A stretch of DNA of 64,000 nt from positions 62,001 through 126,000 of the IMG/VR virus record IMGVR_UViG_3300045996_002337. The stretch is one strand, 5' to 3'. The notes below the pieces were generated by a model. It searched no databases. It was not told the origin of the DNA and worked only from the letters and a program-made list of their open reading frames with translations. This document shows positions 1 to 64,000 of this stretch, piece after piece (positions within the stretch are counted from its first letter, which is position 1; each line of letters opens with the position of its first letter). Made by a program: the position numbers and the translations under genes.

Positions 1-3000
1 TTGGTGTGGAAACAACCTACAGTGCCGATGGGTGTTGTCAGCACGACCCTTCCATTGACGATCACAGGTATCCAGAACGTTGTCAACTTCCTGTACGGAT
101 ATGCGGCCTACTTGACCGATCGCGGATGGGAATTCAATCAACCATCTGAACACAACATTGACGCTGAAACTGGTCGCACCCGCAACTTCCAATTGGAAAT
201 TGAAAAATTCGTGGATGCTTGCTACGTTGGTCTAGAAGTAGATCAAGGCCACGTTGTGAACCCTTTCATTGATAGGGCGTGGTTCAATCAAGAAACTGGC
301 CTGATGTCTGAGTTCATTGACACATCCCTCTTTGATGTCACAGGTCACCCTGGCGTCTTTGACGCCCTAGGCGTGAAGTACAAGAAAGATGATCTCGATG
401 TTGTTCGCACTAATGCGCAGTCGTCGTTTGGCGCAACCGGACCGATGTTCTCTGCTCATATTCAGGTAGACGACTTCGAGCACCTGTTCATCTTTAACAA
501 CTTCTCGCAGCCTTCGACAGCATCTGGTCTTCTGTACGATCCATTTTCGGGCGGGCGCGTGATGACCTACAAGTTCAATGGGCGCAAACAGGCCTCGACG
601 ACCATGCGACCAGAGTTTGGTGGTCACTTCCTGGTCGGAAACAAGGTTCACCAGAACTTGCAGGCGTCAACTGATAACGTTGCAAACTTCTACGATCCTA
701 ACCGCGCGTTTGAGAATGAAACCACATCGCGTCACGCCCTCGCTCTTCTTGGCTTCAATACCAAGCAGTACTTTGACGACCTCGACATCTCAAACAAGAC
801 GCAGTTCAATTTCTGGCGTGGCCTGATTCAGGCCAAGGGCACGAACATGTCTATCGCCGCCTACCTCAACAACAATCGTTTTGATGATGCGAAGATTGAT
901 GAGTATTGGGCCTACAAGGTGGCGGAGTACGGCGATGCCCGACAGCGCGAGTATCCTGAGCTTAAGCTTTCTGTCAACGACGCCCTGACACAGTTCACAC
1001 AGCTTCAATTTGACGCAGCAGGTGGCGAGGGGCCAGGTGAACTAAGCGGCTTCTCGCAGATTAGTCGTTTCGATGAAAGTCGGTGGTTCAGCATCGATGA
1101 TATGGATCAAGACACTTACTTCAAAGCTGAGGTCGTAGGCACCTTCAAGAAGCAGGCGGTAGAGGGTGAGATCATCACGTTGCCGTTTATTGCTGACAAC
1201 CTTGAGCCAACAAGTGTAACTGGAGCTGCGGGATCTTTCGAGATCATTAACGCCACCACTATCATGGTGACAACGCTCGGCTCTGTCCAGGCTGACGGCA
1301 CGAACTTCAGCGTGATTGGTTATGGTCCTGCACGGCCACGTTTCAACCCAGTCAAACTATTCAACTACGTTGAAGATGAGTTGGTTGCTGAAATTTCGCT
1401 ATGGCATCCCGCTGCTGGCATCCATACCCCAGCAGCGATCGAAAGCATCAATGTAATCTCAGATCAAAACCCAGCGAAGTACAACTACTCGACGCTGTCT
1501 CTAAACAACAGCTCGTACGATCCGCTCCGGGCCTGGGGTGAGAATGAAGTTGGCCGCGTTTGGTTTGATACCCGTAACCTTGACTACCTCCCGTACTATG
1601 ATGAAAATGTCTTCTTGACACTTGATGAGAGATTGAGCCGTTGGGGCACTCTCGCCGATTACGCAAGCGTTGATGTATACGAATGGGTTCAATCTTCAGT
1701 GCCGCCGTCAGAGTACAACGTGCTGGCACAAGAGCAGGCTGGAGATGCGGATTTAGATCCAAACACAAAGGCAGCAGGTGAAGTCGCCAACCGCCAAACT
1801 TACGTACGTAACCGCCTGTGGTCTATTCGCCCTGTCGCATGGTCTTACTCGCCAGTTCCTGTTGACGTAGATTGGGGAGCAACACCGCCGTTTGTTGGCG
1901 GTTCTACTGATGCGCAACTTTCATTCAGCGATGGTTTGGCGTCACTTGACCGTGGCACATTTGCAGAATATGGCATCTTTGCGGGCATGCGTATTGGCGC
2001 ATGGAACAATGATGAAGTAAACCCTGCTCCATTGAGCGAATATCTTATCGAAGATGAATTCACCAAGGTCCTCAAGACAATTGATGGCGCTGCTTGGACA
2101 ACGCAGCCATCGACAACCGCTCTTGAGTGCTCAGTCGATGTGATTGCGTCTGGATACTCCAGCATCTCAGGGCAGCTTCTTTTCTCAGCAGCGCCAGTTG
2201 AAACGATTGGCAATGCTACAGATGAAAATGGCCTAGTAATTTCTTGGGGTGTGGATGTTCCAATGCGAGTCACTGAAGTTGGAAGTGGTGACAGCGAGTA
2301 TGTGATTGTTAGCTCAGGCGTTGGTGCAAATTCCTCAGCCTTGCTCTATGGCGCGACAGTTTCAGTTATTGCAGGAGAGAAGATCACCGTTGAGCTTCCG
2401 GCGTTTGGCCTAACTGTCATTGTTACAATCGCAGAGGCAGGCGAGTTCCCAATTGATTCGATTCGTAACGCAATCGTTAGCGCCCTGGGTGACAAACTCG
2501 TCGTGCGAGATGCTGTTGTAATCTCACCAATCGTGCCAGGCGCTGTTGTTGACATGTCAAACGATCTGCAGGACAATGATTTCCGTTTTGGATGGAGAGC
2601 TTGGTCTGTACCATCTCAAGCGCAGCTTGCTGCTGATGCTGTGCAGCCGTATTCCTCGTGGAAACCGTATGTTGGTGAATTCATGCCAATCGTGGGTAAC
2701 ATGACGCAGGTGCAGGACGCGGTTCAGTACGCCAGAGAGCCATTGTCCCTTAACGATGGCACGATCATCGAGCGTTACAAAACGACCTGGTCGAATTGGC
2801 GGGTTCTTGAAAATGAACGCAAGTCGGTCACCGCCGTAGGTCTTGAAAATGGCGAGCCTGTTCTTTTCACTTTTGACGAGAACATCGACCCTGCGCGGGT
2901 ATCTGTGTATGTGAATGGTATTGCCCAGCTAAAGGCTGCCTATACAATCACTGGTAAGACGGTCACGGTGCATTCTGTTCGCCGAGCTTCCACTGCCACT

Positions 3001-3948
3001 GTCATCATTCGTAAGTACGAGCCGTCTCTGGCCGAACTTGCCTTTGATCCAGATGTCGCTGATAACTTGGCCTTCCAGCAGCAATTTAAGCAAGACTACG
3101 AGTACGTTGCACAGCCGGTGCGTGACAACGAAGGTTCATTGACACAAATGCGTTATTTCTTCTGGGTCAAGAATAAGACGACGACAGCCATTGGCAAGAA
3201 GCTTTCAGTTCAAGCGATCACGCAGGAACTGCAAGAAGGTCCATCAAACTACCTGACCTTCCAGCATTTCTTAGAATCTAATTGGGCCCAGCCGAAGAGA
3301 TACGACGCAATTACGATTTCAGGTCTGTCGTATGTCGTCACGAAAGATGACACGTTTAAGCTGCGTTTCACCCGCGATTTTACCCTACGTGATGAACCAG
3401 AAGAACTGAACCTGAAGAACACTCACACTGAATGGGCGTTGATTCGTGCTGGTCAGAAGACACGTATTCCTGAAACACTTTGGCAAAAATTGACAGATAG
3501 CGTAGCTGGAGAAGACGCAGCTGGAAATGCCGTGCCAGCGGTTCGTCGTGTCCTGTATGACGAACGCAATGGAACGCGCACCCAGTTCGGCTTTAACCGC
3601 GAGCAAACCCTGGCCCCGTCCAATTTGCTCAGGTCGTCAATTGCTCATACCATCGTAAATACTACCTTGGTTGATTCGAGTGGTTCTGTCCCGGTTCCAG
3701 ATTACATTTCGTTCTTGGATTTGGATGATGCAGATGCGTGGTTTGCAGATGCAACGACAGCTCGTAAAACGATGACAGATATTTGGAATTCTGCGAAGGT
3801 TGAACAGGTAAACGAGATCTTTTTTGCTGCGCTGAATGATATTCTAGCAAGCAACTATCAGCTCTCAGATATCTTCAAGACGTCGCGCCTTTCAGCCTAC
3901 TCAATTAAAGTGGTGCGAGCCGCTGCAGTACCACAAACTTATGAGTGA
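1..3948 (+). CDS. Large virion structural protein (baseplate/tail-associated), 5' truncated by window edge
   Basis: Uninterrupted 1315-codon ORF from base 1, in the structural cluster; no enzyme motif seen. Confidence 0.6.
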   Translation: MVWKQPTVPMGVVSTTLPLTITGIQNVVNFLYGYAAYLTDRGWEFNQPSEHNIDAETGRTRNFQLEIEKFVDACYVGLEVDQGHVVNPFIDRAWFNQETGLMSEFIDTSLFDVTGHPGVFDALGVKYKKDDLDVVRTNAQSSFGATGPMFSAHIQVDDFEHLFIFNNFSQPSTASGLLYDPFSGGRVMTYKFNGRKQASTTMRPEFGGHFLVGNKVHQNLQASTDNVANFYDPNRAFENETTSRHALALLGFNTKQYFDDLDISNKTQFNFWRGLIQAKGTNMSIAAYLNNNRFDDAKIDEYWAYKVAEYGDARQREYPELKLSVNDALTQFTQLQFDAAGGEGPGELSGFSQISRFDESRWFSIDDMDQDTYFKAEVVGTFKKQAVEGEIITLPFIADNLEPTSVTGAAGSFEIINATTIMVTTLGSVQADGTNFSVIGYGPARPRFNPVKLFNYVEDELVAEISLWHPAAGIHTPAAIESINVISDQNPAKYNYSTLSLNNSSYDPLRAWGENEVGRVWFDTRNLDYLPYYDENVFLTLDERLSRWGTLADYASVDVYEWVQSSVPPSEYNVLAQEQAGDADLDPNTKAAGEVANRQTYVRNRLWSIRPVAWSYSPVPVDVDWGATPPFVGGSTDAQLSFSDGLASLDRGTFAEYGIFAGMRIGAWNNDEVNPAPLSEYLIEDEFTKVLKTIDGAAWTTQPSTTALECSVDVIASGYSSISGQLLFSAAPVETIGNATDENGLVISWGVDVPMRVTEVGSGDSEYVIVSSGVGANSSALLYGATVSVIAGEKITVELPAFGLTVIVTIAEAGEFPIDSIRNAIVSALGDKLVVRDAVVISPIVPGAVVDMSNDLQDNDFRFGWRAWSVPSQAQLAADAVQPYSSWKPYVGEFMPIVGNMTQVQDAVQYAREPLSLNDGTIIERYKTTWSNWRVLENERKSVTAVGLENGEPVLFTFDENIDPARVSVYVNGIAQLKAAYTITGKTVTVHSVRRASTATVIIRKYEPSLAELAFDPDVADNLAFQQQFKQDYEYVAQPVRDNEGSLTQMRYFFWVKNKTTTAIGKKLSVQAITQELQEGPSNYLTFQHFLESNWAQPKRYDAITISGLSYVVTKDDTFKLRFTRDFTLRDEPEELNLKNTHTEWALIRAGQKTRIPETLWQKLTDSVAGEDAAGNAVPAVRRVLYDERNGTRTQFGFNREQTLAPSNLLRSSIAHTIVNTTLVDSSGSVPVPDYISFLDLDDADAWFADATTARKTMTDIWNSAKVEQVNEIFFAALNDILASNYQLSDIFKTSRLSAYSIKVVRAAAVPQTYE

Positions 3949-3974
3949 TCTAAACACCTCTGCTCAGGTCAAGA

Positions 3975-6900
3975 ATGGCTAACACGCAAAATAAAAACAG
4001 CCAGTACATCAATTCGTTAGTCTCGTTTATTCTAGACACGAAACCGTACCACAGCAAGCTTTCAGAGACTGTCGAGGAATACCAGTTCCTCGACACCGCC
4101 AAGGTAAAGTTTACAGAGCGCCTTTCAATCCGCGCTAAGCTCAGCGGTACCTGGCTCTATAACTATTTCTCTGGTGCAAATCCAAACTTTAGAACTTCGG
4201 TCATTCATCGTCTTGAAGCTCCTATGTTTGCGCGCGATCGCTTTACTGTTGGCGCAGATGAGCACAAGGATCTAGCCCTTGTTCCGTATGCCTACTCCAA
4301 GAAGGCATTTGACGGTGTAGGGGTCAATGCCGTTCTTGTACGCAGGGCAAGCGGTGCCGCAGAACCATTCACAGAGTCAGTTGATTACTTTCAAAGTCAC
4401 GGGGCATTCCAATTTCAAATCAAGCAGACCCATGACGCGAACGGTGAGTTTGTGCCGCTGTGGACATCCTCAATGGACAACGGAGTTGTAGGTCAATCCA
4501 TTGCCAACACTCGCACCCTCGCCCTAGATCGAACAAATCCAAGCAGCGCGATCAATCGTGTAATTGCATTGCTGTCTGAAGTACAGGCGGCCGTAACTGC
4601 TGCAGGTGGTGATGTCGATGTGCAACGTGAACTTGATCTTCTTTTCGAGATCATTGCGGCCGACAACCTTCCACAGAGCTATGAAGCGCTCATTGCATGG
4701 CTCGGCGTGAATCCCTTGATTCTCGTTGATCGTGAAGAACTTGCCGTAAATTTGCATCTTCAATCTCCGCCATTGTTCTTTGGTCAATTTTCTGACATTG
4801 GCATCCGTGAAAGCGGGCTTGCGCAATATGAATCTGTCGAAAGTGCGCACGTTAGAGTGTTTGATATTCAATCGACACCAGAGGGTAACTACGAAGAGTG
4901 GACGCTTACCGCGGTGGATGAAGACACCCCACTGTATCGTGTCTCAGGCTCGGTATCGAACTTCATTGGCTTCGTAGTTGCCGGCGATGACTTCTCTTCG
5001 CCGGAAAAAGTTTCATTCAAAACTGAGCATATTTCCCAGGCAGCAGTTGGGCATTCGGTTTCATTTGCGCCTGCAAACAAACTAATCATTCACCCTAACG
5101 CCCCACTTGAAACTTGGAACATCATCAAGGTCAATCCAATTGCCCATGATCGCCCGTACTTGGTGTCAACAGGCTACGGAAAAATTCAAGACAGTAATGG
5201 AGTGGTTGGTAAGGTCACAGTTCTTGATCCAACCCTTCCAACGACAGACATTGTGCTAGAGGCAAGATCAAACGGAACGACATTCGACCTGTCTAGCAGT
5301 GCAGACCCCACCCACACTGGTGTCGCGAATGCTGGCGTTCCATTTAACGATGGGCGAATTGCATTCACAATCATCCCCGGCATTCAGCCGTTCGCGACAG
5401 GTGATCGCTTTTACATTCCAATTGAGAACCTTCCTGCGTCTGCCGAGAACGTCGATCTTGGATATGGGTATGACTTGGATCCATATGACAATGATCAACT
5501 ACTCGATGATCAAGGCAGAAAAGTCGGCTTCTTTTATGATGGTCGATTCACGGATTATGACACATCCCTCTTGAACATTGAGGTAAGTGAAGCTGCGGTT
5601 TCAGGCAGAAAGTGGAGGGCCCGGGCTCTTCCTTCTGCAAATGCAATTGCCACCATCAAGAAAGATGGCAGTGGTCCAAACATTCGTATTGACCTAACTG
5701 ATGCCACCTCTGGCGTTGCCCCAGATCCCGCGCTTGATTCTGTACCGCTTTACTCAATGGATGGCGACGCAAATACTGCAGCAGATCTTTTCCTTTACTA
5801 CGCCGACACCTTCAGTGTCGAGTACTCGGACGATGATTTTGTTACAACTGTGCCGGTATCAACCGTTGGCGTCGGACAGACATTCAACTCGGTGGCGCAT
5901 GGCGTGAAGTTTACCATCCAGCCGGGCTCAAAGCCGTTTGTTGCTGTGTCTTCAGATGACGGCTTGGCTAAACCTCGCGTCGAGGGTGGTGACGTTTTCA
6001 GCTTCACTGTTAACAATCCGTTCCCTTCGGTAGCGGATGGCGGGCAAGTAGGCCTGACTTCATCGGCAATTCCACGCCTGCAAATGCACAGCGATGGTTT
6101 TCATTATGCGCCCGCGGCCCGTTGGACAGTTACATTTACATCGCCAACTGAGTACGTTGTCTCTGCTACCCAGTTGGGTGAGAACGAAGAGGTTCCACTT
6201 GCGGGGTCACCAATCTCAGGAACACTGACGACGCCAGGTGCAGGCGGCCGAGAAGGCCGTTCGTTTAACGCTCTCGGCGTTCACTTCACGGTGGTGCCAA
6301 ACGCTGGCATTTATCCTGGCGATACGTTCACGTTTCAAACGTTCGCTCGTAAGCCTTCATATTTGGTTCATGGATCTGTTTCTGGGTGGGCTGGCGAAGC
6401 TGTTGTCGGACAATATTTCTGGAACGGTAAGATAGGTTTCAAGCTTGACGCTCCTACAGCGAACCTATATCAAAATGGAATCATCGTAGAAGATCACTCT
6501 ACGGTCGGCTTCACTCTAAATCGGGTGCGTGAAGATCTAGGTACCGTTGCCTACCTCATTACAAAAACAGAGACTGGCTACATGGTGTCAAGAACTGACA
6601 CTGGCGTCCTTGGGTTTGTTGGAGCTACTGGTGAATTCAATGATACATATGTGTCGTTTGCACTTACCGGCGCAACGTTCGATGAAATCAAGTTAGACAT
6701 CAGCAGCCATGATTTCCCACTGTTTAATGGCCAGGACCTCGTTATCCTGCGCCCTACTATTGGCAGCAAGCTTCCAAAAACTGGTGAGCACGTCATTGTA
6801 GAAAAAACTGAGGATTCAAGGTTTGGTATTAGCCTGACGCCGGGCGGCACCGACATGAGTGCTCTCGCACCGATTACGATCGACCCGCGCTTCATTGATA

Positions 6901-8075
6901 CTGATACAAACAGCCCGATTCCGCTGTCATTCACCAGTCCAGAAACTGCAATTCTGCGCGGATGGTTGCCACTCACAGTAGAAAAGTTCGACAGCTCGAC
7001 GTCCGTGGCAGAATTTTCAGATCCCGTTACGAGTTACCTGTTCAAGAGCGCGGCAACCGGTTTGACCGTCGGCTCAATCAAGCAGCAAACAACCGACTTG
7101 AATGGACCCACCGTATTTGAATGGGATGCTGACTTCTTTGCCCAGTATCTGCCGCTGAACGCTGAGGCAAACTTTGTAACGCTGGGAACCGGCTGGAACG
7201 ATAAGACCAATGTTCGCATTTCAGAAAGCGTAAAGTTTTTGATTAGCGGTGGCGCCCTCGACGGTAGCTTCATGTTCAACGATGAGATTGGCGTTGATTT
7301 TATTGAAGACACGTTCATGCATATCGGCTTGAACCCTGAGGACCAAACTGAAGTCGTTATCAATGATGGACCATTTGTTGGGTTTGTTCGTGGTTACGAT
7401 AACGTACTCTTTGACGAGACAGGGTATGATGAAGGTCAACCGCCTGACATCTACTCCCTCATGGCCCGAGCCAACCTAACACAGCAAGAACAGGCAGACA
7501 TTCTTGATTCTTGGAACTTCTTTATCGGTGGAGATTTGGTTCCAACGACCGCCGAGCAGTGGGCCTACCTTCGCGCTCGACTAGCTGAGGATCCAAATCC
7601 GGGCCTTACAACTACAGACAAGTTTGGATATCCATCTGTTGGCCTTGCAATGGACATCAAGACCGATCCTGTGAACACTGCCTCGGCACAGTTCCAAGAA
7701 GCAATGGTCGTTTTCTCTGTAGATTCAGGCAACCTGCATGACGTTCGCCCATATGATATTGGAAGCATCGACCTTCAGGAAAGCAGCACCGCAATCATGT
7801 ATTCTGGCTCGCTGCCACCAGTGCCAACGTCTGTCCCGGCAGGTGCCACGTTTGAAACATTCGAGACACCGCTCGAGGTTCAAGTGCCTTCTCGAATTTT
7901 TGAGATCACATTTAACGCCTCACCCGCACAGCTTGATACGTTGAACCCACAGTTTTCCATCTGGCTGCCCGGCTACCCAGCACCCCAAGCCGTTCCAACG
8001 GTAGAGAAGGTCTCCGCAGGAAAATATCGTTTCTCAATCGCGCGAGCGTCCGAAGCGAAGATAATCGTTGGTTGA
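3975..8075 (+). CDS. Large virion structural protein (baseplate/tail-associated)
   Basis: 1366 aa, beta-rich, repeated 'F.I.PG..pF..GD.F.F' modules and YD..pYD motifs. Confidence 0.6.
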   Translation: MANTQNKNSQYINSLVSFILDTKPYHSKLSETVEEYQFLDTAKVKFTERLSIRAKLSGTWLYNYFSGANPNFRTSVIHRLEAPMFARDRFTVGADEHKDLALVPYAYSKKAFDGVGVNAVLVRRASGAAEPFTESVDYFQSHGAFQFQIKQTHDANGEFVPLWTSSMDNGVVGQSIANTRTLALDRTNPSSAINRVIALLSEVQAAVTAAGGDVDVQRELDLLFEIIAADNLPQSYEALIAWLGVNPLILVDREELAVNLHLQSPPLFFGQFSDIGIRESGLAQYESVESAHVRVFDIQSTPEGNYEEWTLTAVDEDTPLYRVSGSVSNFIGFVVAGDDFSSPEKVSFKTEHISQAAVGHSVSFAPANKLIIHPNAPLETWNIIKVNPIAHDRPYLVSTGYGKIQDSNGVVGKVTVLDPTLPTTDIVLEARSNGTTFDLSSSADPTHTGVANAGVPFNDGRIAFTIIPGIQPFATGDRFYIPIENLPASAENVDLGYGYDLDPYDNDQLLDDQGRKVGFFYDGRFTDYDTSLLNIEVSEAAVSGRKWRARALPSANAIATIKKDGSGPNIRIDLTDATSGVAPDPALDSVPLYSMDGDANTAADLFLYYADTFSVEYSDDDFVTTVPVSTVGVGQTFNSVAHGVKFTIQPGSKPFVAVSSDDGLAKPRVEGGDVFSFTVNNPFPSVADGGQVGLTSSAIPRLQMHSDGFHYAPAARWTVTFTSPTEYVVSATQLGENEEVPLAGSPISGTLTTPGAGGREGRSFNALGVHFTVVPNAGIYPGDTFTFQTFARKPSYLVHGSVSGWAGEAVVGQYFWNGKIGFKLDAPTANLYQNGIIVEDHSTVGFTLNRVREDLGTVAYLITKTETGYMVSRTDTGVLGFVGATGEFNDTYVSFALTGATFDEIKLDISSHDFPLFNGQDLVILRPTIGSKLPKTGEHVIVEKTEDSRFGISLTPGGTDMSALAPITIDPRFIDTDTNSPIPLSFTSPETAILRGWLPLTVEKFDSSTSVAEFSDPVTSYLFKSAATGLTVGSIKQQTTDLNGPTVFEWDADFFAQYLPLNAEANFVTLGTGWNDKTNVRISESVKFLISGGALDGSFMFNDEIGVDFIEDTFMHIGLNPEDQTEVVINDGPFVGFVRGYDNVLFDETGYDEGQPPDIYSLMARANLTQQEQADILDSWNFFIGGDLVPTTAEQWAYLRARLAEDPNPGLTTTDKFGYPSVGLAMDIKTDPVNTASAQFQEAMVVFSVDSGNLHDVRPYDIGSIDLQESSTAIMYSGSLPPVPTSVPAGATFETFETPLEVQVPSRIFEITFNASPAQLDTLNPQFSIWLPGYPAPQAVPTVEKVSAGKYRFSIARASEAKIIVG

Positions 8076-8083
8076 CCTTTTCG

Positions 8084-8090
8084 ATAAATA
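8084..8090 (+). promoter_or_regulatory. T4-type late promoter core (ATAAATA)
   Basis: ATAAATA 26 nt before ATG 8117; the motif recurs before many structural genes; resembles T4 TATAAATA. Confidence 0.7.
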
Positions 8091-8116
8091 GTCCGAATAA
8101 CCCACTAGGATTTCAT

Positions 8117-8749
8117 ATGCAAGAAGCTCTAAAAACCACAGTTGTTGGCCACGTTCTTATCAAGGACGATCTTGGCAACGTGCTGGTGGACAAAACAAAT
8201 GCCATCCACCCGAAGAACATGGCCACTGCAATTGCTCGCGGTCTTTCAAACACCGCCAACTTTCAGGTCTACAAGCTCAAGCTAGGTAACCAGGGAACTT
8301 ACATTGACAGCTCCCAACAGATCGTGTTTCGTCCGCCTAACGTTTCTGGCGATACCGCTGATCTGTACAACCCAACCTATGTTGAAATTGTTGATGACGC
8401 GGATGCTAGCGTAGGTAGTGGAAACTCGGTAACGTTCTCGAACATTCCAGCTTCTACAAACACCCGCGTAATTATTACTGCTGTCGTGTCAGCGAACGAG
8501 GCCATCAATCGCGCAACTGACGAGGCTGACAGCGCTACACCGACGCCAGACGCAGAAACAGACGCCACACTTGATCCAGACAGCCAGTTCTTCTTTGACG
8601 AACTTGGTCTCTTCACGCGGGAAACATCTGGTACAATGCTTGATGGTGCGGGCGAGCTGATGCTTAGTCACCTCATTTTCAGCCCGATTGAACACACAGG
8701 TTCACGTGAGCTGACAATTGTGTACTCCCTGACAATTTCCGTTTCCTAA
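8117..8749 (+). CDS. Virion structural protein (baseplate wedge-like)
   Basis: Start moved to ATG 8117 (MQEALK, AGGA SD, after late promoter); 'FDELGL...LSHLIFSPI' C-terminus. Confidence 0.55.
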   Translation: MQEALKTTVVGHVLIKDDLGNVLVDKTNAIHPKNMATAIARGLSNTANFQVYKLKLGNQGTYIDSSQQIVFRPPNVSGDTADLYNPTYVEIVDDADASVGSGNSVTFSNIPASTNTRVIITAVVSANEAINRATDEADSATPTPDAETDATLDPDSQFFFDELGLFTRETSGTMLDGAGELMLSHLIFSPIEHTGSRELTIVYSLTISVS

Positions 8750-8781
8750 TCGACCTTGAGGTCACACAACACGGAAGCATT

Positions 8782-10437
8782 ATGCGACTAACCTTTAGGC
8801 AAGGCATCGCCAGATATCAGACCGACATTTATGGGACCCCAACATTCCTTAGAAAGTCTGTATCGCCCGATGGTTTTGTGGACCTCATTGTTTCGCCGGA
8901 TCCAACAATTGTAGTGTTCGCGCACAAGGCTGCGACGTACATTGTGGAGGAGAGCCGAACTGTTGCTGGTGCGTGGGGACCTTTCCCCGCTAGTGGACCG
9001 ACAAAGTATCTCTACTGGGACATCAACTTACTTGATGCATCCCTTACACGAGGTTTCACAGCGCTTCTTCCAATTGTTGGAACAGAGAAGCCAGTTGAGC
9101 CAGCAATTGATCAGCACTGGTTTGATAAAACAAATCACCAGATGAAGGTCTGGAACGGGACAAAATGGATTGAGAAGCTGCGCGTGTTTGCGGCGAGCTA
9201 TTCCTCAGGCGCCATCCTTCACCCCATGCCGTTAGGTACACAGGCCGGAGAAAATGGTCACTTTGAGGCTGGCAATTTAGTTCTTGATACCTTTCAGAAA
9301 CCGCTTCGACAGTCAGACGGTACGTTCGTTACCTCAGCGAGTGAGCTGTCAATTATCAACGCCGCCACAAAGAAGGTGAAGTTTGAAGCTGAGATCTATA
9401 GCGGACTAGCAGAGGAGTACATCGCGCAGTTCAGCTTTGTGCAATCGCGGCCGGGGCGGCGCATTATTCTCGCGCGTAGCGATGATTGGAAGAGCCGTAT
9501 CTCTGGAATTGTCACTGAAGATCTACATCAAAATGAAGTTGGCAACGTCGTGACGGATGGTCTCGTGCGCTTCGAACAGTGGAACTGGGCACCAGAGACC
9601 ATTGGAAAGCCAATTTTCTGTGGTCCCACAGGTGAGGTAACGTTGATCCCACCAACAATTGGTGTTCATCAAATCGCTGGGTACGTTTACGATAAGGACA
9701 GTGTGTTCATCAACGTTAAGCAGGCCGTAATTTTAGATGACTTGAGCCCGCTTTCACCGGTTGATAACACGCAACCGATGCTCGCTCCTGTCGCGTCATT
9801 TACCGCAACGCCAGCAGTTGGAACTGTGCCGCTCACAGTTACGTTTAACAGCACGTCACTTCATAATCCAACTTTGATCGAATGGGATTTCTTTGGCACT
9901 GGCGAGGTGGACGCGGTTGGTGAATCCGTATCTTTCACTTACCGCGATGCTGGAACGTATTCTGTAAGGTTGCGCGCCTCAAACATTTTTGGTCAAGATG
10001 AAGAGGTAAAAACTGGAGTCATTAAGGTGAATCCAACATCTGCACCGAATCTGCAAACGAATTTAGGAATTCAACTCTCCGGCCCGCTTCAAGTTGAAAC
10101 CTCACAGGAATTTGCCATCTCAGTCATCGTGTCAAATGATGGTAACCTACATTCCACTGAGGTGGCTCGAATCATTGAAATTGATGACGTAGTTGGCGTT
10201 CCAGTTACTATTTCAAGCTCACCGTCTGGTAGCATCATCAATCATGTGGGCACAAAAACAATCCTGGCGCTGCCTGTAATTTCAATGCTTGGAACTGGTG
10301 AGTACCGCAGCACGTCATTTAATCTGACGGCGCCGTCTGTGATCGGCCCTTTCCGTGTTATCGCAAATGTTCAAAGCCCGGAAACAGACAGCACGATGGC
10401 CGATAACAGCGCTGAACTATTGATCAGGGTCAAATAA
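8782..10437 (+). CDS. Virion protein with PKD (Ig-like) and DUF11-like C-terminal domains
   Basis: PKD signature 'PVASFTATPAVGTVPLTVTF...WDF..G...FTY.DAGTYSVRL.ASN'; 'D...ADNS' end. Confidence 0.65.
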   Translation: MRLTFRQGIARYQTDIYGTPTFLRKSVSPDGFVDLIVSPDPTIVVFAHKAATYIVEESRTVAGAWGPFPASGPTKYLYWDINLLDASLTRGFTALLPIVGTEKPVEPAIDQHWFDKTNHQMKVWNGTKWIEKLRVFAASYSSGAILHPMPLGTQAGENGHFEAGNLVLDTFQKPLRQSDGTFVTSASELSIINAATKKVKFEAEIYSGLAEEYIAQFSFVQSRPGRRIILARSDDWKSRISGIVTEDLHQNEVGNVVTDGLVRFEQWNWAPETIGKPIFCGPTGEVTLIPPTIGVHQIAGYVYDKDSVFINVKQAVILDDLSPLSPVDNTQPMLAPVASFTATPAVGTVPLTVTFNSTSLHNPTLIEWDFFGTGEVDAVGESVSFTYRDAGTYSVRLRASNIFGQDEEVKTGVIKVNPTSAPNLQTNLGIQLSGPLQVETSQEFAISVIVSNDGNLHSTEVARIIEIDDVVGVPVTISSSPSGSIINHVGTKTILALPVISMLGTGEYRSTSFNLTAPSVIGPFRVIANVQSPETDSTMADNSAELLIRVK

Positions 10438-11393
10438 TGGCAAACGTTCTCAAGCCCATCTACCTCGTTGATACCGTAGGCGAATTTGCGCGACTACCTG
10501 ATGGTGCGGTTATCAACGCCGGTGGCGTGGCAGGTCCAACTTTCTCTGTTGGTGGTAAGCCACTTCTATTTGCCGATGGGACTGCAACTGACGGCACGAC
10601 AGTTCAGCTTCCTTCGATTGATTTCCAAACTGTTTATCAGAACTCCGTTGGTGAGGCGTTCATTGATTTCACAAGTGGGAAAGATTTCATCCTCCAGGCC
10701 GTTAACGACAAGCAGTTTAGATTTGATGCAGACACTGGGCTGGTAACAATTACTGGCGACCTGGTGGTAATCGGCACCGCCACGACCGTAATTAACACTG
10801 AAATTTCATCACACAAAGTTCATATTCACCCGACAGCTGGTGACTATGTGCCCCTCTTGATTGAACCCGTTGCGGGGGTAACACCTACAGAAAACGTCGT
10901 CGATGTCAAAGTTGCATATGACGGTGCCTCTGTCTTCTGGATCAATGCAGCTGGCACAACGAATCTCCAAAATCTAACGATCACAAGCGGACAGGTTAAT
11001 GGCGTTGATATTGCTGGTCTGCAGCAACAGCTCATCGATCATGCGAATCTATCTTCAGAGTCAATTAAGCACACTGCGGCGCAGATTTCATTTGATGATA
11101 GCGAAGCTGCACCTGTTATTGGAGAGACCGTCCAAGCGGCCATTCAAAGCATCGCCACCTCATTGGCAGCCATCAATCCTAGTAACGTAACAGGATTTGA
11201 GCATGTCCAAGAAACCCCATCAACCACATGGACCGTAGTGCATGGACAAAATACCCGCAAAGCGCATGTCACGCTGTGGGATACATCTGACGAGATGATC
11301 ATGGCAGACACCGTTACAATTGCTGATGCGAACACCATTGTAATAAGGTACAACACTGCCATCGCGGGGCGAGCTGTCTTGGTGCTTTTCTAA
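10437..11393 (+). CDS. Tail fibre/appendage protein
   Basis: 'H.AAQISF' fibre motif plus C-terminal 'H.Q..PS..W.V.H' module; TAATG overlap. Confidence 0.55.
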   Translation: MANVLKPIYLVDTVGEFARLPDGAVINAGGVAGPTFSVGGKPLLFADGTATDGTTVQLPSIDFQTVYQNSVGEAFIDFTSGKDFILQAVNDKQFRFDADTGLVTITGDLVVIGTATTVINTEISSHKVHIHPTAGDYVPLLIEPVAGVTPTENVVDVKVAYDGASVFWINAAGTTNLQNLTITSGQVNGVDIAGLQQQLIDHANLSSESIKHTAAQISFDDSEAAPVIGETVQAAIQSIATSLAAINPSNVTGFEHVQETPSTTWTVVHGQNTRKAHVTLWDTSDEMIMADTVTIADANTIVIRYNTAIAGRAVLVLF

Positions 11394-11412
11394 GTAATTT
11401 GTCGTTCACTCC

Positions 11413-11419
11413 ATAAATA
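11413..11419 (+). promoter_or_regulatory. T4-type late promoter core
   Basis: ATAAATA in the intergenic gap before 11453. Confidence 0.7.
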
Positions 11420-11452
11420 GAGTGAACATCACAAAGTGCTTAAAGAGGCAAC

Positions 11453-11680
11453 ATGAAACGACATATTGAAACATCCGACATCGTGCTGGCTGCTTCGCTA
11501 AAGGTCAAGGGCTACAAGCTAGATCGCATTGAGAAGCAAGGCAACCGAGGTATCTTCTGCTTCGCGGACGTAGATGACGCCGTCCTAATTGAATTTGACC
11601 TTGGTAAATGCCTTGTCGAGCCAGTGTCTTTTAACAACGCGATTAAAGCGTTGACCACCGCCACACGCCGCATGGCCTAA
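11453..11680 (+). CDS. Small hypothetical protein (DUF5659-like)
   Basis: 'TSDIVLAASL..KGY.L...IFCF' pattern; GAGG SD. Confidence 0.5.
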   Translation: MKRHIETSDIVLAASLKVKGYKLDRIEKQGNRGIFCFADVDDAVLIEFDLGKCLVEPVSFNNAIKALTTATRRMA

Positions 11681-11715
11681 ATCTTGGTCTCTGTCTAGCA
11701 GTCTAAGGAGACACA

Positions 11716-14091
11716 ATGAAAATTATTGGCAGCCTAAAGTTTGACGCTTCTGGCCTTTCACAAATTGAAAATCTTCGAGTCGAAAAACTTGTGACGCTGC
11801 CCGTTTGGGCAAGCGGTGACGTGGGTCGACTTGTTTACATCACCGCCAACCAGGTTCTCTACGTCGGCGGTGAAAGTTCATGGGTAGCAGTCGCTGTTGG
11901 CGGTAGCACATCCGCGGTTCAGAGCGAGGTGGATAAGATTGAGGTTACCCTTGGTGGGGGCATCGATACAAACGGCGATTTCGTTGTTGGTGGTTTTACC
12001 TTGCCAAGCGAAATGGGAGTCCCAACTTCCTTCACTGACGCCATCAACAAGATTGCAGCTTTTGCTTCCGGTGCATCCGCTCTTCCAGATCTTAGCGACG
12101 TCACAATTACTGGCGCAACCCTCGGCGATGCATTGGTTTTCACTGGTAACGGCGTTTGGGAAAACCGCGCGCCTGGTGCAGCATCAGGCCTTCAGGCCCA
12201 CAGCGCCACCCTCGATGGTGTGGTTAGCTTGGCAGCAAGCACTGGCATTCTGGTAAAAACCGGTGCCAATTCATTTGCAGGTCGTGAGATTGTCCAGCCG
12301 TCTTTTGGCATCACAGTGACCAACGGCAATGGTGTAGCGGGCAACATGACCCTAGCTCTTGCAAATGACCTTAACGCGCTCGAGGCGCTTGGAGGTTCTG
12401 GCTTTGCCGTTCGCACGGGTGCAGACGCATGGGTACAACGATCAATTTCTGGAACCGCGGGCCGGATTTCAGTAACAAACGGAAACGGTGTTACTGCGGC
12501 ACCCACTATTGATCTAGCAACTGTCACACCAACTGCAACAGGCACCTTCCAAAAAATCACCGTTGATACATACGGTCGTGTTTCGGGCACGACGCCTGTC
12601 GTGGCAGGTGACATTGAAGGGCTCCTTGGCAATGCATTTGTGGATACCACCGGTGACACAATGACTGGCAATTTAGTTTTCCAGGGCGGCGCCACTATCA
12701 CTGGACTGCCAGCTCCAACCGGGGATTCTGAAGCCGTCAACAAAGCGTATGTTGACGCCCGCTCAGCGGGCCTTTCATGGAAAGCACCGGTACGTGCTGC
12801 TACACTCGGGAACATTGATCTTGCGTCTGCAGCTTCAGGCTATGATGGTGTAACGCTTACACCTGGTGACCGCGTCCTGGTCATGGCGCAGACTGCTGCG
12901 TCAGAGAATGGTGTTTACGTTTTTAATGGCGTTGGCGCTGCTCTTACTCGCGCAACCGACATGGATGCACCAGCAGATTTTTCTGCTGCCACTCTATTCG
13001 TTCTTCAGGGAACGGTTTATGAAAATTCTGGCTTCACACAGACATCTGAGGTGGCGGCCGTTGGCACCGATGCAGTGGCGTTTGTGCAATTTTCTGGATC
13101 TTCAACCTATACTTGGGGCGTCGGCCTTTCAACATCAGGTAACACTGTCAGCGTTAACATGGGCGCGGGTATCGCGCAACTGCCAACAGACGAAGTGGGC
13201 ATTGAGATCTATGGATCTGCCACTTCGCCACTAATTCTTACCACAGACGGAACCACGCGATCAACTCTTGCTGGTGCTGGTCTGGCGCTGCTCACCGGAG
13301 ATGGTCTTACACAAGGGGCTGGTGGTATCTCAATTGCTGCAGGTGGCGTAACAAACGCGATGCTTGCAAATAGCACCATCGTTCTTGATGGCGACGGTGC
13401 TGGCACGGGAACAGCTACGCTGGGTGGTACATTGATGTTCACTGGCACCGCTGAACAGGGCATCACTACTGATGTTGGCCCAAACACGGTGACTATCTCG
13501 GCCGTCGATGCCTCCGTGACACAAAAGGGTGTTGCAAGCTTTAACCCAGAACACTTCTATGTGTCTGAGCGCCTGCTTGATGAAGAGTTGAACGTCATTG
13601 AGCCAGGTGGCCAGGTGTCGCTGGAAGCAACTCTTGAGGACCTAGTCAACGTCGCGCCTGGAACTGATGCCGCCCCGTTGGGGTCTGTCATGGTGGTTAT
13701 TGAGGGTCAGCAGGGTGATGAATGGGGCTACCTAACACAAGAAGAATTTCTAAACTACTTCCCGATAACTGACTTCGGCGGCATGCCAGAGACGGTTAAC
13801 GGTGGCGATTTCTTGATGGGTAACGGATTTGATGGGTTCTTCTCAAAGAAGATTTACCATCTTTACCAATCAGTGGAACCGGCAGCTGTTCACACAGTGG
13901 TCCACAATCTCGAAACGACCTTCTGTAACGTCACTGTTTCTGATACCGACACTGGCGGCCTCACTCGTGCTGGTAGTGTGATTATTCCAGAATCGATTGA
14001 ATTTGTTGATTTCAATACCCTCCGCGTAACATTCAATGCCGCGATCGACTGCGCAGTTGTTGTTATGGGCGCACACTTCGGCGGCGGTTGA
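11716..14091 (+). CDS. Tail fibre protein
   Basis: Gly/Ala/Thr-rich; 'GDTMTGNL', 'AVNKAYVD', 'GDRVLV..QT..SENGVY' fibre motifs; repeated 'VTNGNGV'; AGGAG SD. Confidence 0.7.
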   Translation: MKIIGSLKFDASGLSQIENLRVEKLVTLPVWASGDVGRLVYITANQVLYVGGESSWVAVAVGGSTSAVQSEVDKIEVTLGGGIDTNGDFVVGGFTLPSEMGVPTSFTDAINKIAAFASGASALPDLSDVTITGATLGDALVFTGNGVWENRAPGAASGLQAHSATLDGVVSLAASTGILVKTGANSFAGREIVQPSFGITVTNGNGVAGNMTLALANDLNALEALGGSGFAVRTGADAWVQRSISGTAGRISVTNGNGVTAAPTIDLATVTPTATGTFQKITVDTYGRVSGTTPVVAGDIEGLLGNAFVDTTGDTMTGNLVFQGGATITGLPAPTGDSEAVNKAYVDARSAGLSWKAPVRAATLGNIDLASAASGYDGVTLTPGDRVLVMAQTAASENGVYVFNGVGAALTRATDMDAPADFSAATLFVLQGTVYENSGFTQTSEVAAVGTDAVAFVQFSGSSTYTWGVGLSTSGNTVSVNMGAGIAQLPTDEVGIEIYGSATSPLILTTDGTTRSTLAGAGLALLTGDGLTQGAGGISIAAGGVTNAMLANSTIVLDGDGAGTGTATLGGTLMFTGTAEQGITTDVGPNTVTISAVDASVTQKGVASFNPEHFYVSERLLDEELNVIEPGGQVSLEATLEDLVNVAPGTDAAPLGSVMVVIEGQQGDEWGYLTQEEFLNYFPITDFGGMPETVNGGDFLMGNGFDGFFSKKIYHLYQSVEPAAVHTVVHNLETTFCNVTVSDTDTGGLTRAGSVIIPESIEFVDFNTLRVTFNAAIDCAVVVMGAHFGGG

Positions 14092-14105
14092 TACATGATG
14101 CTAGG

Positions 14106-14132
14106 CTAAGGCTGGCCTTTGGCCAGCCTTAG
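14106..14132 (+). terminator. Stem-loop, probable intrinsic terminator
   Basis: CTAAGGCTGGCC-TTT-GGCCAGCCTTAG, perfect 12-bp stem after the fibre gene; weak U-tract. Confidence 0.6.
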
Positions 14133-14147
14133 ATTTGAAATTAGCCG

Positions 14148-14154
14148 ATAAATA
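14148..14154 (+). promoter_or_regulatory. T4-type late promoter core
   Basis: ATAAATA between the hairpin and ATG 14177. Confidence 0.7.
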
Positions 14155-14176
14155 GAGCACATGTACTAAGGTCACT

Positions 14177-14779
14177 ATGAAGTTTTTCGGTCACGCCAAC
14201 CTCATGCAGAATGAACTGCAACAAGCAGTCATTCCACTTGAAAATGCTTTTCCTGCCGCACCAAAGGCAGGACAGCTGGCGTTCGTCAATAAGATTCTTT
14301 ACATCTGTGTGGAAATTACAGATGGCCTACCTATCTGGGTTCCACTAACACGTGAACTTACTCTGTACACCCACGCTCAAGATGTCGCGGCCTCTACCTG
14401 GACGATCAATCATGATCTAAACACGACAGCAGTACAAGTTCAAGTTTTTGGTGTAGATGACCATTACATCGCGCCAACCGACATCGTGGTAGCAAATGCA
14501 TCGTCAATCACAGTGACATTTGGTTCTGCCGTTTCAGGACGGGCAATTGTTCTTACTGGTCACAACGACGGTAACCCAAAGCCAACCTACTCGTACATTC
14601 ATTATCAAACGGTTTCATCTAATTCGTGGGTGGTTAACCACGGCCTCGGAAGAGAGCCGATCACCCGCGTGTTCGTTGGTAATCAAGAAGTTCAACCACA
14701 GTCGATTACGCACACAACGCTTAATTCATTGACTGTGGCATTTTCACAGCCATATGTTGGCATTGTAAAGTTGGTGTAA
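14177..14779 (+). CDS. Virion protein with two 'H.Q...S..W.I.H.L' modules
   Basis: Internal duplication visible in the translation. Confidence 0.55.
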   Translation: MKFFGHANLMQNELQQAVIPLENAFPAAPKAGQLAFVNKILYICVEITDGLPIWVPLTRELTLYTHAQDVAASTWTINHDLNTTAVQVQVFGVDDHYIAPTDIVVANASSITVTFGSAVSGRAIVLTGHNDGNPKPTYSYIHYQTVSSNSWVVNHGLGREPITRVFVGNQEVQPQSITHTTLNSLTVAFSQPYVGIVKLV

Positions 14780-14780
14780 C

Positions 14781-15002
14781 ATGGCAACGCGACAAGCTAC
14801 GGTGTATAAACATATTCAGGAAACCGCTGCACTTTCCTGGGTGATCGATCATCACCTGCAGTCCTATCCTATCGTTGACGTGTACACGGAAGTCAACGGT
14901 TCGGCGGTCAAAATTCTACCAAAATCTGTCGTCTACAACACACCAAATCAGTGCACGGTGACATTTAGTCAGGCGCGATCTGGTGTTGCAACGGTGATCT
15001 AA
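14781..15002 (+). CDS. Small virion protein, single 'H.Q...W.I.H.L' module
   Basis: Paralogous to neighbouring modules. Confidence 0.55.
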   Translation: MATRQATVYKHIQETAALSWVIDHHLQSYPIVDVYTEVNGSAVKILPKSVVYNTPNQCTVTFSQARSGVATVI

Positions 15003-15003
15003 A

Positions 15004-15219
15004 ATGACGGGTGCAACCTTCTTCATCTTTACTCAAGTCACCCCCTCGACTGAGTGGACAATCACCCACAATCTAGGTCATCACCCGATCTTTGACGTTG
15101 TCATTGACGTTGATGGGGGTCGGGAAAAGGTTCTGCCATTGGCAGTCGAGCATGTTTCTGTCAATCAAACTGTTGTGCGATTTCTAGAAGCTAGAACTGG
15201 AAGTGCGCGTTTTTTCTAA
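15004..15219 (+). CDS. Small virion protein, single 'Q..PS..W.I.HNLG' module
   Basis: Paralogous to neighbouring modules. Confidence 0.55.
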   Translation: MTGATFFIFTQVTPSTEWTITHNLGHHPIFDVVIDVDGGREKVLPLAVEHVSVNQTVVRFLEARTGSARFF

Positions 15220-15243
15220 CGCAGAGGAATAGGAGATAAACAT

Positions 15244-15708
15244 ATGTGGTTCTTAAATCTGATTGGCGGCATCAAAGGCATCGCCGTAATTTTGTTGATC
15301 GTTGCTGTTGGTGCTTGGGCATTTACGCAGAAGCGCAATGTTGAAAAAGCCGAGCTTGCCCGAGATCAGGCAATCGCTGAACGTGACCAGGCGGCTGTTC
15401 AGCGCGACAAAGCTATTGAGGCAGCTAGAGTCAATGAACAAACCATTGCGAGGTTGGAGCAGGAAAAAGAGCTCGCCAACTTCGCCTTAAATACTCTTCA
15501 ACAAGCCCGCGATTCGAATCGCACCAACACGGTTACACGTGAGGTGATCATTCAAAATCAGGCTTCAGTTCCAGCGAACGCAGCTCAGGCCGCTCCGGTT
15601 CTAGGTTCAATCATTGAAGAAATACAAGCAGACCGCAATCGTCGTAGGGGTGTTCCAGCTACCACTGCATCGGGCCGTCCTGCTGCACAAAAGAGGATTT
15701 TAGAATGA
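15244..15708 (+). CDS. Inner-membrane spanin (Rz-like)
   Basis: One N-terminal TM followed by a coiled coil; directly upstream of a lipoprotein. Confidence 0.65.
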   Translation: MWFLNLIGGIKGIAVILLIVAVGAWAFTQKRNVEKAELARDQAIAERDQAAVQRDKAIEAARVNEQTIARLEQEKELANFALNTLQQARDSNRTNTVTREVIIQNQASVPANAAQAAPVLGSIIEEIQADRNRRRGVPATTASGRPAAQKRILE

Positions 15709-16157
15709 AGATGATCATTGTTCTTGCCGCCATTGCAGGTCTCGCAGGTTGCTCTACCACCGGGACGGGATTTAACAACACTGAGGTTGTCGTTCAGCGC
15801 GAGTACGTGGTGCGCACTGCACCAGACGCGCTTAAAACTCTGCCACCGCTTCCTCCAGCTTTGGCAAATCCAAAGACCGCAAGCAACACTCAAATTGGAA
15901 CGTGGATCAATAACACTGAAGAGTATGTTGCGAACCTTGAAGCAATGGTCCAAACCCTCGTGAACTTTTATGAAAAACCAGTGACTTCCGGCGAGGTGAC
16001 AGCAGCTGGTGGAATGAGAGCTGTGACGCCGCTGGCAACACCCACGCCTACAGCGGCCCGAGTTATTCAACCGCAGACAACAGCGGCGCCTATTCCTACG
16101 CCCGCCGCATCAGCGCCACGCTACTCAGATCCAATTCAACGCCTTCGTGCACAGTGA
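15705..16157 (+). CDS. Outer-membrane spanin lipoprotein (Rz1-like)
   Basis: Lipobox LAGC, Pro-rich, overlaps the Rz-like stop. Confidence 0.65.
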   Translation: MKMIIVLAAIAGLAGCSTTGTGFNNTEVVVQREYVVRTAPDALKTLPPLPPALANPKTASNTQIGTWINNTEEYVANLEAMVQTLVNFYEKPVTSGEVTAAGGMRAVTPLATPTPTAARVIQPQTTAAPIPTPAASAPRYSDPIQRLRAQ

Positions 16158-16165
16158 GGTCATAA

Positions 16166-17779
16166 ATGTCATGCTGCCCGCCAGCACCAGCAATTAACGT
16201 TGGTGGATCAGGTGATGAAGATTTCCATGCCCAGGATACCGAGATTAGGCGCGGTGAGACCGTAGAATGTTATATGCGGCGCTCTGGCAACACGACTGGG
16301 CGGATGGATGACAAGACAGAGGACATTCCAAATAAGATTCGGAACACTGACATTCCTCTTTCTGCGAATGCTACCGTAAACGTTACGTTTCGGCTTACAC
16401 CAAACTCTGATCGCGTTGCCACCTCCTGGGAATTGAAAGATGCCGATGACAACGTCATCTCAGCCTTCTCGGGCCCACCAGATGTAACCTTTACCGCGGG
16501 CGGTGTTCTATCAGGCACGTTCGCGCCAAGCTACCACGGAAAATCAATCAAAGTTAAGGTAACAGCCCGCGATGCTAATGGCGAAATTGACACGCGCGGC
16601 TTTGTGTTCTCACCAGCGGTTGCAACTGGCTCAAATAACATAAGCTTTATTCATCCATTGCCAGGTTCACGTGTAACATCAAAGTTTGGTCCTCGACGGC
16701 CGCCGGCTACAGGGGCAAGTTCACAACATGGCGGGGCAGATTTTGCGTACGCAGGTGGAAAAGTGGCTGACGTTGTCGCTGCAGCGGACGGGGAGGTAGA
16801 GTTCACCGGCTTCCAGAACGGCGGGGCGGGGAATTACGTAAAGATTCGTCACCTCAACACCGCTGGTAAACACCTGTGTACGACCGTCTACATGCACTTG
16901 AACAAGATCTATGTGACGACCGGCCAAAAGGTCGCAGCAGGCCAAAAGATTGGGCTTGAAGGCAACACTGGCGTGGGTACGGGAGCCCACTTGCACTTTG
17001 AATGCCGCCTGCCAAATGGAACTAAAATTGATCCAGTCCCACTTATCAGAGGGTCTCTAGCGGTTGCACAGCAAACCAATCCTGACAACAGCGCAGTTGA
17101 GGAATCTATTGAGACACAGGAAGCCAATAACGTCCTAACGAAGGAAAACGTTGAGGCAAAGGAGAACGGATGCGAGGCCTTTGGCCCTGAGTATCCAAAG
17201 GACCCAACTGAGACGACAGATCCGGTGCCTGTTGTTCCAATTACCGACCCGTTTGAGCGTGCATGGTTTTTCACCATGACCCATGAAGTTGGTCCGCACT
17301 GGACGACTGCTGCGCCAACCGATCCCGAAGTTTCTGCAGGCCTTATCGACACCGCCCCGCAACGTAAAAAAGTAGGGTACGTAAACACCCCCTCATACCC
17401 AGGTGGTGAAACAAAGTTCGGCATTGCGCAAGGACCCAACCCAAGCATCAATGTTAAGGGGATTGCCTACGATCCAGCAAAGCAGACAGGCTTCAATAAC
17501 TATTGGAAGCGGGGACCATCAACACTAGTTGTTCAAAAGCCAAAAACTGCCATCATGTTGTTTGACATGAACTACCTGCACGGTGTTGGTAATGCAAACG
17601 TGATTAAGGCCAATGCGGACATTGCGGACAAGACTGATGCAGAAGCAGTTGAGGCGCTTTCAGCTGCTCAACGCGCCTTCATGTTGAACATCGTTGCCAA
17701 AAATCCTCAGCGTAAAAAATATCTCAACGGTTGGCTAAAGCGGTCAGCCGAACTTCTTGCATACGTAAAAGCTCTCTAA
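16166..17779 (+). CDS. Multidomain peptidoglycan hydrolase: Ig-like + M23 peptidase + GH108-like lysozyme/PG-binding
   Basis: M23 HGGAD, YMHL, HLHFE; GH108 'THE...GGETKFGI' and 'KYLNGWLKR'. Confidence 0.8.
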   Translation: MSCCPPAPAINVGGSGDEDFHAQDTEIRRGETVECYMRRSGNTTGRMDDKTEDIPNKIRNTDIPLSANATVNVTFRLTPNSDRVATSWELKDADDNVISAFSGPPDVTFTAGGVLSGTFAPSYHGKSIKVKVTARDANGEIDTRGFVFSPAVATGSNNISFIHPLPGSRVTSKFGPRRPPATGASSQHGGADFAYAGGKVADVVAAADGEVEFTGFQNGGAGNYVKIRHLNTAGKHLCTTVYMHLNKIYVTTGQKVAAGQKIGLEGNTGVGTGAHLHFECRLPNGTKIDPVPLIRGSLAVAQQTNPDNSAVEESIETQEANNVLTKENVEAKENGCEAFGPEYPKDPTETTDPVPVVPITDPFERAWFFTMTHEVGPHWTTAAPTDPEVSAGLIDTAPQRKKVGYVNTPSYPGGETKFGIAQGPNPSINVKGIAYDPAKQTGFNNYWKRGPSTLVVQKPKTAIMLFDMNYLHGVGNANVIKANADIADKTDAEAVEALSAAQRAFMLNIVAKNPQRKKYLNGWLKRSAELLAYVKAL

Positions 17780-17780
17780 C

Positions 17781-18365
17781 ATGGCAAAAACTGCACCACT
17801 TCCATCAGTTCAAGTAAATTACCCAGTCGGTCGAACAATGATCAAGTCGGGGGATATCATCAGCTTCTTTGCTTCACACGAAGAAGGGGTGATTAAGCGT
17901 CTTGTCACACAATCGATTCTATTTTTTACAGGCTCTAGAATCTATCACACTGGTGTTGCGTTGTGGATCACGACGGACACAGGCGAACGCCGGCTCATGC
18001 TATGCGAAGCGGTTGGTGTTGGGCGCCGCCTTGTAAACTTGTCGCGCTTTCACCATCACAAGATGGAGGTCCACAGCGTTCCAAAAGAGCTCGATCAAAA
18101 AGCAATTGAAGCGTATCTCATGGATGGCATTGGAACTGGATATGGTTTTTGGACCTTGATTGCGATAGCAATTCGTGAGTTCATCGGTGTGAAGCCACCG
18201 TCAAGCAGCCGCGTTCAGGTATGCTCTGAGACCGCAGCAAGAACCTGGAGAGCAGGCGGCATGGAGTTTGAACAAACAATTTTAAGCCCTGGCAAGCTGC
18301 GAAATGTACTCTCAGAGAAGGGTGTACCACCAAGCTTTGTGATCAATCCAGACTCAGGAAATTAA
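17781..18365 (+). CDS. Permuted papain-like NlpC/P60 (YiiX/YebB-like) enzyme
   Basis: 'KSGDII', 'YHTGVA', later 'VCSE' and 'SPGKL' (His before Cys). Confidence 0.7.
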   Translation: MAKTAPLPSVQVNYPVGRTMIKSGDIISFFASHEEGVIKRLVTQSILFFTGSRIYHTGVALWITTDTGERRLMLCEAVGVGRRLVNLSRFHHHKMEVHSVPKELDQKAIEAYLMDGIGTGYGFWTLIAIAIREFIGVKPPSSSRVQVCSETAARTWRAGGMEFEQTILSPGKLRNVLSEKGVPPSFVINPDSGN

Positions 18366-18385
18366 ATTTTAACACGGAACAACAG

Positions 18386-18685
18386 ATGAGCGGCAATATT
18401 GTCAGGATCGGGGATAGCGTTAGCTGTGGGGACCATGCAGCTGTCGGGTCCGGTGATGTTCACGCCAACGGCATGCCGATTGCTCATGGTGGTAAAAGGT
18501 CAACTACAGGCCACGGATGCTTTCATCCAACTGAGTTCATTGGCCCCTGGTCAAAAACCGTTTTTGTCAATGGTGAACCAGTCGCCATCAAGGGCAAAAC
18601 AAAGATCGCGGTACATCGCTGCGGAAAGCAATGGCATGATGGGGTTGCCACCTCTGGGTCTTCAACCGTTTCAGTCGAGGAGTAA
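18386..18685 (+). CDS. PAAR-repeat spike tip protein (gp5.4-like)
   Basis: 'RIGD...CG...GS.DV.ANG.P', 'TVFVNGEPVA', conserved His/Cys. Confidence 0.8.
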   Translation: MSGNIVRIGDSVSCGDHAAVGSGDVHANGMPIAHGGKRSTTGHGCFHPTEFIGPWSKTVFVNGEPVAIKGKTKIAVHRCGKQWHDGVATSGSSTVSVEE

Positions 18686-18687
18686 AC

Positions 18688-19635
18688 ATGCCCAGTGGTC
18701 TAATGCCTTCCTACAAATATCGGCCATCTATCGCTGGAACTGAGCCAGCCATTCGTACCCGGTCCACGAGAAGGGCCCGGCTCTTCGCTGGTGGCACGTA
18801 CTTTCGCGCTAGAGATCCCGGGGTTCAAGGAAACAACATCTCAGTCGAGCTCATTGACTGGGTCTCCACACAACCTGGGGAAGAAGGAGTTCGTAAAGGT
18901 AAACTGATCGTCACGAACCATAACACAGTTTTTTCTGAGAACGTAACTGGTCCTGCAGATGTCGAGCTGCTTGAGCAAGAGCTGACGTGGAGAGAGCGAT
19001 ACGTCATCGACCAGCTAACAGGAACACCGCAAGCGCACAAATATAGCATTAGCTTACAAATAGCGCCCGCCGCAGTCCTTGAGGAGGATATCGGCCCCTT
19101 CAACTTTTCTCGCCTTTTTCACATTCCGAGTAAGCTGTCGGTAAAGCTCACCCCAAGGACCTCAGAATTCACACAAACCAGTGTGATTACGATCAAAGCA
19201 CGCACCCGGGTGTACGATTTGGTTGAAATTTCAGTGACCCCAGAGGCCGAGGAGGGGGAGCCAGCGGGCGAACCAATGACAGGGTGGGACCCTGAGGCAC
19301 TAAGGACCGCGGTTAACGCCTCAGATCCTTGGATTGAGATGATGGAGCGCAGCGGAACTGAGGGATCTGGAGGAGGTGTGCCGCTCCCAGATCTCGAAAA
19401 GCCTGACGCGCAGGACGATGGGGTAGATGATACGTTTTTGTTTGCTTTCCCAAGCACCCGCCTGGCAGGCGGTGATGGTCTCCCATTGACCCCATCAGGG
19501 GAGCGCACAGGACCAAGCCGCTCCATTGTTCATATCAACTTTGGAGAGGCCTACAACGGCAAGATGGCCGAAGTAAATGAGGTCTACGAGTGGGTAGGTG
19601 AAACGCCAGCAAATGGCGTATGGAAGCGTTACTGA
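18688..19635 (+). CDS. Hypothetical virion protein
   Basis: Last gene of the + strand structural run; converges on lolA. Confidence 0.45.
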   Translation: MPSGLMPSYKYRPSIAGTEPAIRTRSTRRARLFAGGTYFRARDPGVQGNNISVELIDWVSTQPGEEGVRKGKLIVTNHNTVFSENVTGPADVELLEQELTWRERYVIDQLTGTPQAHKYSISLQIAPAAVLEEDIGPFNFSRLFHIPSKLSVKLTPRTSEFTQTSVITIKARTRVYDLVEISVTPEAEEGEPAGEPMTGWDPEALRTAVNASDPWIEMMERSGTEGSGGGVPLPDLEKPDAQDDGVDDTFLFAFPSTRLAGGDGLPLTPSGERTGPSRSIVHINFGEAYNGKMAEVNEVYEWVGETPANGVWKRY

Positions 19636-20231
19636 CCTAGAACGTCGGCACCCTTAGGAGCCGTAAACGTAAATGTGCCATCCGGAATGGATGGATTAGT
19701 TTCCATGTTTGAGAAGGTCAGGACTGAGCGTTGCCCAAATGAATCCATGATTTCAAGAACCGCGAGCTCATTACCGCGAAATGCAACCTTCATGGCTTCA
19801 ATTGCCCCGTCATTTGATTTTGGGCGGGCGAGAACCCATTCAAGGCCGTCCTTCGGCTCCAGGTTCTGCAGCACAAATTCCTTCTCGATGTTGCCACCCG
19901 AGAGAATGACTGCAGGTGTGGAGCCGAGGACCGCGCCCAGATCTCGCACTGTCACTTGGTTCAGGTCAGCATCATACAGGTATACCTTCTTGCCATCAGC
20001 AACCATGGTTTGATTGAAGGGTTTGGTGTAGACGAACTTGAACTTGTTCGGGCGCGAGAATTCAAAGGTTCCAGAAGAGGTCTTTCTTTTACCATTTGGT
20101 GACACAACCGTTTGAGAGAAGTCTGCTTTGCCCGTTTTTGCTGTTTGGGCAAAACTTTTCAAGGTGGTCACCGCTTCAGCATTCGCTAGCAGCGGAGCTG
20201 CTGCTAGAACAATCATCGTTAAAAATTTCAT
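19629..20231 (-). CDS. lolA: Outer-membrane lipoprotein chaperone LolA
   Basis: Start moved to 20231 (signal peptide MKFLTMIVLAAAPLLANA); 'ADFSQTV', 'SGTFEFSRPNKF', 'VADGK..YLYDADLNQVT', 'STPA', 'D.FGQ', 'FTFTAPKGADV'. Confidence 0.9.
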   Translation of the reverse strand: MKFLTMIVLAAAPLLANAEAVTTLKSFAQTAKTGKADFSQTVVSPNGKRKTSSGTFEFSRPNKFKFVYTKPFNQTMVADGKKVYLYDADLNQVTVRDLGAVLGSTPAVILSGGNIEKEFVLQNLEPKDGLEWVLARPKSNDGAIEAMKVAFRGNELAVLEIMDSFGQRSVLTFSNMETNPSIPDGTFTFTAPKGADVLGQ

Positions 20232-20872
20232 TCGAACCAATCCGTGTATGAGCCAGGGAAGCCATCTGGCTGATAGAGCCACATGCCGCCATCAGCGGTG
20301 TTGAGCTTCAATGAAAACTTAAGTTGCTCGAGTGACCCGACCAAAACCGGCGAAACCGCGGTAATGAAGTGTGGGCCAGCAGGGAAGATTACCAAGGTGC
20401 CGCGCTGTGGGACTAGGCTAAAATTATATGCTGGAAATTCAAGCTTACCACCATATACTTCATGACGCGGGTCAAGTGGCACTCCACCACCAAAGTCTTT
20501 AAGCCAAAGGTAACAAACCAGATCTACGTCTTTTACCTTGACCCACTTCTTTCGAAGAAACTTTGAATTCTCGCATCCGTGCACTTCGCACGGGTGTTTT
20601 GGATCTTCAAAGTACTGTTGAAAGCGGGGCTTATCCATGCCCTTAATGATACCACGGAAGCGAGATTGAATGTCGCCCCCATGCTCAAGCAACGCCTGTT
20701 GCAGTAGTTCAATGAGCGGCTCTTCTGAAACGATACGCTCATTTTTTACTGGCCGCCCATCTTCTGCAATTGAAGGAACCTTGATGCCGTACTCTGCAAT
20801 GATTCTTTCGCAATTGGCGGGGGAGATGAACTCCTCTACCACATGAAACGGGCTATGTGTATGTTGTGTCAT
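20228..20872 (-). CDS. 2OG-Fe(II) oxygenase-fold protein (prolyl-4-hydroxylase-like), possibly degenerate
   Basis: 'YGGKLEFP...P.RGTLVIFP...V.PV..G' double-stranded beta-helix signature. Confidence 0.7.
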   Translation of the reverse strand: MTQHTHSPFHVVEEFISPANCERIIAEYGIKVPSIAEDGRPVKNERIVSEEPLIELLQQALLEHGGDIQSRFRGIIKGMDKPRFQQYFEDPKHPCEVHGCENSKFLRKKWVKVKDVDLVCYLWLKDFGGGVPLDPRHEVYGGKLEFPAYNFSLVPQRGTLVIFPAGPHFITAVSPVLVGSLEQLKFSLKLNTADGGMWLYQPDGFPGSYTDWFE

Positions 20873-20873
20873 T

Positions 20874-21458
20874 TCACTTTACTTGGAACATGTCAATGAT
20901 GTCATCACCGACCATGAGTTGGGCCTTCTCTGCCTGCTCAACGGGAAGCTCAATTGATGTCGAGTGGCGATTAACACTGATGCTCAACCGCTGTGACGGT
21001 GCCTTAACATCCGCTGGCCAAAACGAGAAAATGCTTTCATTGAGGTTGTAGGTCATCTTAGCTTCACCAACCAGGCGCTCAACGCGGAGCACGCTTGTTG
21101 GCTGCTTGACACGAACAGCTTCGATGAGTTCACCGTCTACCGTAACTTGACCAAGGGACTCAAAATTGAAGTCGTCACCTGAGACATCGATGTCATCACC
21201 GGCGTCTGCGTCATCAGCAGCTTGCTCGCTATCGGCTGGTTCACCATCAGCGTCGTCAACTTCAGAGCCGGGAGAGAACGCATAACCGGGGCCGAAGCCA
21301 TATGCGTTAGGTCCAAGAAGGCCGAGCACAATGTGCAGCAAAGACTTTGGTGTTGGTTCTTCAACGTCAACGTCATGGCCAGCACCACGCAGCATCTTCA
21401 CAGCGTCGTCAACATCAGATTTTACGTCGCTAGGTGCGACAATAACAATTTTTGCCAT
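20874..21458 (-). CDS. Hypothetical protein with acidic linker
   Basis: In the late operon 21906-19629. Confidence 0.5.
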   Translation of the reverse strand: MAKIVIVAPSDVKSDVDDAVKMLRGAGHDVDVEEPTPKSLLHIVLGLLGPNAYGFGPGYAFSPGSEVDDADGEPADSEQAADDADAGDDIDVSGDDFNFESLGQVTVDGELIEAVRVKQPTSVLRVERLVGEAKMTYNLNESIFSFWPADVKAPSQRLSISVNRHSTSIELPVEQAEKAQLMVGDDIIDMFQVK

Positions 21459-21468
21459 CTTGATTTCC

Positions 21469-21906
21469 TTATTTGAGACCGGCTAGAGCGCGGAAGCGGG
21501 CTGTGGAAACACCACCCTCTTGTACTGGCTTCTTCGCCTCTACGATTGAAACTGGAGTGGTCGACTTGGCGTCATTCGCCATCTTCATGCGATCTACGCC
21601 GATGCGCTTTACAACTTGAAACGTCTCAGTACGACCAGAATCTGGGCAAACAATGCCCACTGAAAATACTACGTCAAATGCAACGATCGCGGAATCGTTG
21701 GCATATGAAACAGGGTTGATGCTGTTTGCGAAAACGGAGATGTGGCTGGGGTCCAGCGCTGCAACCGTTGGTGCTCCAATAACAATAGAGGCATCTACGA
21801 CATCTCCATCTGGCACAGTGATTGGCACTTCAGCCGCTGGCAGCGATGCATAGTTAGCGCCTGCATTGGCGTAGCTGTCATCCATTTCTTTGATTTCTGG
21901 GTTCAT
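21469..21906 (-). CDS. Hypothetical late protein
   Basis: GGAG SD; late promoter at 21931; ends 'FRALAGLK'. Confidence 0.5.
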   Translation of the reverse strand: MNPEIKEMDDSYANAGANYASLPAAEVPITVPDGDVVDASIVIGAPTVAALDPSHISVFANSINPVSYANDSAIVAFDVVFSVGIVCPDSGRTETFQVVKRIGVDRMKMANDAKSTTPVSIVEAKKPVQEGGVSTARFRALAGLK

Positions 21907-21930
21907 TATGACTCCTAAATTCAGACAGTC

Positions 21931-21937
21931 TATTTAT
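21931..21937 (-). promoter_or_regulatory. T4-type late promoter core
   Basis: ATAAATA on the minus strand, 24 nt before ATG 21906. Confidence 0.65.
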
Positions 21938-22602
21938 GCCGTTGCCAGGGTCTTGGCCCAGAAGGCATCTACCCGTTTCCCAAGTTCTTCATAATGGTCA
22001 ACAAGTGTAACCACAAATTCCATTGGAAAACCTGTGTCTGCCACCATTAAGATGACGCCAGTTTGGATGTCAGTGCCAAACATTTCATTGTGCGCGATGG
22101 CGTAAAATGTCAACTGCAGCTCGTAATCTGAGATGTCCTTGCGGTTCTTGATTCGCGAGGCTGTCTTGAAGTCAACAATGCAGGGGATTCCCTTGTATTG
22201 TCCAACGAGGTCGCAACGACCCGCAACTTCAAGTGTCTCAGAATAGAGAGCAACCTCTTGCCCCCACACTTGGTCTACCTTGTTTAACTTTAGCTTAAGC
22301 GCGTTGAACGAATTCAAATCTGCCTGAGGAACAGGTTTGCCACCGATAGGAGCATCAACCTGTTCTTTCTTAAGATAACGTTCAGCTAGCAAGTGAACGT
22401 TGGTTCCTCGATCAGTCGCCTTCTTAGACACCTCTGCAGCTTTAGCGTGCCCTAGGGCGTTGCGCCAATTTTCAAGAGAGGCTGCTTTTTCCGGAGGTTC
22501 AGTGCCACCTAACACGGTGGTGATTGACGGATAAAATCCTTTTGGGCAATCATACCATCGCCCGTTGTGGGTTACGGTGGTTAGCTCTGGGTATTCAAAC
22601 AT
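21934..22602 (-). CDS. PD-(D/E)xK exonuclease (Cas4/RecB-like phage nuclease)
   Basis: 'YPSITTVL', 'RGTNVH', 'AGRCD', 'IVDFKT', 'YELQL..YA'. Confidence 0.8.
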   Translation of the reverse strand: MFEYPELTTVTHNGRWYDCPKGFYPSITTVLGGTEPPEKAASLENWRNALGHAKAAEVSKKATDRGTNVHLLAERYLKKEQVDAPIGGKPVPQADLNSFNALKLKLNKVDQVWGQEVALYSETLEVAGRCDLVGQYKGIPCIVDFKTASRIKNRKDISDYELQLTFYAIAHNEMFGTDIQTGVILMVADTGFPMEFVVTLVDHYEELGKRVDAFWAKTLATA

Positions 22603-22612
22603 GGTGCTTTCG

Positions 22613-23224
22613 TTAGGCGCTGAGCGTCTTTATAATTTCTTCAGACCAGTCTGTGTACAGTGGAACCGCAAAGTATTCCGCGCATTGAATCATAATTTCA
22701 TTTCCAGAATCAATGGCGTCTATGAAATTCTTGTCGGTGTATTTGAGCTTAGATAGGTATTTGTCAGCGGCTTCGGCTTCGGCGGCTTCAACGTTCGCGC
22801 CTTTACTGGCCGCGCCGCGCATGGCCTGAATAATTGCCTGGTCAAGCCCGGTTTGAAAGAACAGATCAGATACATCAGGCGACCAGAGAAATTCAAACGA
22901 GCCGATTGGGAAAATTGCGTGAACTCGCCCATAGGTCTGCGCGTCAACAAGTTCGCCGGTTGCAAATAGCGCAGCACTTCGCCCGTTAATGCCAAATTGT
23001 TGCTGAAACCAAGCGTCAACCAGTTCGTGCACTTTCTGGCTCGAGCTTTTTGGGCGACGGTCAATTCTAACTTCTTTGCGCAAAAACTCCGACTGAGGAT
23101 TCTTCAGACCACGATAAATGAGTCCACCTTGGGCCGCCCTCAGGAACGGTGCGCACTCTTCATTAATCATTTCAATGATCTTGGCCGCGTCTGTTTCGCT
23201 CTCAAACAATTCTCGAATTTTCAT
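22613..23224 (-). CDS. Putative internal head protein, possible ADP-ribosyltransferase fold
   Basis: Leader MKIRELFE; 'LIYRG', 'ALFAT', 'GNEIMI' resemble R-S/T-E ART motifs. Confidence 0.45.
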   Translation of the reverse strand: MKIRELFESETDAAKIIEMINEECAPFLRAAQGGLIYRGLKNPQSEFLRKEVRIDRRPKSSSQKVHELVDAWFQQQFGINGRSAALFATGELVDAQTYGRVHAIFPIGSFEFLWSPDVSDLFFQTGLDQAIIQAMRGAASKGANVEAAEAEAADKYLSKLKYTDKNFIDAIDSGNEIMIQCAEYFAVPLYTDWSEEIIKTLSA

Positions 23225-23895
23225 CTTTTTGCTTTGTTCATTCGCGTTAGACGCTTGCTTAATGATTTCTTGCGTGTGCGCTTCGACTTCAAAACGCGGA
23301 TGATCTTCTTCCGACGTCCTGCAATAGAGAGCTTCATGCGTGTCGATGCTTTAGCGCGCGGCTTGTAGGCCGTCTTGATGTTAGCAACGACACGACCTTT
23401 ACGGTATCCCGACGTTACTCGGAATCCCTTCTTGATCTTTTTACCAGAACGACGAAATGCAGCCTTCACTGCCTCATCAACTAGTTCAATTGTAACATCA
23501 TCGGTTGGCGGTTCATCCTCGGCTTCAGGTTCGCCCTCCTCAATGCCGAGCTCCTTCAGTGTATCCATGTCAAGAACTACACCTGAAGGATACACATCAT
23601 CGTTGACACGCGTTAGGACAATTGAATCTTCCGTAGGTTCAACCAGAACGACCTTGCCGTTCTGGTCCTTAATCTCCCCAGGTTCGCCGTCCTCAGCGAT
23701 GTCGAAGAACTTCTGAAGCTGAACGTTGTCAATCTTCAATTGGAAGCCATCGCAAGAGAGGATCAAACCATGATTGGCGAGGTGACCAACGGACCACCCA
23801 GCAGGAACCGTAGGTCCAACTTCAGGAGAGGCTTGCGCCTCTCCGTCTGTTGAAGGCTCTTCAATCTCTTTTGAGACTTCCTTTAGAAGATTCAC
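23221..23895 (-). CDS. Prohead core protein-like (acidic N-part, very basic C-tail)
   Basis: Likely GTG start 23895 overlapping the upstream stop (MNLLKEV); basic tail 'RRSGKKIKKGFRVTSGYRKGRVVA...' like T4-group prohead core proteins. Confidence 0.5.
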   Translation of the reverse strand: MNLLKEVSKEIEEPSTDGEAQASPEVGPTVPAGWSVGHLANHGLILSCDGFQLKIDNVQLQKFFDIAEDGEPGEIKDQNGKVVLVEPTEDSIVLTRVNDDVYPSGVVLDMDTLKELGIEEGEPEAEDEPPTDDVTIELVDEAVKAAFRRSGKKIKKGFRVTSGYRKGRVVANIKTAYKPRAKASTRMKLSIAGRRKKIIRVLKSKRTRKKSLSKRLTRMNKAKR

Positions 23896-26819
23896 AGCGA
23901 AGCTTTCACCAGTGCGTTGTACTCGGACTTGGTAACGCGATGCTTCTTGAACCATGCCTTGTTTTCTTCCCAGTCGCCACCAGAATCATAGCCATCCTTT
24001 TCAAGCTTAGCGAGATAGGTGTCCATGCCAGCGGCCGAACCGCCGAGGAACAACGCGCGAACTGCGCGAGCTGAACCATTAGTTGACTGTTGAATCTTGG
24101 ACAGCACTGCTTCAACATCTACCTTAGCTTCATTCAGATCTTCGTTAGCTTGTTCAGGCTGGCCACCACGTGGAGCAGTGTTCTTAGAAAGAACGTCTTG
24201 CAGTCGACCGATGAGGGTCAGTACCTGCGCGCGGTTACGAAGCTCAGCCTTGCGTGTGCGCAGCGACTGCACGATCTGTGTACGGCGACGTTGGAGTACA
24301 TCGTCTGGAATGCCCAGAGCGGAGACGAGACCAACAACTGCTTGCGCGAAGTCGTCGTTACCAACGTCAAGGGCTTCTTTGAGTGGGGGTGCTTTGTTAA
24401 GCTTCACGACCTTATGATCGTCCAGGCCTTCACCGTCGATTTCGTCTTGGGCATCTTGCTTGGTATCAAATGGACCATCGTAGTAGTCGCCATCGTATGT
24501 CACGATGTAATAACCTGGGCCCTCACGATTTTCTTTGAGGCCAGAGAGCTTCTTGCCTTCCGAAACCGGCTTCATCGCGTCAGACGACTTAACACCTAGA
24601 CGGGTTGCCAGCAGACGCAGCGCACGTTCAAGATTTGAATCCTGCTCGATGAGCTCAGCGGTGCGATACACGCCAGTACCAACTGCAGATGGACCACCAG
24701 TGGTGATCAGTGATTCTGGAAGACCCAGTTCTACGAGAACGGTTTCAAACAGCTTCTGAATGAACGAACCACGCTTCTGGCGAGGAGCTTCAGTGAGCTT
24801 GGCTTCACTAACTTTGGCCGTCTTGATCCAACCAGTCGACCCATCCCATTCGCCGACGCCCTTTGTGGAGCCACGCTTGAACGGCTTGTCACCGACCAAA
24901 GCATTGGCGATGTCCTCGTCGCCATCAAGCCAGTGGCCAGGGTGGGCCTTCTTTAGAGCGCGCTTCCAGGCTGCGAACGACGTGTATTCCTGGTTGCCAT
25001 CTGCATCTTTAGCTTCATTTGTTTGCTCAGCTGGTGGTGCGTAGCCCTTGGCATTTGCAAGGCCCTCATACAGCGACATGAATGCGCGACGGACAGAGAC
25101 CTTCTTGCGGAGCATATCAGCAGCACTGGAGATTGTTGACTCAACGTCTTCAGTGTTTAGGTAACGACCTGGAACGCCCGCCATTACGTGGAAAGCGATC
25201 AAGCGCTTTGCGAATGGGAGCTTGAGCTTAGCGGTCAGGGCGCGTGCTTGGCTGTCAAGCGGAATGTTGAAGCCGTCCTTGACGCCATCACGATCTTCGC
25301 CAGGAGCCTCTTGCAGAACGCGGGCGAGGAATTTGGAACCAATTGTTGTCATGTTATTCTCCTGTTCAATATCCTCTTTTTTGAGGCGGGTTAGTTTTTT
25401 GCCGTGCTTTTCCTTGGTGAGCTTCTTATCACCACGCATTACGTACTCTTCGCCTTCATTGTCCTCAATGTAGACTACATTGTTTGGACCCTCTACCATC
25501 GCGGCGATGTGAAGACCCTTACCTGTCATTGCCTTGATGGCAGCAGCTTGAGAAGGAGAGTCTGCTTCTTGCTCCTTGGCCTCATTTGTGCGAGACGTTG
25601 GGACGATGTCGAATGTCAAGTCCTTGTACTTTGCCTGATCACCCATCTCTTCGATCCACTGTTCGCAATTATCGTATGAACCTTCATAGTAGATGCGACC
25701 CTTTGTCTCATCTGCTTTGACGCGATAGGTGCCCTTGGCCTCGTTCATGCGTTTTTTGGCGCGATCAGTTAGCAGATCAGGATTTTGATTGATCAAATCC
25801 GCCATGTCATCCTCATCCAGCGACGCAAAGCCAAACTCGCCATATTCATCTTCAGCCATCTTATTTGCTCGCTTAATGTCGATGTAATCTTCCATGTCAT
25901 CTTCATCAAGCCCCGAGAATCCGAATTCGCCGTGATGCTCTTTTGCGATGTAGTTCAGCTGCGCCCACGGCGTTTTGCCCTTAGCATTGAGCGCCTCCTT
26001 CACGGGCTCATCCTCATCTTCAACTGGCTCTGCTGGTGCCGCCTTCTTTTTCTTTTTCTTCTTAGGCTTGCCGTCTTCGTCAGTCTCGTCCTCTTCACTT
26101 GACCCTTCGTCAGAGGCTTCCTCATCTCCAGCTTCATCTTCTGCGGCTGCAGCGGCAATTTCGTCCTCTACTTCAGCTTGAGGATCGGCTTTCTTTTTAG
26201 GAGCCTCTTCCTCCTCGGAGTCATCACTAGCAACAACGTCAAAGTTGTCATCAGCAAAATCATCGCCGATTTCAAGATCTTCGGTGTCATCGAGTTCAAG
26301 GTCAGCGTCAGGATCGGCATCGCCCTCCTCGTCTTCAGAACGAGGCCATACGACGTCAACGATGTCAAACTCAGTCGTAAGGCGGTTGATGGCTTCCTCG
26401 ATGTCATCCTCGAGGCCGAGCATGTTCTTCATGGCCTCTTCAAACTTGTCGGCTTGCTCGGCGTTGACATAGACCTTAACGATCTGGCCGTCATCGGTTT
26501 CAAGCCCGAACGGGACGGTGTCGATCTCGTCATTGAGTTCCTCAGCGCGCTCGATATAGTTTGCTACATCGGAACCACTCACTACACCGTTCGAGTTAAT
26601 GGTGTTGCGCATCAAGCTGAAGGCAATGTCAGTGCTCGCGCCTGCCTTATCGGCGACGTCGTTGGTTCCAGCGTCAGTGGCATCCGATTTCTTGAGAAGC
26701 TGCTGCGTGTTGCTCAGCTCCTTAAGAAGGCTTGACTGAGACTGAGATTCCTGTTGAACGGGTGCGACAGTAGGGGTCTCAGCGATTGATTGTGTGTTGA
26801 TGGTCTTTAGAAGACTCAT
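23892..26819 (-). CDS. Large acidic probable head-internal polyprotein
   Basis: 975 aa; repeated hydrophobic-x-E-A/G junctions, acidic tract, internal repeats, internal SD+ATG at 25352. Confidence 0.55.
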   Translation of the reverse strand: MSLLKTINTQSIAETPTVAPVQQESQSQSSLLKELSNTQQLLKKSDATDAGTNDVADKAGASTDIAFSLMRNTINSNGVVSGSDVANYIERAEELNDEIDTVPFGLETDDGQIVKVYVNAEQADKFEEAMKNMLGLEDDIEEAINRLTTEFDIVDVVWPRSEDEEGDADPDADLELDDTEDLEIGDDFADDNFDVVASDDSEEEEAPKKKADPQAEVEDEIAAAAAEDEAGDEEASDEGSSEEDETDEDGKPKKKKKKKAAPAEPVEDEDEPVKEALNAKGKTPWAQLNYIAKEHHGEFGFSGLDEDDMEDYIDIKRANKMAEDEYGEFGFASLDEDDMADLINQNPDLLTDRAKKRMNEAKGTYRVKADETKGRIYYEGSYDNCEQWIEEMGDQAKYKDLTFDIVPTSRTNEAKEQEADSPSQAAAIKAMTGKGLHIAAMVEGPNNVVYIEDNEGEEYVMRGDKKLTKEKHGKKLTRLKKEDIEQENNMTTIGSKFLARVLQEAPGEDRDGVKDGFNIPLDSQARALTAKLKLPFAKRLIAFHVMAGVPGRYLNTEDVESTISSAADMLRKKVSVRRAFMSLYEGLANAKGYAPPAEQTNEAKDADGNQEYTSFAAWKRALKKAHPGHWLDGDEDIANALVGDKPFKRGSTKGVGEWDGSTGWIKTAKVSEAKLTEAPRQKRGSFIQKLFETVLVELGLPESLITTGGPSAVGTGVYRTAELIEQDSNLERALRLLATRLGVKSSDAMKPVSEGKKLSGLKENREGPGYYIVTYDGDYYDGPFDTKQDAQDEIDGEGLDDHKVVKLNKAPPLKEALDVGNDDFAQAVVGLVSALGIPDDVLQRRRTQIVQSLRTRKAELRNRAQVLTLIGRLQDVLSKNTAPRGGQPEQANEDLNEAKVDVEAVLSKIQQSTNGSARAVRALFLGGSAAGMDTYLAKLEKDGYDSGGDWEENKAWFKKHRVTKSEYNALVKASL

Positions 26820-26828
26820 GTTAGTCCT

Positions 26829-29129
26829 TTATACGGTGCTGTCGGTTGGCTTTGGAAACTTAGCCTTCTTGACATCAGGGTTGCGTTTGCGTTTCACAAC
26901 CTTGCGCGCCTTGTTAGGCATGGCGGGTGTGTTTGAGGCGGTGTCAGCGCTTTTTGTCGCAACCTCTAGTGAAGATCCTTGATTTTGCGGCGTCGAATCA
27001 CCATCGTCTTCAACCAGCGAGTTTACTTCAGCGAGCAGTTTCATTTCCTGAACCATTTGATCATTTTCTCCGTTCGCATTCAACAGAAGCTCTTCTTGAA
27101 TCGCCTTCAATCGAATGAACAACGGTGAAGTTGGGATGAATTGCTGCACGTAGTAGTACAGCTTTGCAATCGTTTTAACCTGCTTATCATGCGAAAGGGC
27201 CTCAAAATCGAACACCCCGTCAAGCAGGGTATTTATACGGTCGACATTGAGTCCCTCGAACTGCTGCAGAAGCTTAAGCGTTTTCTTGTGGTCTGACCAA
27301 TCAATTGGGACATCCTTGCCAAAGCTCAGGTCCATGTGTAAGTATCGGGCGGCGGCAGCAGGCGCACGTCGCGCCACCTTGTAGATCTGCTGAGAGTTTT
27401 TGTTACCAATGAGCTTCTTAACAGCCGGCTGAGATGCTCTCCAGACTGGATAACCCCAAAAATTGAGGGGAGACATTTCCTTGCTCCAACTTGTGAGCTT
27501 GTAATTTGTCTTGTCCTTTAGCATGCGAAGGCCCTTGGCGTCCTTCGTTGCATAGATGATTACCGACATCATTACGGTGGCAAGGTAGATGTTAAGGATA
27601 GTCCAGGCATCCTTGCCAGAGTACCGCGCTTTGTCCGTGTCGTACTTTGATTCGAACAGAAGACCTTCAGCAACCGGCTCAGAATCACCGACGGTGTGAA
27701 CAGCTTTGGCATGGTGCCCGTACAAAACCGCAATCACTTGTGCAACGGTTTTTGTCTTTTTGATCTTGTCAAACAGCTCAAGAATGTTACGGCGAGATTC
27801 AGCAAATGCTAGAAGGGTACGCTTCTCAATTTCGGGGGTGATACCAATCACCCTACCATTCTTTAACTTCAGGCGAAATTCATCCTTGTGTTCCTTGAAG
27901 TCCTCTAGGAGGGTCTTCAGGTCCATGGCTGCGCGCTGAACGAGTGCGAGGATCTTACGTTTGGCGCCAAGAAAATCATCAATTTCAAGCTGCGCTGAAA
28001 AGGCCTTGACCGTATCAACGGGAGTTGCTCCCTTAACGGCTGCAAACGCCCGCTTCGCAGTACCTCCGCGAGATAGCTCCGCGTTGCCCAGAAGATCTGC
28101 GATGCTGATCTTCATGTTGCCCAAGATTCCGCCCCGCGCTTCAAGTGGTGCATTTGGGTCCAGTGTTTTAACAACACCAGAGATTTGATTTCGAATTGCG
28201 TGATTGAAGGAATTGATCGTCGTGAAGTTGTCCTTGTCAACTAGCTTGATCAGCTCACCATTTGTTGGATCGCGTAGAACGACACCTTCAATTCCCACAT
28301 CTTCGTCTGAAGTCAAGTCACTATCTGACAGCGCAGGTTTAATCTTGCTGACGTAATTGTCGAGGAGTTCTTTTTTGACGGGCAGCTTGAAATCCGTCAT
28401 GATCTTAGCGGTAATCTCTGCCTTCTTGTCCTTGGCCTGCGGCCGCACGTCGACTTTAATAGAGCCGAGCGACGTGAAAAGCAGATCACCATTCGTCAGC
28501 TCAACACCTTCAACACCTGCTGGCTCATTCAAAAACTTTTCAAGTGCATCGAGGTGAGAGGTGAGGTTGATGTCCTTCAGCTTAGAAGGATCAACGCGTT
28601 GGGCACCAGTGAACTGGAATGTAACTTCCGTTGGGTGAATGTCGAGATTCTCACCATCGGTTGTAACAACAATGTTAGCCTGAACCTTAACAGAGGTTCC
28701 ACCCAGGGCTGTAGAAAGCTGGTCAGCGATTACGTCAGGTGTTCCATTAACACCACGCAGAAAGGCGATGTAGGACTTCCCCTCTGCTCCGTATGTGACG
28801 GCATTAGGCTGGCGCCCGTAGAGCACCTCAGCCTCAACCATTTGCCCTGGTTGCATGATTCGATTGATGTCTTCAATTCGTGCTTCCATGGCAGCGTGAG
28901 CCGAGCGAAAGCCGTTGTACGCACCAAAGTTTGGGTACTCGGCTTCAGCATAGAAGCGTTTGGCCTGAGCCCGCTTTCCTTCACGAGAGGTGAAGAACTT
29001 GCCATCTTCATCTCGTCCTAGCCAGAGATTTGCGCCATCAAGTTTTTCACTGGCGTGAAAGGAGGCAATGTTTCGAACTGCCTTGATGAAAGCTGGTAAA
29101 GCGAGGTCTTCTAGGTGCTGAATCGACAT
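26829..29129 (-). CDS. Ligase-like nucleotidyltransferase (DUF6267-like N-domain) fused to an unknown C-domain
   Basis: 'HLED', motif I 'SEKLDG', 'EAEVL', 'IEGVVL', 'IKLVDK'. Confidence 0.6.
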   Translation of the reverse strand: MSIQHLEDLALPAFIKAVRNIASFHASEKLDGANLWLGRDEDGKFFTSREGKRAQAKRFYAEAEYPNFGAYNGFRSAHAAMEARIEDINRIMQPGQMVEAEVLYGRQPNAVTYGAEGKSYIAFLRGVNGTPDVIADQLSTALGGTSVKVQANIVVTTDGENLDIHPTEVTFQFTGAQRVDPSKLKDINLTSHLDALEKFLNEPAGVEGVELTNGDLLFTSLGSIKVDVRPQAKDKKAEITAKIMTDFKLPVKKELLDNYVSKIKPALSDSDLTSDEDVGIEGVVLRDPTNGELIKLVDKDNFTTINSFNHAIRNQISGVVKTLDPNAPLEARGGILGNMKISIADLLGNAELSRGGTAKRAFAAVKGATPVDTVKAFSAQLEIDDFLGAKRKILALVQRAAMDLKTLLEDFKEHKDEFRLKLKNGRVIGITPEIEKRTLLAFAESRRNILELFDKIKKTKTVAQVIAVLYGHHAKAVHTVGDSEPVAEGLLFESKYDTDKARYSGKDAWTILNIYLATVMMSVIIYATKDAKGLRMLKDKTNYKLTSWSKEMSPLNFWGYPVWRASQPAVKKLIGNKNSQQIYKVARRAPAAAARYLHMDLSFGKDVPIDWSDHKKTLKLLQQFEGLNVDRINTLLDGVFDFEALSHDKQVKTIAKLYYYVQQFIPTSPLFIRLKAIQEELLLNANGENDQMVQEMKLLAEVNSLVEDDGDSTPQNQGSSLEVATKSADTASNTPAMPNKARKVVKRKRNPDVKKAKFPKPTDSTV

Positions 29130-29151
29130 ATTTTCAGATAGAGTTACGGCC

Positions 29152-29158
29152 TATTTAT
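29152..29158 (-). promoter_or_regulatory. T4-type late promoter core
   Basis: ATAAATA on the minus strand upstream of 29129. Confidence 0.7.
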
Positions 29159-29164
29159 GGCAAA

Positions 29165-29190
29165 AGGGTAAGAGTGTTACCTCTTACCCT
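29165..29190 (-). terminator. Intrinsic terminator
   Basis: 10-bp stem AGGGTAAGAG/CTCTTACCCT with T-run on the minus strand, just after the stop at 29195. Confidence 0.65.
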
Positions 29191-29194
29191 CATG

Positions 29195-29503
29195 TCAGAA
29201 AGGAATACCTTCTGGATCCTGTGGATCGATCCCGTTGGCCCGGCAAAGGGCCTTAAGTCTTTCAACCTGAGTTTCTAGCGAATAGATTGTTTGATGTAAC
29301 TCATGTCGATAATTCTTTACTCCATTGTCAGGATAAAAGATAGACCGCCAAGTTTCAATTCGTTCTCGAAAGAACTCCTGTGTCGCAGGATCACGAATTT
29401 CATCAACGGCGTGGTCGAAGTCATGAACGCAACGACGGCCCGCCTTGATAGAGAGCTGAAGCATCTCAGCAAGCTCTTCCTTCGGATCATGCGCTGGAAT
29501 CAC
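29195..29503 (-). CDS. Hypothetical protein
   Basis: ATGA-coupled ORF. Confidence 0.5.
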   Translation of the reverse strand: MIPAHDPKEELAEMLQLSIKAGRRCVHDFDHAVDEIRDPATQEFFRERIETWRSIFYPDNGVKNYRHELHQTIYSLETQVERLKALCRANGIDPQDPEGIPF

Positions 29504-29760
29504 TCAGCCGCCCCATTCGCGCTCTTTGCGGCGCTCTGCGCTGCGGCAGCCTGCTTCTCTGCCAGTTCCTTCTTCACGGCCTCGGTGATCTGAGCACCGA
29601 CCTGCTGAATTGCGGCCTGCGTCTTCATGACCTCAAGCTGCTGATCTTGCAACTGACCATTGAACTTGTTGTAAATCGCCACAGCTTGTTGAACACCTTG
29701 GCTGAATTGTGAGACATCGTAGCTGATGCCATCGAGATTGATTGTGCGTGGTTGTTCCAT
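29500..29760 (-). CDS. Small coiled-coil hypothetical protein
   Basis: GGAG SD; late promoter at 29795-29801. Confidence 0.55.
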   Translation of the reverse strand: MEQPRTINLDGISYDVSQFSQGVQQAVAIYNKFNGQLQDQQLEVMKTQAAIQQVGAQITEAVKKELAEKQAAAAQSAAKSANGAAE

Positions 29761-29800
29761 GAGAAACTCCTATTGGTATGGTTATGGTGCGGGATATTTA

Positions 29801-31162
29801 TCAGTCGACCTGGAACTTACGGGTCAGGTCACTGAGGCTCGGTTTCGGGGCTCCAGGCTTTACGCCTTGGATTGTTGGGCTGCTTTTCTTGTTGAACTGT
29901 AGATCTGTTCCCATGTCCGAGATCTTCAGGGTCGTCTTGTTCCAGGCCATTGTGACCTGCTTGGTGCCTGCATCAGAGTTACGTGCCTTTGGAAATTCGA
30001 AGCGGTACTCACCAGCCTCATGCATTGCATCAGTCTTCACGGTTGCGATCATCAAGTCAGACGTGTTCGTCTTGGATGAGCCACCTTGAACGTTACCTTG
30101 GTGCATCTTCTCGCCGTTATTGATCTTATCGGTTGCTCCCTTTTCAAGCTGCGATGCCGAGATCATGATGCAGTTGAAGTCCAAACCGATGGCTCGAACC
30201 TCCTGTGAGACGTACTTGTCATTCGTGAACATGTTGTCACCAGCACCGCGCTGAATCGGCGCCATGATGTCAAGATAGTCGACAATGATGAAGTCAGGGC
30301 GGAAGGCCTTGGTGGATTCAAGCTGCCGCAGGTAGGCGATGATGTCGTTCGCGGTGGTCGTGCCCTCGCGCATTCGCTTGATGAAGAACTTGGCACCTGT
30401 GCGTTCACCGAACAGCTCAATCTCATGGGCCACCTGGGCCTTGTTCATGTTGATCATGCCACTTGCGATGCGAGCGATCATCTGGTCGGTACGTCGAGCA
30501 ACCTTCTTGTCACGCATTTCAAGCGAAACGTAAACGCCGTTTAGCCCCTGCTCGAGCAAGTTTCGACCGAGGTTCAGCATCGAAACCGACTTGCCACCAC
30601 CAGATGGTGCGAGGAAGGTCACAAGTTCCTGTCGTCCAACACCGCCACCAATCACGTCGTCGACACTCTTCCAACCAGTAGAGATGACCGGATCCTCCGT
30701 CTCGTCGGATTCAAGACGCTGCAGTGGGTTGTCGAAGTAGTCGATGCCAAGGTCAGTCATCAGGCCAATCTCAGTCGCGGCCTTCATCTCGGCGACCATT
30801 CGACCGAGGTCACCAGTTTCGAAGTAGCCGTCCTTGCCGGTCGCCTTGCGAATCACCTCAATGCACGCTTGAAACTTGCAGAACTCGGCGATCTGCTCGG
30901 ACACAAACTCGATGTCCTGGCGTGGAAGCAGCACCTGGTCCGTTGGGAGCTTCGTTGCCGCCTTGAAGACGCTTTCGGCTGGAACTGCGCGGTACTCTTG
31001 GAAATACTCTTGAATGAACTTGACGCCCTTTGCAAGGTGCGGGTCAAAAAATGACGGGCGAATAAGGTTGTTCACCCGAGCAAACAGCTCAGGGTTTGAA
31101 AGCATCGAGTTGATGTAGAGACGCTGTGCGTCCTCGTCTAAAAGTGGTACGTTGTTGTTCAA
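29801..31162 (-). CDS. gp41: Replicative DNA helicase (gp41/DnaB-like)
   Basis: Walker A APSGGGKS, 'SLEM', 'IVDYLDIM', 'ASQL'. Confidence 0.9.
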   Translation of the reverse strand: MNNNVPLLDEDAQRLYINSMLSNPELFARVNNLIRPSFFDPHLAKGVKFIQEYFQEYRAVPAESVFKAATKLPTDQVLLPRQDIEFVSEQIAEFCKFQACIEVIRKATGKDGYFETGDLGRMVAEMKAATEIGLMTDLGIDYFDNPLQRLESDETEDPVISTGWKSVDDVIGGGVGRQELVTFLAPSGGGKSVSMLNLGRNLLEQGLNGVYVSLEMRDKKVARRTDQMIARIASGMINMNKAQVAHEIELFGERTGAKFFIKRMREGTTTANDIIAYLRQLESTKAFRPDFIIVDYLDIMAPIQRGAGDNMFTNDKYVSQEVRAIGLDFNCIMISASQLEKGATDKINNGEKMHQGNVQGGSSKTNTSDLMIATVKTDAMHEAGEYRFEFPKARNSDAGTKQVTMAWNKTTLKISDMGTDLQFNKKSSPTIQGVKPGAPKPSLSDLTRKFQVD

Positions 31163-31164
31163 GT

Positions 31165-32178
31165 CTATCTTCTCCTCAGTCTATCTTCCAAGCCCCAAAG
31201 GTTGAGCTCGATAGAAGATTGTAACTTATTGTCTGGGTGGCGCGCGTTCTTTAGCAGGCTGTAGGCGGTGAATGGTAGACCGTAATTCTCTACTGACTCA
31301 TTGATGTCATTGACGCGATTATCAACTGTCGTAATCTCCCAACCATTTTCGAGCACCTGCTGGGACAGCGAATCACCCTGTGAATCGCGGTCTCGTACAA
31401 ATATGAGGCGGCGCCTAGTTCTCTTCAGAATTTCTATCTTAGCGGCGTTCAGTGAAGCGCCCATGATAGAGATACCATCGACGAGGATGGCGTTGAAAAC
31501 ACCTTCTGTCACGAACAAAGGAGCTTCCTCATACGAGTGGAGCTTGTCGTAGCCGTAGATGACTGCATCCTTTGAGACGACGCAGTTGAGGTAGCGGGGC
31601 TTGACGTCGTTGTCAATCGCTCTCGCCTGCCAATAAATGAGCTTGCCATCTCTCCAATAAGGAATGATGACCCGGCGAAGCATCTTTGGATCCAGGCTAA
31701 AGTAAAACTGCGTCTCAAGCGGATCGATGCGCCTAGCGATAAGGTACTCAAGAAGTGGCTCTTGAAAATCTTCTAGACCCTCACTTAACAGAGGGCGGGT
31801 ACGATCTGGAAACGCCACCTCTGGGGTGAAAAGCTTTACCTTTGTGAGGCTTTCAGATGTGATTTCTTTTTCTGTCTTTTCGGCAGGATTCAGAAAAATT
31901 GAAGACGTCAGCTCACGAAGGTCCTCACGAGAGATGCCGAAAGCCTCAAGGATTTCCTTGGCGTTGCGAGACAGCTTGCCTGTGCCTTCTTCGTAACGAA
32001 AGCGCGCGGAACAATTCCAGCAGCTGTAGCCCGTGGTGTCGCCATCAAACTTGAACCCACCGCGCTCACTGTGATCGTTGCAGACAGGGCAGCGTAGATT
32101 GTAGAAGCCCGTTGAACTGAGCTTTCCCAAGCTTACGCGTTGTTGAATGATGTCTGCTAATGACTTTTGTTCGATCAT
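31165..32178 (-). CDS. gp61: DNA primase (gp61-like)
   Basis: Zn ribbon CPVC..CWNC, 'WQARAI', TOPRIM 'VTEG..NA', 'DRD'. Confidence 0.85.
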   Translation of the reverse strand: MIEQKSLADIIQQRVSLGKLSSTGFYNLRCPVCNDHSERGGFKFDGDTTGYSCWNCSARFRYEEGTGKLSRNAKEILEAFGISREDLRELTSSIFLNPAEKTEKEITSESLTKVKLFTPEVAFPDRTRPLLSEGLEDFQEPLLEYLIARRIDPLETQFYFSLDPKMLRRVIIPYWRDGKLIYWQARAIDNDVKPRYLNCVVSKDAVIYGYDKLHSYEEAPLFVTEGVFNAILVDGISIMGASLNAAKIEILKRTRRRLIFVRDRDSQGDSLSQQVLENGWEITTVDNRVNDINESVENYGLPFTAYSLLKNARHPDNKLQSSIELNLWGLEDRLRRR

Positions 32179-32231
32179 GCTTCATTGTAACACCAGTGGA
32201 ACCTGGGTTAAACCTGAAGCTCGAATGCAGG

Positions 32232-32318
32232 TTAGACGCGCTTAACGATTTTCTTGCCACCAGAGCCTGGCTCTTCTAGCTTGCCGGCGCGCTTCGGCTC
32301 TAGTTCTGCTACTTTCAT
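32232..32318 (-). CDS. 28-aa mini-ORF/remnant with shared leader (MKVAELEPKRAGKLEEPGSGGKKIVKRV)
   Basis: Not in the ORF track; ATGA overlap; first 18 nt identical to the start of 32315-32668. Confidence 0.45.
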   Translation of the reverse strand: MKVAELEPKRAGKLEEPGSGGKKIVKRV

Positions 32319-32668
32319 GAGTCACTGTCGATGCTTTTTACAGCCGCGAGATCCTTTAGCTTGATCTCTTTTTCATCATGATTATCACCAGTGATGAGAC
32401 GTACTGAAGCCGGTCGATAGCGCTTCGACCATGTAACAACTGGGGCGTCACTCATATTGGCCGGGTGTTCGCCCTTACGCATTAGGTAAATCGCACCGTA
32501 AAGATCTTCGTCATATTCGCCAAACTCATTGTTAAGCAGATCGACAATGTCAAGCTTGAAGCGCTTAGCAAATGCCTCGAGAATGTCAAGAACGAGACGT
32601 TCCTTTTCGTACGCGTTGAGCTTAGGTTTGGACGTTTTTTCGGCTTCGAATAGTTCTGCTACTTTCAT
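32301..32668. repeat. 18-bp direct repeat TAGTTCTGCTACTTTCAT (32301-32318 and 32651-32668)
   Basis: Exact match, encodes MKVAEL on the minus strand. Confidence 0.9.
32315..32668 (-). CDS. Putative internal head protein (leader MKVAELFE)
   Basis: Shared leader; late operon. Confidence 0.55.
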   Translation of the reverse strand: MKVAELFEAEKTSKPKLNAYEKERLVLDILEAFAKRFKLDIVDLLNNEFGEYDEDLYGAIYLMRKGEHPANMSDAPVVTWSKRYRPASVRLITGDNHDEKEIKLKDLAAVKSIDSDS

Positions 32669-33102
32669 CGGTTACTTTTAGAAAGGATGTACTCCATGTT
32701 TCCGTACTTGTCTTCGGTTTTCTTTAACTTGAAGCCAAGCTCGCTCGCTGCTCTCTTGAGCAAACGGTCATAGAGGCGTTCACGAGAGGCCGATTCGCCA
32801 TCAATCACTACTATGAGAAGCTCTGGTTTTACGCCGCTAATAAGACGTTTCACAAACTCCGCTGCATAACTGAAGACTTCGAACTCATTACCGGATCCAG
32901 TTGCCTCAAGCTCTCCGTATTCGTCGAAGTAGATTGCCCAAGAGTTCTCTGGATAATTTCTGTCTTCTTCCGGATCAGGCTGAATCTTCAGCGCACCGAA
33001 GTTGATGGCACGATCGCCGATGGTGACAGTTGAGCTAACCTTGTCCGCCGTAAATTTGACGTCCATCTCTTTGGCTGACTTGAAGAGTTCTTGTAGTTTC
33101 AT
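32665..33102 (-). CDS. Putative internal head protein (leader MKLQELFK)
   Basis: Shared leader; 'TG.GN.F.VF...SR.RLYDRL' phage family pattern. Confidence 0.55.
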   Translation of the reverse strand: MKLQELFKSAKEMDVKFTADKVSSTVTIGDRAINFGALKIQPDPEEDRNYPENSWAIYFDEYGELEATGSGNEFEVFSYAAEFVKRLISGVKPELLIVVIDGESASRERLYDRLLKRAASELGFKLKKTEDKYGNMEYILSKSNR

Positions 33103-33575
33103 TTGTCAACTTTCACGACCGAATGACCTTTGATTTTGAATTGATCAGGGTCAAATAGAATGTATGCCTCAATCTGCTCGTTCTCTAGCGCATCAAACAC
33201 GTGGAGACTGTCATATCCCTCTTTTTTGAGCTGGGCCACGAACCGTGGAACATAAACTAAGTCAATTGGATTTGACCCATCATATTCACTGTGCTCGGCA
33301 ATTTCTTTACAGTAGAAATATGGCCTAAGGCTAAAATCAACGCCTGCACGCTCTGCCATCTCGAATAGGTCGCCATCATCAAGAGGATTGTTGACGCTTA
33401 ATTCGCCATGCAGCACGACGCCTTCGCCATTACCGCTATTTTCAATAGCGTACCATCTGGCGCCACTTTTTTCCAAAGTCACAAAAATCGGAGGCCGAAG
33501 ATTGGTCGTGGGTAGCTTGCCGGTGCCATGAAACGCCTTGAGTTTTTTGGCTTCAAATAGCTGTTCAAGTTTCAT
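33099..33575 (-). CDS. ADP-ribosyltransferase-like (ART-PolyVal type) internal protein (leader MKLEQLFE)
   Basis: 'AFHGT', 'IFVT.....A.WYA', 'L.V.NPLD', 'LKKEGYD', 'YILFDPDQFK'. Confidence 0.65.
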   Translation of the reverse strand: MKLEQLFEAKKLKAFHGTGKLPTTNLRPPIFVTLEKSGARWYAIENSGNGEGVVLHGELSVNNPLDDGDLFEMAERAGVDFSLRPYFYCKEIAEHSEYDGSNPIDLVYVPRFVAQLKKEGYDSLHVFDALENEQIEAYILFDPDQFKIKGHSVVKVDK

Positions 33576-34054
33576 TTATATCCAGTGAAAACGAGCTTCT
33601 TTGGATTCTTGTCATCGCGCATGACCTTAAATGTCTGCATGTCACTCACGGGTTCTCCACGAATCCCGATATCGTCTTCTTCTGACCATTCAAACGTGGC
33701 CCGAATCGTGGCAACTGCAACGTCCTGCCCGCTCTCCAATGTAATCTCGCTGTGGCTGATGATTGAAAGATCGTCCATCCGGCCACCAAAAATATCCTTA
33801 GCAATTTTCTCGATCTCGGCTGCATCATCAGCCGAAATTTTGGTCCATGGCCAAAGTGTATCGTAGTCATCGAACCCCGATTTTTCCCATTTTTCCGTCC
33901 ACCACTGAGGCGAATACTTAGCCGGCTTGGCCTTCTTAGCTGTCTTCTCTTTCCAAGCCTTGGCTTCAGCGGAGTTGGCGTCTTTGAAACGCTTCTCAAC
34001 GCCGTCAGCAGATTTGACTACGTACATTCCTTCAAACAGATCTGATACTTTCAT
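33572..34054 (-). CDS. Putative internal head protein (leader MKVSDLFE)
   Basis: Start moved to ATG 34054, 22 nt after the late promoter. Confidence 0.55.
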   Translation of the reverse strand: MKVSDLFEGMYVVKSADGVEKRFKDANSAEAKAWKEKTAKKAKPAKYSPQWWTEKWEKSGFDDYDTLWPWTKISADDAAEIEKIAKDIFGGRMDDLSIISHSEITLESGQDVAVATIRATFEWSEEDDIGIRGEPVSDMQTFKVMRDDKNPKKLVFTGYK

Positions 34055-34076
34055 GAGGCGCCCCAATGTGTTCGTT

Positions 34077-34083
34077 TATTTAT
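34077..34083 (-). promoter_or_regulatory. T4-type late promoter core driving the leader-gene array
   Basis: ATAAATA on the minus strand. Confidence 0.7.
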
Positions 34084-34292
34084 GCATCTGGAAGAACAGG
34101 GACCCATGGGGTTGACCGTCGCTCCATCTCATGACTTTGAAACCCGGAATACCCAGGAGTCATCGTCAGAACCTTATTGCAATCTGCACAGACTACAAAC
34201 ACGCTAGAGACCTGCCACTCACCCTCGGCAAAGACCTCAAAATCGCTTGTCACCTTATTCAGGTGAGCGCAGCTCATTTTCGCCGCTTCCAT
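34080..34292 (-). CDS. Small hypothetical protein (Cys/His-containing)
   Basis: ORF coupled to the SLT gene; start probably MSCAH. Confidence 0.4.
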   Translation of the reverse strand: MEAAKMSCAHLNKVTSDFEVFAEGEWQVSSVFVVCADCNKVLTMTPGYSGFQSHEMERRSTPWVPVLPDA

Positions 34293-34906
34293 GCAGCCAA
34301 CTTGGCTTCAGCGCCTAGGGCATAATGGAAGGTGTCATCGACGGCCTTCACACCACCCGGCCCACGGTTGTAGGCATTCACCAGTTCACGGCCGTGAAAC
34401 CCATATTGGACCTGAAGCATGCGAAGATACTTTGTGCCGACCTCGAGATTAAATTTCTCATTGAGGATCAAGTTGGCCTTGATTTCATCATCCGTGCGTG
34501 TGTGAAAGTCATACTTTGCCCAAAGGCCGGGGTAGCGAGCGAGGACATCTTTCGTGGCAGCCAGCTTAATTTGCATGGGGCCGAAGTAAGCCTCAGGTCC
34601 AGGGTTCGCTACCTTGTAGCTCTTTAGTCCACCCGCGTGCGTTTCCTGTAGAAGGACACTTTGCACAACCTCGGGGTTCTTGAATCCTTCGGCCTTAGCC
34701 AAAGAATACGCCATGTTGAGGAGGGCGCTCTGTTTGCTAGTCAGCGTGGTCGGGAGAAGCGTGGCCGCTTGACCTCCCATCGTCTTGCCAGGTTTTTCAG
34801 CGATTACAGCGGTCGGTGCAGGCGCTGGCAGAAGTTGGTAAAGCTCGTACGCTCCACTGATAACGCCTGCCGCAAACAACACCATGACGGCGATTACTTT
34901 TTTCAT
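34274..34906 (-). CDS. Lytic transglycosylase (SLT-like) with N-terminal signal/anchor
   Basis: 'LLQET', 'GPMQI', 'G.KYL', 'AYNRGPG'. Confidence 0.8.
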   Translation of the reverse strand: MKKVIAVMVLFAAGVISGAYELYQLLPAPAPTAVIAEKPGKTMGGQAATLLPTTLTSKQSALLNMAYSLAKAEGFKNPEVVQSVLLQETHAGGLKSYKVANPGPEAYFGPMQIKLAATKDVLARYPGLWAKYDFHTRTDDEIKANLILNEKFNLEVGTKYLRMLQVQYGFHGRELVNAYNRGPGGVKAVDDTFHYALGAEAKLAAWKRRK

Positions 34907-35032
34907 CTTATTTTCCTTTATGAGTTCTTAGTATGGGTTAAGCCACGCGAAGCACTTTTACGCCAGCACATCAGCTGGGAGATTCATTCTAACATAAGGG
35001 CGTCAGGAAGTAAAATGCTGATTCCTGAAAAG

Positions 35033-35058
35033 AGAAAAGGACCGTTAGGTCCTTTTCT
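35033..35058. terminator. Probable (bidirectional) intrinsic terminator
   Basis: AGAAAAGGACC-GTTA-GGTCCTTTTCT. Confidence 0.7.
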
Positions 35059-35077
35059 TGTTAAACGCGTGAAACGT

Positions 35078-35506
35078 TTAGAGAGTTGGCTTCTCGTTCG
35101 TGACCTGAGCGCCGCGTGGATCCGAGAACTTCGAGCCGATGATGTTGTCTTCACCGTACACTTCTACGGAAGCGAGGCCGCCACCAAGGATAGCACCACG
35201 AGGACGCTTGACCTTAACGTAGTTCATGTGGAAGAAGTCAAGCGGGTTGATGCCGTTGTTCAGCTTGCCTTGCGACAGGAGTTCCCACAGTGGGTACTTG
35301 TCGGCGTGGACGGAAACCAAGAACTTCTTCAGGCGACCCTTGTCAATCGGGTGAAGCTTGTCAACTTCAATGCCGTAGATCTGGCCATCCGGTGTTTCCA
35401 TCACAACGGCGACTTCCTTAAGGATGCCGTCGTCGTTCCAGTCAATGAGGTAGACGTGATGCAGGTCGGTGGCCCGCTTGTCAATTTTTGCAGGTGCTTG
35501 TGCCAT
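35078..35506 (-). CDS. Hypothetical late protein
   Basis: AGGAG SD, TATAAATA at 35603-35610, own terminator. Confidence 0.6.
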   Translation of the reverse strand: MAQAPAKIDKRATDLHHVYLIDWNDDGILKEVAVVMETPDGQIYGIEVDKLHPIDKGRLKKFLVSVHADKYPLWELLSQGKLNNGINPLDFFHMNYVKVKRPRGAILGGGLASVEVYGEDNIIGSKFSDPRGAQVTNEKPTL

Positions 35507-35633
35507 TTTTATCTCCTAAGTGGCTTGGGAAACGTTACACGTTTTGCGCACGCGAGGTGCAACCCGTTGGGTTAAGATAGAGATTGCTCTCTAATCAAAA
35601 CTTATTTATAGGAGAATGGAGGTCATCCGGTGG

Positions 35634-35921
35634 TTACATCAGTGAACCCGTTCTTGAATAGTCATTTGTAATGCGTGGTTTTAACTTATACCAAATAATG
35701 ATGCCGACAAAGAACACATTCGCGACATAGTTGCAGATCAACGGCAGGTCATAGACGTCCTTGCTGAAGAGATACACTAGCGTGAATAGTTCACCCCATA
35801 ACCACAACATCAGAAGACCCCAAGTAATCCCGTACGAATTCCCGGTCTTCCAGGAATCGTACGCCTGAGGTACGGCGCAGACTGCTAGGAGCGAAGCGCC
35901 GATCCAACCAAAGACTTCCAT
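35634..35921 (-). CDS. PQ-loop / SemiSWEET-like membrane protein
   Basis: 'GWIG..LL..C.VPQ....W' and three TM helices. Confidence 0.7.
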   Translation of the reverse strand: MEVFGWIGASLLAVCAVPQAYDSWKTGNSYGITWGLLMLWLWGELFTLVYLFSKDVYDLPLICNYVANVFFVGIIIWYKLKPRITNDYSRTGSLM

Positions 35922-36937
35922 TAGAACACCAATGAGCTGGTTTTCTTCTTAGCCACGTGAAACGCCTTCGTCTCTTCGCGGTGCTCTGAGTTCAATCCTG
36001 AATTAGAGAACAGCGAGACGAAATTCGCAGCATCATCACCGATCTTTTTCAGATTGTACTTACCACAGAATTTTTGAAAGTGAAACAAACTAAACTGACC
36101 GTGGTGCACCACCTCATGCTCAAGGGTCTTGAACATTTCTTCACGCACCCATTCGGGCTGGCGCTGAAGGTTCATGAGCTTGTGATTCTCTTCAAACAAG
36201 TCGCCGACGCGGAATACACGCTCTTGACCGGTAGACGGCTCATTGAACTTCCACGTTTCGTTCAGCATGTTGGTCAGCTCGTACTGATCCTCATACGCCT
36301 TCTTCAAACGGGTGGCGCGCACGCGCGGATAAGCTGGCATCACGTTGTCGCCAGCGTCTCCGCGAAACGCCTTTTCAAACATGAAGTAGTCAGCGTCGAT
36401 GGGGGTGCCATCCTTGTTGAGGTTACGTTCTGCACCGAGCTTATCGGGGTTGAGTAGCTTGAAACCCTTGAACTTCAGAAGCTGCACAAAGTCCTTGTCC
36501 CCAGACAGGCCGATGACTTCATCACCCTCGCCTGTGTATTTTTCAACATACGCACCGAACATGTCATCACCTTCGCATACCGGATTTGACAGGCAAACGA
36601 GTGAGGTGTGATTTCTAACAAGATCTTCGAAGGCCTTAATGAGCTCGAAGAACGGAATCATTGAATCATCTTTAACCCGATTGGCTTTGTAGATCCGTTT
36701 TGAGACGCACTCTTCAGACTTCGTGTACGTCTTGCGCCAGTTGTTTGCGCCTTCGAAGGTCAGCGCCACCTGGTCAGGGCGAACCTTGTTGTAGTGGGAT
36801 TTCAGGGTATTGAGGGCCATATGTAACGCGAGCCCTGCTTGATCTTCAGCCGATCCACCGGAGTTGTACTTGCCATGGGCGGACGCAACTCTAAACAAGA
36901 TGTTCGCGGTGTCCACGATCATACGTTTCTTAGCCAT
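35921..36937 (-). CDS. rnh: T4-type RNase H / 5'-3' exonuclease
   Basis: 'IVD..N', 'WRK', 'YKANR', 'EGDD', 'SGDKDFVQL', 'GDAGDNV'. Confidence 0.9.
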   Translation of the reverse strand: MAKKRMIVDTANILFRVASAHGKYNSGGSAEDQAGLALHMALNTLKSHYNKVRPDQVALTFEGANNWRKTYTKSEECVSKRIYKANRVKDDSMIPFFELIKAFEDLVRNHTSLVCLSNPVCEGDDMFGAYVEKYTGEGDEVIGLSGDKDFVQLLKFKGFKLLNPDKLGAERNLNKDGTPIDADYFMFEKAFRGDAGDNVMPAYPRVRATRLKKAYEDQYELTNMLNETWKFNEPSTGQERVFRVGDLFEENHKLMNLQRQPEWVREEMFKTLEHEVVHHGQFSLFHFQKFCGKYNLKKIGDDAANFVSLFSNSGLNSEHREETKAFHVAKKKTSSLVF

Positions 36938-37008
36938 CTAAATTTCCTTGATCTTTTACACCTGGAGAACCCAGGTGTCTTTAAACATTATAGCGCGCGG
37001 CTCAAATT

Positions 37009-37314
37009 TTACGCACGGGTTGTGAGGTCGGCGGCCAAATTAGGGTGCTCTGCTGAGGTAGCGGCTTCCGCGTCGACACCGTCGAGTTCGGTTGGGCGCA
37101 TCGAAGAGGCGTAGAAAAACAGCTGAACACTGTCTTCTTCTGTTTCAGCAATGAACCCGAGACCGTGAATCGTTTCAATGAACTTATCGTTCCAATTGAA
37201 TTCGACCTTGATTCGTCCATCATCCTCAAATCCCTTGATTTCAAAAGCAGCCCAAGGCTGCTTTGATTCCATCCGGCATCGATTGAGAATTTTCTCAAGC
37301 CACTTCGTTACCAT
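37009..37314 (-). CDS. Hypothetical protein
   Basis: ORF in the replication operon. Confidence 0.5.
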   Translation of the reverse strand: MVTKWLEKILNRCRMESKQPWAAFEIKGFEDDGRIKVEFNWNDKFIETIHGLGFIAETEEDSVQLFFYASSMRPTELDGVDAEAATSAEHPNLAADLTTRA

Positions 37315-37670
37315 TTGCCTGCGCCCTGAATGCTGCGAACACCAGTAGTTGCGCGCTCGACTTCGGGCTGAACAACTTCGCGGAACCGATCCGCAATCAG
37401 GTTCACGAAGAACGAATCAATCACTGCGCTAGTTGTGTCGGTCACGCTTGTTTCAACGAGCGTGTGCTGCGGCACCGTCGCGGTAACATGCTTTCCGCCA
37501 AAAGCCAGGGTGATTCGCGCGACCTGCTCCCGTGGATCCATGACCATCGCAACGGCCGGAATCCATTTTGCCTGGGCTTGAAGTTCAGCGACGGTGTGCT
37601 GAAGGTGCTTGACCTGGTTCTCCAGGTGCTGCACGTATTCTACTCTGTTCTTTTCGAAGTCTTCTGCCAT
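37308..37670 (-). CDS. Hypothetical protein
   Basis: GGAG SD, follows the clamp gene. Confidence 0.55.
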   Translation of the reverse strand: MAEDFEKNRVEYVQHLENQVKHLQHTVAELQAQAKWIPAVAMVMDPREQVARITLAFGGKHVTATVPQHTLVETSVTDTTSAVIDSFFVNLIADRFREVVQPEVERATTGVRSIQGAGKW

Positions 37671-38390
37671 TTAATCTTCTCCTGTGATTTGAGGCATGAT
37701 CATAACTGTATGTTGCTTGACCTTTGCCGTCATTGACCCGACTTCACCTACGACGAAGTCGATTTCCTCGCTCTCTTTTGCCGCCGCGTCAATGACGTCG
37801 ACAAACAAGCCCGCGAGGTACGTTTGAACGAGGCTTTGAACCTCGTCTTCGTATTTAGCGGCCGCCGAGAGCTCAATCTCAAACTTGTCATTAGCCGAAT
37901 CGGTGCACTCAAGTCGCGCAATCCCATTCCGCGAAACCTGAAGAACGATCGTCTCTGCACACAACGTCTTCACAGCCCTCGACACCTGCGCGATCTCTGC
38001 CCGTGTCATGAGGATGGTGGCGACGGGCTGATCATCATTCGATTTTGGATAGCGCACCAGCTTGGATGATGTGCAGCGAAACTGCATCTTTGTCTTTCCA
38101 GCTGAGAGAGTGAGGAGAGTTACATCACCGTTGTCATTTGTCTTGCCCTCCATCTCAACGTTTGAGCCAAAGATTGCGAGCCGTTTTTCAAGCTCCACCA
38201 CTTTACCAATGCCCATTTGAATATCGGGCGAAATCGAAAGGTCAAGGTCAGTAATGATCGCCGCATCGAGGGAAGGCAGCCGTGCACCACGTGCCATGCC
38301 TTCGTTGATTACAAGCGCGTCTACGCCAATCACCTTGCAGGCAGCAAGGACATTGCGAAGTTTTTCAATGTCGGTAGGTGTTAATTTCAT
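37671..38390 (-). CDS. Probable sliding clamp (gp45-like)
   Basis: 239 aa, starts MKLT, alternating alpha/beta pattern, next to the polymerase. Confidence 0.55.
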   Translation of the reverse strand: MKLTPTDIEKLRNVLAACKVIGVDALVINEGMARGARLPSLDAAIITDLDLSISPDIQMGIGKVVELEKRLAIFGSNVEMEGKTNDNGDVTLLTLSAGKTKMQFRCTSSKLVRYPKSNDDQPVATILMTRAEIAQVSRAVKTLCAETIVLQVSRNGIARLECTDSANDKFEIELSAAAKYEDEVQSLVQTYLAGLFVDVIDAAAKESEEIDFVVGEVGSMTAKVKQHTVMIMPQITGED

Positions 38391-38443
38391 AATGCAATTG
38401 TAACTTGTTTGTGAACCTAAAAATCGTGTTATAATGGTTGGGC

Positions 38444-41158
38444 TTAAAACTTGAGGATGGATTTGACCATGGATTTCTGCGGGGTTGGAATCTCCCAGTC
38501 GAGCGCTTCAAAGATCCGCTCGAGCTTAGCATCAATCATCTTGTCCTCGGTTTTCTTCTTGTCCATCTTAAAGTTGTCGAGGAACCACTGCGGAAACCTG
38601 CTGGTGTCAGCTGGGAACGCAATTGATTTTAGCGCCCGTTCGTTTGGTTGCAGATAGAAAACAATCCCCTTGTCCCCAGCCCTTAGCAGCTTCGCGACAC
38701 CTGGCTCAAATTCCTGGGCAAGCTCGTTGTAATTGATGGCAGCACGCACGTGACCAGGCAAGTTGACACGCCCCTTTCCTGGTTTTTCAACACGTTGCCA
38801 CTCCGCGTATTTTGCATCGAGGTTATTGATCTGCTTGGCCGCTCCGAGTTGGATCGGGTCTTTAACGGCACGAACGAGAACGCTACGTTGCGTGTTAATG
38901 TATTTCTCGACGTCCTCATAGCTGCCCCCATCAAGGATGATGTCCATGAGATGCTTCAAGAAATCCTGAATCACTTTTGGAGTATCTGCTTTCTTCATCT
39001 CCGAACCGACCGTCTTGAGCTTCGGTGGGTTGAGGTCGAAGCCATCAAGGTTCACCACCTTGATGGTGTACTTCTTCTTTGCGTTCAGGAACAGACCCTT
39101 GGAGCCAACGATTTCGCGACCAGCTTTGATGAGATCATCGTGCTTCGGCTGGCAGTTGAAGGTCTTGCGCATGAAGCCAGGGAACATGTCGTTCACGGCT
39201 TCGGCAACCGCGTCTGCAATCTGAATCGCATCTTCCTTGTTCGTGGCATTCGTCTTGAAGTAGCACGAGTCGGTGTCCGACAGAAGAATCACGTCACTGT
39301 CCGTGTGGTAGATGTTAGAGACACTGCCGTCCTTGTCAACATGCATGCTCTTCGACACCGTGCACTTCTTGCCTGTCACTAACTCGCCGATCTGCTCGAT
39401 CATGAACGTCGTGATCTGACGGCCGCACGCGGTAACCGAAGCACCCATCTCCTTCCGGCCAAGGCGGAAGTGTGGAGAAAGCAGGGCGCCGTAGGTTGAG
39501 TTCAGCTGAATCTTCTTGGTCAGCTGTAGAAGGTCGTAGTGATCTACCTGCTTGTTCGCCTCAACGAGCTGAGAGGTAAGCTCTGCATCCTCTGGCTTTT
39601 CCTTGAGCTGAGCTTGCAGTTCCTTGACAACCTTCTGCCACTTCTTCTTTTCTGCTTGCAGACGTTTACGTTCTGCGTACCAGAATTCGATGGCCTCAGG
39701 CACGATGCCGAGGCCATTCCCTTCGTCGAAGACCGTGCCAAACGCGGTGATGACCCACTTATTGTCGATCATGGCTTTCCACCACTCAGCACCAGTCATG
39801 GTGACCGATTCATGGTGATCATTTACCATGGTGTGCATCTCGTCGTCCATGTCGAGGATGCCGCGCCAATCTTCCTCACCGTTAGCGAACTGACCGATAA
39901 ACTTCTCAGGTGAGATGTTCAACGCGCGAATCACCGATGGATACAGAGAGTTGATGTCAACGGAACCAAGCCAGTCATGCAACCCAACGAGTGGAGAGAG
40001 CACAAGCGCGCCCTCGACCTTCTCACCGTCAGTCATGATCCGCTTGTCAGCGACGATCAGGTTGTGGACGTTGTGAGCTCGGTTAGTGATGCCAGTTTCT
40101 ACATAGCGCACGGTGCCCTTCATGTTCTCAAATAGGCACGTGTTCTCATGCGCCATCTGGTTCACGAGGGCGATGAACTTGAACTTGTCATCGAGTTTCA
40201 CCAGAACTTCAACGTCTCGAGCGTTGTATGCGACGAAGTGCGCGAAGTCACGATTATAGAGCTGCTCAAGAGTTCCGTCATACTCCAGTTTTGGAATATC
40301 GAGCTCTTCGGCGGCGATGTTAGCCAGAGAGTAAGAGGTGCGCCCTTCAAAGGTGAACTTCTTGAAGAGATCCAAGTAGTCAAGGTGGGTTCGACCGTTG
40401 AGTTTGTACACGATCGAAGGCGAACCATAACGTTCGACTGTGCTTTCCTTCGGTGGCTTGCATCCAATGAAGCTCATCTTGTTGGCGAGCTTCGGGTTGA
40501 CGCGCTCAATCCGCTTCATGATATACGGAAGGTCGAAGAACTCCGAGTTCCAGCCAGAAATGATGTCGGCGTCTTGAATGTCATTGACCATCTCGCGGAT
40601 GAGCTCTGCTTCATCCACACACAGGACAACGTTAGGTTCAAAGCCGAGTTTGTGCTCTGCCCACAGCGCCTTGATCTTGGCGTGAAAATCATCCTTAAGA
40701 ACACGCCAACCTTTCGGTGGGACTGCGTACGTCAGGTACTTTTTAGTCCAAGACTGGTAGATCGTGACGGCGTTGATTGGCGCGTATGGGTTCTCGGGCG
40801 ACGAGAAGCCAAGAGATGACTTGTAGTCAACTTCAATGTCAAGGAAGGCGTAGTGAACATCCGGGACGGGTCGAGCATAGTACTCATTCATGAGCACCTT
40901 GAACAAAGGAGGGATGTCGCTTTCGAACTTGCGTGAGTAGTTTCTCGCGTGCTGCTGAAATTCATCTTTGTTGTCAAAGACCAATTTTTTCAGCTTGTCT
41001 CCATAGATGGAGGTGTACTCGCCTTCTTCATCTGGCACGTAAAAATAATGCGGTGCATGATGAGCTACAACTTTGCGCCCACCTTCGCCTCGCTCCCATA
41101 CCATAACTGCGTCGGTATCCCAGTCATAAACTGCTCCAACGTAACTTGCTTGCGTCAT
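38444..41158 (-). CDS. gp43: Family B DNA polymerase (gp43-like)
   Basis: Exo 'DIE', 'GWNSEFFD', 'YN.RD'; Pol 'DINSLYPS', 'KIQLNSTYG', 'SDTDS'; start 41158 with AGGAG SD. Confidence 0.95.
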   Translation of the reverse strand: MTQASYVGAVYDWDTDAVMVWERGEGGRKVVAHHAPHYFYVPDEEGEYTSIYGDKLKKLVFDNKDEFQQHARNYSRKFESDIPPLFKVLMNEYYARPVPDVHYAFLDIEVDYKSSLGFSSPENPYAPINAVTIYQSWTKKYLTYAVPPKGWRVLKDDFHAKIKALWAEHKLGFEPNVVLCVDEAELIREMVNDIQDADIISGWNSEFFDLPYIMKRIERVNPKLANKMSFIGCKPPKESTVERYGSPSIVYKLNGRTHLDYLDLFKKFTFEGRTSYSLANIAAEELDIPKLEYDGTLEQLYNRDFAHFVAYNARDVEVLVKLDDKFKFIALVNQMAHENTCLFENMKGTVRYVETGITNRAHNVHNLIVADKRIMTDGEKVEGALVLSPLVGLHDWLGSVDINSLYPSVIRALNISPEKFIGQFANGEEDWRGILDMDDEMHTMVNDHHESVTMTGAEWWKAMIDNKWVITAFGTVFDEGNGLGIVPEAIEFWYAERKRLQAEKKKWQKVVKELQAQLKEKPEDAELTSQLVEANKQVDHYDLLQLTKKIQLNSTYGALLSPHFRLGRKEMGASVTACGRQITTFMIEQIGELVTGKKCTVSKSMHVDKDGSVSNIYHTDSDVILLSDTDSCYFKTNATNKEDAIQIADAVAEAVNDMFPGFMRKTFNCQPKHDDLIKAGREIVGSKGLFLNAKKKYTIKVVNLDGFDLNPPKLKTVGSEMKKADTPKVIQDFLKHLMDIILDGGSYEDVEKYINTQRSVLVRAVKDPIQLGAAKQINNLDAKYAEWQRVEKPGKGRVNLPGHVRAAINYNELAQEFEPGVAKLLRAGDKGIVFYLQPNERALKSIAFPADTSRFPQWFLDNFKMDKKKTEDKMIDAKLERIFEALDWEIPTPQKSMVKSILKF

Positions 41159-41211
41159 ATTTCTCCTTTGCAACCTTTTACGGCGTTGCTACCAAGTTTT
41201 GTGTGTTGCTC

Positions 41212-41445
41212 TTATTTCCGAGAAGCTTCGGTCTTATCACGAACAATTATCTCTGTGCACGATGCATGCCCATGAACGCATTCTGTTGGCATCCCTTCTG
41301 GAAAAGTGCAGCAGCAATCTGCACAAATCCAAGAGCACTCGCCCCTCGCAGCGGTGTATGTCCACTGCTGCAGTGCGATATCCATCTCAGTGAGCAGTAA
41401 TGAAAGATCCTGCGTGCTCGCGATAAAAATGCCAGGTGGCGTCAT
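41212..41445 (-). CDS. Small Cys-rich hypothetical protein
   Basis: 'CSWICADCCC...C.H.H..C'. Confidence 0.45.
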   Translation of the reverse strand: MTPPGIFIASTQDLSLLLTEMDIALQQWTYTAARGECSWICADCCCTFPEGMPTECVHGHASCTEIIVRDKTEASRK

Positions 41446-41446
41446 A

Positions 41447-41779
41447 TCAGTCGTCGTTGGGGGCGATGTTGTTGTCCTGCATGACGAAGTCAATCAGGTC
41501 GACGAGCTCTTCCAGCTTGTCCTTGCGCTGCAGGTAGTCGTTGCTATAAACCATTGCGACATACTGGTTGAAGACTGCAGGCTTGAGACCGAGTTCATCA
41601 AGCGCGTTGTCACGCAGCGCCTTGATGTTTTCTTGCTCGTGTTGAATCTTCTGCTTGCACTTGACGGCTTCGTCAACGTATGAAGACAGCTTTGCCTTCA
41701 TGGACGGCTGCGTCATGATCTCGCGAATTTCACGGAACTTGGAGGACTTGCCGGTCAGGTCAGTAACATTATTTGCCAT
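41447..41779 (-). CDS. T4 DsbA-like double-stranded DNA-binding protein
   Basis: 'EA...K.KI....E.IK..R..A.DELG....FN' resembles T4 DsbA. Confidence 0.7.
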   Translation of the reverse strand: MANNVTDLTGKSSKFREIREIMTQPSMKAKLSSYVDEAVKCKQKIQHEQENIKALRDNALDELGLKPAVFNQYVAMVYSNDYLQRKDKLEELVDLIDFVMQDNNIAPNDD

Positions 41780-41863
41780 GATTGTTTTGAATTGAGGGTG
41801 AAAGAAATGTTTCGATGGTAACATTGTACCATAAACACGGGAACCGCCAGGTGAAGCGGAGAA

Positions 41864-42256
41864 TCAGTTAAGCGAGGAATCACCGCGAGGCACCATGAAA
41901 ACTGACACCTTGCCAGTTGCATGAATGTTGCGGGCCTCTGCTTCTATTTTGCTGAACAGCCAAAGACGAGAAAGTTCATCCTCTGCCCAGTCACGCGAGC
42001 GCGTTTCAACCCCAGTGTGGAGGGGATTGGCCTCACTGCTTACCATAAATTGCAGGGAGCTGTGCGCGTTGATGTCAGCAGCGATGTCATCCATTAGTCG
42101 ACGAGCGCTGCTGATGCACTCGGTATATGAGCCAAATGCACGCGAGTTCAGTGAAATATCACTTACTGTGGGGAACGCCAACTTCGATGCACAGGTCGGC
42201 AGCTCACTGAGCTTGATCGTCGCGCAATACGAAAAATTTGAAATTTGCAGGTTCAT
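41864..42256 (-). CDS. Hypothetical protein
   Basis: Coupled ORF. Confidence 0.45.
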   Translation of the reverse strand: MNLQISNFSYCATIKLSELPTCASKLAFPTVSDISLNSRAFGSYTECISSARRLMDDIAADINAHSSLQFMVSSEANPLHTGVETRSRDWAEDELSRLWLFSKIEAEARNIHATGKVSVFMVPRGDSSLN

Positions 42257-42714
42257 CAGTTCAGCTTGATGTCAGAGTGTGCTTTGATCAGCTCGCTGTA
42301 CGGCGGAAGATCAAAAGGGCGGCAGGCCAACTTGCCAGCAATGATGTCGCGGTCGTTAGCGCTGACGCTAACAACCTTAATTGTGAATGGGCTCCCATCC
42401 ATCCCAACGAACCGCATGTTTTCGGTAGTTTCATCGCCATCAAGCGCCTCTTCAATCTCCTCGGCGGAGGATGGGATGTAAAGAGGATTGAGTGTCGTGA
42501 ACTCAGTGAAGTCATCAATGAGTCGGGTTTTGACGTCATCGACCGTTTTGTCTAACGCTAGGGTTGCTTGGATATCATTCTTGAAATCGGTCGAGATTAA
42601 CACGGCGTCGAGAATATCGCTAGCAACCGCCGCCGAAAGGGCTGAAGCCACGTATTCAACGGCTTCGCCCTCCACGCGTACTACGTAAAAACAATCGGTT
42701 GGTGGGGTTATCAT
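42256..42714 (-). CDS. Hypothetical protein
   Basis: Coupled ORF. Confidence 0.5.
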   Translation of the reverse strand: MITPPTDCFYVVRVEGEAVEYVASALSAAVASDILDAVLISTDFKNDIQATLALDKTVDDVKTRLIDDFTEFTTLNPLYIPSSAEEIEEALDGDETTENMRFVGMDGSPFTIKVVSVSANDRDIIAGKLACRPFDLPPYSELIKAHSDIKLN

Positions 42715-43829
42715 GCGTCAGGTCCAATAATTACCCGTCCATCAACTACAAGTTGCTCTTCAACTCCAGCTGTGGCGGTTTTGATAGTTGATTCTATCGC
42801 AAATTTGCCGAAGCGGAGTGGCGGATAAAGGTTGGTCAGCGCGCTTTCAGTGACTCTAGCTGTGGTGACGGAGTCAACCGCGTAGTACTTGATGTAGTCA
42901 CGCTCGGCGCTGAGGTCCTCTAGAGCAACAACAATGTCTCCGTACCGGTCAACTTTTGTGTATGGTTGGCGGGCAAGAAGAAAGAAGGCGTCCCGCTCCT
43001 GTGGAACTAAGATGCTGTTGAGCTTGAGCTCTGACGTTACGTCGTCAAGGTCTAGCGTGAAAAGATAATAGCGAACCCAATTTCCTTCCATGAACCGGTC
43101 AACATACGACACGTTCTCATATGCCCCGCTCCGCCCCCCATCGGCCACGTTGCGAAGGAAGGTCATTGTGACAGCAGATGATGCGGCCTCCTTAGAGACA
43201 ACGATGTCGACCTGCGTAACTCCAGGCGCGTCGATTGGCGTGTTGAAAACGATTGTGTTTGGCGGAGCGCTGCCAGTTGCTGACCCGGTAAAGACCTGAA
43301 AATCCTCGGGATCAGTCCCTTGTTCCCGCTTTACGCCATTGACAAACACCTCAATAACGTCAGGTGTTGCGCCATATGCGGTGAAGCGGAGAGCTTTCTT
43401 TTCTAAACCACTTTCAACACCAGAAATCGTTGAGAAGGATCCTTCTTTTCTGAAAACGTACTGTCTAAACGCTTTTGGTGCATCAGCAATGACGGCAAGC
43501 TCAAGCTCGACGACTGCGTCGGATGCAGGGGCAGTTGCGAAAGGAACAGCGAGAACCAACTGCTTCAATTCACCTGTTTCCAGACCTATCAGTTGCTCTT
43601 CCTGAATTGGTTTTGACTGTGCTGCGGTTGACCCGCGTGGTCGCCAGTCAGTTACACCTACCTCAGGGGCTACAGCAATGCCAGCATTGGAACGATATTC
43701 GAGGAGCTGTAAGCGCCCCTCACACCCCAATGTGATTGTGCATTGATCTGGGGTGTAGTGCGTGACATCAACAAGTTTGTCAATGTCACGTTTACAGGTG
43801 GCACACTTGAGGCGTTGGTATTTTTTCAT
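42711..43829 (-). CDS. Hypothetical (probable virion) protein with N-terminal CxxC..C...C
   Basis: Downstream of late promoter 44073-44079; 'VFVNGV' beta motif as in the structural genes. Confidence 0.5.
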   Translation of the reverse strand: MKKYQRLKCATCKRDIDKLVDVTHYTPDQCTITLGCEGRLQLLEYRSNAGIAVAPEVGVTDWRPRGSTAAQSKPIQEEQLIGLETGELKQLVLAVPFATAPASDAVVELELAVIADAPKAFRQYVFRKEGSFSTISGVESGLEKKALRFTAYGATPDVIEVFVNGVKREQGTDPEDFQVFTGSATGSAPPNTIVFNTPIDAPGVTQVDIVVSKEAASSAVTMTFLRNVADGGRSGAYENVSYVDRFMEGNWVRYYLFTLDLDDVTSELKLNSILVPQERDAFFLLARQPYTKVDRYGDIVVALEDLSAERDYIKYYAVDSVTTARVTESALTNLYPPLRFGKFAIESTIKTATAGVEEQLVVDGRVIIGPDA

Positions 43830-44062
43830 TTAGTCGGCGTTTGGTAGCGCCGAAGAATCACATCCACATCGTTGCAGTTGAAGGCATGGCCGTTCTCAAA
43901 ATTATCAACCTTGAGACACGTACCAGCGGCGTCTTTGTGAACCATCGGCAGGGTCCTGAAATCCTTGTACAAAAGGAAAGTGCACGTCATGACTGAAGAA
44001 ATCGTGGCCATCGAAATTGCCAACACGATCATTTGACCCGCAGTAACGTTCATGAACTTCAT
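43826..44062 (-). CDS. Small single-TM membrane protein
   Basis: Hydrophobic N-helix plus two C-terminal Cys. Confidence 0.5.
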   Translation of the reverse strand: MKFMNVTAGQMIVLAISMATISSVMTCTFLLYKDFRTLPMVHKDAAGTCLKVDNFENGHAFNCNDVDVILRRYQTPTK

Positions 44063-44071
44063 TTTGCTTCC

Positions 44072-44263
44072 TTATTTATTATCAGGGTTGATGATGGCAA
44101 AGAGCGTTTGGGGGTTAACCCATTTCTTCCAAGAGCCATCGTACTCATTTGCTGGGGTGATCTCAACTAGGATCATCTTTTGTTTGCCGCCTGGCATATC
44201 CTTCTGGGCTTCACGCCCAGTCTTTCTCACTTCAATTTCACCGTGTACAAAGGTATCTGTCAT
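44072..44263 (-). CDS. Hypothetical protein
   Basis: ATGA-coupled ORF. Confidence 0.5.
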   Translation of the reverse strand: MTDTFVHGEIEVRKTGREAQKDMPGGKQKMILVEITPANEYDGSWKKWVNPQTLFAIINPDNK

Positions 44264-44613
44264 GATCGTGGTTTGATTTCTGCAACAACTCCGGTTTGGA
44301 GTTCGTGCCGCGCAAAGCCATTCCAGAGGCCAGCCAGGTTGGCAGCCCCAACGGGGTTTGCTGAGTGAATGATGATTCGCTTGACGGCATTCAGGTCGAG
44401 CGTTTTATCGAGGTGGCTTTCAACGAGAAACCACATGAATTCCATGGCCGTCGGTTCTCTTTTGCCGAGGTCGTGGTCAAAGCTAATGACCACAGGTACG
44501 CCTAGCGCGGCAACCGCTGTTACCGCGTCAGAAACCGTACGCACCACGTACACGTCCTGACCTAGATCCCAAGTAGGATCTCGAATGTCATCAAGAAACA
44601 GAGTGTATGTCAT
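44260..44613 (-). CDS. Cyclic-phosphate-processing receiver (Rec)-domain protein
   Basis: 'LFLDDIR.P', 'ISFDHDLG', 'IHSANPVG'; start moved to 44613. Confidence 0.75.
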   Translation of the reverse strand: MTYTLFLDDIRDPTWDLGQDVYVVRTVSDAVTAVAALGVPVVISFDHDLGKREPTAMEFMWFLVESHLDKTLDLNAVKRIIIHSANPVGAANLAGLWNGFARHELQTGVVAEIKPRS

Positions 44614-44644
44614 GAAGCCATTATAACACACGGCCTCAAGGGTG

Positions 44645-45115
44645 TTAACTGTTTCTCTTCTTAAATACTGACGCGGCAGTGTGAACCTCAGCAATGGCAA
44701 GGTCAAGGTCAGTGAAGACCTGCTTTCCATGTTTTCGACACGTCACTTGGATATTTGTCGACCTCCAAAATTCTTCAGGGCAGCAAATGACGGTGCCAGG
44801 TCTATTGATGTAGAGACCTAGCTCCAGCATAGTTACCGGTGAAATGGAGCCTGGAGCAAAATAAAAGAGAATGCCATCGGCGGCGTCCAGTGCGTTTAGC
44901 TCCCAATAAATCTGCTCATTGAGTTCAAACTTCGTCGGGTTTTTGACCCAATTTGCTCGTCGCGGGTTATAGAGTGTAACCTTTTCTTTTTTGAGCCGGT
45001 CAATTACATGACTCTGCCAGTCCACTGCGGCCCCATCATCAATGGACCCCGCAAGAAAAACAGTCGGATCATTAGAAATGGTTGGGATACGATCAGGGGC
45101 GGTGAACAGCTGCAT
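44645..45115 (-). CDS. Nucleoside 2-deoxyribosyltransferase-like protein
   Basis: 'VFLAGSI...DWQ', 'NPRR', 'QI.WEL', 'SP.T.LELG'. Confidence 0.8.
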   Translation of the reverse strand: MQLFTAPDRIPTISNDPTVFLAGSIDDGAAVDWQSHVIDRLKKEKVTLYNPRRANWVKNPTKFELNEQIYWELNALDAADGILFYFAPGSISPVTMLELGLYINRPGTVICCPEEFWRSTNIQVTCRKHGKQVFTDLDLAIAEVHTAASVFKKRNS

Positions 45116-45720
45116 TAACCCTCCAGAGCTTGGTTAAACATAGCTCGCATGTTGCGAACTACTTCGAGTGCCATCAGCGCATCATCTAGCGCGTTGTGAG
45201 CACCTTCGCGCGTCTTGCCGGTGAAGAACTCAAACACGTCATCGGATCGATACTTGCCGATCGCAATGAAGCCGGCACCTGACGTCTCAAGGCTAACATG
45301 GTGTGGCACAAGCTGCACATCGAAATCATTTGCAAGCTGCAGTGTAAAGTCAATGTCGAACTGCACATTGTGACCGAGGAAGAAGATCTTCGATTCGGCA
45401 CCAATGTAACGCAAAATCAGGTCGAGCAAATCGGCAAGGGCTTCATCACGAGGAATGCCGTTTGCAGCCAGGTGGGTTTGTGAGAGACCGTGGATCTTCT
45501 CAGCGTCTTCGGACCACTTGTACTTGGACGAATCGAAATGCAGTTCACGGTAAAGGGTTTCTACAGGTTCGAAAGTTTCTGTGTTGAAGATCACCGCGCC
45601 AAATGAGATACCTTGGTAGCTCTTCGAGCTATCGCCACCGAAGTCAGATCCGCTGGTTTCCCAGTCGATGGAAATCCCAAATTTTCCTGGCGAATGGCGA
45701 GAATAAGGTTTAGCTGTCAT
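45115..45720 (-). CDS. DEDDh 3'-5' exonuclease
   Basis: 'IDWETSG', 'GHNVQFD', 'HNALDDA'. Confidence 0.85.
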   Translation of the reverse strand: MTAKPYSRHSPGKFGISIDWETSGSDFGGDSSKSYQGISFGAVIFNTETFEPVETLYRELHFDSSKYKWSEDAEKIHGLSQTHLAANGIPRDEALADLLDLILRYIGAESKIFFLGHNVQFDIDFTLQLANDFDVQLVPHHVSLETSGAGFIAIGKYRSDDVFEFFTGKTREGAHNALDDALMALEVVRNMRAMFNQALEG

Positions 45721-46325
45721 AGTGTTTTGATCCAGTTGTTAACTTGGTCAATTCTACCTTGAACAGAGCCTTCTGTAATCCTGAATACAGGTACGTCTTT
45801 AGGATTCTTTACCTCAAAGAAGCGATCAAGCTGCTCAACAATAAAACCAATGTCCTTCTGCGCGGCACGATTAGGATCTGCCTGCCATGCAATGTGCGGC
45901 ATGAATGGGAGAAGAATATTGCCTGCGTAGACATGCTGAAAGCGGGCGCACTCGTCGACAAACTTGAGACTGAAGGTGACGGCATCCTCTACTGACCACT
46001 TACCAGCATGTGCCAGTTCCCAGCTCCAGAGCTGGGTGTAGGACGCGATGTCAGCAAACGTGCGTTCAGTTAACACGATATCCACATCTGTTCGCTGGGA
46101 GTTAAAGAAATCACGTTCGTACTTTACGTCACGCACCTTCTCTTGAAACATCATCATCGTAGCCACGCTCGATGTTGCGTTCTCGAGACTTTCCCAACCG
46201 AGGTCCGCCTGCACTTTACGTGAAACTTTGAAGTCGTCAACAACGATTCCATTACCCTTCAAACCATTGAGCAGCGTGGTCTTGCCACCACCCTGGGGGC
46301 CGCTGAGGCCGATGACTTTAGACAT
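45717..46325 (-). CDS. P-loop nucleotide kinase-like protein (AAA_28/dNMP kinase-like)
   Basis: 'IGLSGPQGGGKTT', 'TERT..D...Y'. Confidence 0.7.
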   Translation of the reverse strand: MSKVIGLSGPQGGGKTTLLNGLKGNGIVVDDFKVSRKVQADLGWESLENATSSVATMMMFQEKVRDVKYERDFFNSQRTDVDIVLTERTFADIASYTQLWSWELAHAGKWSVEDAVTFSLKFVDECARFQHVYAGNILLPFMPHIAWQADPNRAAQKDIGFIVEQLDRFFEVKNPKDVPVFRITEGSVQGRIDQVNNWIKTL

Positions 46326-46689
46326 AGATAACCTTCTTCAATTGTTTCATGTCACGATCGAGCTCAGACTGCGACAGGTCCTTTGCATGAAAACCGATGT
46401 CCTGAGACAGGAATTCGACGAAATGGTATGTGATGACAACCTTCGGCTCTTGATTCAAGGCCATAATAGGCGACGTGGCCCAAGTATCTTCGCCCCGTTG
46501 GTGAAGCGTATAAGTGCTGACGCCTCGCTCGCCCATGAACTTTGAAATAAACCCTGGCACGGTATCACCTCGCTTGAGTGCGCTTATCCCTCTAGCGAGG
46601 GTCGTCTTTAAATGCCCGCGGCCAATGAAGCCCGAGCCTGTGATAATCGTCGCTACGACTTTTACCAGTCGCTTGTCGTTCTTGATCAT
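46318..46689 (-). CDS. Hypothetical protein
   Basis: Coupled ORF. Confidence 0.45.
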   Translation of the reverse strand: MIKNDKRLVKVVATIITGSGFIGRGHLKTTLARGISALKRGDTVPGFISKFMGERGVSTYTLHQRGEDTWATSPIMALNQEPKVVITYHFVEFLSQDIGFHAKDLSQSELDRDMKQLKKVIYV

Positions 46690-47447
46690 TCGCCGTCTTC
46701 TTCTAAGAATGGAGGCTCTTCCACATCAACATGCGTGCTTTGTTGAAGAGATTCGAGTGCAAGCCCTACAGTGGTTGGGAGACCAGGAACCCCACGCCGA
46801 CGTAGAATCTCAAGGTTCATTGGAAGACAAATCACCTCTTCATCTGTCACATGCGCTTGTGCATTCTTCATGACCTGCAGGGGCATGTAGGCTGCAAACA
46901 TATGCAGCGCATATGAGCCTGGTTGGTTGTCATACATAGCCGCGCGGTGCTTTTTGCCGACATAGACCCAATCAATGCCGTGCATTTCTGAGTCGAGCCC
47001 GGTTTCTTCATAGAACTCGCGCTTCATGGCGGCGAAGGGGAATTCATTTGCTTCGATTTTGCCACCAATGCCGTTCAGCAGCCCGTTTTGCCAACGTGGG
47101 CGGTTCTTCCAAACAAGCAAGACGTGTGTCCGATCGTAATTGAAAGCAAAACCGAGGGCGTACTTGGCGTCAACCTCATGCGGATCTGGATGCATGTCCC
47201 GCTTGGCTTGATCGATGGATTCTTTGATCTTCCTATCTGAGATACGTCCGGCTTTCAACACCTCGATTGCCTCAGGCGTGAACATCCCAGTCTCTAGCAT
47301 CGCGTATGACATCTTTTTGATGGCAGTATCGCGCTTCTTAAGCAGGTCAAATTCTGCAGTGGTGTCGATCGCCACAGTGCGCTTGCCAGGGCTGGGGTAA
47401 CCTGCAACTTCGTTGGGGGTCGGGATATCACGCGTGCGTTTGACCAT
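46686..47447 (-). CDS. NUDIX hydrolase with N-terminal extension
   Basis: Nudix box 'GGKIEANE....AMKREFYEETG'; start 47447 with AGGAG SD. Confidence 0.85.
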   Translation of the reverse strand: MVKRTRDIPTPNEVAGYPSPGKRTVAIDTTAEFDLLKKRDTAIKKMSYAMLETGMFTPEAIEVLKAGRISDRKIKESIDQAKRDMHPDPHEVDAKYALGFAFNYDRTHVLLVWKNRPRWQNGLLNGIGGKIEANEFPFAAMKREFYEETGLDSEMHGIDWVYVGKKHRAAMYDNQPGSYALHMFAAYMPLQVMKNAQAHVTDEEVICLPMNLEILRRRGVPGLPTTVGLALESLQQSTHVDVEEPPFLEEDGE

Positions 47448-47528
47448 TGAATGCTCCTTTATCTTTAGACACAATTGTAACATTTCTGCAACCTGTTGCA
47501 GAAAAATGTTCAGGACGGGTCTCGATCA

Positions 47529-47536
47529 TATAAATA
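47529..47536 (+). promoter_or_regulatory. T4-type late promoter (perfect TATAAATA)
   Basis: Upstream of the isolated + strand gene 47568. Confidence 0.75.
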
Positions 47537-47567
47537 TCGCAACAATCCTATTGCCTTTGAGGCCCAA

Positions 47568-48329
47568 ATGACAGTATCCTTCAAACAGTTCACCTCCTTC
47601 CTCGCTGCCGTATCAGATGGGGATCACACTGACCAGCAGCTTGATGAAATCTGGGACAAGATTCTCGGCAAAAAGAAAGAAGAGCAGGACGAGAAGGAAC
47701 AGGGCAGCAAGTCCAAGGTCCTGACTCTGAAGGACAAAATTGCCAAGGACAAGGAGAAGGCCGAACAGCGTAAGAAGGAGCTGCAGGCCCAACGTGACAA
47801 GGCCTTCCTTGATGCTAAGGACAGAGCAGAAGGCCGCAAGAAAACGCCATCAAGTCGGTACGATCGTGATGACTACGCAATCCACCGCCAAGTACGTGAA
47901 GGCAAGGAGTCCTTCACCGACGAAGGTCACTGGAAAGAAGCCGCGCAATCTGCTGGCTTCAAAGTCAAGAAGCTCTCAGGCAACTTGATGGACGGCGATC
48001 AAACCTGGGGCGCCTTTGATGGCGACAAGAAGGTTGGTGAATTCACCGAACAAGAAGAAGGTCGCGGTGGCTGGCTCATGACGAGCTTGAAGGAAGCGAA
48101 AAACATTGGCTTCTTTCAGATGTCAGATGCTTCCAAGGTAGAGAAGATGGACCTCGAGAAGGCCAAGGAATACCTAAAAGCTCAGGTAAACAAGACCGCT
48201 GCCAAGGCAGATCCAAGCAATGTGCGCAAGGCCATTGCTATGATTGACTCCGCAAAGGATGTCAAGAAACTTATGTTCGGCGTAGCGAACTTTATGATGT
48301 CCGCCGACGGCAACAAAGTTATCCGTTAA
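47568..48329 (+). CDS. Putative internal head (poly)protein
   Basis: Start MTVSFKQF (T4 targeting-leader-like), highly charged, junctions LDE, VRE-G, LKE-A. Confidence 0.55.
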   Translation: MTVSFKQFTSFLAAVSDGDHTDQQLDEIWDKILGKKKEEQDEKEQGSKSKVLTLKDKIAKDKEKAEQRKKELQAQRDKAFLDAKDRAEGRKKTPSSRYDRDDYAIHRQVREGKESFTDEGHWKEAAQSAGFKVKKLSGNLMDGDQTWGAFDGDKKVGEFTEQEEGRGGWLMTSLKEAKNIGFFQMSDASKVEKMDLEKAKEYLKAQVNKTAAKADPSNVRKAIAMIDSAKDVKKLMFGVANFMMSADGNKVIR

Positions 48330-48466
48330 AGATTTCGATCTGTCAAAATTCGCTTAAGGGCACGAAACTCCATTCGTGCTGCGAATTTTGCGGCGAGCGC
48401 CCCATCTACAATGCAGCGCACCGTGATGACAGGAACGAAGATCAGAAGGGCGATGATTTTGTACAT
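48326..48466 (-). CDS. 46-aa membrane-associated mini-protein (MYKIIALLIFVPV...)
   Basis: Not in the ORF track; ATG 6 nt after TATAAT. Confidence 0.4.
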   Translation of the reverse strand: MYKIIALLIFVPVITVRCIVDGALAAKFAARMEFRALKRILTDRNL

Positions 48467-48510
48467 GATGCTATTATAAACAGACTATAGCTTCACAACC
48501 GACTGTTACA

Positions 48511-49299
48511 TCATGTGCGCTTGCGTTTCTTCTGCTTCTTCAAGGGCTTCTTGATGGTGCAGGAAGGCGCTTGAAAATCTGAATCACCCAGCTTCCTGCG
48601 TAGTTCAGCAAGATCGCACCAACGAGTTCTGACAGTCGAAGAGCCAAGAATGACAATCGTGACAAGTCGATCTTTGATCTTCAGAACGGTAACGACGCAG
48701 CCACCTGCCTGATTAATGAATCCGGTTTTCGTCAGCAGAAAATCCCAAGTCGGTTTCCCTGTCAGCGGGTTTGTGTTCTTTCGAACGTGATTGCCGACAT
48801 AAGCCATCGGTTGAACAGACATCAGGGCCGCGTCTGAGCCTACCATTTTCTGTGCCAACTGGGCTATTGACCTGGCAGTGGACACGTTCTTAGGGTTCAA
48901 TCCAGAGCCTTCTAGAATTACCGTGTCAGCTGGCAATGGAACCTCAGGTACTCGGCTGAGGGCCAGCGCAGCCACATTATCTGAACGAACCATTGCGAGG
49001 GAAAGTAGATCGCGCCGTGAATAGGAATGACCCGCGATCAGGGGACTGCTTCGTGATTCCCCCTTTCGAACGTCCTCAGCTGTAACGATGATGTGTTCAT
49101 CGAGAGGAAGTCCTGCGTTGCGTTCCGCTATGAACAGCTTCGTGATGGACGCCATGGGGCGTCGCACGTCTGGGGCGTGCTCAAGAAGCACGTTACCTTC
49201 TTCGTCCAGCGCAATGTAGGACTTTGCCGTTGTGGCGCCTGCGAGAATTGGAAAGCAAAGGAGGACGGGCGCGAGGAATTTTAAAGCAAACGATTGCAT
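48511..49299 (-). CDS. D-alanyl-D-alanine endo/carboxypeptidase (peptidase S11, PBP7-like)
   Basis: Signal peptide, 'ASITK', 'SDN', 'KTG'. Confidence 0.9.
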   Translation of the reverse strand: MQSFALKFLAPVLLCFPILAGATTAKSYIALDEEGNVLLEHAPDVRRPMASITKLFIAERNAGLPLDEHIIVTAEDVRKGESRSSPLIAGHSYSRRDLLSLAMVRSDNVAALALSRVPEVPLPADTVILEGSGLNPKNVSTARSIAQLAQKMVGSDAALMSVQPMAYVGNHVRKNTNPLTGKPTWDFLLTKTGFINQAGGCVVTVLKIKDRLVTIVILGSSTVRTRWCDLAELRRKLGDSDFQAPSCTIKKPLKKQKKRKRT

Positions 49300-49688
49300 C
49301 TTACCAGTTCAGTGTGCGCTTGATTCACCACACCAAGCGTGAAATTCTTCAGAGGGATATCCTGACGAATGAAGAAGAGCATCGTGGCTTCCATTGTTGC
49401 CTTCAGCTCATTGAGGTACTGGGTTTCAACTCCCAAACGGCTCAAAATTCGATCGTCTTCTCTCTTCCATCGCTCAATCTCGAGCGAAATTTGGCGAAGC
49501 AGCTGGGCCATCTCGCTGATTGCAAGATTCAGTCCATCGCTTTTAATGCGATCTGATTTTGTGATCGCGGGATAAAGATCGCAGTAAAACTGCGCGGCAT
49601 CGAGGAGGTCGTCAACCTGTTCAGCGAGTTTAATGAAAGCGACATCAGCTTGTGCGATGAGGCTTTCACGTAGCCGGGTATTGTCCAT
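49281..49688 (-). CDS. Hypothetical helical protein
   Basis: AGGAG SD; GTAAATA at 49708-49714. Confidence 0.5.
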   Translation of the reverse strand: MDNTRLRESLIAQADVAFIKLAEQVDDLLDAAQFYCDLYPAITKSDRIKSDGLNLAISEMAQLLRQISLEIERWKREDDRILSRLGVETQYLNELKATMEATMLFFIRQDIPLKNFTLGVVNQAHTELVRCNRLL

Positions 49689-49718
49689 GGTTCTCCTATT
49701 AACCGTCTATTTACGACT

Positions 49719-49886
49719 TTATCGCTTGAGAAAAAGCAGCTTCAGAAGAAAGACCGTCACGATGATCAGAATCCCAAGCACGAGAACAGAAGCGATGACG
49801 AACGACACCCGAATAATCACGGTGAAGAGGAGCAGGCCGATGAAAACACCGAGGACTGCGCACAGAATATACGGAAGTTTGCTCAT
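49719..49886 (-). CDS. 55-aa two-TM membrane protein (MSKLPYILCAVLGVF...)
   Basis: Not in the ORF track; ATGA-coupled, GGAG SD, almost wholly hydrophobic. Confidence 0.55.
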   Translation of the reverse strand: MSKLPYILCAVLGVFIGLLLFTVIIRVSFVIASVLVLGILIIVTVFLLKLLFLKR

Positions 49887-50209
49887 GCCTTCTCCTCAAA
49901 TTTTGCCTTCAGCTCTTCGTACTGCCGACGTTCCCATTGTTCCCGGTACAGCTTCGTTTCAGCTTCTGACGCTTCGCGTTTGGCCGTTTCTTCTGCGGTT
50001 TCCGGTCGCTGGAACGTCATGGCAAAGTACACCGCGGGATTTTCATCGTACGTGTGGTGTTCCTCAACCACGCCGAATGTGGCAGATGCACGTTGATCTT
50101 CGGGCAGGTCTTCGAGCGCAACGTTGATGGCGTCCATGAGCTCCGGCAGCGTGTGATTTTCGTACGTACCGAACAGATAGCGCGTTTTAGATGTCAGTTT
50201 GGTGGTCAT
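49883..50209 (-). CDS. Early hypothetical protein
   Basis: GGAG SD, downstream of an early promoter. Confidence 0.55.
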   Translation of the reverse strand: MTTKLTSKTRYLFGTYENHTLPELMDAINVALEDLPEDQRASATFGVVEEHHTYDENPAVYFAMTFQRPETAEETAKREASEAETKLYREQWERRQYEELKAKFEEKA

Positions 50210-50242
50210 GCGTGGGCTCCGGTAGTGTTTGCGATGAACGGT

Positions 50243-50283
50243 GTTGATAGGTAGATTATATCAACCTGACCCAGGTTGTACAC
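50243..50283 (-). promoter_or_regulatory. Early sigma70-like promoter with hairpin
   Basis: GTGTACA-N16-TATAAT; inverted repeat GTTGATA/TATCAAC around the -10. Confidence 0.75.
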
Positions 50284-50285
50284 TA

Positions 50286-50456
50286 CTAGAAGCACATTGT
50301 GTAGCGAAGCTTTTTACCACGAATACCGATTCGGTCTTGACAGCCATTCTTTTCACTGATGACCCAATAGAGCGAAGGGCGCCCGCTCTTTGGTTCAGCT
50401 TTCATGGTCGAACAACCAGTGAGAAACAAGATCGAAAGGCAAATAAGCAGCTTCAT
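50286..50456 (-). CDS. Small lipoprotein (56 aa)
   Basis: MKLLICLSILFLTGC lipobox; AGGAG SD; GTAAATA at 50480-50486. Confidence 0.65.
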   Translation of the reverse strand: MKLLICLSILFLTGCSTMKAEPKSGRPSLYWVISEKNGCQDRIGIRGKKLRYTMCF

Positions 50457-50501
50457 ACAACATCTCCTTAGCACTCTGATATTTACCAGTCGATCAACCT
50501 G

Positions 50502-50645
50502 TCAATCGTAGCGAAACTGAAACCAGTGATATCGAGCCATGAACGCGGACTTTGACAGGTCGATGACTCGGATTTGATTACCGTGGTCATCGACGATGTG
50601 GGTCAGGATGAAGACGCCTGACCCAGGGATTGCAAATTCAGTCAT
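50502..50645 (-). CDS. 47-aa mini-protein (MTEFAIPGSGVFILTH...)
   Basis: Not in the ORF track; ATG overlaps the upstream stop (ATGACTGA). Confidence 0.4.
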   Translation of the reverse strand: MTEFAIPGSGVFILTHIVDDHGNQIRVIDLSKSAFMARYHWFQFRYD

Positions 50646-50955
50646 TGAGCACCGTCACACGGACATCACGCAGCTTCGGGTTGTGGAATACGTCGGCCCA
50701 TGTCGGGCGGAATTCCCAAAATCGGATGTCACCATCTGCATCACGTTGCTCGGCAACCATCTCGAACTCGACCTCTGCGCCAGTCTTGCTTGACACCATC
50801 ACGAAGCCACGTTCGGCGCTGTTGATGTAGAGCTGACCCATCGGATCCACACCGCCGTGACTAAGCATCGAAATCTCAGCCACGAATTCTTTGCTCTTGG
50901 GGATGAAGTCAAACTTGGAGGAATTGACCTTGCAACCAATGACGGGGTTCTGCAT
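50638..50955 (-). CDS. Early hypothetical protein
   Basis: Downstream of an early promoter. Confidence 0.55.
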   Translation of the reverse strand: MQNPVIGCKVNSSKFDFIPKSKEFVAEISMLSHGGVDPMGQLYINSAERGFVMVSSKTGAEVEFEMVAEQRDADGDIRFWEFRPTWADVFHNPKLRDVRVTVLND

Positions 50956-50970
50956 GTTGGGTTCCTGGTG

Positions 50971-51015
50971 GGTTGGTATGAAGCTATTATACTCAACCTA
51001 TGTTAGCTTGTACAC
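50971..51015 (-). promoter_or_regulatory. Early sigma70-like promoter with hairpin
   Basis: GTGTACA-N17-TATAAT; GGTTGGTAT/ATAC(T)CAACC. Confidence 0.75.
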
Positions 51016-51053
51016 CGCTATCTAGCAACTAATGCTATAATTGTTGCGCGCTG

Positions 51054-51383
51054 TTATGTCAGTGCCTCGTCGAAGTAGGACTCGTCAGTTGCATACCAGC
51101 TGTCTTCGATCACAGCATTTTCCTGCACGACTTTTCCGATCACGACGTGTTTCTTCGACGAGCTTAGCTCAATCTCACGCAGTGAGATTTTCTTTGCGAT
51201 GAAGGCCCGCACAGACTCGATGTCTGTCTCGATGATCATCCACACGTCCTCGTTCTCGACGACGTCTACCCACTTTCTGAGTGCGATTTCCCCATCAAGG
51301 GTTTCATAAAGACTCAGCACGGGACCATCGAACCACAGCAGGTCCTCAAGGAAGACAAGTTTGTCGATGTCGATTTTGGTCAT
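51054..51383 (-). CDS. Hypothetical protein (DUF6575-like)
   Basis: 'FDGP.L', 'WVD', 'ISLRE'; start moved to 51383. Confidence 0.45.
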   Translation of the reverse strand: MTKIDIDKLVFLEDLLWFDGPVLSLYETLDGEIALRKWVDVVENEDVWMIIETDIESVRAFIAKKISLREIELSSSKKHVVIGKVVQENAVIEDSWYATDESYFDEALT

Positions 51384-51481
51384 GTTTAACCTTAGTGTGA
51401 AATGGAGTAGAGGAGCATGCAAGCAACGCCGATCAGGAAGATAGCTTGCGGCCACGTGAATTCGGGTGGTTCGTTTTGCAT

Positions 51482-51985
51482 TTAGGTGCACTCATAGAGC
51501 GTATTTTTCTTGCCACTGTTTGCAAGACGGATGCTCGAGCGCATCCGCAAGCGAAGGACTCGAGCTTCATCGGACTCTTCGCCAGCACGAGGCATCACCC
51601 GAAGCACCGGTACTGGTTCACCTTGCTCGGTGCACCGAGCAGCTTTGCGTTGCAGCTTTGCCGTGGTACTGTAGCGGGTCTTCCACGTCCTCAGTTCGCT
51701 GATCAAAATGTTTGTCACTAGTTCCTGAGCTAGCTTGTCAGGTAGCTGAAGGGCGCCCGCCCGCATCGCCGTGTCCATCATGGCTAGAACACGCCCGAAC
51801 GTTGACGGTAGAATCTCGTCAGTGCGTATGTGGGCCATCACGATGTCCTTCAAGGTTCCGCGCCAGATTTCAAGTTTGCGGGCGACCTTCCGATTGAGGG
51901 CCGCATCGCCCTTCTCGTTCAGGTACAACGTCAGGTACAGCGCCGCTGGGGACTTACCGTATGTGTTCTTACTGAGGTTCAGCAT
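51482..51985 (-). CDS. Hypothetical basic protein
   Basis: Start moved to 51985. Confidence 0.5.
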   Translation of the reverse strand: MLNLSKNTYGKSPAALYLTLYLNEKGDAALNRKVARKLEIWRGTLKDIVMAHIRTDEILPSTFGRVLAMMDTAMRAGALQLPDKLAQELVTNILISELRTWKTRYSTTAKLQRKAARCTEQGEPVPVLRVMPRAGEESDEARVLRLRMRSSIRLANSGKKNTLYECT

Positions 51986-51986
51986 A

Positions 51987-52418
51987 TTAGCTCGCGTATT
52001 TTGCATGGAACTTCTCCAGATCGGCTTCGATGGAACCGTAACCCTTGCGGACTCTGCCATCGTGCAACCAGTTCACCAGCTTCTCGACCTTCGCGAATGC
52101 CTCGTACTTGTAGTTGAAGGTCCAGTCCTTGGTGTCTTCCCAATCACGTGCTTCCGAGGTGACCACATAGGCGCCGTCTTCACGCTGCGTGATGGGATAC
52201 TGCTTCTTCGCGAGCTCCCACCAGTCCGAGCCCGTGTGCTTTTCAAGGAAGTTCTTTTCCTTGGCAGCCATCTCGCTGTCCATGAGGGATTTGGCAGTAC
52301 GCGCAAGATTCGCGATCGTGGTCTCAAGAAGCGGACTCGGGTTGATGGCGAACTGTCGCTTCATTTTTTCAAGAATGAGAAACGTTTGAGCTGCAGTTTG
52401 CTTAATCATCTTACCCAT
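51987..52418 (-). CDS. Early hypothetical protein
   Basis: AAGGA SD, downstream of an early promoter. Confidence 0.6.
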   Translation of the reverse strand: MGKMIKQTAAQTFLILEKMKRQFAINPSPLLETTIANLARTAKSLMDSEMAAKEKNFLEKHTGSDWWELAKKQYPITQREDGAYVVTSEARDWEDTKDWTFNYKYEAFAKVEKLVNWLHDGRVRKGYGSIEADLEKFHAKYAS

Positions 52419-52434
52419 GCTGCTTCCTTAAGGT

Positions 52435-52477
52435 GGTCGATGGGTTGATTATACACCCATCGACCTGCGTTGTACAC
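52435..52477 (-). promoter_or_regulatory. Early sigma70-like promoter with perfect 11-bp hairpin
   Basis: GTGTACA-N17-TATAAT; GGTCGATGGGT/ACCCATCGACC flanks the -10. Confidence 0.8.
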
Positions 52478-52483
52478 TACTTC

Positions 52484-53962
52484 TTAGGTGATGTTAGCAA
52501 GCGCAATACGCTTCCACAGCTTCGAGCCGGAGTTCGCAACTTGGATCACGTTCAGCAGGGAGCGGCTCGAGATTTCTGCCGCGATTTCACGGTTGTCGTA
52601 GAGGAACTTGTAAGCTTCTTCCTTGATTTCCATCGAGACACCGGGCGCGAACTTCTCGCTCGGCAGAATTTGACGCATGCGTTCGAAGCGCTCTTCAATC
52701 GTCATCTCGAGGTCTGCACGCAGCGAGCGCGTGATCAGCGGTTGGGGGAAATCTTCGGACTTCACGTTCGAGATGAAGATGACGCGGCCTTCAAACAGGA
52801 AGCTGCGCGGCAGGTCGTCGTTGGCCGAGCCTTCCACGTTCCACGTCACCCAACGCTCGGTGTCGGTGTCGAGGGCGGCCTTCAGCAGGTTTGCCGAGAC
52901 CTCATTCTTCCATGCGGCGTCGCAGTCATCAAACACGACGAGCTTCTTCTTGTTCTCGAACAGCGTACGGAAGAGGCCCTTGGCGCTCGAGTAACCTTTG
53001 ACATAGTGATAGTCACCTGCCAGGTCGGGGGCTTGCTTGACGTTCTCTACGTCCATGGTGTGATATCGGTCGGCAGGGATGCCGAAAACCGACGTCATGA
53101 TCTTGCACCATTCCTTGCCGTGGCCCTGCTTCACCTTAAGGCTCTTGGGGAAGAGCATAAATTGCACGTGGTGGGCAACCTCGTGCGGCACGATGATGTC
53201 GTAGTACTCGCTGGGGTTCGCCATCGCCAGCTTGATGTTGAACTGATACTTGTTGGTACCGGGGAAGAACCGACCGCCACAGGTGCGATCCTCGAGTGAT
53301 TTGGAGGTGTGCAGGCCGGTGAAGTCCACATCACCAAAGACCAGCTCGAGCTCGTCGAGTTCCTCGTCTTCTTCGTCCTCGTCCTCGTCTCGATCGGCCT
53401 TGCTGGTCTTCGGGAGACCATGTTCCTTGTAGTACGCGATCGCTTGGGCACGGCATTCCTTCATGCGACGAAGGATGTTGTCGGCTACGACTTGTTCTTC
53501 CGGTGTGAGGGTGTAGGCAAGCTTCATGGCTTCCTCGGTGGAGAGGAGACCGTGTTCGCGAATCTTTTCCTTCGTGTGGAAGGTCTTACCGAGCGAACCC
53601 TCACCGGTGATGATCAGCGATCGAATGCCGATGTTGCGGATCACGATATCGACGCACTCGTCGAGCAGCTCGTAACGTTCCTCAACGCTGAGGAGGTTGT
53701 TCGGCTTAACGCGGGGAGCTTGCGGGGTATAGGCGCGCGAGACGCCTTCCGACGTGGGGCTCGGTGCAAAATTGACTGGGCCGAGGTTGGAGAAACCTGT
53801 CACGTTCAGCTTGAGGGCCTTCGAGCACTTGCCCTCGAGAATGCGGGAGATGACATACTGCTTCGACGATTCGCCACCAACTGAACGCACAAGAACTTGG
53901 CCGTCAAATTCGGCAGACCAAGTGTTGGTGTTTTCGTCGTGGCAAAGGGTTGCGAGATTCAT
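52484..53962 (-). CDS. AAA+ ATPase with nested SprT-like zinc metalloprotease domain
   Basis: Walker A GEGSLGKT; HEVAH...GHGKEW; Walker B VVFDDCD; start moved to 53962. Confidence 0.75.
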   Translation of the reverse strand: MNLATLCHDENTNTWSAEFDGQVLVRSVGGESSKQYVISRILEGKCSKALKLNVTGFSNLGPVNFAPSPTSEGVSRAYTPQAPRVKPNNLLSVEERYELLDECVDIVIRNIGIRSLIITGEGSLGKTFHTKEKIREHGLLSTEEAMKLAYTLTPEEQVVADNILRRMKECRAQAIAYYKEHGLPKTSKADRDEDEDEEDEELDELELVFGDVDFTGLHTSKSLEDRTCGGRFFPGTNKYQFNIKLAMANPSEYYDIIVPHEVAHHVQFMLFPKSLKVKQGHGKEWCKIMTSVFGIPADRYHTMDVENVKQAPDLAGDYHYVKGYSSAKGLFRTLFENKKKLVVFDDCDAAWKNEVSANLLKAALDTDTERWVTWNVEGSANDDLPRSFLFEGRVIFISNVKSEDFPQPLITRSLRADLEMTIEERFERMRQILPSEKFAPGVSMEIKEEAYKFLYDNREIAAEISSRSLLNVIQVANSGSKLWKRIALANIT

Positions 53963-53971
53963 TCGGTGATT

Positions 53972-54024
53972 TCCTGCAGTGGAGTTGATAGGATAGATTA
54001 TATCCACTCCATGCAGGATGTACA
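53972..54024 (-). promoter_or_regulatory. Early sigma70-like promoter within a long hairpin
   Basis: TGTACA-N16-TATAAT; stems TCCTGCA/TGCAGGA, TGGAGT/ACTCCA, GGATA/TATCC, loop GATTA. Confidence 0.8.
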
Positions 54025-54047
54025 ACATTGAGTTGTAACCGTTTACT

Positions 54048-54416
54048 CTAACTTGTTGCGTCGATGGCGGGTGGTTGCGGCAGCGACATCCAGTAGGTCG
54101 GCTCAACGACGCAGCCGTTGATTGCCTCCCAATAAACCAAGTCGTGTTTTTCGTTGCGCCAACCAGCAGAAACTACGCACGCCCCAAGTCCAGGCGCATA
54201 AGCCAAGACCCGCCGCCCATCCCTCGGGGCCGACTCAATCGGAAGCCATCGCTCAGCATCCTTCGCCGCGCTGGCCGCCATGTCATGCAGGCGGTCGATG
54301 GCAGAGTACAGACGTCCCAAGGTTGTGACGCGGGATGTGTCACGGCTACGGGCTTGAAGGTTGTCCGCGTACCGCTTGCAATCTTCTGCCAGCGCTTCCG
54401 CCATTTGGTTTTTCAT
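54048..54416 (-). CDS. Hypothetical protein with DUF551-like C-terminus
   Basis: 'WLPIESAPRDG', 'PTYWMSLPQPP'; start moved to 54416. Confidence 0.6.
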   Translation of the reverse strand: MKNQMAEALAEDCKRYADNLQARSRDTSRVTTLGRLYSAIDRLHDMAASAAKDAERWLPIESAPRDGRRVLAYAPGLGACVVSAGWRNEKHDLVYWEAINGCVVEPTYWMSLPQPPAIDATS

Positions 54417-54904
54417 CAAAATGCCTTGGTGAGGGAGAGCTGCAACGCATTCACACCAGGATTCGGGCGCTTGAACCCAGCGTTGCTGAAATGTGAGGCG
54501 CGAACCCCAACAACGATGGAGGGGCCGTATCGCCACCCCACACCGAGATGGTCAGCGAACTGCCACCGAGTGGTGATGTCCTGCTCAGCGAACGTCGTGT
54601 CCGTAAAGTAGGAGACGCCGATGCCTGCCTCAACGAACCACCGCGGATTCAAGTTGGCCCGCAGCATAGGGACTGCTGACAGCTGTACAGATCCGCCATT
54701 TGGGCCGTGCCAAAAAGACACGCCGACTTCGGGATGCATCATGATCGAGTATTTCCCGAATTCGCTAACGAACTTCGGTTCGAAGAGGCGATTAACCGTT
54801 ACGCGATACGTCCGCTTCTCGCCACCCACTTGGGCTGAATACAGCGTGTCTGCTTGAGCGGAGGTGGCGAGAAGCGCCACCAGGAGGATTGCCGCGCTCT
54901 TCAT
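54416..54904 (-). CDS. pagL: Lipid A 3-O-deacylase PagL
   Basis: Signal peptide, beta-barrel pattern, 'FVEAGIG', 'QFADH', 'HFSNAG..RPNPGVN', terminal Phe. Confidence 0.85.
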   Translation of the reverse strand: MKSAAILLVALLATSAQADTLYSAQVGGEKRTYRVTVNRLFEPKFVSEFGKYSIMMHPEVGVSFWHGPNGGSVQLSAVPMLRANLNPRWFVEAGIGVSYFTDTTFAEQDITTRWQFADHLGVGWRYGPSIVVGVRASHFSNAGFKRPNPGVNALQLSLTKAF

Positions 54905-55104
54905 TACTTGGCCAGAGCAGTTTGAACCTTGCCGAGCAGCGTCTCGAACTTCAGCCGACGAAGGTCCGACTTGGCCCCGACCTTCAGCTTGACGCCGTGG
55001 GCGACGAGCTTATCAAAGTCCTTCGCCTTGCCGGCAAGAACGGAAGCTGCCCAAACGGGGCCGAACGAGAAGCGCTTGCGGGGCTTGGAAACGGTATCAG
55101 TCAT
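54904..55104 (-). CDS. Small basic early protein
   Basis: GGAG SD, first gene after an early promoter. Confidence 0.55.
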   Translation of the reverse strand: MTDTVSKPRKRFSFGPVWAASVLAGKAKDFDKLVAHGVKLKVGAKSDLRRLKFETLLGKVQTALAK

Positions 55105-55146
55105 CTTTTCTCCAAAACAGTTTAGTATGAGTTCATCAAACTTCTG

Positions 55147-55186
55147 ATGATGGTTAGATTATAACCACATTTTGAAAGATGTACAC
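55147..55186 (-). promoter_or_regulatory. Early sigma70-like promoter with hairpin
   Basis: GTGTACA-N16-TATAAT; ATG(A)TGGTTA-GATTA-TAACCACAT. Confidence 0.8.
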
Positions 55187-55188
55187 AC

Positions 55189-55416
55189 TTAAACTGTAAC
55201 GTCGCTAGGAAAGAACGCCGACTTCTTCACGTTGAAATCATAGCTAGAGCGATATTCAACGCCCAAATCTCGAGAAAGAATGCCTAGGATTGACCGTTGA
55301 ATTACGAGGTAATCGTCAAATGACTGCCTCAAACTGAAACCACGAGGTGGCAGATCAAAGCACGCGCGGTCTGAAATAGATGACAGCACAAAATCTCTAA
55401 ATTCTTCGTTGGTCAT
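55189..55416 (-). CDS. Hypothetical protein
   Basis: TAATG-coupled ORF. Confidence 0.45.
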   Translation of the reverse strand: MTNEEFRDFVLSSISDRACFDLPPRGFSLRQSFDDYLVIQRSILGILSRDLGVEYRSSYDFNVKKSAFFPSDVTV

Positions 55417-55874
55417 TACCGCACCTTGAGGCGAAGCCAGCTCTCAATTGCTTGACGAACGATTGGCTTGATATCTTCCTTGCTGATAACCACGTCTTCA
55501 GAGATTGAAATTTCCCCATCAAACGTCGGCTCGAATGCACCAGTGGCCACCAAGGCCTCCATCATGTCAATGGTGGCGTGATCAAGCTCGTCATCGTATG
55601 GAACACCTTGGTCAATCGTGTCATGAATCTCCTTGAGAATTTCATCTTGACGATCAACTTTCATAGAGAGCCGCTGAACTTCAGCTTCGAGCTCATCCAC
55701 AGTTTCCATGTACGCAACGAACATGCCGTCAACCTGCGTAATAAGTTCATTGAGTTCCTCACCGGGAGGAACGTGCCCAGTTTCTGAAATTGAGCCTCCA
55801 GAAACTGCATCAAGAATGTCTCGAAGGCGGGCCAACCCGATTTCTTCGTCGCTAACTCTACTTACGATTTCCAT
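55416..55874 (-). CDS. Acidic coiled-coil hypothetical protein
   Basis: AGGAG SD. Confidence 0.55.
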   Translation of the reverse strand: MEIVSRVSDEEIGLARLRDILDAVSGGSISETGHVPPGEELNELITQVDGMFVAYMETVDELEAEVQRLSMKVDRQDEILKEIHDTIDQGVPYDDELDHATIDMMEALVATGAFEPTFDGEISISEDVVISKEDIKPIVRQAIESWLRLKVR

Positions 55875-56319
55875 TATTGTCTCCTTGATAGAACTGTTGG
55901 AAGCACTGCGTCCAATCTTTACGGATGCATTCCTGCGCCTGGGTTATTTCCATCCGCCCTGAACAAACTTCTTTGCGAAGTCGCACCTCTAGGCGGGTCT
56001 TCGAGAAAACATTCCAATCTGCCCCGTATTCATGGGGCCAAAGGTTCCTTGGATCGTTTGAGCCGCCAATGGACAGCGGAATCAAGTGATCAATCTTGCA
56101 ACCTTTATTACACCGCTCTTTATCAACCTTGTGAGCCCTGTAGACTTTATTCTTGATTGATCTGGAGACATTTCGCGCCTTTGCGGGATAGTCTTTGGCG
56201 CACACTAGAACTGTGTCGGTTGACGCAACAAGCCCTGGCGTTAATTCTGGGGATGGGAGATATGGATATGACTGCGCCGTTGTCGCGCAAAAGAGAAGAA
56301 GCCAGATGCCGCTGCGCAT
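55858..56319 (-). CDS. HNH nuclease with signal peptide (probably exported)
   Basis: 'MRSGIWLLLFCATTAQS', 'IDHLIPLSIGGSND..NLWP', several Cys. Confidence 0.7.
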   Translation of the reverse strand: MRSGIWLLLFCATTAQSYPYLPSPELTPGLVASTDTVLVCAKDYPAKARNVSRSIKNKVYRAHKVDKERCNKGCKIDHLIPLSIGGSNDPRNLWPHEYGADWNVFSKTRLEVRLRKEVCSGRMEITQAQECIRKDWTQCFQQFYQGDNNGNRK

Positions 56320-56325
56320 GGGGCC

Positions 56326-56589
56326 TCAATCTGGAACGTAGCCAACGAGGGCTTCAGTTCCACTTGGGCAAAATGCCAAAAGCTCGGTGAGCTCATCAGC
56401 ATCGACATCCGTGGGATCAACTGGACCGAACCGCTCAATGAACGTTAGGTCTTCGGCTTGACCTTTGAAGCCGACGCCTTCATAAGAAATTTGACCGCGA
56501 TTATTGTTGGTGACGACCAGGTATTCTTGAACTTCAGTGTTGAGATAAATTTGACCAACAAGAATCAAAGGTGACTTGATAGGCGACAT
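56326..56589 (-). CDS. Hypothetical protein
   Basis: GGAG SD; TGTACT-N17-TATAAT promoter at 56649-56677. Confidence 0.55.
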   Translation of the reverse strand: MSPIKSPLILVGQIYLNTEVQEYLVVTNNNRGQISYEGVGFKGQAEDLTFIERFGPVDPTDVDADELTELLAFCPSGTEALVGYVPD

Positions 56590-56691
56590 GTTTTGTACTA
56601 CTCCGGGGTTTATGAAAGTAACATCAATATCATTACCGATGTTACTTCATTATAGAACTACAGGTTAAAATAGTACAATTGTAAACGAAGG

Positions 56692-58278
56692 TCAGGACTG
56701 GAACACGAAGAACGCCGACCCGGCCGTCTTATCACCTGTCGTGTACGCATTCGGCGAACCGAATACTGGAGTGCTTGCTGGAGCCAGGTAAGTCGAAGTG
56801 TCCTTGATCACATCATACTTCACAGACAGGGCGCCGTTCATGACGTCCGTGCTCGTGAATGAAACGGCAATGTGAAGGGTCGTATCAGTCGGTGTTGCAA
56901 CTGTGACCGTGTAGGAGGCACCCGCAACGGTCTGGGTGGTGAGCGCCACGCCGCCCGCTGTAGCTGCCTTTACGCCAGAGTTAACAGGGGCGATTGACTG
57001 CGAAAGCGGAAGCGCACTGCTGAAGATGCGAACCTTATCGGCGTTGAGGCGAATAACACCGCGCTGGTCCAGGAGCGACTTCATATTCGTATCGCCCGTG
57101 GTTGTTGGACTTCCCAAGTTCATCGTCAACTGAATTGCACCACCGGAATTGAGGAACGTGTTGCGTGCCTCGAGCGAAGGAAACTGAAACCGCATGGTCA
57201 TTGACGCGGTAGCTGAACCACCAACTGAACCACCAAATTGAACGTGATGCGCAACGGTTGTCGTGGCTGCGAATGCAGTGTTCGAACCAGTCGCCCCATT
57301 GATACCGCGCAGCGAGTAGCGGTTGAGGACTGCGGTGTTCAACACGTTCATTGTTTCTGAATACAGGCGCATGAGGGTCACAAGACCAAAGCGACGACCT
57401 GAACGGCGCTCGAGCGACGGGTAGCGTGAATCAGCAGTGTTAAGACCGAGGAGAGAAACTGGAGCCTGACGCCCGTCAGTGATGAAAGGCACTGGTGAGA
57501 TATCGTCAGCATAGCCGGCTGGAAGATCGAGCCGCTCAATTGCGTATTTGGCCGCGGCGAGGAGGGTGTCCCAATCATTAGAGTTCGGGTCGACCATCAT
57601 TTCGGCTGTTGACTCACCTGTCGGGGTCAGAACATTACCGTCTAATGGTGTACGAAGCGCGAACTTGGCACGAAGGTTAGTGTCAAGCGCTTCCAGGTTT
57701 GAAACGTCAGTGATCGCTTTGCCGAGGGCACCATTGCCACCGACGGATGTCGGGCCAATAAGTTGGTTCAGAAGCGACAGAGCGGCTTCATATTCCTCAC
57801 GGCCCGCTACGAAATCGACGGTTGGCCAAACTTGGTTCCAGCCACCGATTGTGGTGCCAGAAACAGGGTAGCGCCCGAGACCAGTGTAGACGTACAGAAT
57901 GCCAGACGATGAACCAGTGCGCTGGAACCAAATATCGCCAAGAGCAGCTGATGTAGGGGCCTCTTCACCGTTGTTTGTAACCTGAATACCGGCGAGTGAC
58001 TTCCAAGTTAGGGGCGCGGTCGACGCGCACAGACGAAGAATTGCGTTAGTTGAATCATACCAAAGCTGACCAACGGTTGGATACGCTGGAGCTGTGCCGT
58101 CTGCGAAGTTCTCAAGCAGACGCATCAAGTTTTCTTGCTGAACGGTGCCGTAGTTTGCTGCACCCTTACCTGTGAAACGAATCGACGCCTTGTCAGATAC
58201 GATCGTGCCAACGGGCACTTGAATGGGGGTTCCCTTGTTTACATCAAGGGCAGGGCTTTTCCAATTGAGAATATACAT
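56692..58278 (-). CDS. Virion structural / tail-fibre-like protein
   Basis: 'G.G..NYG....ENL..LLENFA...P..P..GQLWYD' motif of large-phage fibre/baseplate proteins; GTAAATA at 58344-58350; start moved to 58278. Confidence 0.65.
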   Translation of the reverse strand: MYILNWKSPALDVNKGTPIQVPVGTIVSDKASIRFTGKGAANYGTVQQENLMRLLENFADGTAPAYPTVGQLWYDSTNAILRLCASTAPLTWKSLAGIQVTNNGEEAPTSAALGDIWFQRTGSSSGILYVYTGLGRYPVSGTTIGGWNQVWPTVDFVAGREEYEAALSLLNQLIGPTSVGGNGALGKAITDVSNLEALDTNLRAKFALRTPLDGNVLTPTGESTAEMMVDPNSNDWDTLLAAAKYAIERLDLPAGYADDISPVPFITDGRQAPVSLLGLNTADSRYPSLERRSGRRFGLVTLMRLYSETMNVLNTAVLNRYSLRGINGATGSNTAFAATTTVAHHVQFGGSVGGSATASMTMRFQFPSLEARNTFLNSGGAIQLTMNLGSPTTTGDTNMKSLLDQRGVIRLNADKVRIFSSALPLSQSIAPVNSGVKAATAGGVALTTQTVAGASYTVTVATPTDTTLHIAVSFTSTDVMNGALSVKYDVIKDTSTYLAPASTPVFGSPNAYTTGDKTAGSAFFVFQS

Positions 58279-58361
58279 TTTCTTCTTTCTCCTGTCGGGT
58301 AAGATGGGTGCGAGGCCGCCCGACTGTCCTTGACCGCGCATCTTATTTACGCAGAAACAGG

Positions 58362-58383
58362 AAGAGGACCCGAAGGTCCTCTT
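58362..58383 (-). terminator. Intrinsic terminator with C(UUCG)G tetraloop
   Basis: AAGAGGACC-TTCG-GGTCCTCTT on the minus strand after phoH. Confidence 0.75.
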
Positions 58384-58407
58384 ATTATGCGTTAAAAGAA
58401 GTTGAGA

Positions 58408-59211
58408 TTATCCGTGCAGAAGCGCTGGGCCGCTGAAATCATGACGGCTGATACCGTTGACTGCCCCATTTGCGCGGCGCTTTTCCGGTTGAACTTTTGG
58501 TTCAGGGGAATCGAGATGCTGAAGGATGGTTTTAACAATCTCTGAACGAACTACGTCGCTGTTGGAGAACTCGATGACGTTGATATCTGATGAACACCCG
58601 CGCAGCTTGCGTGCCACCCATTGAAGACCGTTTTCTGGAACACCTCGAAGGTCGGTCTGCGAAACGTCTCCGTTAACCGCGAACTGTGAGTACTCGCCGA
58701 TACGGGTAACAAACAACTTCATTTGCTCGATGGTCGTGTTCTGCGCTTCATCCAAGATGACGTAGCAGTTTGTGAACGTACGCCCACGCATGTAAGCAAG
58801 CGGAGCAAACTCGATCTTGCCGCCTTCCAATAGCTTCTTTGCCATCGTAGGACCAACTAGATCATTGAGCGCGTCGAGAAGTGGTAGGAGATAAGGGGAG
58901 ATTTTCTCTTCAAATGTGCCAGGCAGGAAGCCGAGCGATTCACCAGCCTCTACGATTGGTCGCGTGATAACGACCTTAGAGACCTCATTTGAGAGAAGTT
59001 TTTCAACGGCAACGGCCATTGAAAGGAACGATTTGCCCGAACCAGCAGGGCCTGTTCCAATAGTCAGTTTCGCATTCGTGAGTGATTCAACGTAGAAACG
59101 TTGCGACTCATTCTTAGGGTTTGGGCGGAACTTAAGGCGAATAGCAGTGCTCCCTTCTGGGTTAACTGGTTGCGGATATTTCTGTTTAGCCAAGGCGAGT
59201 TTTCTTCCCAT
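58408..59211 (-). CDS. phoH: PhoH-like ATPase
   Basis: 'GPAGSGKS', 'LGFLPG', 'YMRGRTF', 'LDEAQN', 'GD..Q.D'. Confidence 0.95.
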   Translation of the reverse strand: MGRKLALAKQKYPQPVNPEGSTAIRLKFRPNPKNESQRFYVESLTNAKLTIGTGPAGSGKSFLSMAVAVEKLLSNEVSKVVITRPIVEAGESLGFLPGTFEEKISPYLLPLLDALNDLVGPTMAKKLLEGGKIEFAPLAYMRGRTFTNCYVILDEAQNTTIEQMKLFVTRIGEYSQFAVNGDVSQTDLRGVPENGLQWVARKLRGCSSDINVIEFSNSDVVRSEIVKTILQHLDSPEPKVQPEKRRANGAVNGISRHDFSGPALLHG

Positions 59212-59262
59212 TGTAATCCTCCAGGAAATGGGATCAGGCGAGAACTCGTGCTACATTAGCGA

Positions 59263-59628
59263 TTATTCCTGCTTTTGCAACACGAAGCGAAGCCAATCAG
59301 AGGAGCTGATCTGTGTGCTGTGAAGCGCTGCTTCCCCAGCCTTGATGCAATCAAGGAGGTACTGGGCGAGTTTCACCTTTTCGGAGGGGGTTAAGCTCTT
59401 GATTGTCTCAATGACACGGACCGAGGTCGCATCAGAAGAGATGTTGACGATTCCATCAAGTTGGCTGTTAACGCTAACGCCGCCATTCTTGAAGAATTCA
59501 GAAAGATTTGCGAGGGCAAAGATGTGGTAGTGGTTGGTGGCATCCCCTGCTTGAATGATCTCAGCCATGGTGAGCTCGTAAGGGATTGGGCCTGTCATTT
59601 CTTGAACTACTACGCGGTGAAGTTTCAT
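59263..59628 (-). CDS. Hypothetical late protein
   Basis: TATAAATA at 59657-59664; N-terminus MKLHRVVVQE. Confidence 0.5.
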   Translation of the reverse strand: MKLHRVVVQEMTGPIPYELTMAEIIQAGDATNHYHIFALANLSEFFKNGGVSVNSQLDGIVNISSDATSVRVIETIKSLTPSEKVKLAQYLLDCIKAGEAALHSTQISSSDWLRFVLQKQE

Positions 59629-59714
59629 GCTACTGTCTCAGCAGGTTGTTATCGTTTATTTATAGTGCGCCGTTACATGGTTAAATAATAGCACACAACC
59701 AAACGGAGACCCAA

Positions 59715-59942
59715 ATGGATACAGGTTTGACACCAAATGAGGGCGAAAGCTTTGTAGATGAAGCTCGCCAACCAATTCCGCCAGCGAATACGTGGGATGA
59801 GCTGACTGTTAATCAGCTCATTGAGTTGAAGGGGCAGCTTGAAGAAAAGCGTTGGGCTTTCGCCAAGAACGCCGTGATTGCCAAGGCCCTCGATGAAGGC
59901 CTGGCAAAAATCACTCTGCTGATTTCTTCGCGCTCTTCCTAA
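59715..59942 (+). CDS. Small hypothetical late protein
   Basis: TTAAATA at 59681-59687, GGAG SD; divergent from 59628. Confidence 0.5.
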   Translation: MDTGLTPNEGESFVDEARQPIPPANTWDELTVNQLIELKGQLEEKRWAFAKNAVIAKALDEGLAKITLLISSRSS

Positions 59943-60555
59943 CGCGTGGCACCTTTGGAATCTGCGGAATGTCAAGGTAGTCAGTAACGCGGTCACAGAG
60001 ACCAAACTTCTTGCATTCTGCGGGACTCAGCCATCGATCAGAAGGAGCAAACAGCACGTCGTTGATTTGCTTCTCATTCATGTTTGAATGGCGAAGAAAG
60101 TGGTCAACGAACAGCGACTTCAGACGAATGTGCTCGTTTGTTACAGCCATCAGTTCGTGAAATTTTCCCTCCATGCCACCCATCCACTGGTGTGCCATGA
60201 TCTCGGTGTTCTTCGTGATGGTGCGGGTGCCTTTATGGCCTGCCGCCAAAATAAGGAGCGCCATTGACGCGATCAAACCAGTTCCCACGGTTTGAACGGG
60301 AAGACGCGACGTCTCCATGACATCGATGATTGCAAAGCCGTCATTCACATGACCGCCTTCAGAGTTGATGATGAACGTCAGGGGATTTTCTGTCGCCTGA
60401 AGCATGTTCGCCTTGATGATGAACTCACACGCTTCGTAGGCGGTTCCTTGATCTACCCCGCCAAATAGCATGTACGCACCAAGCGATTGCAGACTGATCA
60501 TCTCATATGGCACCGACACCTGTTCTGATGCCGATGTTTGGTCAGTTCTACGCAT
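59911..60555 (-). CDS. clpP: ClpP-like serine protease
   Basis: 'INSEGG', 'GLIASMA', 'IMAHQ', 'DRWLS..E...FGL.D'. Confidence 0.85.
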   Translation of the reverse strand: MRRTDQTSASEQVSVPYEMISLQSLGAYMLFGGVDQGTAYEACEFIIKANMLQATENPLTFIINSEGGHVNDGFAIIDVMETSRLPVQTVGTGLIASMALLILAAGHKGTRTITKNTEIMAHQWMGGMEGKFHELMAVTNEHIRLKSLFVDHFLRHSNMNEKQINDVLFAPSDRWLSPAECKKFGLCDRVTDYLDIPQIPKVPRVRKSAKKSAE

Positions 60556-60604
60556 TATGATCTCTCCTATGAACGTGCCAGATGCACGTTCTATTTAGAG
60601 GAGT

Positions 60605-61231
60605 TTAACCACAATAGAACTCGCCCGGGCTGCCCCCAGCAATCGCGACAGAAATGAAGCCCAAAGCAGGAACCCGGCCCCTTTTTTCATAGAAAAGAGC
60701 ATCTTTCGCGTACCCGGCGTCAGCCTGCGCAATCGCCTGGCGAGTCGTGAAGACCTGCTCACCCCGGGCAAAAGCGATTCGAACAATTGCGGCATCAAAG
60801 ATCGCCAAAGAAAAATGCCTCGACCATGCTCTTCCGAAGAAGATGTAAGTCACCAACTGGTAGAAGATGATGCTGGTGATTGGAACCTGCGGTGAAAAAT
60901 CTGTCACGCCAAAGTTCCAAAAGGTAGAAACAATTGGCCCCCAGATAACAAAAAGGGTGACGTCTCGCATGTTCTCAAACATCCACGATACCGCCGCCTT
61001 ATCACCGGTGAAAGCCGAGTACATCAGCGTCAGGGCCATGCCAAAGAACAGCGCAAGAATGTTTGAGAACAGAAGTGAAGTGGGGAACGCAACGAACTTG
61101 ACGATGCGATACCGCACGCCAGCCTTGGCTAGAAAGAACGCCAGCGCCGTGAAGAGGGCGCTTGCAATCATCAATGGCAGCATGAAGAGGAAGGCGAAAA
61201 CTCCACCTCCACCTTCCGACTTCGTGCTCAT
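60605..61231 (-). CDS. Multi-TM membrane protein
   Basis: Three to four hydrophobic helices; start moved to 61231 (ATGA overlap). Confidence 0.55.
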   Translation of the reverse strand: MSTKSEGGGGVFAFLFMLPLMIASALFTALAFFLAKAGVRYRIVKFVAFPTSLLFSNILALFFGMALTLMYSAFTGDKAAVSWMFENMRDVTLFVIWGPIVSTFWNFGVTDFSPQVPITSIIFYQLVTYIFFGRAWSRHFSLAIFDAAIVRIAFARGEQVFTTRQAIAQADAGYAKDALFYEKRGRVPALGFISVAIAGGSPGEFYCG

Positions 61232-62391
61232 GCAGCTTCTCCAGTTACGGTAGGAATCACTTCCAACGACCAGTTTTCGTCGAGCTTGTTCTTCACGTAC
61301 CACTCACGGTAATCAACCTCTTGACCGCGGAAGGCACGCATGATCAGACCGAAAAGCGCGTGCTCACGAAGAGCCAGGGCCATGTCCTTCGCAGTCCGCT
61401 CGAGCACACGACCGTTGCCAGCATGCAGCTCGACAGCAGTCTGAATGATGTTCAACTCACGGTTGATGCGGTTCTCGATATCCACAATCGGCTGGATCGA
61501 GCGGCCCGTCATCGCGAAGGCAGCCTTCAAGTCGTCGGACTTGTCTTCCAGCACAACGCGAGCCACATCGCGGTAGCGGGTGAAGGTAACCGAGTGGTGC
61601 AGATCGCAGTACCACTTCGTCTTGATCTTCCACATCTGGCCATCGTCAGCTTGAATGATCCAACCTTCAACACCGGTTCGGGTTTCTGCAGCTCGCTTCA
61701 GCATTTCCCAGGACACCAGGTTTTCAATACCGGCGTCCGTCACCTTCGCTTCGGAGAAGAGACCGAGAACATTCTCGACGGTCGGAAACGGGCAGTCATC
61801 ACCGAAGTGACGGTCTAGTTCGACGACGTAGTTACCCGTCGTGTTGTCACGGATCTGAAGCAGAGTCAGCTCGTCCTTGTCGTACGTCAACACGATAGGA
61901 AACCGAGGAGACGTCCATTCAAAGGTCGGCGTGTAGCCGTTTTGAAGCATCTTCAAAACCCACAAGAACTTTTCAGGATCAGCCTTCAAGAACTCGTTGG
62001 CTGCCAGAGCTTCCGCGGACGTGAAGGTCTTCTTCGTCTTGCACGCGATCGAGCCGTCCGCCAGCAGAACCGGCGTGATCATCGAACCATCACGCTTGTC
62101 CATCACACGAACGATCCGATTCCAAGGAATCAGGTCGGGCTGCGTGGATTCGTTTTCGCCAACGTTTTGGAACTTGTGAAGGGTTCGCGCTACCACTCGC
62201 CCCGTCGAGGTGTCGAAGGTGATACCACGGCATTCTTTGTACCAATCTTCGTGCTCACCGCGGAAGGTGTCTTCGTCTTGGAGCATGTAGCAGATGACGG
62301 TCGTGCCGTTGGGCTGCTCAGCCACTCGGAACTGCGAGTTGCCTTCGATGTATGGGAGTAGATCATTGATGTGATTGATAGTTGGAAACAT
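61228..62391 (-). CDS. rnlA: RNA ligase 1 (T4 RnlA-like)
   Basis: 'ECRGI.F', 'KF.N..E', 'KRDGSMI', 'T.TFE', 'EGW', 'KIKT.WY..LH'. Confidence 0.9.
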   Translation of the reverse strand: MFPTINHINDLLPYIEGNSQFRVAEQPNGTTVICYMLQDEDTFRGEHEDWYKECRGITFDTSTGRVVARTLHKFQNVGENESTQPDLIPWNRIVRVMDKRDGSMITPVLLADGSIACKTKKTFTSAEALAANEFLKADPEKFLWVLKMLQNGYTPTFEWTSPRFPIVLTYDKDELTLLQIRDNTTGNYVVELDRHFGDDCPFPTVENVLGLFSEAKVTDAGIENLVSWEMLKRAAETRTGVEGWIIQADDGQMWKIKTKWYCDLHHSVTFTRYRDVARVVLEDKSDDLKAAFAMTGRSIQPIVDIENRINRELNIIQTAVELHAGNGRVLERTAKDMALALREHALFGLIMRAFRGQEVDYREWYVKNKLDENWSLEVIPTVTGEAA

Positions 62392-62400
62392 TTTGATTCC

Positions 62401-62733
62401 TTAGGCCACTTCGACTTGTGCTTCGACAAACGCGACATAGTCGGCGTACGGAATCGGCATGATGTCGTCTTGTTGGGTGATCACACACCAACCATTCTTG
62501 TTGTAGTTTTGCTTCCTCGAGCACGGATAGAACATGTCGTCTTTCAGAACACCGATCGCTTGCCAGACCGACGGCGCGTCGAAGTCGAAACCGTAGAAGG
62601 CCTTGAACTCACCGAAGATCACGAAACCCATTTCGTCGTATCGAACGACGTCTTTTGCCCGCCGCTGACCTTTCTTGCGGGTCGGAAAGCAAGCGGGGAA
62701 GACATCACGACCGGCGGGTTTCTTGTCAGACAT
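62401..62733 (-). CDS. Early hypothetical protein
   Basis: First gene after the promoter at 62763-62791. Confidence 0.55.
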   Translation of the reverse strand: MSDKKPAGRDVFPACFPTRKKGQRRAKDVVRYDEMGFVIFGEFKAFYGFDFDAPSVWQAIGVLKDDMFYPCSRKQNYNKNGWCVITQQDDIMPIPYADYVAFVEAQVEVA

Positions 62734-62750
62734 TTCGAGTTCCGTTTTGA

Positions 62751-62791
62751 TTCGATAGATGTATTCTAACTCGAACCTGTATTTCTGTACA
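62751..62791 (-). promoter_or_regulatory. Early sigma70-like promoter with hairpin
   Basis: TGTACA-N17-TAGAAT; TTCGATAGA/TCTA(AC)TCGAA. Confidence 0.7.
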
Positions 62792-62808
62792 TCAAATAAG
62801 TGTAACGA

Positions 62809-63063
62809 TCAGGCTTGAGGTGTAGGCACGAGCCGGTGTGGGAATACGGAGCCTGTCGAGTTTACATCTTGCTCTTCGACCATCACACCATGACGATACA
62901 CTTCAACGCGAGTGAAGTTCAACGTAACCTTGTCGCCAAGCTTTCCGTGAAGGATGTTCTTGGCCACCCCGAAGGCGATTTGGTTGTACTCTTCCTTGTC
63001 ACCACCGACGTGAATGAGATACTCGCGACCGAGCACGACATCTTGCATGAATGCGTCTCTCAT
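62809..63063 (-). CDS. Hypothetical protein
   Basis: TAATG-coupled ORF. Confidence 0.5.
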   Translation of the reverse strand: MRDAFMQDVVLGREYLIHVGGDKEEYNQIAFGVAKNILHGKLGDKVTLNFTRVEVYRHGVMVEEQDVNSTGSVFPHRLVPTPQA

Positions 63064-63473
63064 TACTTCACCAGCTCGTGAAGCGTGCCATCGGCCTTGC
63101 GACGACGAACTTCAGATTTCGAGATGCCATACTTCGCGGAGATTTCAGCCACCGTGCCAAGCTCGTGCGGCTGCTGATTCGCCTTCAGCTCTTCGAGAAC
63201 GACGGCTTTAGCAGCTTTTCGTTCTTGGTGATCTTCCTTGAAAGCGTAGTCCATCAAGATTTGGAGCTGATGCTTGAAGTTAGCCTTGATATTTTCGAGG
63301 CGCACAATGGCATCCGCTTCGTCTTTGGCATTCAGCTTGGCAGTTTCGAACAGGACTTCATCGTGCGAACCCATCGCAATACACGTGATGATCGTGAGTT
63401 GATCAGGACCAGGGGTAATTGCGCCAGAGATGATGCTCAGCCCACGCAGTGACAGTTCAGTGTTGATTTTCAT
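63063..63473 (-). CDS. Hypothetical protein with C-terminal HTH-like motif
   Basis: 'TVAEISAKYGISKSEVRRRK'. Confidence 0.55.
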   Translation of the reverse strand: MKINTELSLRGLSIISGAITPGPDQLTIITCIAMGSHDEVLFETAKLNAKDEADAIVRLENIKANFKHQLQILMDYAFKEDHQERKAAKAVVLEELKANQQPHELGTVAEISAKYGISKSEVRRRKADGTLHELVK

Positions 63474-63475
63474 GA

Positions 63476-63817
63476 TCAGGCCTTTTTAACGTAGTGGGCA
63501 GTCATTGCGATCCGGACTTCAGGATTTGCCAATTGAGCGCAAACCGCTTTGAGGCCTTCAGCTGTTTCGTAGAAATAATCGACGATGAACACCCCCTCAA
63601 TCCCGAAGAGGCGGACAGTATCACCAACCCGATAGGAGCCAGTGTTACACGTGTATTCCAGCAGTTCAAGCTGATCCGGCAGAAAGAAATCCACCGTCGA
63701 ATCGGCGATCTGCTCTGCCTTAATCATGTTGAGAGCAAATCCCTTGATACAATATTCGGGAGAGCCACGTTTTCCAGCTTCGCGAACGATTTGGCCGACT
63801 TCGAAGGTGATGTTCAT
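63476..63817 (-). CDS. Hypothetical protein (two short SH3/KOW-like repeats)
   Basis: 'FEVGQIV', 'YRVGDTV'; probably leaderless. Confidence 0.5.
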   Translation of the reverse strand: MNITFEVGQIVREAGKRGSPEYCIKGFALNMIKAEQIADSTVDFFLPDQLELLEYTCNTGSYRVGDTVRLFGIEGVFIVDYFYETAEGLKAVCAQLANPEVRIAMTAHYVKKA

Positions 63818-63853
63818 GAATGAATTATATCCATAACATCACAGGTTGTACAC
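63807..63853 (-). promoter_or_regulatory. Early sigma70-like promoter with hairpin
   Basis: GTGTACA-N17-TATAAT; GTGATGTT/AACATCAC. Confidence 0.75.
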
Positions 63854-64000
63854 AACTATTTTCCTGCTTTTATGCAGGCCAAAAGAAATGTTGCGCGATC
63901 GTCGGCGTTAGCGTCCTTGGTGATCTTAGTTGGGGGCGTCACCTCTTTCTCGCCAATTTGGCAGGTGATTACCCCGTCGAGCTTGCACACAACTGGGTCT

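What the first reader, a model, noticed from the sequence alone, without database searches (positions are those of the whole stretch)
19629..21937. Phage-encoded LolA at the end of a late operon, near the o-spanin
Seen: a full-length LolA with signal peptide, ATGA-coupled as the last gene of the operon from the late promoter at 21931. The window also has two late lipoproteins (15705-16157, 50286-50456). Known: LolA ferries lipoproteins from LolCDE to LolB, and o-spanins must reach the outer membrane. Inference: the phage supplies its own lipoprotein-trafficking chaperone for lysis or receptor-blocking lipoproteins, or to maintain the envelope after host shut-off. This is an unusual auxiliary gene for a phage.
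Basis: partly seen in the sequence, partly recalled or inferred. Interest (0 to 1): 0.7.

Follow-up and report, generated by a model that had tools for sequence, protein, structure and literature searches.

The report
Jumbo phage carries a LolA gene
A 350-kb phage carries an intact copy of LolA, the bacterial carrier that ferries lipoproteins to the outer membrane, tacked onto the end of a conserved late operon; this is rare among phages and suggests the phage boosts delivery of its own roughly ten lipoproteins, including its lysis spanin.

Summary
Window 19629-20231 (-) encodes a 200-aa LolA. It matches Pfam LolA at 2.3e-40, has a Sec signal peptide (ANA|EA), and keeps the residues equivalent to E. 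coli R43, P44 and F47. The alignment-based AlphaFold model matches solved LolA structures at TM 0.8-0.86.

Its ATG overlaps the stop of the upstream gene (ATGA). It is the last of four tightly packed genes behind a CATAAATA motif. In this genome that motif precedes tail sheath, tube, adaptor and fibre genes, and the phage has a T4 gp55-like sigma factor.

The gene came from a Burkholderiales (Sphaerotilaceae/Comamonadaceae-type) LolA at 49-59% identity. Its composition is now phage-like (GC3 52% versus 87% in cellular lolA).

Thirty-eight related phage loci keep the flanking synteny, and most keep the promoter motif, but none has lolA. Every "phage" LolA hit in INPHARED is a piece of host chromosome.

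A contig from another metagenome bridges the lolA junction and differs only by synonymous changes, so this is not an assembly chimera.

The phage encodes about ten lipoproteins, including an i-/o-spanin pair 3.5 kb away.

The likely role is extra Lol capacity late in infection. This is inferred, not shown. It is a new member of a known family in a rare setting.

The parts
19629..20231 (-). lolA, 200 aa: periplasmic outer-membrane lipoprotein carrier protein
   Evidence: Pfam LolA 2.3e-40. PDB LolA hits down to 1e-33. AF2 model pLDDT 85, with Foldseek top 38 hits all LolA at TM 0.8-0.86. R60, P61 and F64 align with E. coli R43, P44 and F47.
20178..20231 (-). Sec signal peptide (residues 1-18, MKFLTMIVLAAAPLLANA, cleavage before EA); no lipobox
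   Evidence: Read directly from the sequence, in register with homologues' signal peptides.
20228..20231 (-). ATGA overlap: start of lolA and stop of the 214-aa gene (translational coupling)
   Evidence: A contig from run X1 (20102-20321) bridges it at 99% identity.
20228..20872 (-). 214-aa core gene of this phage group, 2OG-Fe(II)-oxygenase-like (lead only)
   Evidence: No Pfam or PHROG hit. Atlas feature hits at 0.94-0.97 to viral 2OG-FeII_Oxy_3 clusters. Homologues at 40-77% identity in 38 viral contigs.
20874..21458 (-). 194-aa acidic protein of unknown function, conserved in the closer relatives
21469..21906 (-). 145-aa protein of unknown function, first gene behind the late motif
21931..21938 (-). 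CATAAATA, T4-type late-promoter-like motif, 32 nt before ATG 21906
   Evidence: Motif enrichment. The same motif stands before tail sheath, tube, adaptor and fibre genes. The phage has a gp55-like sigma. The motif is conserved at this position in 15 of 17 related loci.
21934..22602 (-). PD-(D/E)XK exonuclease, the upstream neighbour; its stop lies inside the motif
   Evidence: PF12705 4.8e-08 and phrog_298 1.6e-51.
18688..19635 (+). convergent 315-aa gene, last gene of the rightward block (follows the PAAR gene); its 3' end overlaps the lolA 3' end by 7 nt
   Evidence: Conserved in relatives.
15244..15708 (+). i-spanin candidate: N-terminal transmembrane helix followed by a coiled coil
   Evidence: Translation. 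ATGA overlap with the next gene.
15705..16157 (+). o-spanin candidate: 150-aa Pro-rich lipoprotein (LAG|CSTT)
   Evidence: Weak hit to phrog_4719, Rz-like spanin, E 4e-4.
16166..17779 (+). 537-aa muralytic protein (M23 peptidase + GH108 + PG_binding_3) next to the spanin pair
50286..50456 (-). 56-aa lipoprotein (LTG|CSTM) with GGTAAATAT 31 nt upstream

Best explanation
The gene is a functional orthologue of the bacterial periplasmic carrier LolA. An ancestor of this jumbo phage captured it from a Burkholderiales host of the Sphaerotilaceae/Comamonadaceae type. It was inserted at the variable junction between two convergent modules, directly behind a conserved late operon.

The gene is transcribed from the gp55-type late promoter at 21938-21931, and possibly also by read-through from upstream. 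It is translated by coupling to the 214-aa gene, exported by Sec and cleaved after ANA.

In the periplasm it would take triacylated lipoproteins from the host LolCDE (or LolDF) complex and hand them to host LolB. This would add carrier capacity at the time the phage makes its own lipoproteins. There are about ten of these: the o-spanin, three glycine-zipper/17-kDa-antigen-type outer-membrane lipoproteins, and others.

Shown: the gene's identity, intactness, origin, position, promoter type, rarity and the cargo inventory. Inferred: export, docking on the host machinery, which cargo it carries and any fitness benefit.
For: Identity and fold.

Constraint:
- The phage protein keeps 53 of 61 columns that are at least 90% conserved in 78 cellular LolAs. 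All 8 changes are conservative, and there are no insertions.
- The residues equivalent to R43, P44 and F47 are kept.
- All 3 SNPs in lolA in an independent run are synonymous.

Origin:
- The best hits are cellular LolAs in ftsK-lolA-rarA context at 55-59% identity.
- The tree places the gene inside the Sphaerotilaceae+Comamonadaceae clade, excluding Ralstonia, with SH-aLRT 87.

Long residence in the phage: GC is 49% and GC3 52%, like phage genes, against 66% and 87% in cellular lolA.

Late expression.

Cargo:
- About ten lipobox proteins are predicted, none with Asp at +2.
- They include outer-membrane-lipoprotein domains and a spanin pair.
- The same CATAAATAG or TATAAATA motif stands before the SBP lipoprotein and the three-gene lipoprotein cluster.

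Dependence on the host machinery: the phage has no LolB, LspA, Lgt or LolC/E-type domain, so it must use the host's.
Against: - No expression data exist; no RNA run holds the region.
- 38 syntenic relatives and 5 related large genomes manage without lolA, so it is dispensable for this phage type.
- The host is unknown, so compatibility with its LolCDE and LolB is untested.
- The terminal branch is about five times the median. Changes at conserved columns cluster in the lid helices, which could mean altered rather than conserved behaviour.
- The complex prediction with a Rubrivivax LolB gave no answer.
Confidence: 0.55

Rival explanations
1. Traffic hijack or sabotage. The phage LolA competes with host LolA at LolCDE. 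It either favours phage lipoproteins or fails to deliver host cargo to LolB. The outer membrane is then starved of Lpp, BamD and LptE-type lipoproteins, which weakens the envelope or blocks receptor renewal (superinfection exclusion).
For: The terminal branch is long, 1.18 against a median of 0.24. Four of 8 conserved lid columns (residues 98-118) are changed, against 4 of 53 elsewhere; Fisher p is 0.007, with the region chosen post hoc. The lid gates the cargo cavity (established LolA structural knowledge).
Against: The Arg and Phe whose mutation gives the known transfer-defective (R43L) and LolC-trapping (F47E) phenotypes in E. coli are kept. All changes at conserved sites are conservative. 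Late timing is a poor fit for superinfection exclusion.
Confidence: 0.15
2. Envelope upkeep. The carrier mainly keeps host lipoproteins flowing after host gene expression is shut off during a long jumbo-phage latent period, so the cell stays intact until lysis.
For: This rests on the same identity and constraint evidence as the best explanation. The phage also encodes other envelope proteins: a secreted PBP7-like DD-endopeptidase and SlyB-like lipoproteins.
Against: The late-promoter placement puts the gene alongside phage lipoprotein genes rather than early genes. Host shut-off is not demonstrated for this phage.
Confidence: 0.2
3. Neutral passenger. This is a captured host gene with no role in infection, awaiting loss.
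For: It occupies a slot that holds unrelated cargo in relatives and is unique to this phage.
Against: - Composition is fully ameliorated, which implies long residence.
- The ORF is intact and 87% of conserved columns are kept with conservative changes.
- Only synonymous SNPs are seen.
- Packing is seamless, with a 4-nt overlap upstream and a 7-nt overlap downstream.
Confidence: 0.07
4. Assembly chimera or host contamination: the lolA segment does not belong to the phage.
For: None was found. The only ground is that the nearest homologues are cellular.
Against: - Both flanks are phage core genes in conserved synteny.
- Coding overlaps exist at both ends.
- GC3 is phage-like, not host-like.
- There is no ftsK or rarA nearby.
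- A contig from a different wastewater run bridges the lolA/214-aa-gene junction with one mismatch, and a soil run holds a lolA piece.
Confidence: 0.02

Closest known systems
Cellular LolA of Burkholderiales (Caldimonas, Piscinibacter, Rubrivivax, Rhizobacter, Aquabacterium; ftsK-lolA-rarA locus)
   Same: Same length with no insertions, the same signal-peptide register and the same Pfam domain. All 50 columns invariant in the 36-sequence alignment are shared. Identity is 49-59%.
   Different: It is encoded in a phage late operon rather than next to ftsK and rarA. GC3 is 52% against 87%. Its branch is about five times longer. Conservative changes are concentrated in the lid helices.
Solved LolA structures (Xanthomonas 8ORN, P. 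aeruginosa 2W7Q, E. coli 1IWL/6F3Z/7Z6W)
   Same: The predicted fold matches at TM 0.75-0.86: an open beta-barrel with a helical lid. R43, P44 and F47 of E. coli are conserved.
   Different: Identity is 23-36%. No structure or biochemistry exists for the phage protein.
LolA-superfamily relatives with other jobs (LolB, RseB, DUF2092/NE2245, LolA3)
   Same: They share the half-barrel fold.
   Different: They match much more weakly (TM about 0.5, identity 11-14%). The phage protein is an orthologue of housekeeping LolA, not one of these.
Bifunctional LolA of bacteria that lack LolB (own knowledge of the literature, not tested against a sequence here)
   Same: Both are LolA-family carriers.
   Different: The phage protein has no extra loop or insertion relative to LolB-dependent Burkholderiales LolAs. 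Candidate host lineages do have LolB.
T4-type late transcription (gp55 sigma, TATAAATA promoters)
   Same: The motif NATAAATA lies 30-42 nt before starts of virion genes, and the phage has a gp55 homologue.
   Different: The first base is mostly C rather than T. The gp55 match is weak (31% identity, E 1.3e-7). No transcript mapping is available.

Membership tests
LolA (outer-membrane lipoprotein carrier, PF03548) | Sequence matches the family profile above the curated threshold over its full length | tested here: met
   138.5 bits against a cut-off of 23.6, profile positions 2-165 of 165. 14 PDB LolA sequences match at E of 1e-33 to 1e-6.
LolA (outer-membrane lipoprotein carrier, PF03548) | Soluble periplasmic protein: cleavable Sec signal peptide and no lipobox | tested here: met
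   MKFLTMIVLAAAPLLANA|EA, aligned with homologues' signal peptides. There is no Cys after the h-region. This is by sequence only; export was not measured.
LolA (outer-membrane lipoprotein carrier, PF03548) | Incomplete beta-barrel with a helical lid | tested here: met
   AF2 model with a 36-sequence alignment: pLDDT 85, 11 strands plus three short helices at residues 98-118. Foldseek TM is 0.80-0.86 to LolA structures. This is a prediction, not a structure.
LolA (outer-membrane lipoprotein carrier, PF03548) | Conserved Arg-Pro and Phe of the beta2 region (E. coli R43, P44, F47) | tested here: met
   R60, P61 and F64 are invariant in the 36-sequence alignment and align with the E. coli residues.
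LolA (outer-membrane lipoprotein carrier, PF03548) | Accepts lipoproteins from LolCDE and delivers them to LolB | not testable with these tools
   The complex prediction with Rubrivivax LolB gave no answer. This needs biochemistry or complementation.
Two-component spanin (i-spanin + o-spanin) | Adjacent or overlapping genes: a type II membrane protein with a periplasmic coiled coil, and a small outer-membrane lipoprotein | tested here: met
   15244-15708 has an N-terminal transmembrane helix and a coiled coil. 15705-16157 has lipobox LAG|C and is Pro-rich. The genes overlap by ATGA and lie next to a muralytic gene.
Two-component spanin (i-spanin + o-spanin) | Sequence membership in a known spanin family; function in outer-membrane disruption | tested here: inconclusive
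   Only a weak hit to phrog_4719, Rz-like spanin, at E 4e-4. The i-spanin candidate has no hit. At 150 aa the lipoprotein is long for an o-spanin.
T4-type late promoter | TATAAATA-like box upstream of late (virion) genes, with a gp55-type sigma encoded by the phage | tested here: met
   35 of 47 motif sites lie within 80 nt upstream of a start. Eight of the 10 motif-preceded genes scanned hit virion families, including sheath, tube, adaptor and fibres. A gp55 homologue matches at E 1.3e-7. The motif is conserved at this site in 15 of 17 relatives.
T4-type late promoter | Transcription start mapped a few bases downstream, late in infection | not testable with these tools
   No RNA run holds this phage.

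The most novel reading that the evidence does not exclude
The phage LolA is a specialised carrier rather than spare capacity. Its altered lid would let it outcompete host LolA at LolCDE and give priority to phage lipoproteins (spanin, SlyB-like proteins). The host outer membrane would be starved of its own lipoproteins. This would be a viral takeover of an envelope-biogenesis pathway.
Probability: 0.12. Interest if true: 0.75.

Novelty: new member of a known kind. Interest (0 to 1): 0.55.

Why it matters
Lipoprotein trafficking is essential for Gram-negative envelopes and is a drug target. Phage lysis depends on it, because o-spanins must reach the outer membrane.

A phage that carries its own LolA suggests carrier capacity can limit late infection. 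That idea is directly testable. The gene also provides a naturally diverged LolA, with lid changes, for studying cargo handling.

It also extends the list of host pathways that jumbo phages supplement. I found no paper describing a phage-encoded LolA in six full-text searches. The library searched is incomplete, so this is not proof of novelty.

Tried and rejected
- Single-sequence AlphaFold model: pLDDT 49.7, unusable. It was replaced by the alignment-based model.
- Megablast of 19000-23000 against INPHARED: no match.
- IMG/VR pattern scans with the phage LolA and with the LolA alignment: no viral relative found.
- The 8 INPHARED tblastn hits looked like phage LolAs, but each one examined was host chromosome. 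Ralstonia 'phage' YO079_2 and MT837408 carry ftsK (and rarA) beside lolA. Acinetobacter 'phage' MD-2021a has rplU-rpmA-lolA-serS.
- Contigs P0057 (332 kb) and P0002 (101 kb) were checked as possible phages. Both are bacterial.
- Literature searches returned only author names, the 'LOLA' grant and 'lolalign'.
- Atlas search on the 194-aa gene: nothing usable.
- Homologue search with the S11 peptidase gave no taxon names, so it did not help assign a host.
- Complex prediction of mature phage LolA with Rubrivivax gelatinosus LolB: no answer, score 0.16 against a mark of 0.34. This is no evidence either way.
- Other lipoprotein-pathway genes were looked for in the phage (LolB, LspA, Lgt, MacB/LolC periplasmic domain). 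None was found.
Full report
SETTING. The window is bases 62001-126000 of a 349,660-bp viral record rated 97% complete. Its DnaB-type helicase is most like those of Ralstonia phage RsoM2USA, Vibrio phage 2.275.O, Xanthomonas phages XaC1 and XacN1, and the Rak2-like giant myoviruses, at 29-37% identity. The phage is therefore a distant member of that jumbo-phage assemblage. Bases 1-19635 form a rightward block holding virion proteins, a spanin pair, an M23/GH108 muralytic protein and a PAAR protein. From about 34 kb down to 19629 runs a leftward block holding primase, DnaB helicase, two large unknown proteins and a PD-(D/E)XK exonuclease. It ends with four small genes, the last of which is the LolA gene.

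THE OBSERVATION. The ORF at 19629-20231 (-) encodes 200 aa and matches Pfam LolA over the whole profile (E 2.3e-40, 138.5 bits, cut-off 23.6). It also matches phrog_25624, a PHROG of 'unknown function'. The ATG at 20231 gives MKFLTMIVLAAAPLLANA|EA, a standard Sec signal peptide in register with those of cellular homologues. This ATG overlaps the TGA of the upstream 214-aa gene, forming ATGA at 20231-20228. The four genes 21906 to 19629 are separated by 10, 1 and -4 nt, and no minus-strand terminator-like site lies between 23500 and 18500. At its other end, the lolA stop overlaps the stop of the convergent 315-aa gene by 7 nt.

IS IT A REAL LolA? By sequence it hits 14 solved LolA proteins and nothing else. 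The best are Xanthomonas (1e-33) and P. aeruginosa (6e-26). A single-sequence AlphaFold model was poor. A model built with a 36-sequence alignment reached pLDDT 85. Its top 38 Foldseek hits in the PDB are all LolA, with TM by target of 0.75-0.86. LolB, RseB and other superfamily members score about 0.5. The residues equivalent to E. coli R43, P44 and F47 are R60, P61 and F64, and they are invariant in the alignment. I compared the phage protein with 78 distinct cellular homologues. It keeps 53 of the 61 columns that are at least 90% conserved. The eight changes are all conservative: R>K, I>M, W>Y, A>V twice, L>I, A>S and G>A. There are no insertions and only two deleted positions. Cellular members keep 97% of such columns on average, with a minimum of 90%, so the phage copy is somewhat more diverged but clearly constrained.

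WHERE IT CAME FROM. In a search of 5.8 billion protein clusters, the best non-self hits are 53-59% identical. Those that carry a source name are from Caldimonas, Aquincola, Aquabacterium, Albitalea and Burkholderiaceae. The two long contigs I inspected are bacterial and show the canonical ftsK-lolA-rarA arrangement. A scan of one genome per species returned 80 loci at 49-59% identity. Nearly all are Sphaerotilaceae or Comamonadaceae. A quick maximum-likelihood tree (LG+C20+F+G4, SH-aLRT support only) places the phage protein inside that clade to the exclusion of Ralstonia (support 87). Its position within the clade is unresolved. Its terminal branch is 1.18, against a median of 0.24. The gene's GC is 49% and its GC3 is 52%, which fits the phage (mean GC3 56%, sd 7). 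Cellular lolA genes have 66% GC and 87% GC3. The capture is therefore old, or the gene has evolved fast in the phage. The likely host range is Burkholderiales of this group; this is an inference.

NOT A CHIMERA, AND RARE. Homologues of the 214-aa gene occur in 38 IMG/VR contigs at 40-77% identity. In these contigs the order p244-(p203)-exonuclease-p145-p194-p214, facing the convergent p315-PAAR-p194-M23 block, is largely kept. None has a LolA at E 1e-4 or better. In many of them the 214-aa gene ends about 20 nt from the convergent gene. In others the gap holds unrelated ORFs, so this is a variable cargo slot. Five related large genomes, three of them at least 98% complete, have no PF03548 match anywhere. 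Two pattern scans of 2.9 million IMG/VR contigs found no LolA relative. INPHARED gave 8 tblastn hits. Those I examined are host DNA filed as phage: ftsK and rarA flank lolA in Ralstonia 'phage' YO079_2, ftsK flanks it in MT837408, and rplU-rpmA-lolA-serS appear in Acinetobacter 'phage' MD-2021a. The other four Ralstonia YO records have identical hit statistics. The phage genome itself has no ftsK or rarA. Low-depth contigs from a wastewater run (X1) lie on lolA at 99% identity or better. One of them (20102-20321) bridges the ATGA junction, and a soil run holds another lolA piece. X1 differs from the window at three lolA positions, and all three changes are synonymous. X1 is therefore a different strain, and the few changes seen are silent.

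THE PROMOTER. The 8-mer CATAAATA is the most enriched word upstream of genes: 20 of its 25 genomic copies are in upstream regions. Of 47 [C/T/A]ATAAATA sites, 35 lie within 80 nt upstream of a start on the same strand, usually 30-42 nt before it; about 3 would be expected by chance. I scanned ten genes that follow this motif or its CTAAATA variant. Eight hit virion families, including tail sheath, tail tube, head-tail adaptor, tail fibres and head decoration. The phage encodes a homologue of T4 gp55, the late sigma factor (E 1.3e-7). The copy at 21938-21931 is 32 nt before the 145-aa gene. A matching motif sits at the same place in 15 of 17 related loci that lack lolA. So lolA was appended to a pre-existing, conserved late operon. 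One caveat applies. A -10-like GTTACAAT lies at 23496 and no terminator intervenes, so earlier transcription by read-through is possible.

POSSIBLE CARGO. A lipobox scan finds about ten credible phage lipoproteins. None has Asp at +2, the E. coli inner-membrane retention signal (own knowledge). They are:
- the Pro-rich 150-aa protein at 15705-16157. It overlaps by ATGA a gene for a membrane-anchored coiled-coil protein (15244-15708) and precedes the M23/GH108 protein, which makes an i-/o-spanin pair by architecture, with one weak Rz-like hit;
- the 56-aa protein at 50286-50456 (-);
- three proteins with glycine-zipper or 17-kDa-antigen outer-membrane-lipoprotein domains above Pfam thresholds;
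- an SBP_bac_3 lipoprotein;
- four others with no family match above threshold.
The SBP gene has the identical CATAAATAG 37 nt upstream. Three tandem lipoprotein genes (two of the domain-bearing ones plus an 85-aa gene with no family match) sit behind TATAAATA. The phage has no LolB, LspA, Lgt or LolC/E-type periplasmic domain. Any function therefore runs through the host machinery.

MECHANISM AND RIVALS. The best reading is a working LolA that adds carrier capacity when phage lipoproteins are made. This rests on identity, constraint, timing signals and the cargo inventory. Export, docking, cargo choice and benefit are all inferred. A hijack or dominant-negative role is less likely because R60 and F64 are kept. 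However, changes at conserved columns do cluster in the lid helices: 4 of 8 there against 4 of 53 elsewhere, p 0.007, with the region chosen post hoc. The long branch also leaves room for altered cargo handling. Upkeep of host lipoproteins after shut-off cannot be separated from the main reading with these data. A neutral passenger is unlikely, and an assembly artefact is effectively excluded.

COMPARISON AND VERDICT. This gene is a member of the LolA family by every testable criterion, in a setting where I could find no other bona fide example. I rate it a new member of a known kind. It is of moderate to good interest because it makes a specific and testable claim: lipoprotein trafficking can limit late phage development.

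Noticed in passing
whole genome G000:C1; in the window e.g. 32191 (-), 38404 (-), 44627 (-): Of 54 GTTAYAAT (-10-like) motifs, 21 are followed by ATG exactly 5 or 6 nt later (3.7 expected), and 18 of these open ORFs of 69-414 codons. This looks like a class of early promoters that produce leaderless mRNAs.
   Followed up: partly
G000:C1:46353-46658 (-), locus L146 (outside the window): A homologue of T4 gp55, the late sigma factor: 31% identity over residues 4-116, E 1.3e-7.
   Followed up: partly
related loci, e.g. L089:6636-7598, L093:6639-7876, L102:6615-9762: The junction after the 214-aa gene is a variable cargo slot. Relatives carry unrelated ORFs there, or nothing; only this phage has lolA.
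   Followed up: partly
G000:C1:191675-192902 (-) and 147920-148213 (-), outside the window: Three tandem lipoprotein genes sit behind a TATAAATA motif, and two of them have Gly-zipper_Omp or 17kDa_Anti_2 domains. A fourth glycine-zipper lipoprotein lies elsewhere. These SlyB-like outer-membrane lipoproteins are unusual cargo for a phage.
   Followed up: partly
window 48511-49299 (-): A secreted 262-aa Peptidase_S11 protein with an SxxK motif. Sources name its homologues PBP7-type D-Ala-D-Ala endopeptidase (45-56% identity). It is another envelope-acting gene.
   Followed up: partly
window 20228-20872 (-): The gene coupled to lolA has no Pfam or PHROG hit but resembles viral 2OG-Fe(II) oxygenase/prolyl-hydroxylase clusters by language-model features (0.94-0.97). 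It is a core gene found in 38 related contigs.
   Followed up: partly
window 19629-20231, protein residues 98-118: Phage-specific changes at otherwise conserved LolA columns cluster in the lid helices (A101V, A108V, L109I, A111S). The count is 4 of 8 there against 4 of 53 elsewhere, in a post hoc test.
   Followed up: partly
window 19678-19694 (+): A terminator-like hairpin followed by a T-rich run lies on the plus strand, just after the convergent 315-aa gene. It falls inside the 3' end of the lolA coding sequence.
   Followed up: no
window 16166-18685 (+): A 537-aa protein that combines M23 peptidase, GH108 and PG_binding_3 domains is followed by a 194-aa gene and a PAAR-motif protein. The arrangement is conserved in relatives.
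   Followed up: no
window 23892-26819 (-) and 26829-29129 (-): Two large proteins (975 and 766 aa) have no PHROG hit. The first has long acidic and lysine-rich low-complexity tracts. The second is preceded by a late-type motif at 29159.
   Followed up: no
INPHARED records ON170132.1, CAKLQH020000002.1, MT837408.1 (loci L086, L087, L144): These records are filed as phages but carry bacterial housekeeping loci (ftsK-lolA-rarA; rplU-rpmA-lolA-serS). They inflate apparent counts of 'phage LolA'.
   Followed up: yes
locus L021 (CALRRO020000008.1): A MAG labelled Chitinophaga pinensis carries a lolA that groups tightly with Piscinibacter. The bin is probably mislabelled or contaminated.
   Followed up: no

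What the first reader, a model, noticed from the sequence alone, without database searches (positions are those of the whole stretch)
23892..26819. 975-aa probable virion polyprotein: small domains strung between repeated x-x-E|A junctions
Seen: recurring junctions PVKE-AL, RMNE-AK, RTNE-AK, VLQE-AP, QTNE-AK, KVSE-AK, KLTE-AP, PVSE-GK, PLKE-AL and DLNE-AK delimit roughly 50-100 aa modules of different character. These are interleaved with three related helical segments (AGVPGRYL, LGLPESLI, LGIPDDVL) and a duplicated 'GEFGF..LDEDDM.D.I'. Known: T4 gp21 and phiKZ gp175 head proteases cleave after Glu in short motifs. Inference: a scaffold that has accreted mini-domains, released as separate proteins during head maturation, i.e. 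phage polyprotein delivery of multiple effectors.
Basis: partly seen in the sequence, partly recalled or inferred. Interest (0 to 1): 0.8.

Follow-up and report, generated by a model that had tools for sequence, protein, structure and literature searches.

The report
Modular jumbo-phage head polyprotein candidate
A 975-residue protein of an uncultured T4-related jumbo phage is built from a conserved core plus swappable mini-domains, each joined by a short motif matching the cutting site of the T4-type head protease, so it is probably chopped into small proteins inside the capsid, though cleavage itself has not been shown.

Summary
The 975-aa ORF exists. All ten quoted junctions are present. 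The motif [LIVMT]-x-E-[AG]-[KPL] occurs 12 times against 0.9 expected, about 14-fold denser than in the other 64 window genes.

Fifty-five orthologues show a universal core: MSLLK leader, N-domain, acidic linker and three weakly related helical modules. Rare mini-domains are inserted between these. At the core junctions P1 Glu is 43/44, 50/51 and 56/56, P1' is mostly Ala, P3 is hydrophobic and P2 varies. These junctions fall in low-confidence AlphaFold linkers. Motif matches inside folds are not conserved.

The same modules occur in unrelated proteins, always preceded by Phi-x-E|A(K), sometimes directly after a short N-terminal leader.

Relatives encode a T4 gp21-type (Peptidase_S77) protease. 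The upstream gene's homologue is a reported virion protein of RsoM2USA, and it is fused to this family in about 20 lineages.

Most likely this is a head-internal polyprotein cut by the prohead protease. Cleavage, virion location and any effector function remain inferred. The protease could not be checked in the window's own genome. I rate it a new variant of a known kind.

The parts
23892..26819 (-). Whole 975-aa ORF (stop codon included): candidate head-internal polyprotein
26778..26819 (-). aa 1-14, N-terminal leader MSLLKTINTQSIAE|T. MSLLK(D/E/T)(I/F) is conserved in nearly all 56 orthologues and stays N-terminal even when modules are inserted directly after it
26340..26582 (-). aa 80-160, conserved N-domain (beta-beta-alpha-alpha-beta). 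54% identical to RsoM2USA ORF437. Also found at residues ~560-770 of fusion proteins
25995..26339 (-). aa 161-275, acidic disordered linker (the 15-275 piece has net charge -58) with a K7 run. Ends at PVKE|AL
25740..25994 (-). aa 276-360, accessory module M1 (GEFGF..LDEDDM duplicated). Present in 3/56 orthologues. Found in other proteins behind Phi-x-E|AK. Ends at RMNE|AK
25581..25739 (-). aa 361-413, accessory module M2 (beta-beta-alpha-beta). Present in 1/56. Ends at RTNE|AK in a linker with pLDDT below 50
25308..25580 (-). aa 414-504, accessory module M3. Its C-terminal helix ends at VLQE|AP, a junction where P1 is Glu in 43/44 and P1' is Ala in 39/44 aligned orthologues
25014..25307 (-). 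aa 505-602, core helical module M4 (AGVPGRYL), present in 53/56. Ends at QTNE|AK
24804..25013 (-). aa 603-672, accessory module M5, present in 5/56. 42% identical to part of PA5oct virion protein EST35_0203. Ends at KVSE|AK
24789..24803 (-). aa 673-677, pentapeptide AKLTE between two adjacent sites. KLTE|AP is the conserved N-edge site of M6 (Glu 50/51, Ala 42/51)
24558..24788 (-). aa 678-754, core helical module M6 (LGLPESLI), present in 56/56. Ends at PVSE|GK
24375..24557 (-). aa 755-815, accessory module M7, present in 4/56. Starts with KKLSGLKE, a copy of the W(K/R)xLS(A/G)LxE peptide. Ends at PLKE|AL, where Glu is 56/56
24129..24374 (-). aa 816-897, core helical module M8 (LGIPDDVL), present in 43/56. 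Ends at DLNE|AK
23895..24128 (-). aa 898-975, accessory module M9, present in 2/56. Elsewhere it is a standalone 97-aa protein behind a LAGLP leader, or is fused to a head-module small protein
26829..29129 (-). Upstream partner gene, 766 aa, nucleotidyltransferase/ligase-like (KxDG). Homologue of RsoM2USA ORF438, a reported virion band. Fused to this family in about 20 lineages. Has a conserved PVAE|GLLFE|S site at residues 488/493

Best explanation
The gene encodes a head-internal (prohead-core) polyprotein of a T4-related jumbo phage.

Shown:
- It has a conserved core made of an MSLLK leader, an N-domain, an acidic linker and three paralogous helical modules.
- Lineage-specific 50-90-aa mini-domains are inserted between the core parts.
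- Every module edge carries a short motif: hydrophobic residue, any residue, Glu, then Ala/Gly/Ser. The motif sits in a disordered linker, is conserved across the family, and accompanies the same modules into unrelated proteins.

Inferred:
- The leader, and/or the LS(A/G)L- and LAG-type peptides, bring the protein into the assembling prohead, together with the adjacent ligase-like protein with which it is fused in many relatives.
- The phage's gp21-type (Peptidase_S77) prohead protease then cuts after each junction Glu. This would release pieces of about 5-11 kDa plus a 28-kDa acidic N-terminal piece.
- It is unknown whether the pieces stay in the head, leave it like T4 scaffold peptides, or enter the host with the DNA like T4 internal proteins.
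For: - Motif enrichment. In the 55 orthologues the strict motif occurs 124 times against 33 +/- 6 in shuffles.
- Core versus accessory architecture.
- Junction conservation: P1 Glu 43/44, 50/51 and 56/56, P1' mostly Ala, P3 hydrophobic, P2 variable. In-fold matches are not conserved (Glu 15/56 and 6/14). E815 is one of only four nearly invariant residues in the 86-sequence alignment.
- Structure: junctions 413, 672/677, 754, 815 and 897 lie in segments with pLDDT below 50, between modules with pLDDT 85-98.
- Edge test: 189 of 328 sites lie within +/-5 aa of module edges against 40.6 expected. Site number scales with length, rho = 0.65.
- Portability: M1, M5 and M9 in other proteins are always preceded by Phi-x-E|A(K) with unrelated upstream sequence, sometimes directly after a 6-13-aa N-terminal leader.
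- Protease: RsoM2USA has a gp21 homologue (40% identity) next to portal and MCP genes. PF03420 is abundant on jumbo contigs. One contig carries both orthologue P0006 and the Portal_T4/Peptidase_S77/Gp23 module.
- Calibration: T4 gp23's documented cut after residue 65 is FLTE|A (PMC9958956).
- Virion links: RsoM2USA ORF438 is among the ten main virion bands (PMC8504454), and the window's 766-aa gene is its homologue (E = 3e-94). About 20 natural fusions join the 438-like protein to this family. PA5oct gp203 (MS-detected) has a LAG leader plus VKE|S plus an M5 module. P0168 is a homologue of a head-module small protein followed by INE|AK and M9.
Against: - There is no direct evidence of cleavage or of virion location for this family. 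RsoM2USA ORF437 was not among the ten bands analysed.
- The gene lies in the replication-gene cluster, on that cluster's strand.
- The PA5oct homologue of the 438-like partner carries no MS note, although it sits among MS-confirmed virion genes.
- The protease could not be verified in the window's own genome because the contig's DNA was not retrievable.
- The predicted fragments are acidic to neutral, not clearly basic.
- Module edges were defined from this protein's own sites and the orthologues are related, so the statistics are inflated.
- The published masses of ORF438 and ORF257 are lower than predicted but fit no Glu-bounded fragment.
Confidence: 0.55

Rival explanations
1. It is an uncleaved modular protein. 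The Phi-x-E-A(K) peptides are linker conventions, helix-start signals or docking motifs for a partner, and the protein works intact, for example as a tether or hub in replication or early infection.
For: The gene sits among helicase, primase, polymerase and ligase genes. There is no proteomic evidence for this family. Part of the motif conservation can be inherited with homologous modules. At several sites in this protein P2 is N, S or T, residues that favour helix N-caps.
Against: Across orthologues P2 is highly variable (D, E, K, T, N, S, A, M, Q) while P1 Glu is nearly invariant, which is unlike an N-cap. The invariant residues lie in low-confidence linkers, not in the helices. The motif appears directly after short N-terminal leaders in small proteins, and some homologues begin almost exactly at the predicted cut, as expected for removable propeptides. 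The pattern matches the specificity of the protease family encoded by relatives.
Confidence: 0.2
2. It is a pure assembly (scaffold/core) protein like T4 gp22, gp67 and gp68. It is cut at many sites only so that the pieces can leave the prohead and make room for DNA. The accessory modules would then have no role in the host.
For: T4 gp22, gp67 and gp68 are degraded to small peptides by gp21 (PMC9958956). The long acidic tract resembles, in composition, the acidic tail of T4 gp67 printed. The core is conserved while the inserts are dispensable.
Against: The relatives' head modules already hold a separate 289-295-aa scaffold-like gene next to the MCP gene. The pieces are folded 5-11-kDa domains rather than short peptides. 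The accessory modules are kept as independent genes with their own leaders, which suggests they are selected for themselves.
Confidence: 0.15
3. It is a cytoplasmic polyprotein processed outside the capsid, by the same or another protease, to yield several small early or middle proteins.
For: The genomic position is among replication genes. No late-promoter evidence could be obtained.
Against: No suitable protease is nearby; the only peptidase-like neighbours are cell-wall enzymes, Peptidase_M23 and Peptidase_S11. gp21-type proteases are activated inside proheads (PMC9958956). There are links to virion proteins.
Confidence: 0.08

Closest known systems
T4 internal proteins IPI/IPII/IPIII and Alt, with the capsid-targeting sequence and gp21 cleavage
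   Same: A short N-terminal leader ends in hydrophobic-x-Glu. Relatives encode a gp21-type protease. The products are small and comparable in size to the predicted 5-11-kDa fragments. The cargo is variable and non-essential-looking (PMC9958956 and PMC5694885).
   Different: In T4 each internal protein is a separate gene with one cut. Here many modules are strung in one ORF with a cut site at every joint, on a conserved core. No sequence similarity to T4 internal proteins was found. Packaging and ejection have not been shown.
T4 prohead core proteins gp22, gp67 and gp68
   Same: They are cut at multiple Glu sites by the prohead protease. They are helical with acidic tracts (PMC9958956).
   Different: They are much smaller, sit in the head gene cluster, and are degraded to peptides. 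The relatives studied here have their own scaffold-like gene.
phiKZ and SPN3US inner-body or ejection proteins processed by gp175 and gp245
   Same: They are giant-phage head proteins with long regions cut at several Glu sites, and they are abundant ejected proteins (PMC10052503 and PMC5694885).
   Different: Their motif is (S/A/G)-x-E or A-x-E, which is not enriched here. Processing there removes N-terminal propeptides and leaves one mature protein, rather than releasing a string of domains.
Polyvalent proteins of phages and conjugative elements (Iyer et al. 2017, PMC5512222)
   Same: They are multidomain proteins proposed to be packaged, delivered with the DNA and split into separate units. 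Domain content is combinatorial.
   Different: Polyvalent proteins carry recognisable enzymatic domains and typically a built-in MPTase peptidase. Here no such domain is detectable, and cleavage would be in trans by the head protease at a repeated linear motif.
Phage P1 DarA/Hdf head proteins
   Same: They are head-internal and proteolytically processed (PMC5512222). DarA_N is the most frequent weak Pfam hit of the N-domain (8/30 members, best E = 0.0021).
   Different: The hit is below Pfam's threshold, and Foldseek against the PDB found nothing. It is treated as an unconfirmed lead.

Membership tests
Substrates of T4 gp21-type (Peptidase_S77) prohead protease | The phage encodes a Peptidase_S77 protease in a T4-type head module | tested here: inconclusive
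   Met in relatives: RsoM2USA ORF379 (40% identity to T4 gp21), and dsDNA_phage_37, which also carries orthologue P0006. Matching contig lengths link P0055 with P0382 and P0052 with P0364. The window's own contig could not be read outside the window.
Substrates of T4 gp21-type (Peptidase_S77) prohead protease | Cleavage motif hydrophobic-x-Glu followed by a small residue, in an accessible region | tested here: met
   Ten junction sites, enriched 13-fold, conserved, in low-pLDDT linkers. T4 gp23's known site FLTE|A fits the same pattern.
Substrates of T4 gp21-type (Peptidase_S77) prohead protease | The protein is present in proheads and is actually cleaved | not testable with these tools
   This needs proteomics or biochemistry. 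Only indirect links exist.
T4 internal-protein / CTS system | An N-terminal leader of about 10-20 aa that ends at a protease site and is conserved among cargo proteins | tested here: met
   MSLLK(D/E/T)(I/F) is conserved in nearly all 56 orthologues, with a first Phi-x-E at residues 6-14 in most. Similar leaders occur in 438-like fusions and small cargo-like proteins. The targeting function itself has not been tested.
T4 internal-protein / CTS system | Sequence homology to T4 IPI, IPII, IPIII or Alt | tested here: not met
   No Pfam or PHROG family matches the protein or any module. tblastn against phages hits only RsoM2USA and PA5oct-like phages.
Polyvalent proteins (PMC5512222) | Several distinct domains in one polypeptide with combinatorial architectures | tested here: met
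   About 11 modules with variable presence across 56 orthologues and other proteins.
Polyvalent proteins (PMC5512222) | Hallmark conflict domains and/or a built-in MPTase peptidase | tested here: not met
   No significant Pfam hit for any module. DarA_N is only sub-threshold and has no structural support.
Phage scaffolding protein (T4 gp22-like) | Encoded in the head module next to the MCP gene; the single main scaffold | tested here: not met
   Relatives have a separate 289-295-aa helical gene between the protease and MCP genes. This gene lies about 50-60 kb away, in the replication cluster.

The most novel reading that the evidence does not exclude
The mini-domains are exchangeable cargo cassettes. 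Each is a small folded domain that carries its own Phi-x-E|A(K) entry site. Jumbo phages shuffle them between standalone genes with leaders, mini-polyproteins such as the 203-aa P0179, the large core polyprotein, and fusions with a virion enzyme. After cleavage in the head the cassettes would be injected with the DNA as a lineage-specific set of host-takeover or anti-defence factors. This would be a fused, combinatorial counterpart of the hypervariable internal-protein locus of T-even phages.
Probability: 0.25. Interest if true: 0.85.

Novelty: new variant of a known kind. Interest (0 to 1): 0.62.

Why it matters
If the junctions are real protease sites, this family would show that T4-type head proteases process polyproteins with many products, and not only propeptides and scaffolds. 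It would also show that small domains spread between phage proteins as units carrying their own cleavage site.

That would give a simple sequence rule (leader, then hydrophobic-x-Glu|Ala-Lys) for predicting capsid-packaged proteins in uncultured jumbo phages. It would also give a catalogue of unknown 50-90-aa domains that are candidates for proteins injected with the DNA. The rule could be reused to load foreign proteins into capsids, as was done with the T4 targeting sequence. The idea can be tested now in the cultured relative RsoM2USA.

Tried and rejected
- **Nucleotide similarity:** no match to any deposited phage.
- **Family assignment:** no Pfam or PHROG family for the protein or any module, even at E <= 1.
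- **ESM Atlas:** only unnamed viral clusters.
- **Fold search:** the whole model and the N-domain model against the PDB gave nothing below E = 0.36. BFVD found only a 386-aa protein with 52% identity (presumably RsoM2USA ORF437) and one 468-aa phage protein.
- **DarA_N lead:** recurrent but sub-threshold and without structural support. Not adopted.
- **phiKZ-type motif (S/A/G)-x-E:** not enriched, so gp175-like specificity is rejected.
- **DNA-level repeat or microhomology as the source of the motif:** rejected, because the codons differ synonymously.
- **T4 late-promoter test:** TATAAATA is enriched in the window (4 against 0.37), and one copy lies 410 nt upstream of the gene. It is absent from the head genes of both relatives, so the test is uninformative.
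- **Published RsoM2USA masses:** ORF438 is listed at 51.69 kDa against 62.43 calculated, and ORF257 at 17.57 against 19.65. No Glu-bounded fragment reproduces these values. Inconclusive.
- **XacN1 synteny:** searching near its DNA polymerase did not locate the homologue.
- **Walking to the head module of the window's own contig:** failed because the DNA is not retrievable.
- That row was left out and the job was rerun without it.
Full report
**1. The observation**

The ORF at 23892-26819 on the minus strand encodes 975 aa. All ten quoted junctions, the three helical segments and the duplicated GEFGF..LDEDDM peptide are present at the stated places.

The motif is not a composition effect. [LIVMT]-x-E-[AG]-[KPL] occurs 12 times against 0.91 expected, and none of 20,000 shuffles reaches 12. 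NEAK occurs 4 times against 0.04. The phiKZ-type motif [SAG]-x-E is not enriched, at 15 against 23.8. Motif density is 1.23 per 100 aa, against 0.089 per 100 aa in the other 64 plausible genes of the window. The junction codons differ synonymously, so the constraint acts on the protein and not on a DNA repeat.

**2. Genome and context**

The window comes from a 349,660-bp contig. It contains:
- a plus-strand cluster of virion, tail-fibre-like and lysin genes at 1-19.6 kb;
- a minus-strand cluster with a B-family DNA polymerase, DnaB-type helicase, primase, exonuclease, RnlA-type ligase and PhoH.

The 975-aa gene lies in the second cluster. By DNA polymerase the nearest cultured phage is Ralstonia jumbo phage RsoM2USA (47% identity), followed by XacN1-like and Rak2-like T4-related jumbo phages. 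No deposited phage matches at the nucleotide level.

**3. Family and architecture**

A word-indexed search found 55 orthologues of 540-950 aa, several on contigs of 350-380 kb. An exhaustive search found 533 representative clusters.

Mapping the modules of the window protein onto the orthologues gives two classes:
- **Universal core:** N-terminal region, N-domain (aa 80-160), acidic linker, and helical modules M4 (53/56), M6 (56/56) and M8 (43/56).
- **Rare inserts:** M1 (3/56), M2 (1/56), M5 (5/56), M7 (4/56) and M9 (2/56).

M4, M6 and M8 are weakly related in register around an LG(V/L/I)P turn, with hhalign E = 4e-5, 9e-5 and 7e-4.

**4. The junction motif across the family**

The sequences flanking each core module in all orthologues show a hydrophobic-x-Glu|Ala site at the N-edge of M4, M6 and M8, and a PVxE| site at the C-edge of M6. 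Column counts from the family alignment are:

| Site | P3 hydrophobic | P2 | P1 = Glu | P1' = Ala |
|---|---|---|---|---|
| 504 | 50/56 | variable | 43/44 | 39/44 |
| 677 | 47/49 | variable | 50/51 | 42/51 |
| 815 | 52/56 | variable | 56/56 | 42/55 |

E815 is one of only four nearly invariant residues in the 86-sequence alignment. The two motif matches that lie inside folded elements act as an internal control: at 585 Glu is kept in 15/56, and at 443 in 6/14.

In the AlphaFold2 model (mean pLDDT 69.9) folded modules with pLDDT 85-98 are separated by segments below 50 at 407-418, 669-679, 753-756, 813-818 and 886-899. These are exactly where junctions 413, 672/677, 754, 815 and 897 lie.

Across 50 orthologues, 189 of 328 sites fall within 5 residues of a module edge, against 40.6 expected. 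Site number rises with length (rho = 0.65). The strict motif occurs 124 times against 33 +/- 6 in shuffles. These figures are inflated by relatedness, and by the fact that the edges were defined from this protein's own sites.

**5. Evidence that does not depend on orthology**

When M1, M5 and M9 occur in other proteins, their N-edge again carries hydrophobic-x-Glu|Ala-Lys, although the upstream sequence is unrelated. In three proteins the module follows a 6-13-residue N-terminal leader directly.

Small proteins show the same pattern in miniature:
- P0179 (203 aa) is a leader followed by three accessory modules joined by such sites.
- P0161 is a LAGLP-type leader, a site, and M9.
- P0168 is a homologue of a 54-aa ORF lying between the protease and scaffold genes of a relative (63% identity, E = 8e-18), followed by a site and M9.

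**6. Leaders and a second short motif**

Nearly all orthologues begin with MSLLK(D/E/T)(I/F). This stays at the extreme N-terminus even where whole modules are inserted directly behind it.

A second peptide, W(K/R)xLS(A/G)LxE, itself bracketed by Glu sites, occurs 23 times in the family against 5.3 +/- 2.1 expected. The window protein has one copy at 755-763.

A related (R/K)(L/I)AG(L/V/I) leader ending in a Glu site opens small proteins of the relatives' head modules. It also opens PA5oct gp203.

**7. The protease**

Local tblastn with T4 head proteins against the complete RsoM2USA genome finds a portal (gp20-like), a gp21 homologue (40% identity over 184 aa), a gp23-like MCP and a gp17-like terminase. 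[quoted passage not shown]

This protease family (PF03420) has thousands of relatives, many on contigs of 320-500 kb. One 143,631-bp contig carries both orthologue P0006, in the same syntenic slot (primase, helicase, 768-aa gene, orthologue), and a Portal_T4/Peptidase_S77/scaffold-like/Gp23 module.

All characterised proteases of this kind cut after Glu (PMC5694885). T4 gp23's documented removal of 65 residues (PMC9958956) falls at FLTE|A in the T4 sequence. That T4 gp21 prefers Leu or Ile at P3 is from my own knowledge of the T4 literature.

I could not check the window's own genome, because its contig DNA is not retrievable outside the window.

**8. Links to the virion**

- The gene immediately upstream (766 aa, KxDG nucleotidyltransferase/ligase-like) is homologous to RsoM2USA ORF438 (36% identity over 499 aa, E = 3e-94). 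That paper lists ORF438 among the ten most abundant virion bands identified by LC-MS/MS (PMC8504454).
- About 20 representative proteins are natural fusions of this 438-like protein with the N-domain and core modules of the 975-aa family. They have a conserved Glu site at the end of the 438-like part. Many also have a 9-12-residue leader ending Phi-L-x-E|GI(T/S). Homologues that lack the leader start almost exactly at that point.
- PA5oct gp203, detected in virions by MS, contains an M5-like module (42% identity) behind a LAG-type leader.

Against this:
- RsoM2USA ORF437 itself was not among the bands analysed.
- The PA5oct homologue of the 438-like protein has no MS note, although it sits among MS-confirmed virion genes.

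**9. What the modules do**

This is unknown. No Pfam or PHROG family matches any module. Foldseek finds no solved structure. The Atlas gives only unnamed viral clusters. A recurrent sub-threshold DarA_N signal in the N-domain has no structural support.

The predicted fragments are 5-11 kDa and acidic to neutral, plus a 28-kDa acidic N-terminal piece.

**10. Verdict**

The most likely reading (about 0.55) is a head-internal polyprotein cut by the T4-type prohead protease at every module joint.

Shown:
- the modular architecture;
- the motif's conservation, position and portability;
- the presence of the matching protease in relatives;
- the physical and evolutionary link to a reported virion protein.

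Inferred:
- packaging into the prohead;
- cleavage at the junctions;
- the fate of the pieces.

It works like T4's internal-protein system and like the multiply cut head proteins of giant phages. It is not a sequence member of either, and it lacks the defining domains of polyvalent proteins. I rate it a new variant of a known kind, and it can be tested directly in RsoM2USA.

Noticed in passing
window 26829-29129 (-): The 766-aa gene has a KxDG nucleotidyltransferase/ligase-like N-terminus (weak RNA_ligase hit). It is the homologue of RsoM2USA ORF438, a reported abundant virion protein. An enzyme of this kind packaged in a capsid would be unusual. Its C-terminal ~280 aa lies beyond the conserved PVAE|GLLFE|S site and is absent from RsoM2USA ORF438.
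   Followed up: partly
window 47568-48329 (+): This 253-aa gene lies on the opposite strand to its neighbours, with a TATAAATA 32 nt upstream. It contains KKLSGN and TSLKE|AKN, the same pattern as the polyprotein junctions. It may be a second cargo-type protein. It has no Pfam hit.
   Followed up: partly
window 27230-27237, 35603-35610, 59657-59664 (-) and 47529-47536 (+): TATAAATA, the T4 late-promoter consensus, occurs 4 times against 0.37 expected. Three copies lie 29-97 nt upstream of small-gene starts. The motif is absent from the head genes of the two relatives examined, so its meaning here is unclear.
   Followed up: partly
window 1-3948 (+): This is the C-terminal 1,315 aa of a 2,873-aa gene (gene table) matching a PHROG 'virion structural protein' family. 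It is followed by a 1,366-aa gene with no family at all.
   Followed up: no
window 48511-49299 (-): A 262-aa protein with a clear D-Ala-D-Ala carboxypeptidase domain (Peptidase_S11, E = 1e-21), inside the replication-gene cluster of a phage.
   Followed up: no
RsoM2USA record 188,617-211,225 (L007 and L008): A long array of several dozen consecutive genes of about 190-200 aa each (ORF301-337), apparently a tandemly expanded paralogue family. All are annotated as hypothetical.
   Followed up: no
RsoM2USA ORF438 and ORF257 (PMC8504454): The paper's masses for these two virion bands (51.69 and 17.57 kDa) are below the masses I compute from the deposited CDS (62.43 and 19.65 kDa). The other seven agree to within about 0.2 kDa. 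ORF257 begins with a leader-like MFDMLKGLINAPITE|D.
   Followed up: partly
P0024 and P0318 (family orthologue and S77 protease): Both carry a source name 'hypothetical protein [Acinetobacter sp.]'. This is a possible hint to the host of some members of this phage lineage, or a binning artefact.
   Followed up: no
L011 11520-12407 and RsoM2USA 260369-261238: The scaffold-like proteins next to the MCP gene start with MDEIL(K/Q)KLL.SELLSE. In dsDNA_phage_37 the protein ends with EMRRLAGIK, which resembles the LAG-type leaders of small head-module proteins. This may be a shared capsid-binding peptide.
   Followed up: partly

What the first reader, a model, noticed from the sequence alone, without database searches (positions are those of the whole stretch)
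32232..34083. Cassette array of unrelated cargo genes sharing a capsid-targeting-like leader
Seen: behind one late promoter (34077-34083), five ATGA-coupled ORFs begin MKVSDLFE, MKLEQLFE, MKLQELFK, MKVAELFE and MKVAELE, then diverge completely; a sixth (22613-23224) begins MKIRELFE. Known: T4 internal proteins use a ~10-aa capsid-targeting sequence (MKTYQEFIAE type) removed by prohead protease gp21 after Glu, and the T4 IPI locus is hypervariable and counter-defensive. Inference: a plug-and-play system in which any domain given this leader is packaged and injected with the DNA, giving a set of uncharacterised injected effectors inserted beside the primase gene.
Basis: partly seen in the sequence, partly recalled or inferred. 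Interest (0 to 1): 0.8.

Follow-up and report, generated by a model that had tools for sequence, protein, structure and literature searches.

The report
Packaging-tag leader on jumbo-phage cargo genes
A giant phage carries a row of unrelated small genes that all begin with the same eight amino acids, and in a studied relative every annotated protein with this tag is found inside virus particles, so the tag most likely loads enzymes into the capsid for delivery with the DNA, as the phage T4 capsid-targeting sequence does.

Summary
Five ATGA-overlapped minus-strand ORFs (34054-32232) and a sixth (23224-22613) start with MK[VIL]x[EDQ]L[FE][EKP]. These are the only six matches in the window, against 0.005 expected by chance. 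Codons vary synonymously, and similarity ends at residue 9.

The window comes from a 350-kb jumbo phage of the T4 superfamily. Its closest isolate is Ralstonia phage RsoM2USA.

The cargos are unrelated:
- B is an ART-PolyVal/AcrIF11-like ADP-ribosyltransferase. Its leader lies outside the fold.
- C is a DUF6934/GNAT-like protein.
- F belongs to a large paralog family.
- A and D are orphans.

Close relatives carry other cargos with the same leader in the same two slots. RsoM2USA has both slots empty.

The main test used Agrobacterium phage Atu_ph07. All 18 annotated proteins that start M[KR]xx[EDQ]LxE are in its published virion proteome (baseline 131/714; p=2e-14, or 4e-6 counting seven cargo families once). 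They include homologs of F and C.

The leader contains an LxE motif like the gp21-cleaved T4 propeptides of gp24, Alt, gp22 and the internal proteins.

Cleavage, injection, counter-defence function and sufficiency of the tag remain untested. This is a new variant of the T4 capsid-targeting system, not a new principle.

The parts
34077..34083 (-). ATAAATA, a T4-late-promoter-like element 22 nt upstream of the ATG of gene A
   Evidence: The 7-mer occurs 12 times against 2.5 expected, and most copies lie 20-35 nt upstream of starts on the same strand. This site is CATAAATA, a 7/8 match to TATAAATA. Function as a promoter is inferred.
33572..34054 (-). Cassette A, 160 aa, leader MKVSDLFE followed by G. 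The cargo is an orphan.
   Evidence: No PHROG, Pfam or NCBIfam family. Atlas search gave only a weak NTF2-like C-terminal resemblance, TM 0.44.
33099..33575 (-). Cassette B, 158 aa, leader MKLEQLFE followed by A. The cargo is an ART-PolyVal/AcrIF11-like ADP-ribosyltransferase (H16, Y108).
   Evidence: Pfam PF18760 scores below its cut-off. Atlas features 0.94, TM 0.64-0.68. 191 HMMER homologs, with alignments starting at residue 10-15. AF2 model pLDDT 93.9, with residues 1-10 at 59 and the fold starting at residue 11. Foldseek hits PARP domains, AcrIF11 (6kyf) and a cyanophage pre-ejectosome chain.
32665..33102 (-). Cassette C, 145 aa, leader MKLQELFK. The cargo is DUF6934-like with a GNAT-like fold and is homologous to the Atu_ph07 virion protein gp483.
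   Evidence: Atlas features 0.95, TM 0.79. BLASTP to gp483 gives E 2e-6 and 3e-4 against its two repeats, aligned from residue 1. gp483 is in the virion proteome.
32315..32668 (-). Cassette D, 117 aa, leader MKVAELFE followed by A. The cargo is an orphan.
   Evidence: The only database match is the protein itself.
32232..32318 (-). ORF E, 28 aa, leader MKVAELE with a basic tail. Probably a truncated or remnant cassette.
   Evidence: Its junction is 88% identical over 26 nt to the D junction. It is not conserved upstream of primase in relatives.
22613..23224 (-). Cassette F, 203 aa, leader MKIRELFE followed by S. Member of a large paralog family (phrog_11975) whose Atu_ph07 members are virion proteins.
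   Evidence: M1, L6 and E8 are invariant across the window phage, Atu_ph07 and RsoM2USA homologs. F is the last gene of a unit that starts behind ATAAATA at 29152-29158.
23221..29158 (-). Upstream genes of the F unit: ATAAATA at 29152-29158, a 766-aa gene, a 975-aa gene, and a 244-aa gene with a basic C-terminal tail.
   Evidence: The 766-aa protein is homologous to RsoM2USA ORF438, which is listed among the abundant virion bands. The 975-aa protein partly matches ORF437.
31165..32178 (-). DNA primase. It marks the downstream border of the variable slot.
   Evidence: Relatives share the primase at 42-75% identity, but the content upstream differs.
34274..34906 (-). 210-aa gene with a signal peptide. 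It marks the conserved upstream border of the variable slot.
   Evidence: Homologs sit upstream of primase in L004, L006, L011, L012 and RsoM2USA ORF444.

Best explanation
The eight-to-nine-residue N-terminus M-K-[VIL]-x-[ED]-L-[FL]-E-[small] is a virion-incorporation tag of this jumbo-phage lineage. It is the functional counterpart of the T4 capsid-targeting sequence.

Proposed mechanism:
1. The genes are transcribed from T4-late-like promoters and translated by ATGA coupling.
2. The leader binds the scaffolding core of the assembling prohead, so the attached cargo is enclosed.
3. The gp21-family prohead protease then probably cuts after Glu in the LxE motif (after E8, and in some leaders E5) and releases the mature cargo.
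4. The cargo leaves the capsid with the DNA at infection and acts on host targets before any phage gene is expressed.

The cargos are an ADP-ribosyltransferase of the AcrIF11/ART-PolyVal kind, a GNAT-like protein, a member of a large paralog family and two orphans.

Two genomic slots hold different tagged cargos in different relatives: upstream of primase, and after the 244-aa gene.

What is shown:
- the leader is a selected peptide on unrelated folds and lies outside the fold of B
- the slots vary among relatives
- equivalent leaders mark virion proteins in Atu_ph07

What is inferred:
- head (not tail) location
- binding to the scaffold
- cleavage
- ejection
- counter-defence function
For: Peptide-level selection:
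- Fifteen leaders from the window and its relatives give M, K and L6 invariant and E5/E8 nearly so.
- Leu, Glu and Val codons vary synonymously, and information content drops after position 9.

Modularity:
- Cargos are unrelated by BLASTP and have different folds.
- Homologs of B inside 1,500-5,000-aa polyvalent proteins align only from residue 10-15.
- Residues 1-10 of B are low-confidence coil ahead of a pLDDT-94 fold.

Cargo turnover:
- L004, L005 and L009 (primase 71-73% identical) carry other leader genes upstream of primase.
- L006, L011, L012 and RsoM2USA carry none there.
- L008 and L009 hold other leader cargos where F sits.

Virion association:
- All 18 annotated Atu_ph07 proteins matching M[KR]xx[EDQ]LxE are in the published virion ESI-MS/MS list: gp43, gp53-63, gp381, gp408, gp482, gp487, gp561 and gp672.
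- Their computed masses equal the masses in the table.
- Fisher one-sided p = 2e-14, or 3.6e-6 counting seven unrelated cargo families once.
- Several of them lie in regions with few virion genes.
- F is homologous to gp53-63 and gp408. C is homologous to gp483.

Likeness to T4:
- The T4 record gives gp24 MAKINELLRE, Alt MELITELFDE, gp22 MLKEQLIAEA and IPII/III MKTYQEFIAE.
- Alt is cut at ITE-6. The capsid-targeting residues 4 and 7 direct targeting, and residues 8 and 10 direct processing (PMC5694885; PMC9026906).

Protease:
- A gp21 homolog with conserved His, Ser and Asp is present in RsoM2USA, in a relative's contig and in Atu_ph07 gp204.

Expression:
- ATAAATA lies upstream of A and upstream of the F unit.
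Against: - There are no virion data for the window phage, which is a metagenomic contig.
- The Atu_ph07 leader (MRWEQLTE) differs from the window's leader, and that phage is distant.
- Atu_ph07 virions were PEG-purified. The list also contains RecA-like, SSB and RNR proteins with one to three unique peptides, so some contamination is possible.
- The proteome does not say head or tail, and does not show removal of the leader.
- C has Lys at position 8, A has Asp at position 5 and B has Gln at position 5. No single cleavage site fits all the leaders.
- The window phage's own protease was not found in two scans.
- The cassette array sits in the replication gene region, not among head genes.
- The protease-leader complex prediction gave no answer.
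- Looser variants of the leader in Atu_ph07 (gp137, gp597) are not in the virion list.
Confidence: 0.7

Rival explanations
1. The leader is a docking peptide for a common intracellular partner, such as a chaperone, the sliding clamp or replisome, host RNA polymerase, or a Clp-type unfoldase acting on an N-degron. It would not be a packaging signal. The cargos would act inside the infected cell during replication.
For: The array lies between replication genes, next to primase and helicase. Atu_ph07 encodes ClpX, ClpP and a Clp adaptor. The M-basic-hydrophobic start loosely recalls N-terminal ClpX recognition motifs. That comparison is from my own knowledge and was not tested.
Against: All 18 tagged proteins are in Atu_ph07 virions, including scattered genes. 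The leader contains the LxE motif of gp21 substrates and resembles T4 head propeptides. Late-type promoter elements lie upstream.
Confidence: 0.12
2. The shared start acts at the nucleic-acid level. It would be either a translational-coupling or initiation element, or a recombination joint (ATGAAA plus microhomology) that moves cassettes. The peptide itself would have no role.
For: - All junctions are ATGA.
- The second codon is always AAA or AAG.
- The D and E junctions are 88% identical over 26 nt.
- The slots gain and lose cassettes.
- T4 also has duplicated alt 5' fragments, alt.-1 and alt.-2.
Against: Leu6 uses CTT, CTC, CTG, CTA and TTG, and Glu and Val codons also vary while the amino acids stay the same. 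Other junctions are only 69-77% identical. M1, L6 and E8 are invariant in F homologs from three distant phages. Recombination at the leader may still contribute to cassette exchange as a secondary role.
Confidence: 0.08
3. The genes are fast-diverging paralogs of one ancestor, and the N-terminus is simply the last conserved part.
For: Jumbo phages hold many paralog families (PMC3622015). The F family is such an array in Atu_ph07.
Against: B has an ART fold with homologs that lack the leader, or that are internal to giant proteins. C has a GNAT-like fold. The leader is disordered and outside the domain of B. Seven Atu_ph07 cargo families show no similarity to each other.
Confidence: 0.03

Closest known systems
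T4 capsid-targeting sequence (CTS) of internal proteins IPI/IPII/IPIII and Alt, with the polymorphic internal-protein loci of T-even phages
   Same: - A short N-terminal peptide shared by otherwise unrelated proteins.
- An amphipathic pattern with two or three hydrophobic residues and a (L/I)xE motif before a small residue.
- A phage of the T4 superfamily with a gp21-family protease in the clade.
- An ADP-ribosyltransferase among the cargos, as Alt is in T4.
- Variable gene content between relatives.
- A truncated duplicate of a leader-bearing 5' end (ORF E), comparable to T4 alt.-1 and alt.-2.
   Different: - The consensus differs: MK[VIL]x[ED]L[FL]E against MKTYQEFIAE. It is closer to the T4 gp24 and Alt propeptides.
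- It is 8-9 rather than 10-19 residues.
- The cargos sit as an ATGA-coupled array next to primase in a 350-kb jumbo phage.
- Packaging, cleavage and ejection have not been shown for this phage.
Polyvalent proteins of phages and conjugative elements (Iyer et al. 2017, PMC5512222), which include the ART-PolyVal domain
   Same: The domain of B is homologous to ART domains inside 1,500-5,000-aa polyvalent proteins. ART and GNAT domains are proposed to be delivered with the DNA (PMC7824862).
   Different: Here each domain is a separate small gene with its own tag. The domains are not fused in one polypeptide attached to a MuF or portal-associated module.
AcrIF11, an anti-CRISPR ADP-ribosyltransferase (PDB 6kyf)
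   Same: The model of B matches 6kyf (Foldseek E 8.6e-4). Atlas clusters nearest to B carry PF26151/PF18760.
   Different: Sequence identity is 18%. The target and activity of B are unknown. As far as I know, AcrIF11 is not reported to be packaged.
Propeptides of ejection proteins in phiKZ/SPN3US-like giant phages
   Same: Head-internal proteins are processed by a gp21-related protease after Glu in a three-residue motif (PMC5694885).
   Different: Most of those propeptides are 80-130 residues long and are not a shared short tag. Those phages belong to another lineage.

Membership tests
T4-type capsid-targeting-sequence (CTS) proteins | A short N-terminal peptide shared by proteins that are otherwise unrelated | tested here: met
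   Six genes in the window share it. The cargos are unrelated and have different folds. The same leader occurs on other cargos in relatives.
T4-type capsid-targeting-sequence (CTS) proteins | The tagged proteins are present in mature virions | tested here: inconclusive
   There are no virion data for the window phage. By proxy, 18 of 18 tagged Atu_ph07 proteins are in the published virion proteome, including homologs of F and C.
T4-type capsid-targeting-sequence (CTS) proteins | The peptide alone is sufficient to package a foreign protein | not testable with these tools
   This needs a leader-reporter fusion in a cultured phage.
T4-type capsid-targeting-sequence (CTS) proteins | The propeptide is removed by the prohead protease after Glu in a (L/I)xE motif | tested here: inconclusive
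   Each of the six leaders has at least one hydrophobic-x-E within residues 3-8: LFE-8 in A, B, D and F; LQE-5 in C; VAE-5 in D and E; IRE-5 in F. Cleavage itself was not observable. The complex prediction gave no answer.
T4-type capsid-targeting-sequence (CTS) proteins | The phage encodes a gp21-family prohead protease and a scaffold core | tested here: inconclusive
   Not in the window, and the window's own contig was not recovered in two scans. The protease is present with conserved His, Ser and Asp in RsoM2USA ORF379, in relative contig 3300045747_000454 and in Atu_ph07 gp204.
T4-type capsid-targeting-sequence (CTS) proteins | Sequence match to the T4 IPIII targeting sequence MKTYQEFIAE | tested here: not met
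   The consensus differs. Only the pattern is shared: hydrophobic-x-E-hydrophobic-hydrophobic followed by a Glu. The nearest T4 peptides are gp24 MAKINELLRE and Alt MELITELFDE.
ART-PolyVal (PF18760) / AcrIF11-like ADP-ribosyltransferases (gene B) | Pfam model matched above the gathering score | tested here: not met
   17.9 bits against a cut-off of 31.2, E 0.0056.
ART-PolyVal (PF18760) / AcrIF11-like ADP-ribosyltransferases (gene B) | Homology to family members and an ART fold | tested here: met
   191 HMMER homologs, many of them internal to polyvalent-size proteins. Atlas clusters nearest to B carry PF18760/PF26151. The AF2 model (pLDDT 93.9) matches PARP catalytic domains and 6kyf.
ART-PolyVal (PF18760) / AcrIF11-like ADP-ribosyltransferases (gene B) | The catalytic H-Y-E residues | tested here: inconclusive
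   H16 is invariant and Y108 is at least 90% conserved in 45 homologs. Candidate Glu residues lie in ENEQIE near residues 131-136 but are not an invariant column. No activity test was done.
Polyvalent proteins (Iyer 2017) | Two to fifteen conflict domains fused in one polypeptide | tested here: not met
   A to F are separate ORFs of 28-203 aa, each with its own start codon and leader.
R-S-E ADP-ribosyltransferases (gene F family) | Sequence or fold match to known ARTs | tested here: not met
   The only basis is motifs: YRG, RSxS and NEI conserved in the family. There is no Pfam, PDB or NCBIfam match for 12 members or their profile.
T4-type late promoter | TATAAATA about 20-35 nt upstream of the start, recognised by a gp55-type sigma factor | tested here: inconclusive
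   CATAAATA lies 22 nt upstream of A. ATAAATA is enriched about fivefold and positioned upstream of starts. No transcript data exist, and the sigma factor was not sought.

The most novel reading that the evidence does not exclude
A short, sequence-recognisable tag (M-[KR]-x-x-[EDQ]-L-x-E, with lineage-specific flavours) defines the whole set of capsid-loaded, injected proteins of a large group of T4-superfamily jumbo phages. Dedicated genomic slots exchange tagged cargo cassettes between phages, possibly by recombination at the ATGA-leader joint. If so, unknown early-acting anti-defence enzymes, such as orphans A and D and the F family, could be read directly from metagenomic sequence.
Probability: 0.35. 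Interest if true: 0.8.

Novelty: new variant of a known kind. Interest (0 to 1): 0.65.

Why it matters
Proteins injected with phage DNA act before any phage gene is expressed. They are prime candidates for counter-defence and host take-over, yet they are usually found only by virion proteomics of cultured phages.

A leader that predicts virion incorporation from sequence alone would allow three things:
- Injected proteins could be listed for uncultured jumbo phages. In Atu_ph07 the prediction held for 18 of 18 proteins.
- New effector families could be picked out: here two orphans, the F family, and small stand-alone ART and GNAT-like enzymes.
- A short tag would be available for loading foreign proteins into jumbo-phage capsids, as the T4 targeting sequence already allows for T4.

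The finding also extends the T4 capsid-targeting principle to phages that share only about 30-35% identity in core proteins with T4.

Tried and rejected
- Megablast of the locus against phage records found no match.
- tblastn of B against phages found no match.
- Word-based homolog searches for B and D returned only the query, and F returned two relatives.
- The single-sequence AF2 model of B failed, pLDDT 33. It was replaced by a model built on an alignment.
- A sequence search of B against PDB found nothing.
- A profile of the F family against PDB and Pfam found nothing meaningful. The idea that F is an R-S-E ART stays a motif-level lead only.
- B against Atu_ph07 gp381 (starts MKWQDLSEGIKVYHGS): BLASTP is not significant and hhalign probability is 15%. 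gp381 is not claimed as a homolog of B.
- Two scans for the window contig's own prohead protease did not return that contig.
- Complex prediction of a relative's protease with residues 1-30 of B gave no answer. It is not evidence either way.
- Read laying gave only short contigs and no joints, so it provides no evidence on recombination between leaders.
- Paralog divergence, an RNA-level signal and a secretion signal were considered and rejected. The reasons for the first two are given under the rival explanations. A secretion signal was rejected because the leader is acidic and not hydrophobic.
Full report
**1. The observation**

Five consecutive ORFs lie on the minus strand between 34054 and 32232, and a sixth lies at 23224-22613. 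They begin MKVSDLFE (A), MKLEQLFE (B), MKLQELFK (C), MKVAELFE (D), MKVAELE (E) and MKIRELFE (F). Every junction in the array is an ATGA stop/start overlap.

A scan of every ATG on both strands for MK[VIL]x[EDQ]L[FLE][EKP] returns exactly these six. 200 Markov-1 simulated windows gave a mean of 0.005 matches. None of the other roughly 73 genes in the window starts this way.

With the first 12 residues removed, A, B, C and D have no BLASTP similarity to one another.

E is only 28 aa. Its junction is 88% identical over 26 nt to the junction of D, and it is not conserved in relatives. I treat it as a probable remnant.

**2. What the genome is**

The window has no close relative among deposited phages.

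Its family-B DNA polymerase is 47% identical to that of Ralstonia jumbo phage RsoM2USA. It is 32-34% identical to those of XacN1, SCTP-2 and the 121Q group.

The window's own contig is a 349,660-bp IMG/VR viral genome (L003). It is therefore a jumbo phage of the T4 superfamily.

In that group a gp21-type prohead protease is a core gene:
- It is annotated in RsoM2USA as ORF379 (PMC8504454).
- It is gp204 in Atu_ph07, 33% identical to T4 gp21.
- It aligns with T4 gp21 with conserved His, Ser and Asp.

I could not recover the protease of the window's own contig.

**3. The leader is a selected peptide module**

Fifteen leaders from the window and from IMG/VR relatives give the logo M-K-[VIL]-x-[ED]-L-[LF]-E-[A/G/S/D]. 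Information content falls to background after position 9. Leu6 is encoded by CTT, CTC, CTG, CTA and TTG, and the Glu and Val codons also vary. Selection therefore acts on the peptide, not on the DNA or RNA.

In the F family, M1, L6 and E8 are invariant. This holds across homologs from the window phage, Atu_ph07 and RsoM2USA that are otherwise 14-42% identical.

**4. The cargos**

*B.*
- It has 191 HMMER homologs. Many are internal domains of 1,500-5,000-aa proteins, and the alignments start at residue 10-15 of B.
- The nearest Atlas clusters carry ART-PolyVal and AcrIF11 families.
- An AlphaFold model built on 45 homologs has pLDDT 93.9. Residues 1-10 average 59 and are coil, and the first strand starts at residue 11.
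- Foldseek matches PARP catalytic domains, AcrIF11 (6kyf) and a chain of a cyanophage pre-ejectosome.
- B is therefore an H-Y-E-type ADP-ribosyltransferase, with the leader as a flexible add-on.
- The Pfam score is below the gathering cut-off.
- Many stand-alone homologs of B carry other short N-terminal extensions. These include T4-like ones such as MKTFFQFLHE and MIIIKTYEQF.

*C.*
- It resembles DUF6934 proteins with a GNAT-like fold.
- It is homologous to both repeats of Atu_ph07 gp483 (E 2e-6 and 3e-4). That alignment starts at residue 1.

*F.*
- It belongs to phrog_11975.
- The family forms tandem arrays in Atu_ph07 and also occurs in SCTP-2 and RsoM2USA.
- Conserved YRG, RSxS and NEI motifs suggest an R-S-E ART. 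No profile or PDB search supports this.

*A and D.* Both are orphans.

**5. Cargo turnover**

The first slot lies between a conserved signal-peptide gene (34274-34906) and primase. Relatives with 71-73% identical primase carry other leader genes there:
- L004: MKVSDLLED (114 aa) and MKVSELLEG (387 aa)
- L005: MKLHELTEA (221 aa)
- L009: MKVSELLTE (121 aa)

L006/L007, L011 and L012 carry none there. In RsoM2USA the two border genes, ORF444 and ORF443, are adjacent.

The second slot lies after the 244-aa gene. It holds F in the window and other leader cargos in L008 and L009. RsoM2USA has no leader gene there.

Across these loci, 10 cargo families that are unrelated to each other share the leader.

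**6. Test of the packaging idea against published data**

Attai et al. (PMC6102473) identified 131 virion-associated proteins of Atu_ph07 by ESI-MS/MS.

I fetched the whole 490,380-bp genome and scanned it for starts matching M[KR]xx[EDQ]LxE. I mapped the hits to gp numbers by CDS order. The mapping was checked with named genes and with exact agreement of the computed masses.

All 18 annotated hits are in the virion table: gp43, gp53-63, gp381, gp408, gp482, gp487, gp561 and gp672. Fisher's one-sided test gives p = 2e-14. Counting the seven mutually unrelated cargo families once gives p = 3.6e-6.

Several of the hits lie in regions where few genes give virion proteins (gp381, gp487, gp561, gp672). 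I predicted their presence from the leader before I read that part of the table.

Further points:
- A nineteenth hit is an unannotated 92-aa ORF, so it could not have been in the search database.
- Virion proteins gp113, gp407 and gp483 carry leader variants at alternative or actual starts.
- Two looser variants, gp137 and gp597, are not in the list.
- The paper does not mention any N-terminal motif.
- In RsoM2USA, neighbours of the F homolog start MNQTFKQFLTE, MTTFKEYLLEG and MKFSDYILES. These are close to T4 MKTFKEF and MKTYQEF.
- ORF257 in that cluster, and ORF438 (the homolog of the window's 766-aa gene upstream of F), are among the abundant virion bands.

**7. Comparison with T4**

The T4 record gives IPII/III MKTYQEFIAE, IPI MKTFKEFTST, Alt MELITELFDE, gp24 MAKINELLRE and gp22 MLKEQLIAEA.

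The literature states the following:
- All T4 internal head proteins join the core through a capsid-targeting sequence, and gp21 removes these propeptides. Alt is cut at ITE-6 (PMC5694885).
- Residues 4 and 7 of the sequence direct targeting, and residues 8 and 10 direct processing (PMC9026906).
- T-even internal proteins are a diverse set of defence-countering proteins that share only the targeting sequence (PMC3012670).

The window leader has the same layout. Hydrophobic residues sit at positions 3, 6 and 7. L-x-E at positions 6-8 is followed by a small residue. It is nearest in sequence to the gp24 and Alt propeptides.

The principle is therefore known. What appears unreported in the searchable literature is this consensus, its use across many cargo families in group-2 jumbo phages, and the cassette slots.

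**8. Expression**

ATAAATA occurs 12 times against 2.5 expected. At least eight copies lie 20-35 nt upstream of a start on the same strand. These include the copies at 34077-34083 before A and at 29152-29158 before the unit that ends with F. L004 has GTAAATA at the same place. A late-type promoter is plausible but unproven.

Primase has its own conserved TGTTACAAT element just before its ATG. The array is therefore a separate transcription unit.

**9. Verdict**

The best explanation is a lineage-specific capsid-targeting, or more cautiously virion-targeting, leader on exchangeable cargo genes.

My confidence in each step:
- About 0.7 that the leader directs incorporation into virions.
- About 0.5 that it is removed after Glu by the prohead protease.
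- About 0.5 that the cargos are ejected and act early on host targets.

Cleavage, head location, ejection, sufficiency of the tag and cargo functions remain to be shown.

The other attempts gave nothing usable. The complex prediction gave no answer. Laying public contigs on the locus showed only that near-identical pieces of B and C occur in wastewater, soil and groundwater metagenomes.

Noticed in passing
window 32184-32192 (minus strand), 5 nt upstream of the primase ATG at 32178: TGTTACAAT, an extended -10-like element, is conserved directly before the primase start codon in the window and in L004, L005 and L009, with TGTTATAAT in L006. The distance suggests a very short or absent 5' leader on the primase mRNA.
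   Followed up: partly
window 23221-23955 (minus strand); L008 and L009 upstream of their leader genes; RsoM2USA ORF438 C-terminus (L159:4935-6617): The 244-aa protein ends in a strongly basic tail (RRKKIIRVLKSKRTRKK...). This tail is conserved in relatives just before the second cassette slot. RsoM2USA virion protein ORF438 ends in a similar basic tail.
   Followed up: partly
Atu_ph07 MF403008.1 315248-315526 (minus strand); gp113 84393-85148; gp407 303755-304783: An unannotated 92-aa ORF starts MRLFDLFEK. gp113 has an in-frame upstream start giving MKTLQDYLTE, which is very like the T4 targeting sequence. gp407 has an internal start giving MKLINLLEHD. The annotated starts may be wrong, or these may be leader variants.
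   Followed up: partly
RsoM2USA L159:4935-6617 (ORF438) and L002:4256-7397 (ORF254-258): ORF438 has MLTFKQYAQPILTE from its eighth residue, and ORF254-256 and ORF258 start with T4-like leaders. The leader flavour differs between RsoM2USA (FKQ[FY]L.E) and the window clade (ELFE/ELLE), although they are each other's closest known relatives.
   Followed up: partly
proteins P0022, P0061, P0071, P0103, P0127, P0144, P0147 (homologs of B): Stand-alone ART-PolyVal homologs from unknown sources carry N-terminal extensions resembling the T4 targeting sequence (MKTFFQFLHE, MIIIKTYEQF, MKHIKLFENF). Others start MLLSELVAYHG, with the leader-like part abutting the catalytic His. This suggests that many small phage ARTs are tagged for packaging.
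   Followed up: no
window 32932-33335, 33342-33571 and 33580-33732: Short assembled contigs, 93% (gene A) to 99% (genes B and C) identical to parts of genes C, B and A, occur in wastewater, soil and groundwater metagenomes from three separate studies, at very low depth.
   Followed up: partly
T4 NC_000866 123065-123450 (L015:23066-23451): T4 alt.-1 begins MELITELFDG and is annotated as a duplication of the 5' part of alt. This parallels the window's 28-aa ORF E, which duplicates the leader of D.
   Followed up: no
window 1-8075 and 16166-17779 (plus strand): Two very large ORFs (1315 aa with an open 5' end, and 1366 aa) have no Pfam family. A 537-aa protein carries an M23-peptidase/endolysin-like domain, as tail or virion lysins do. 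The plus-strand block 1-19635 looks like a structural module.
   Followed up: no
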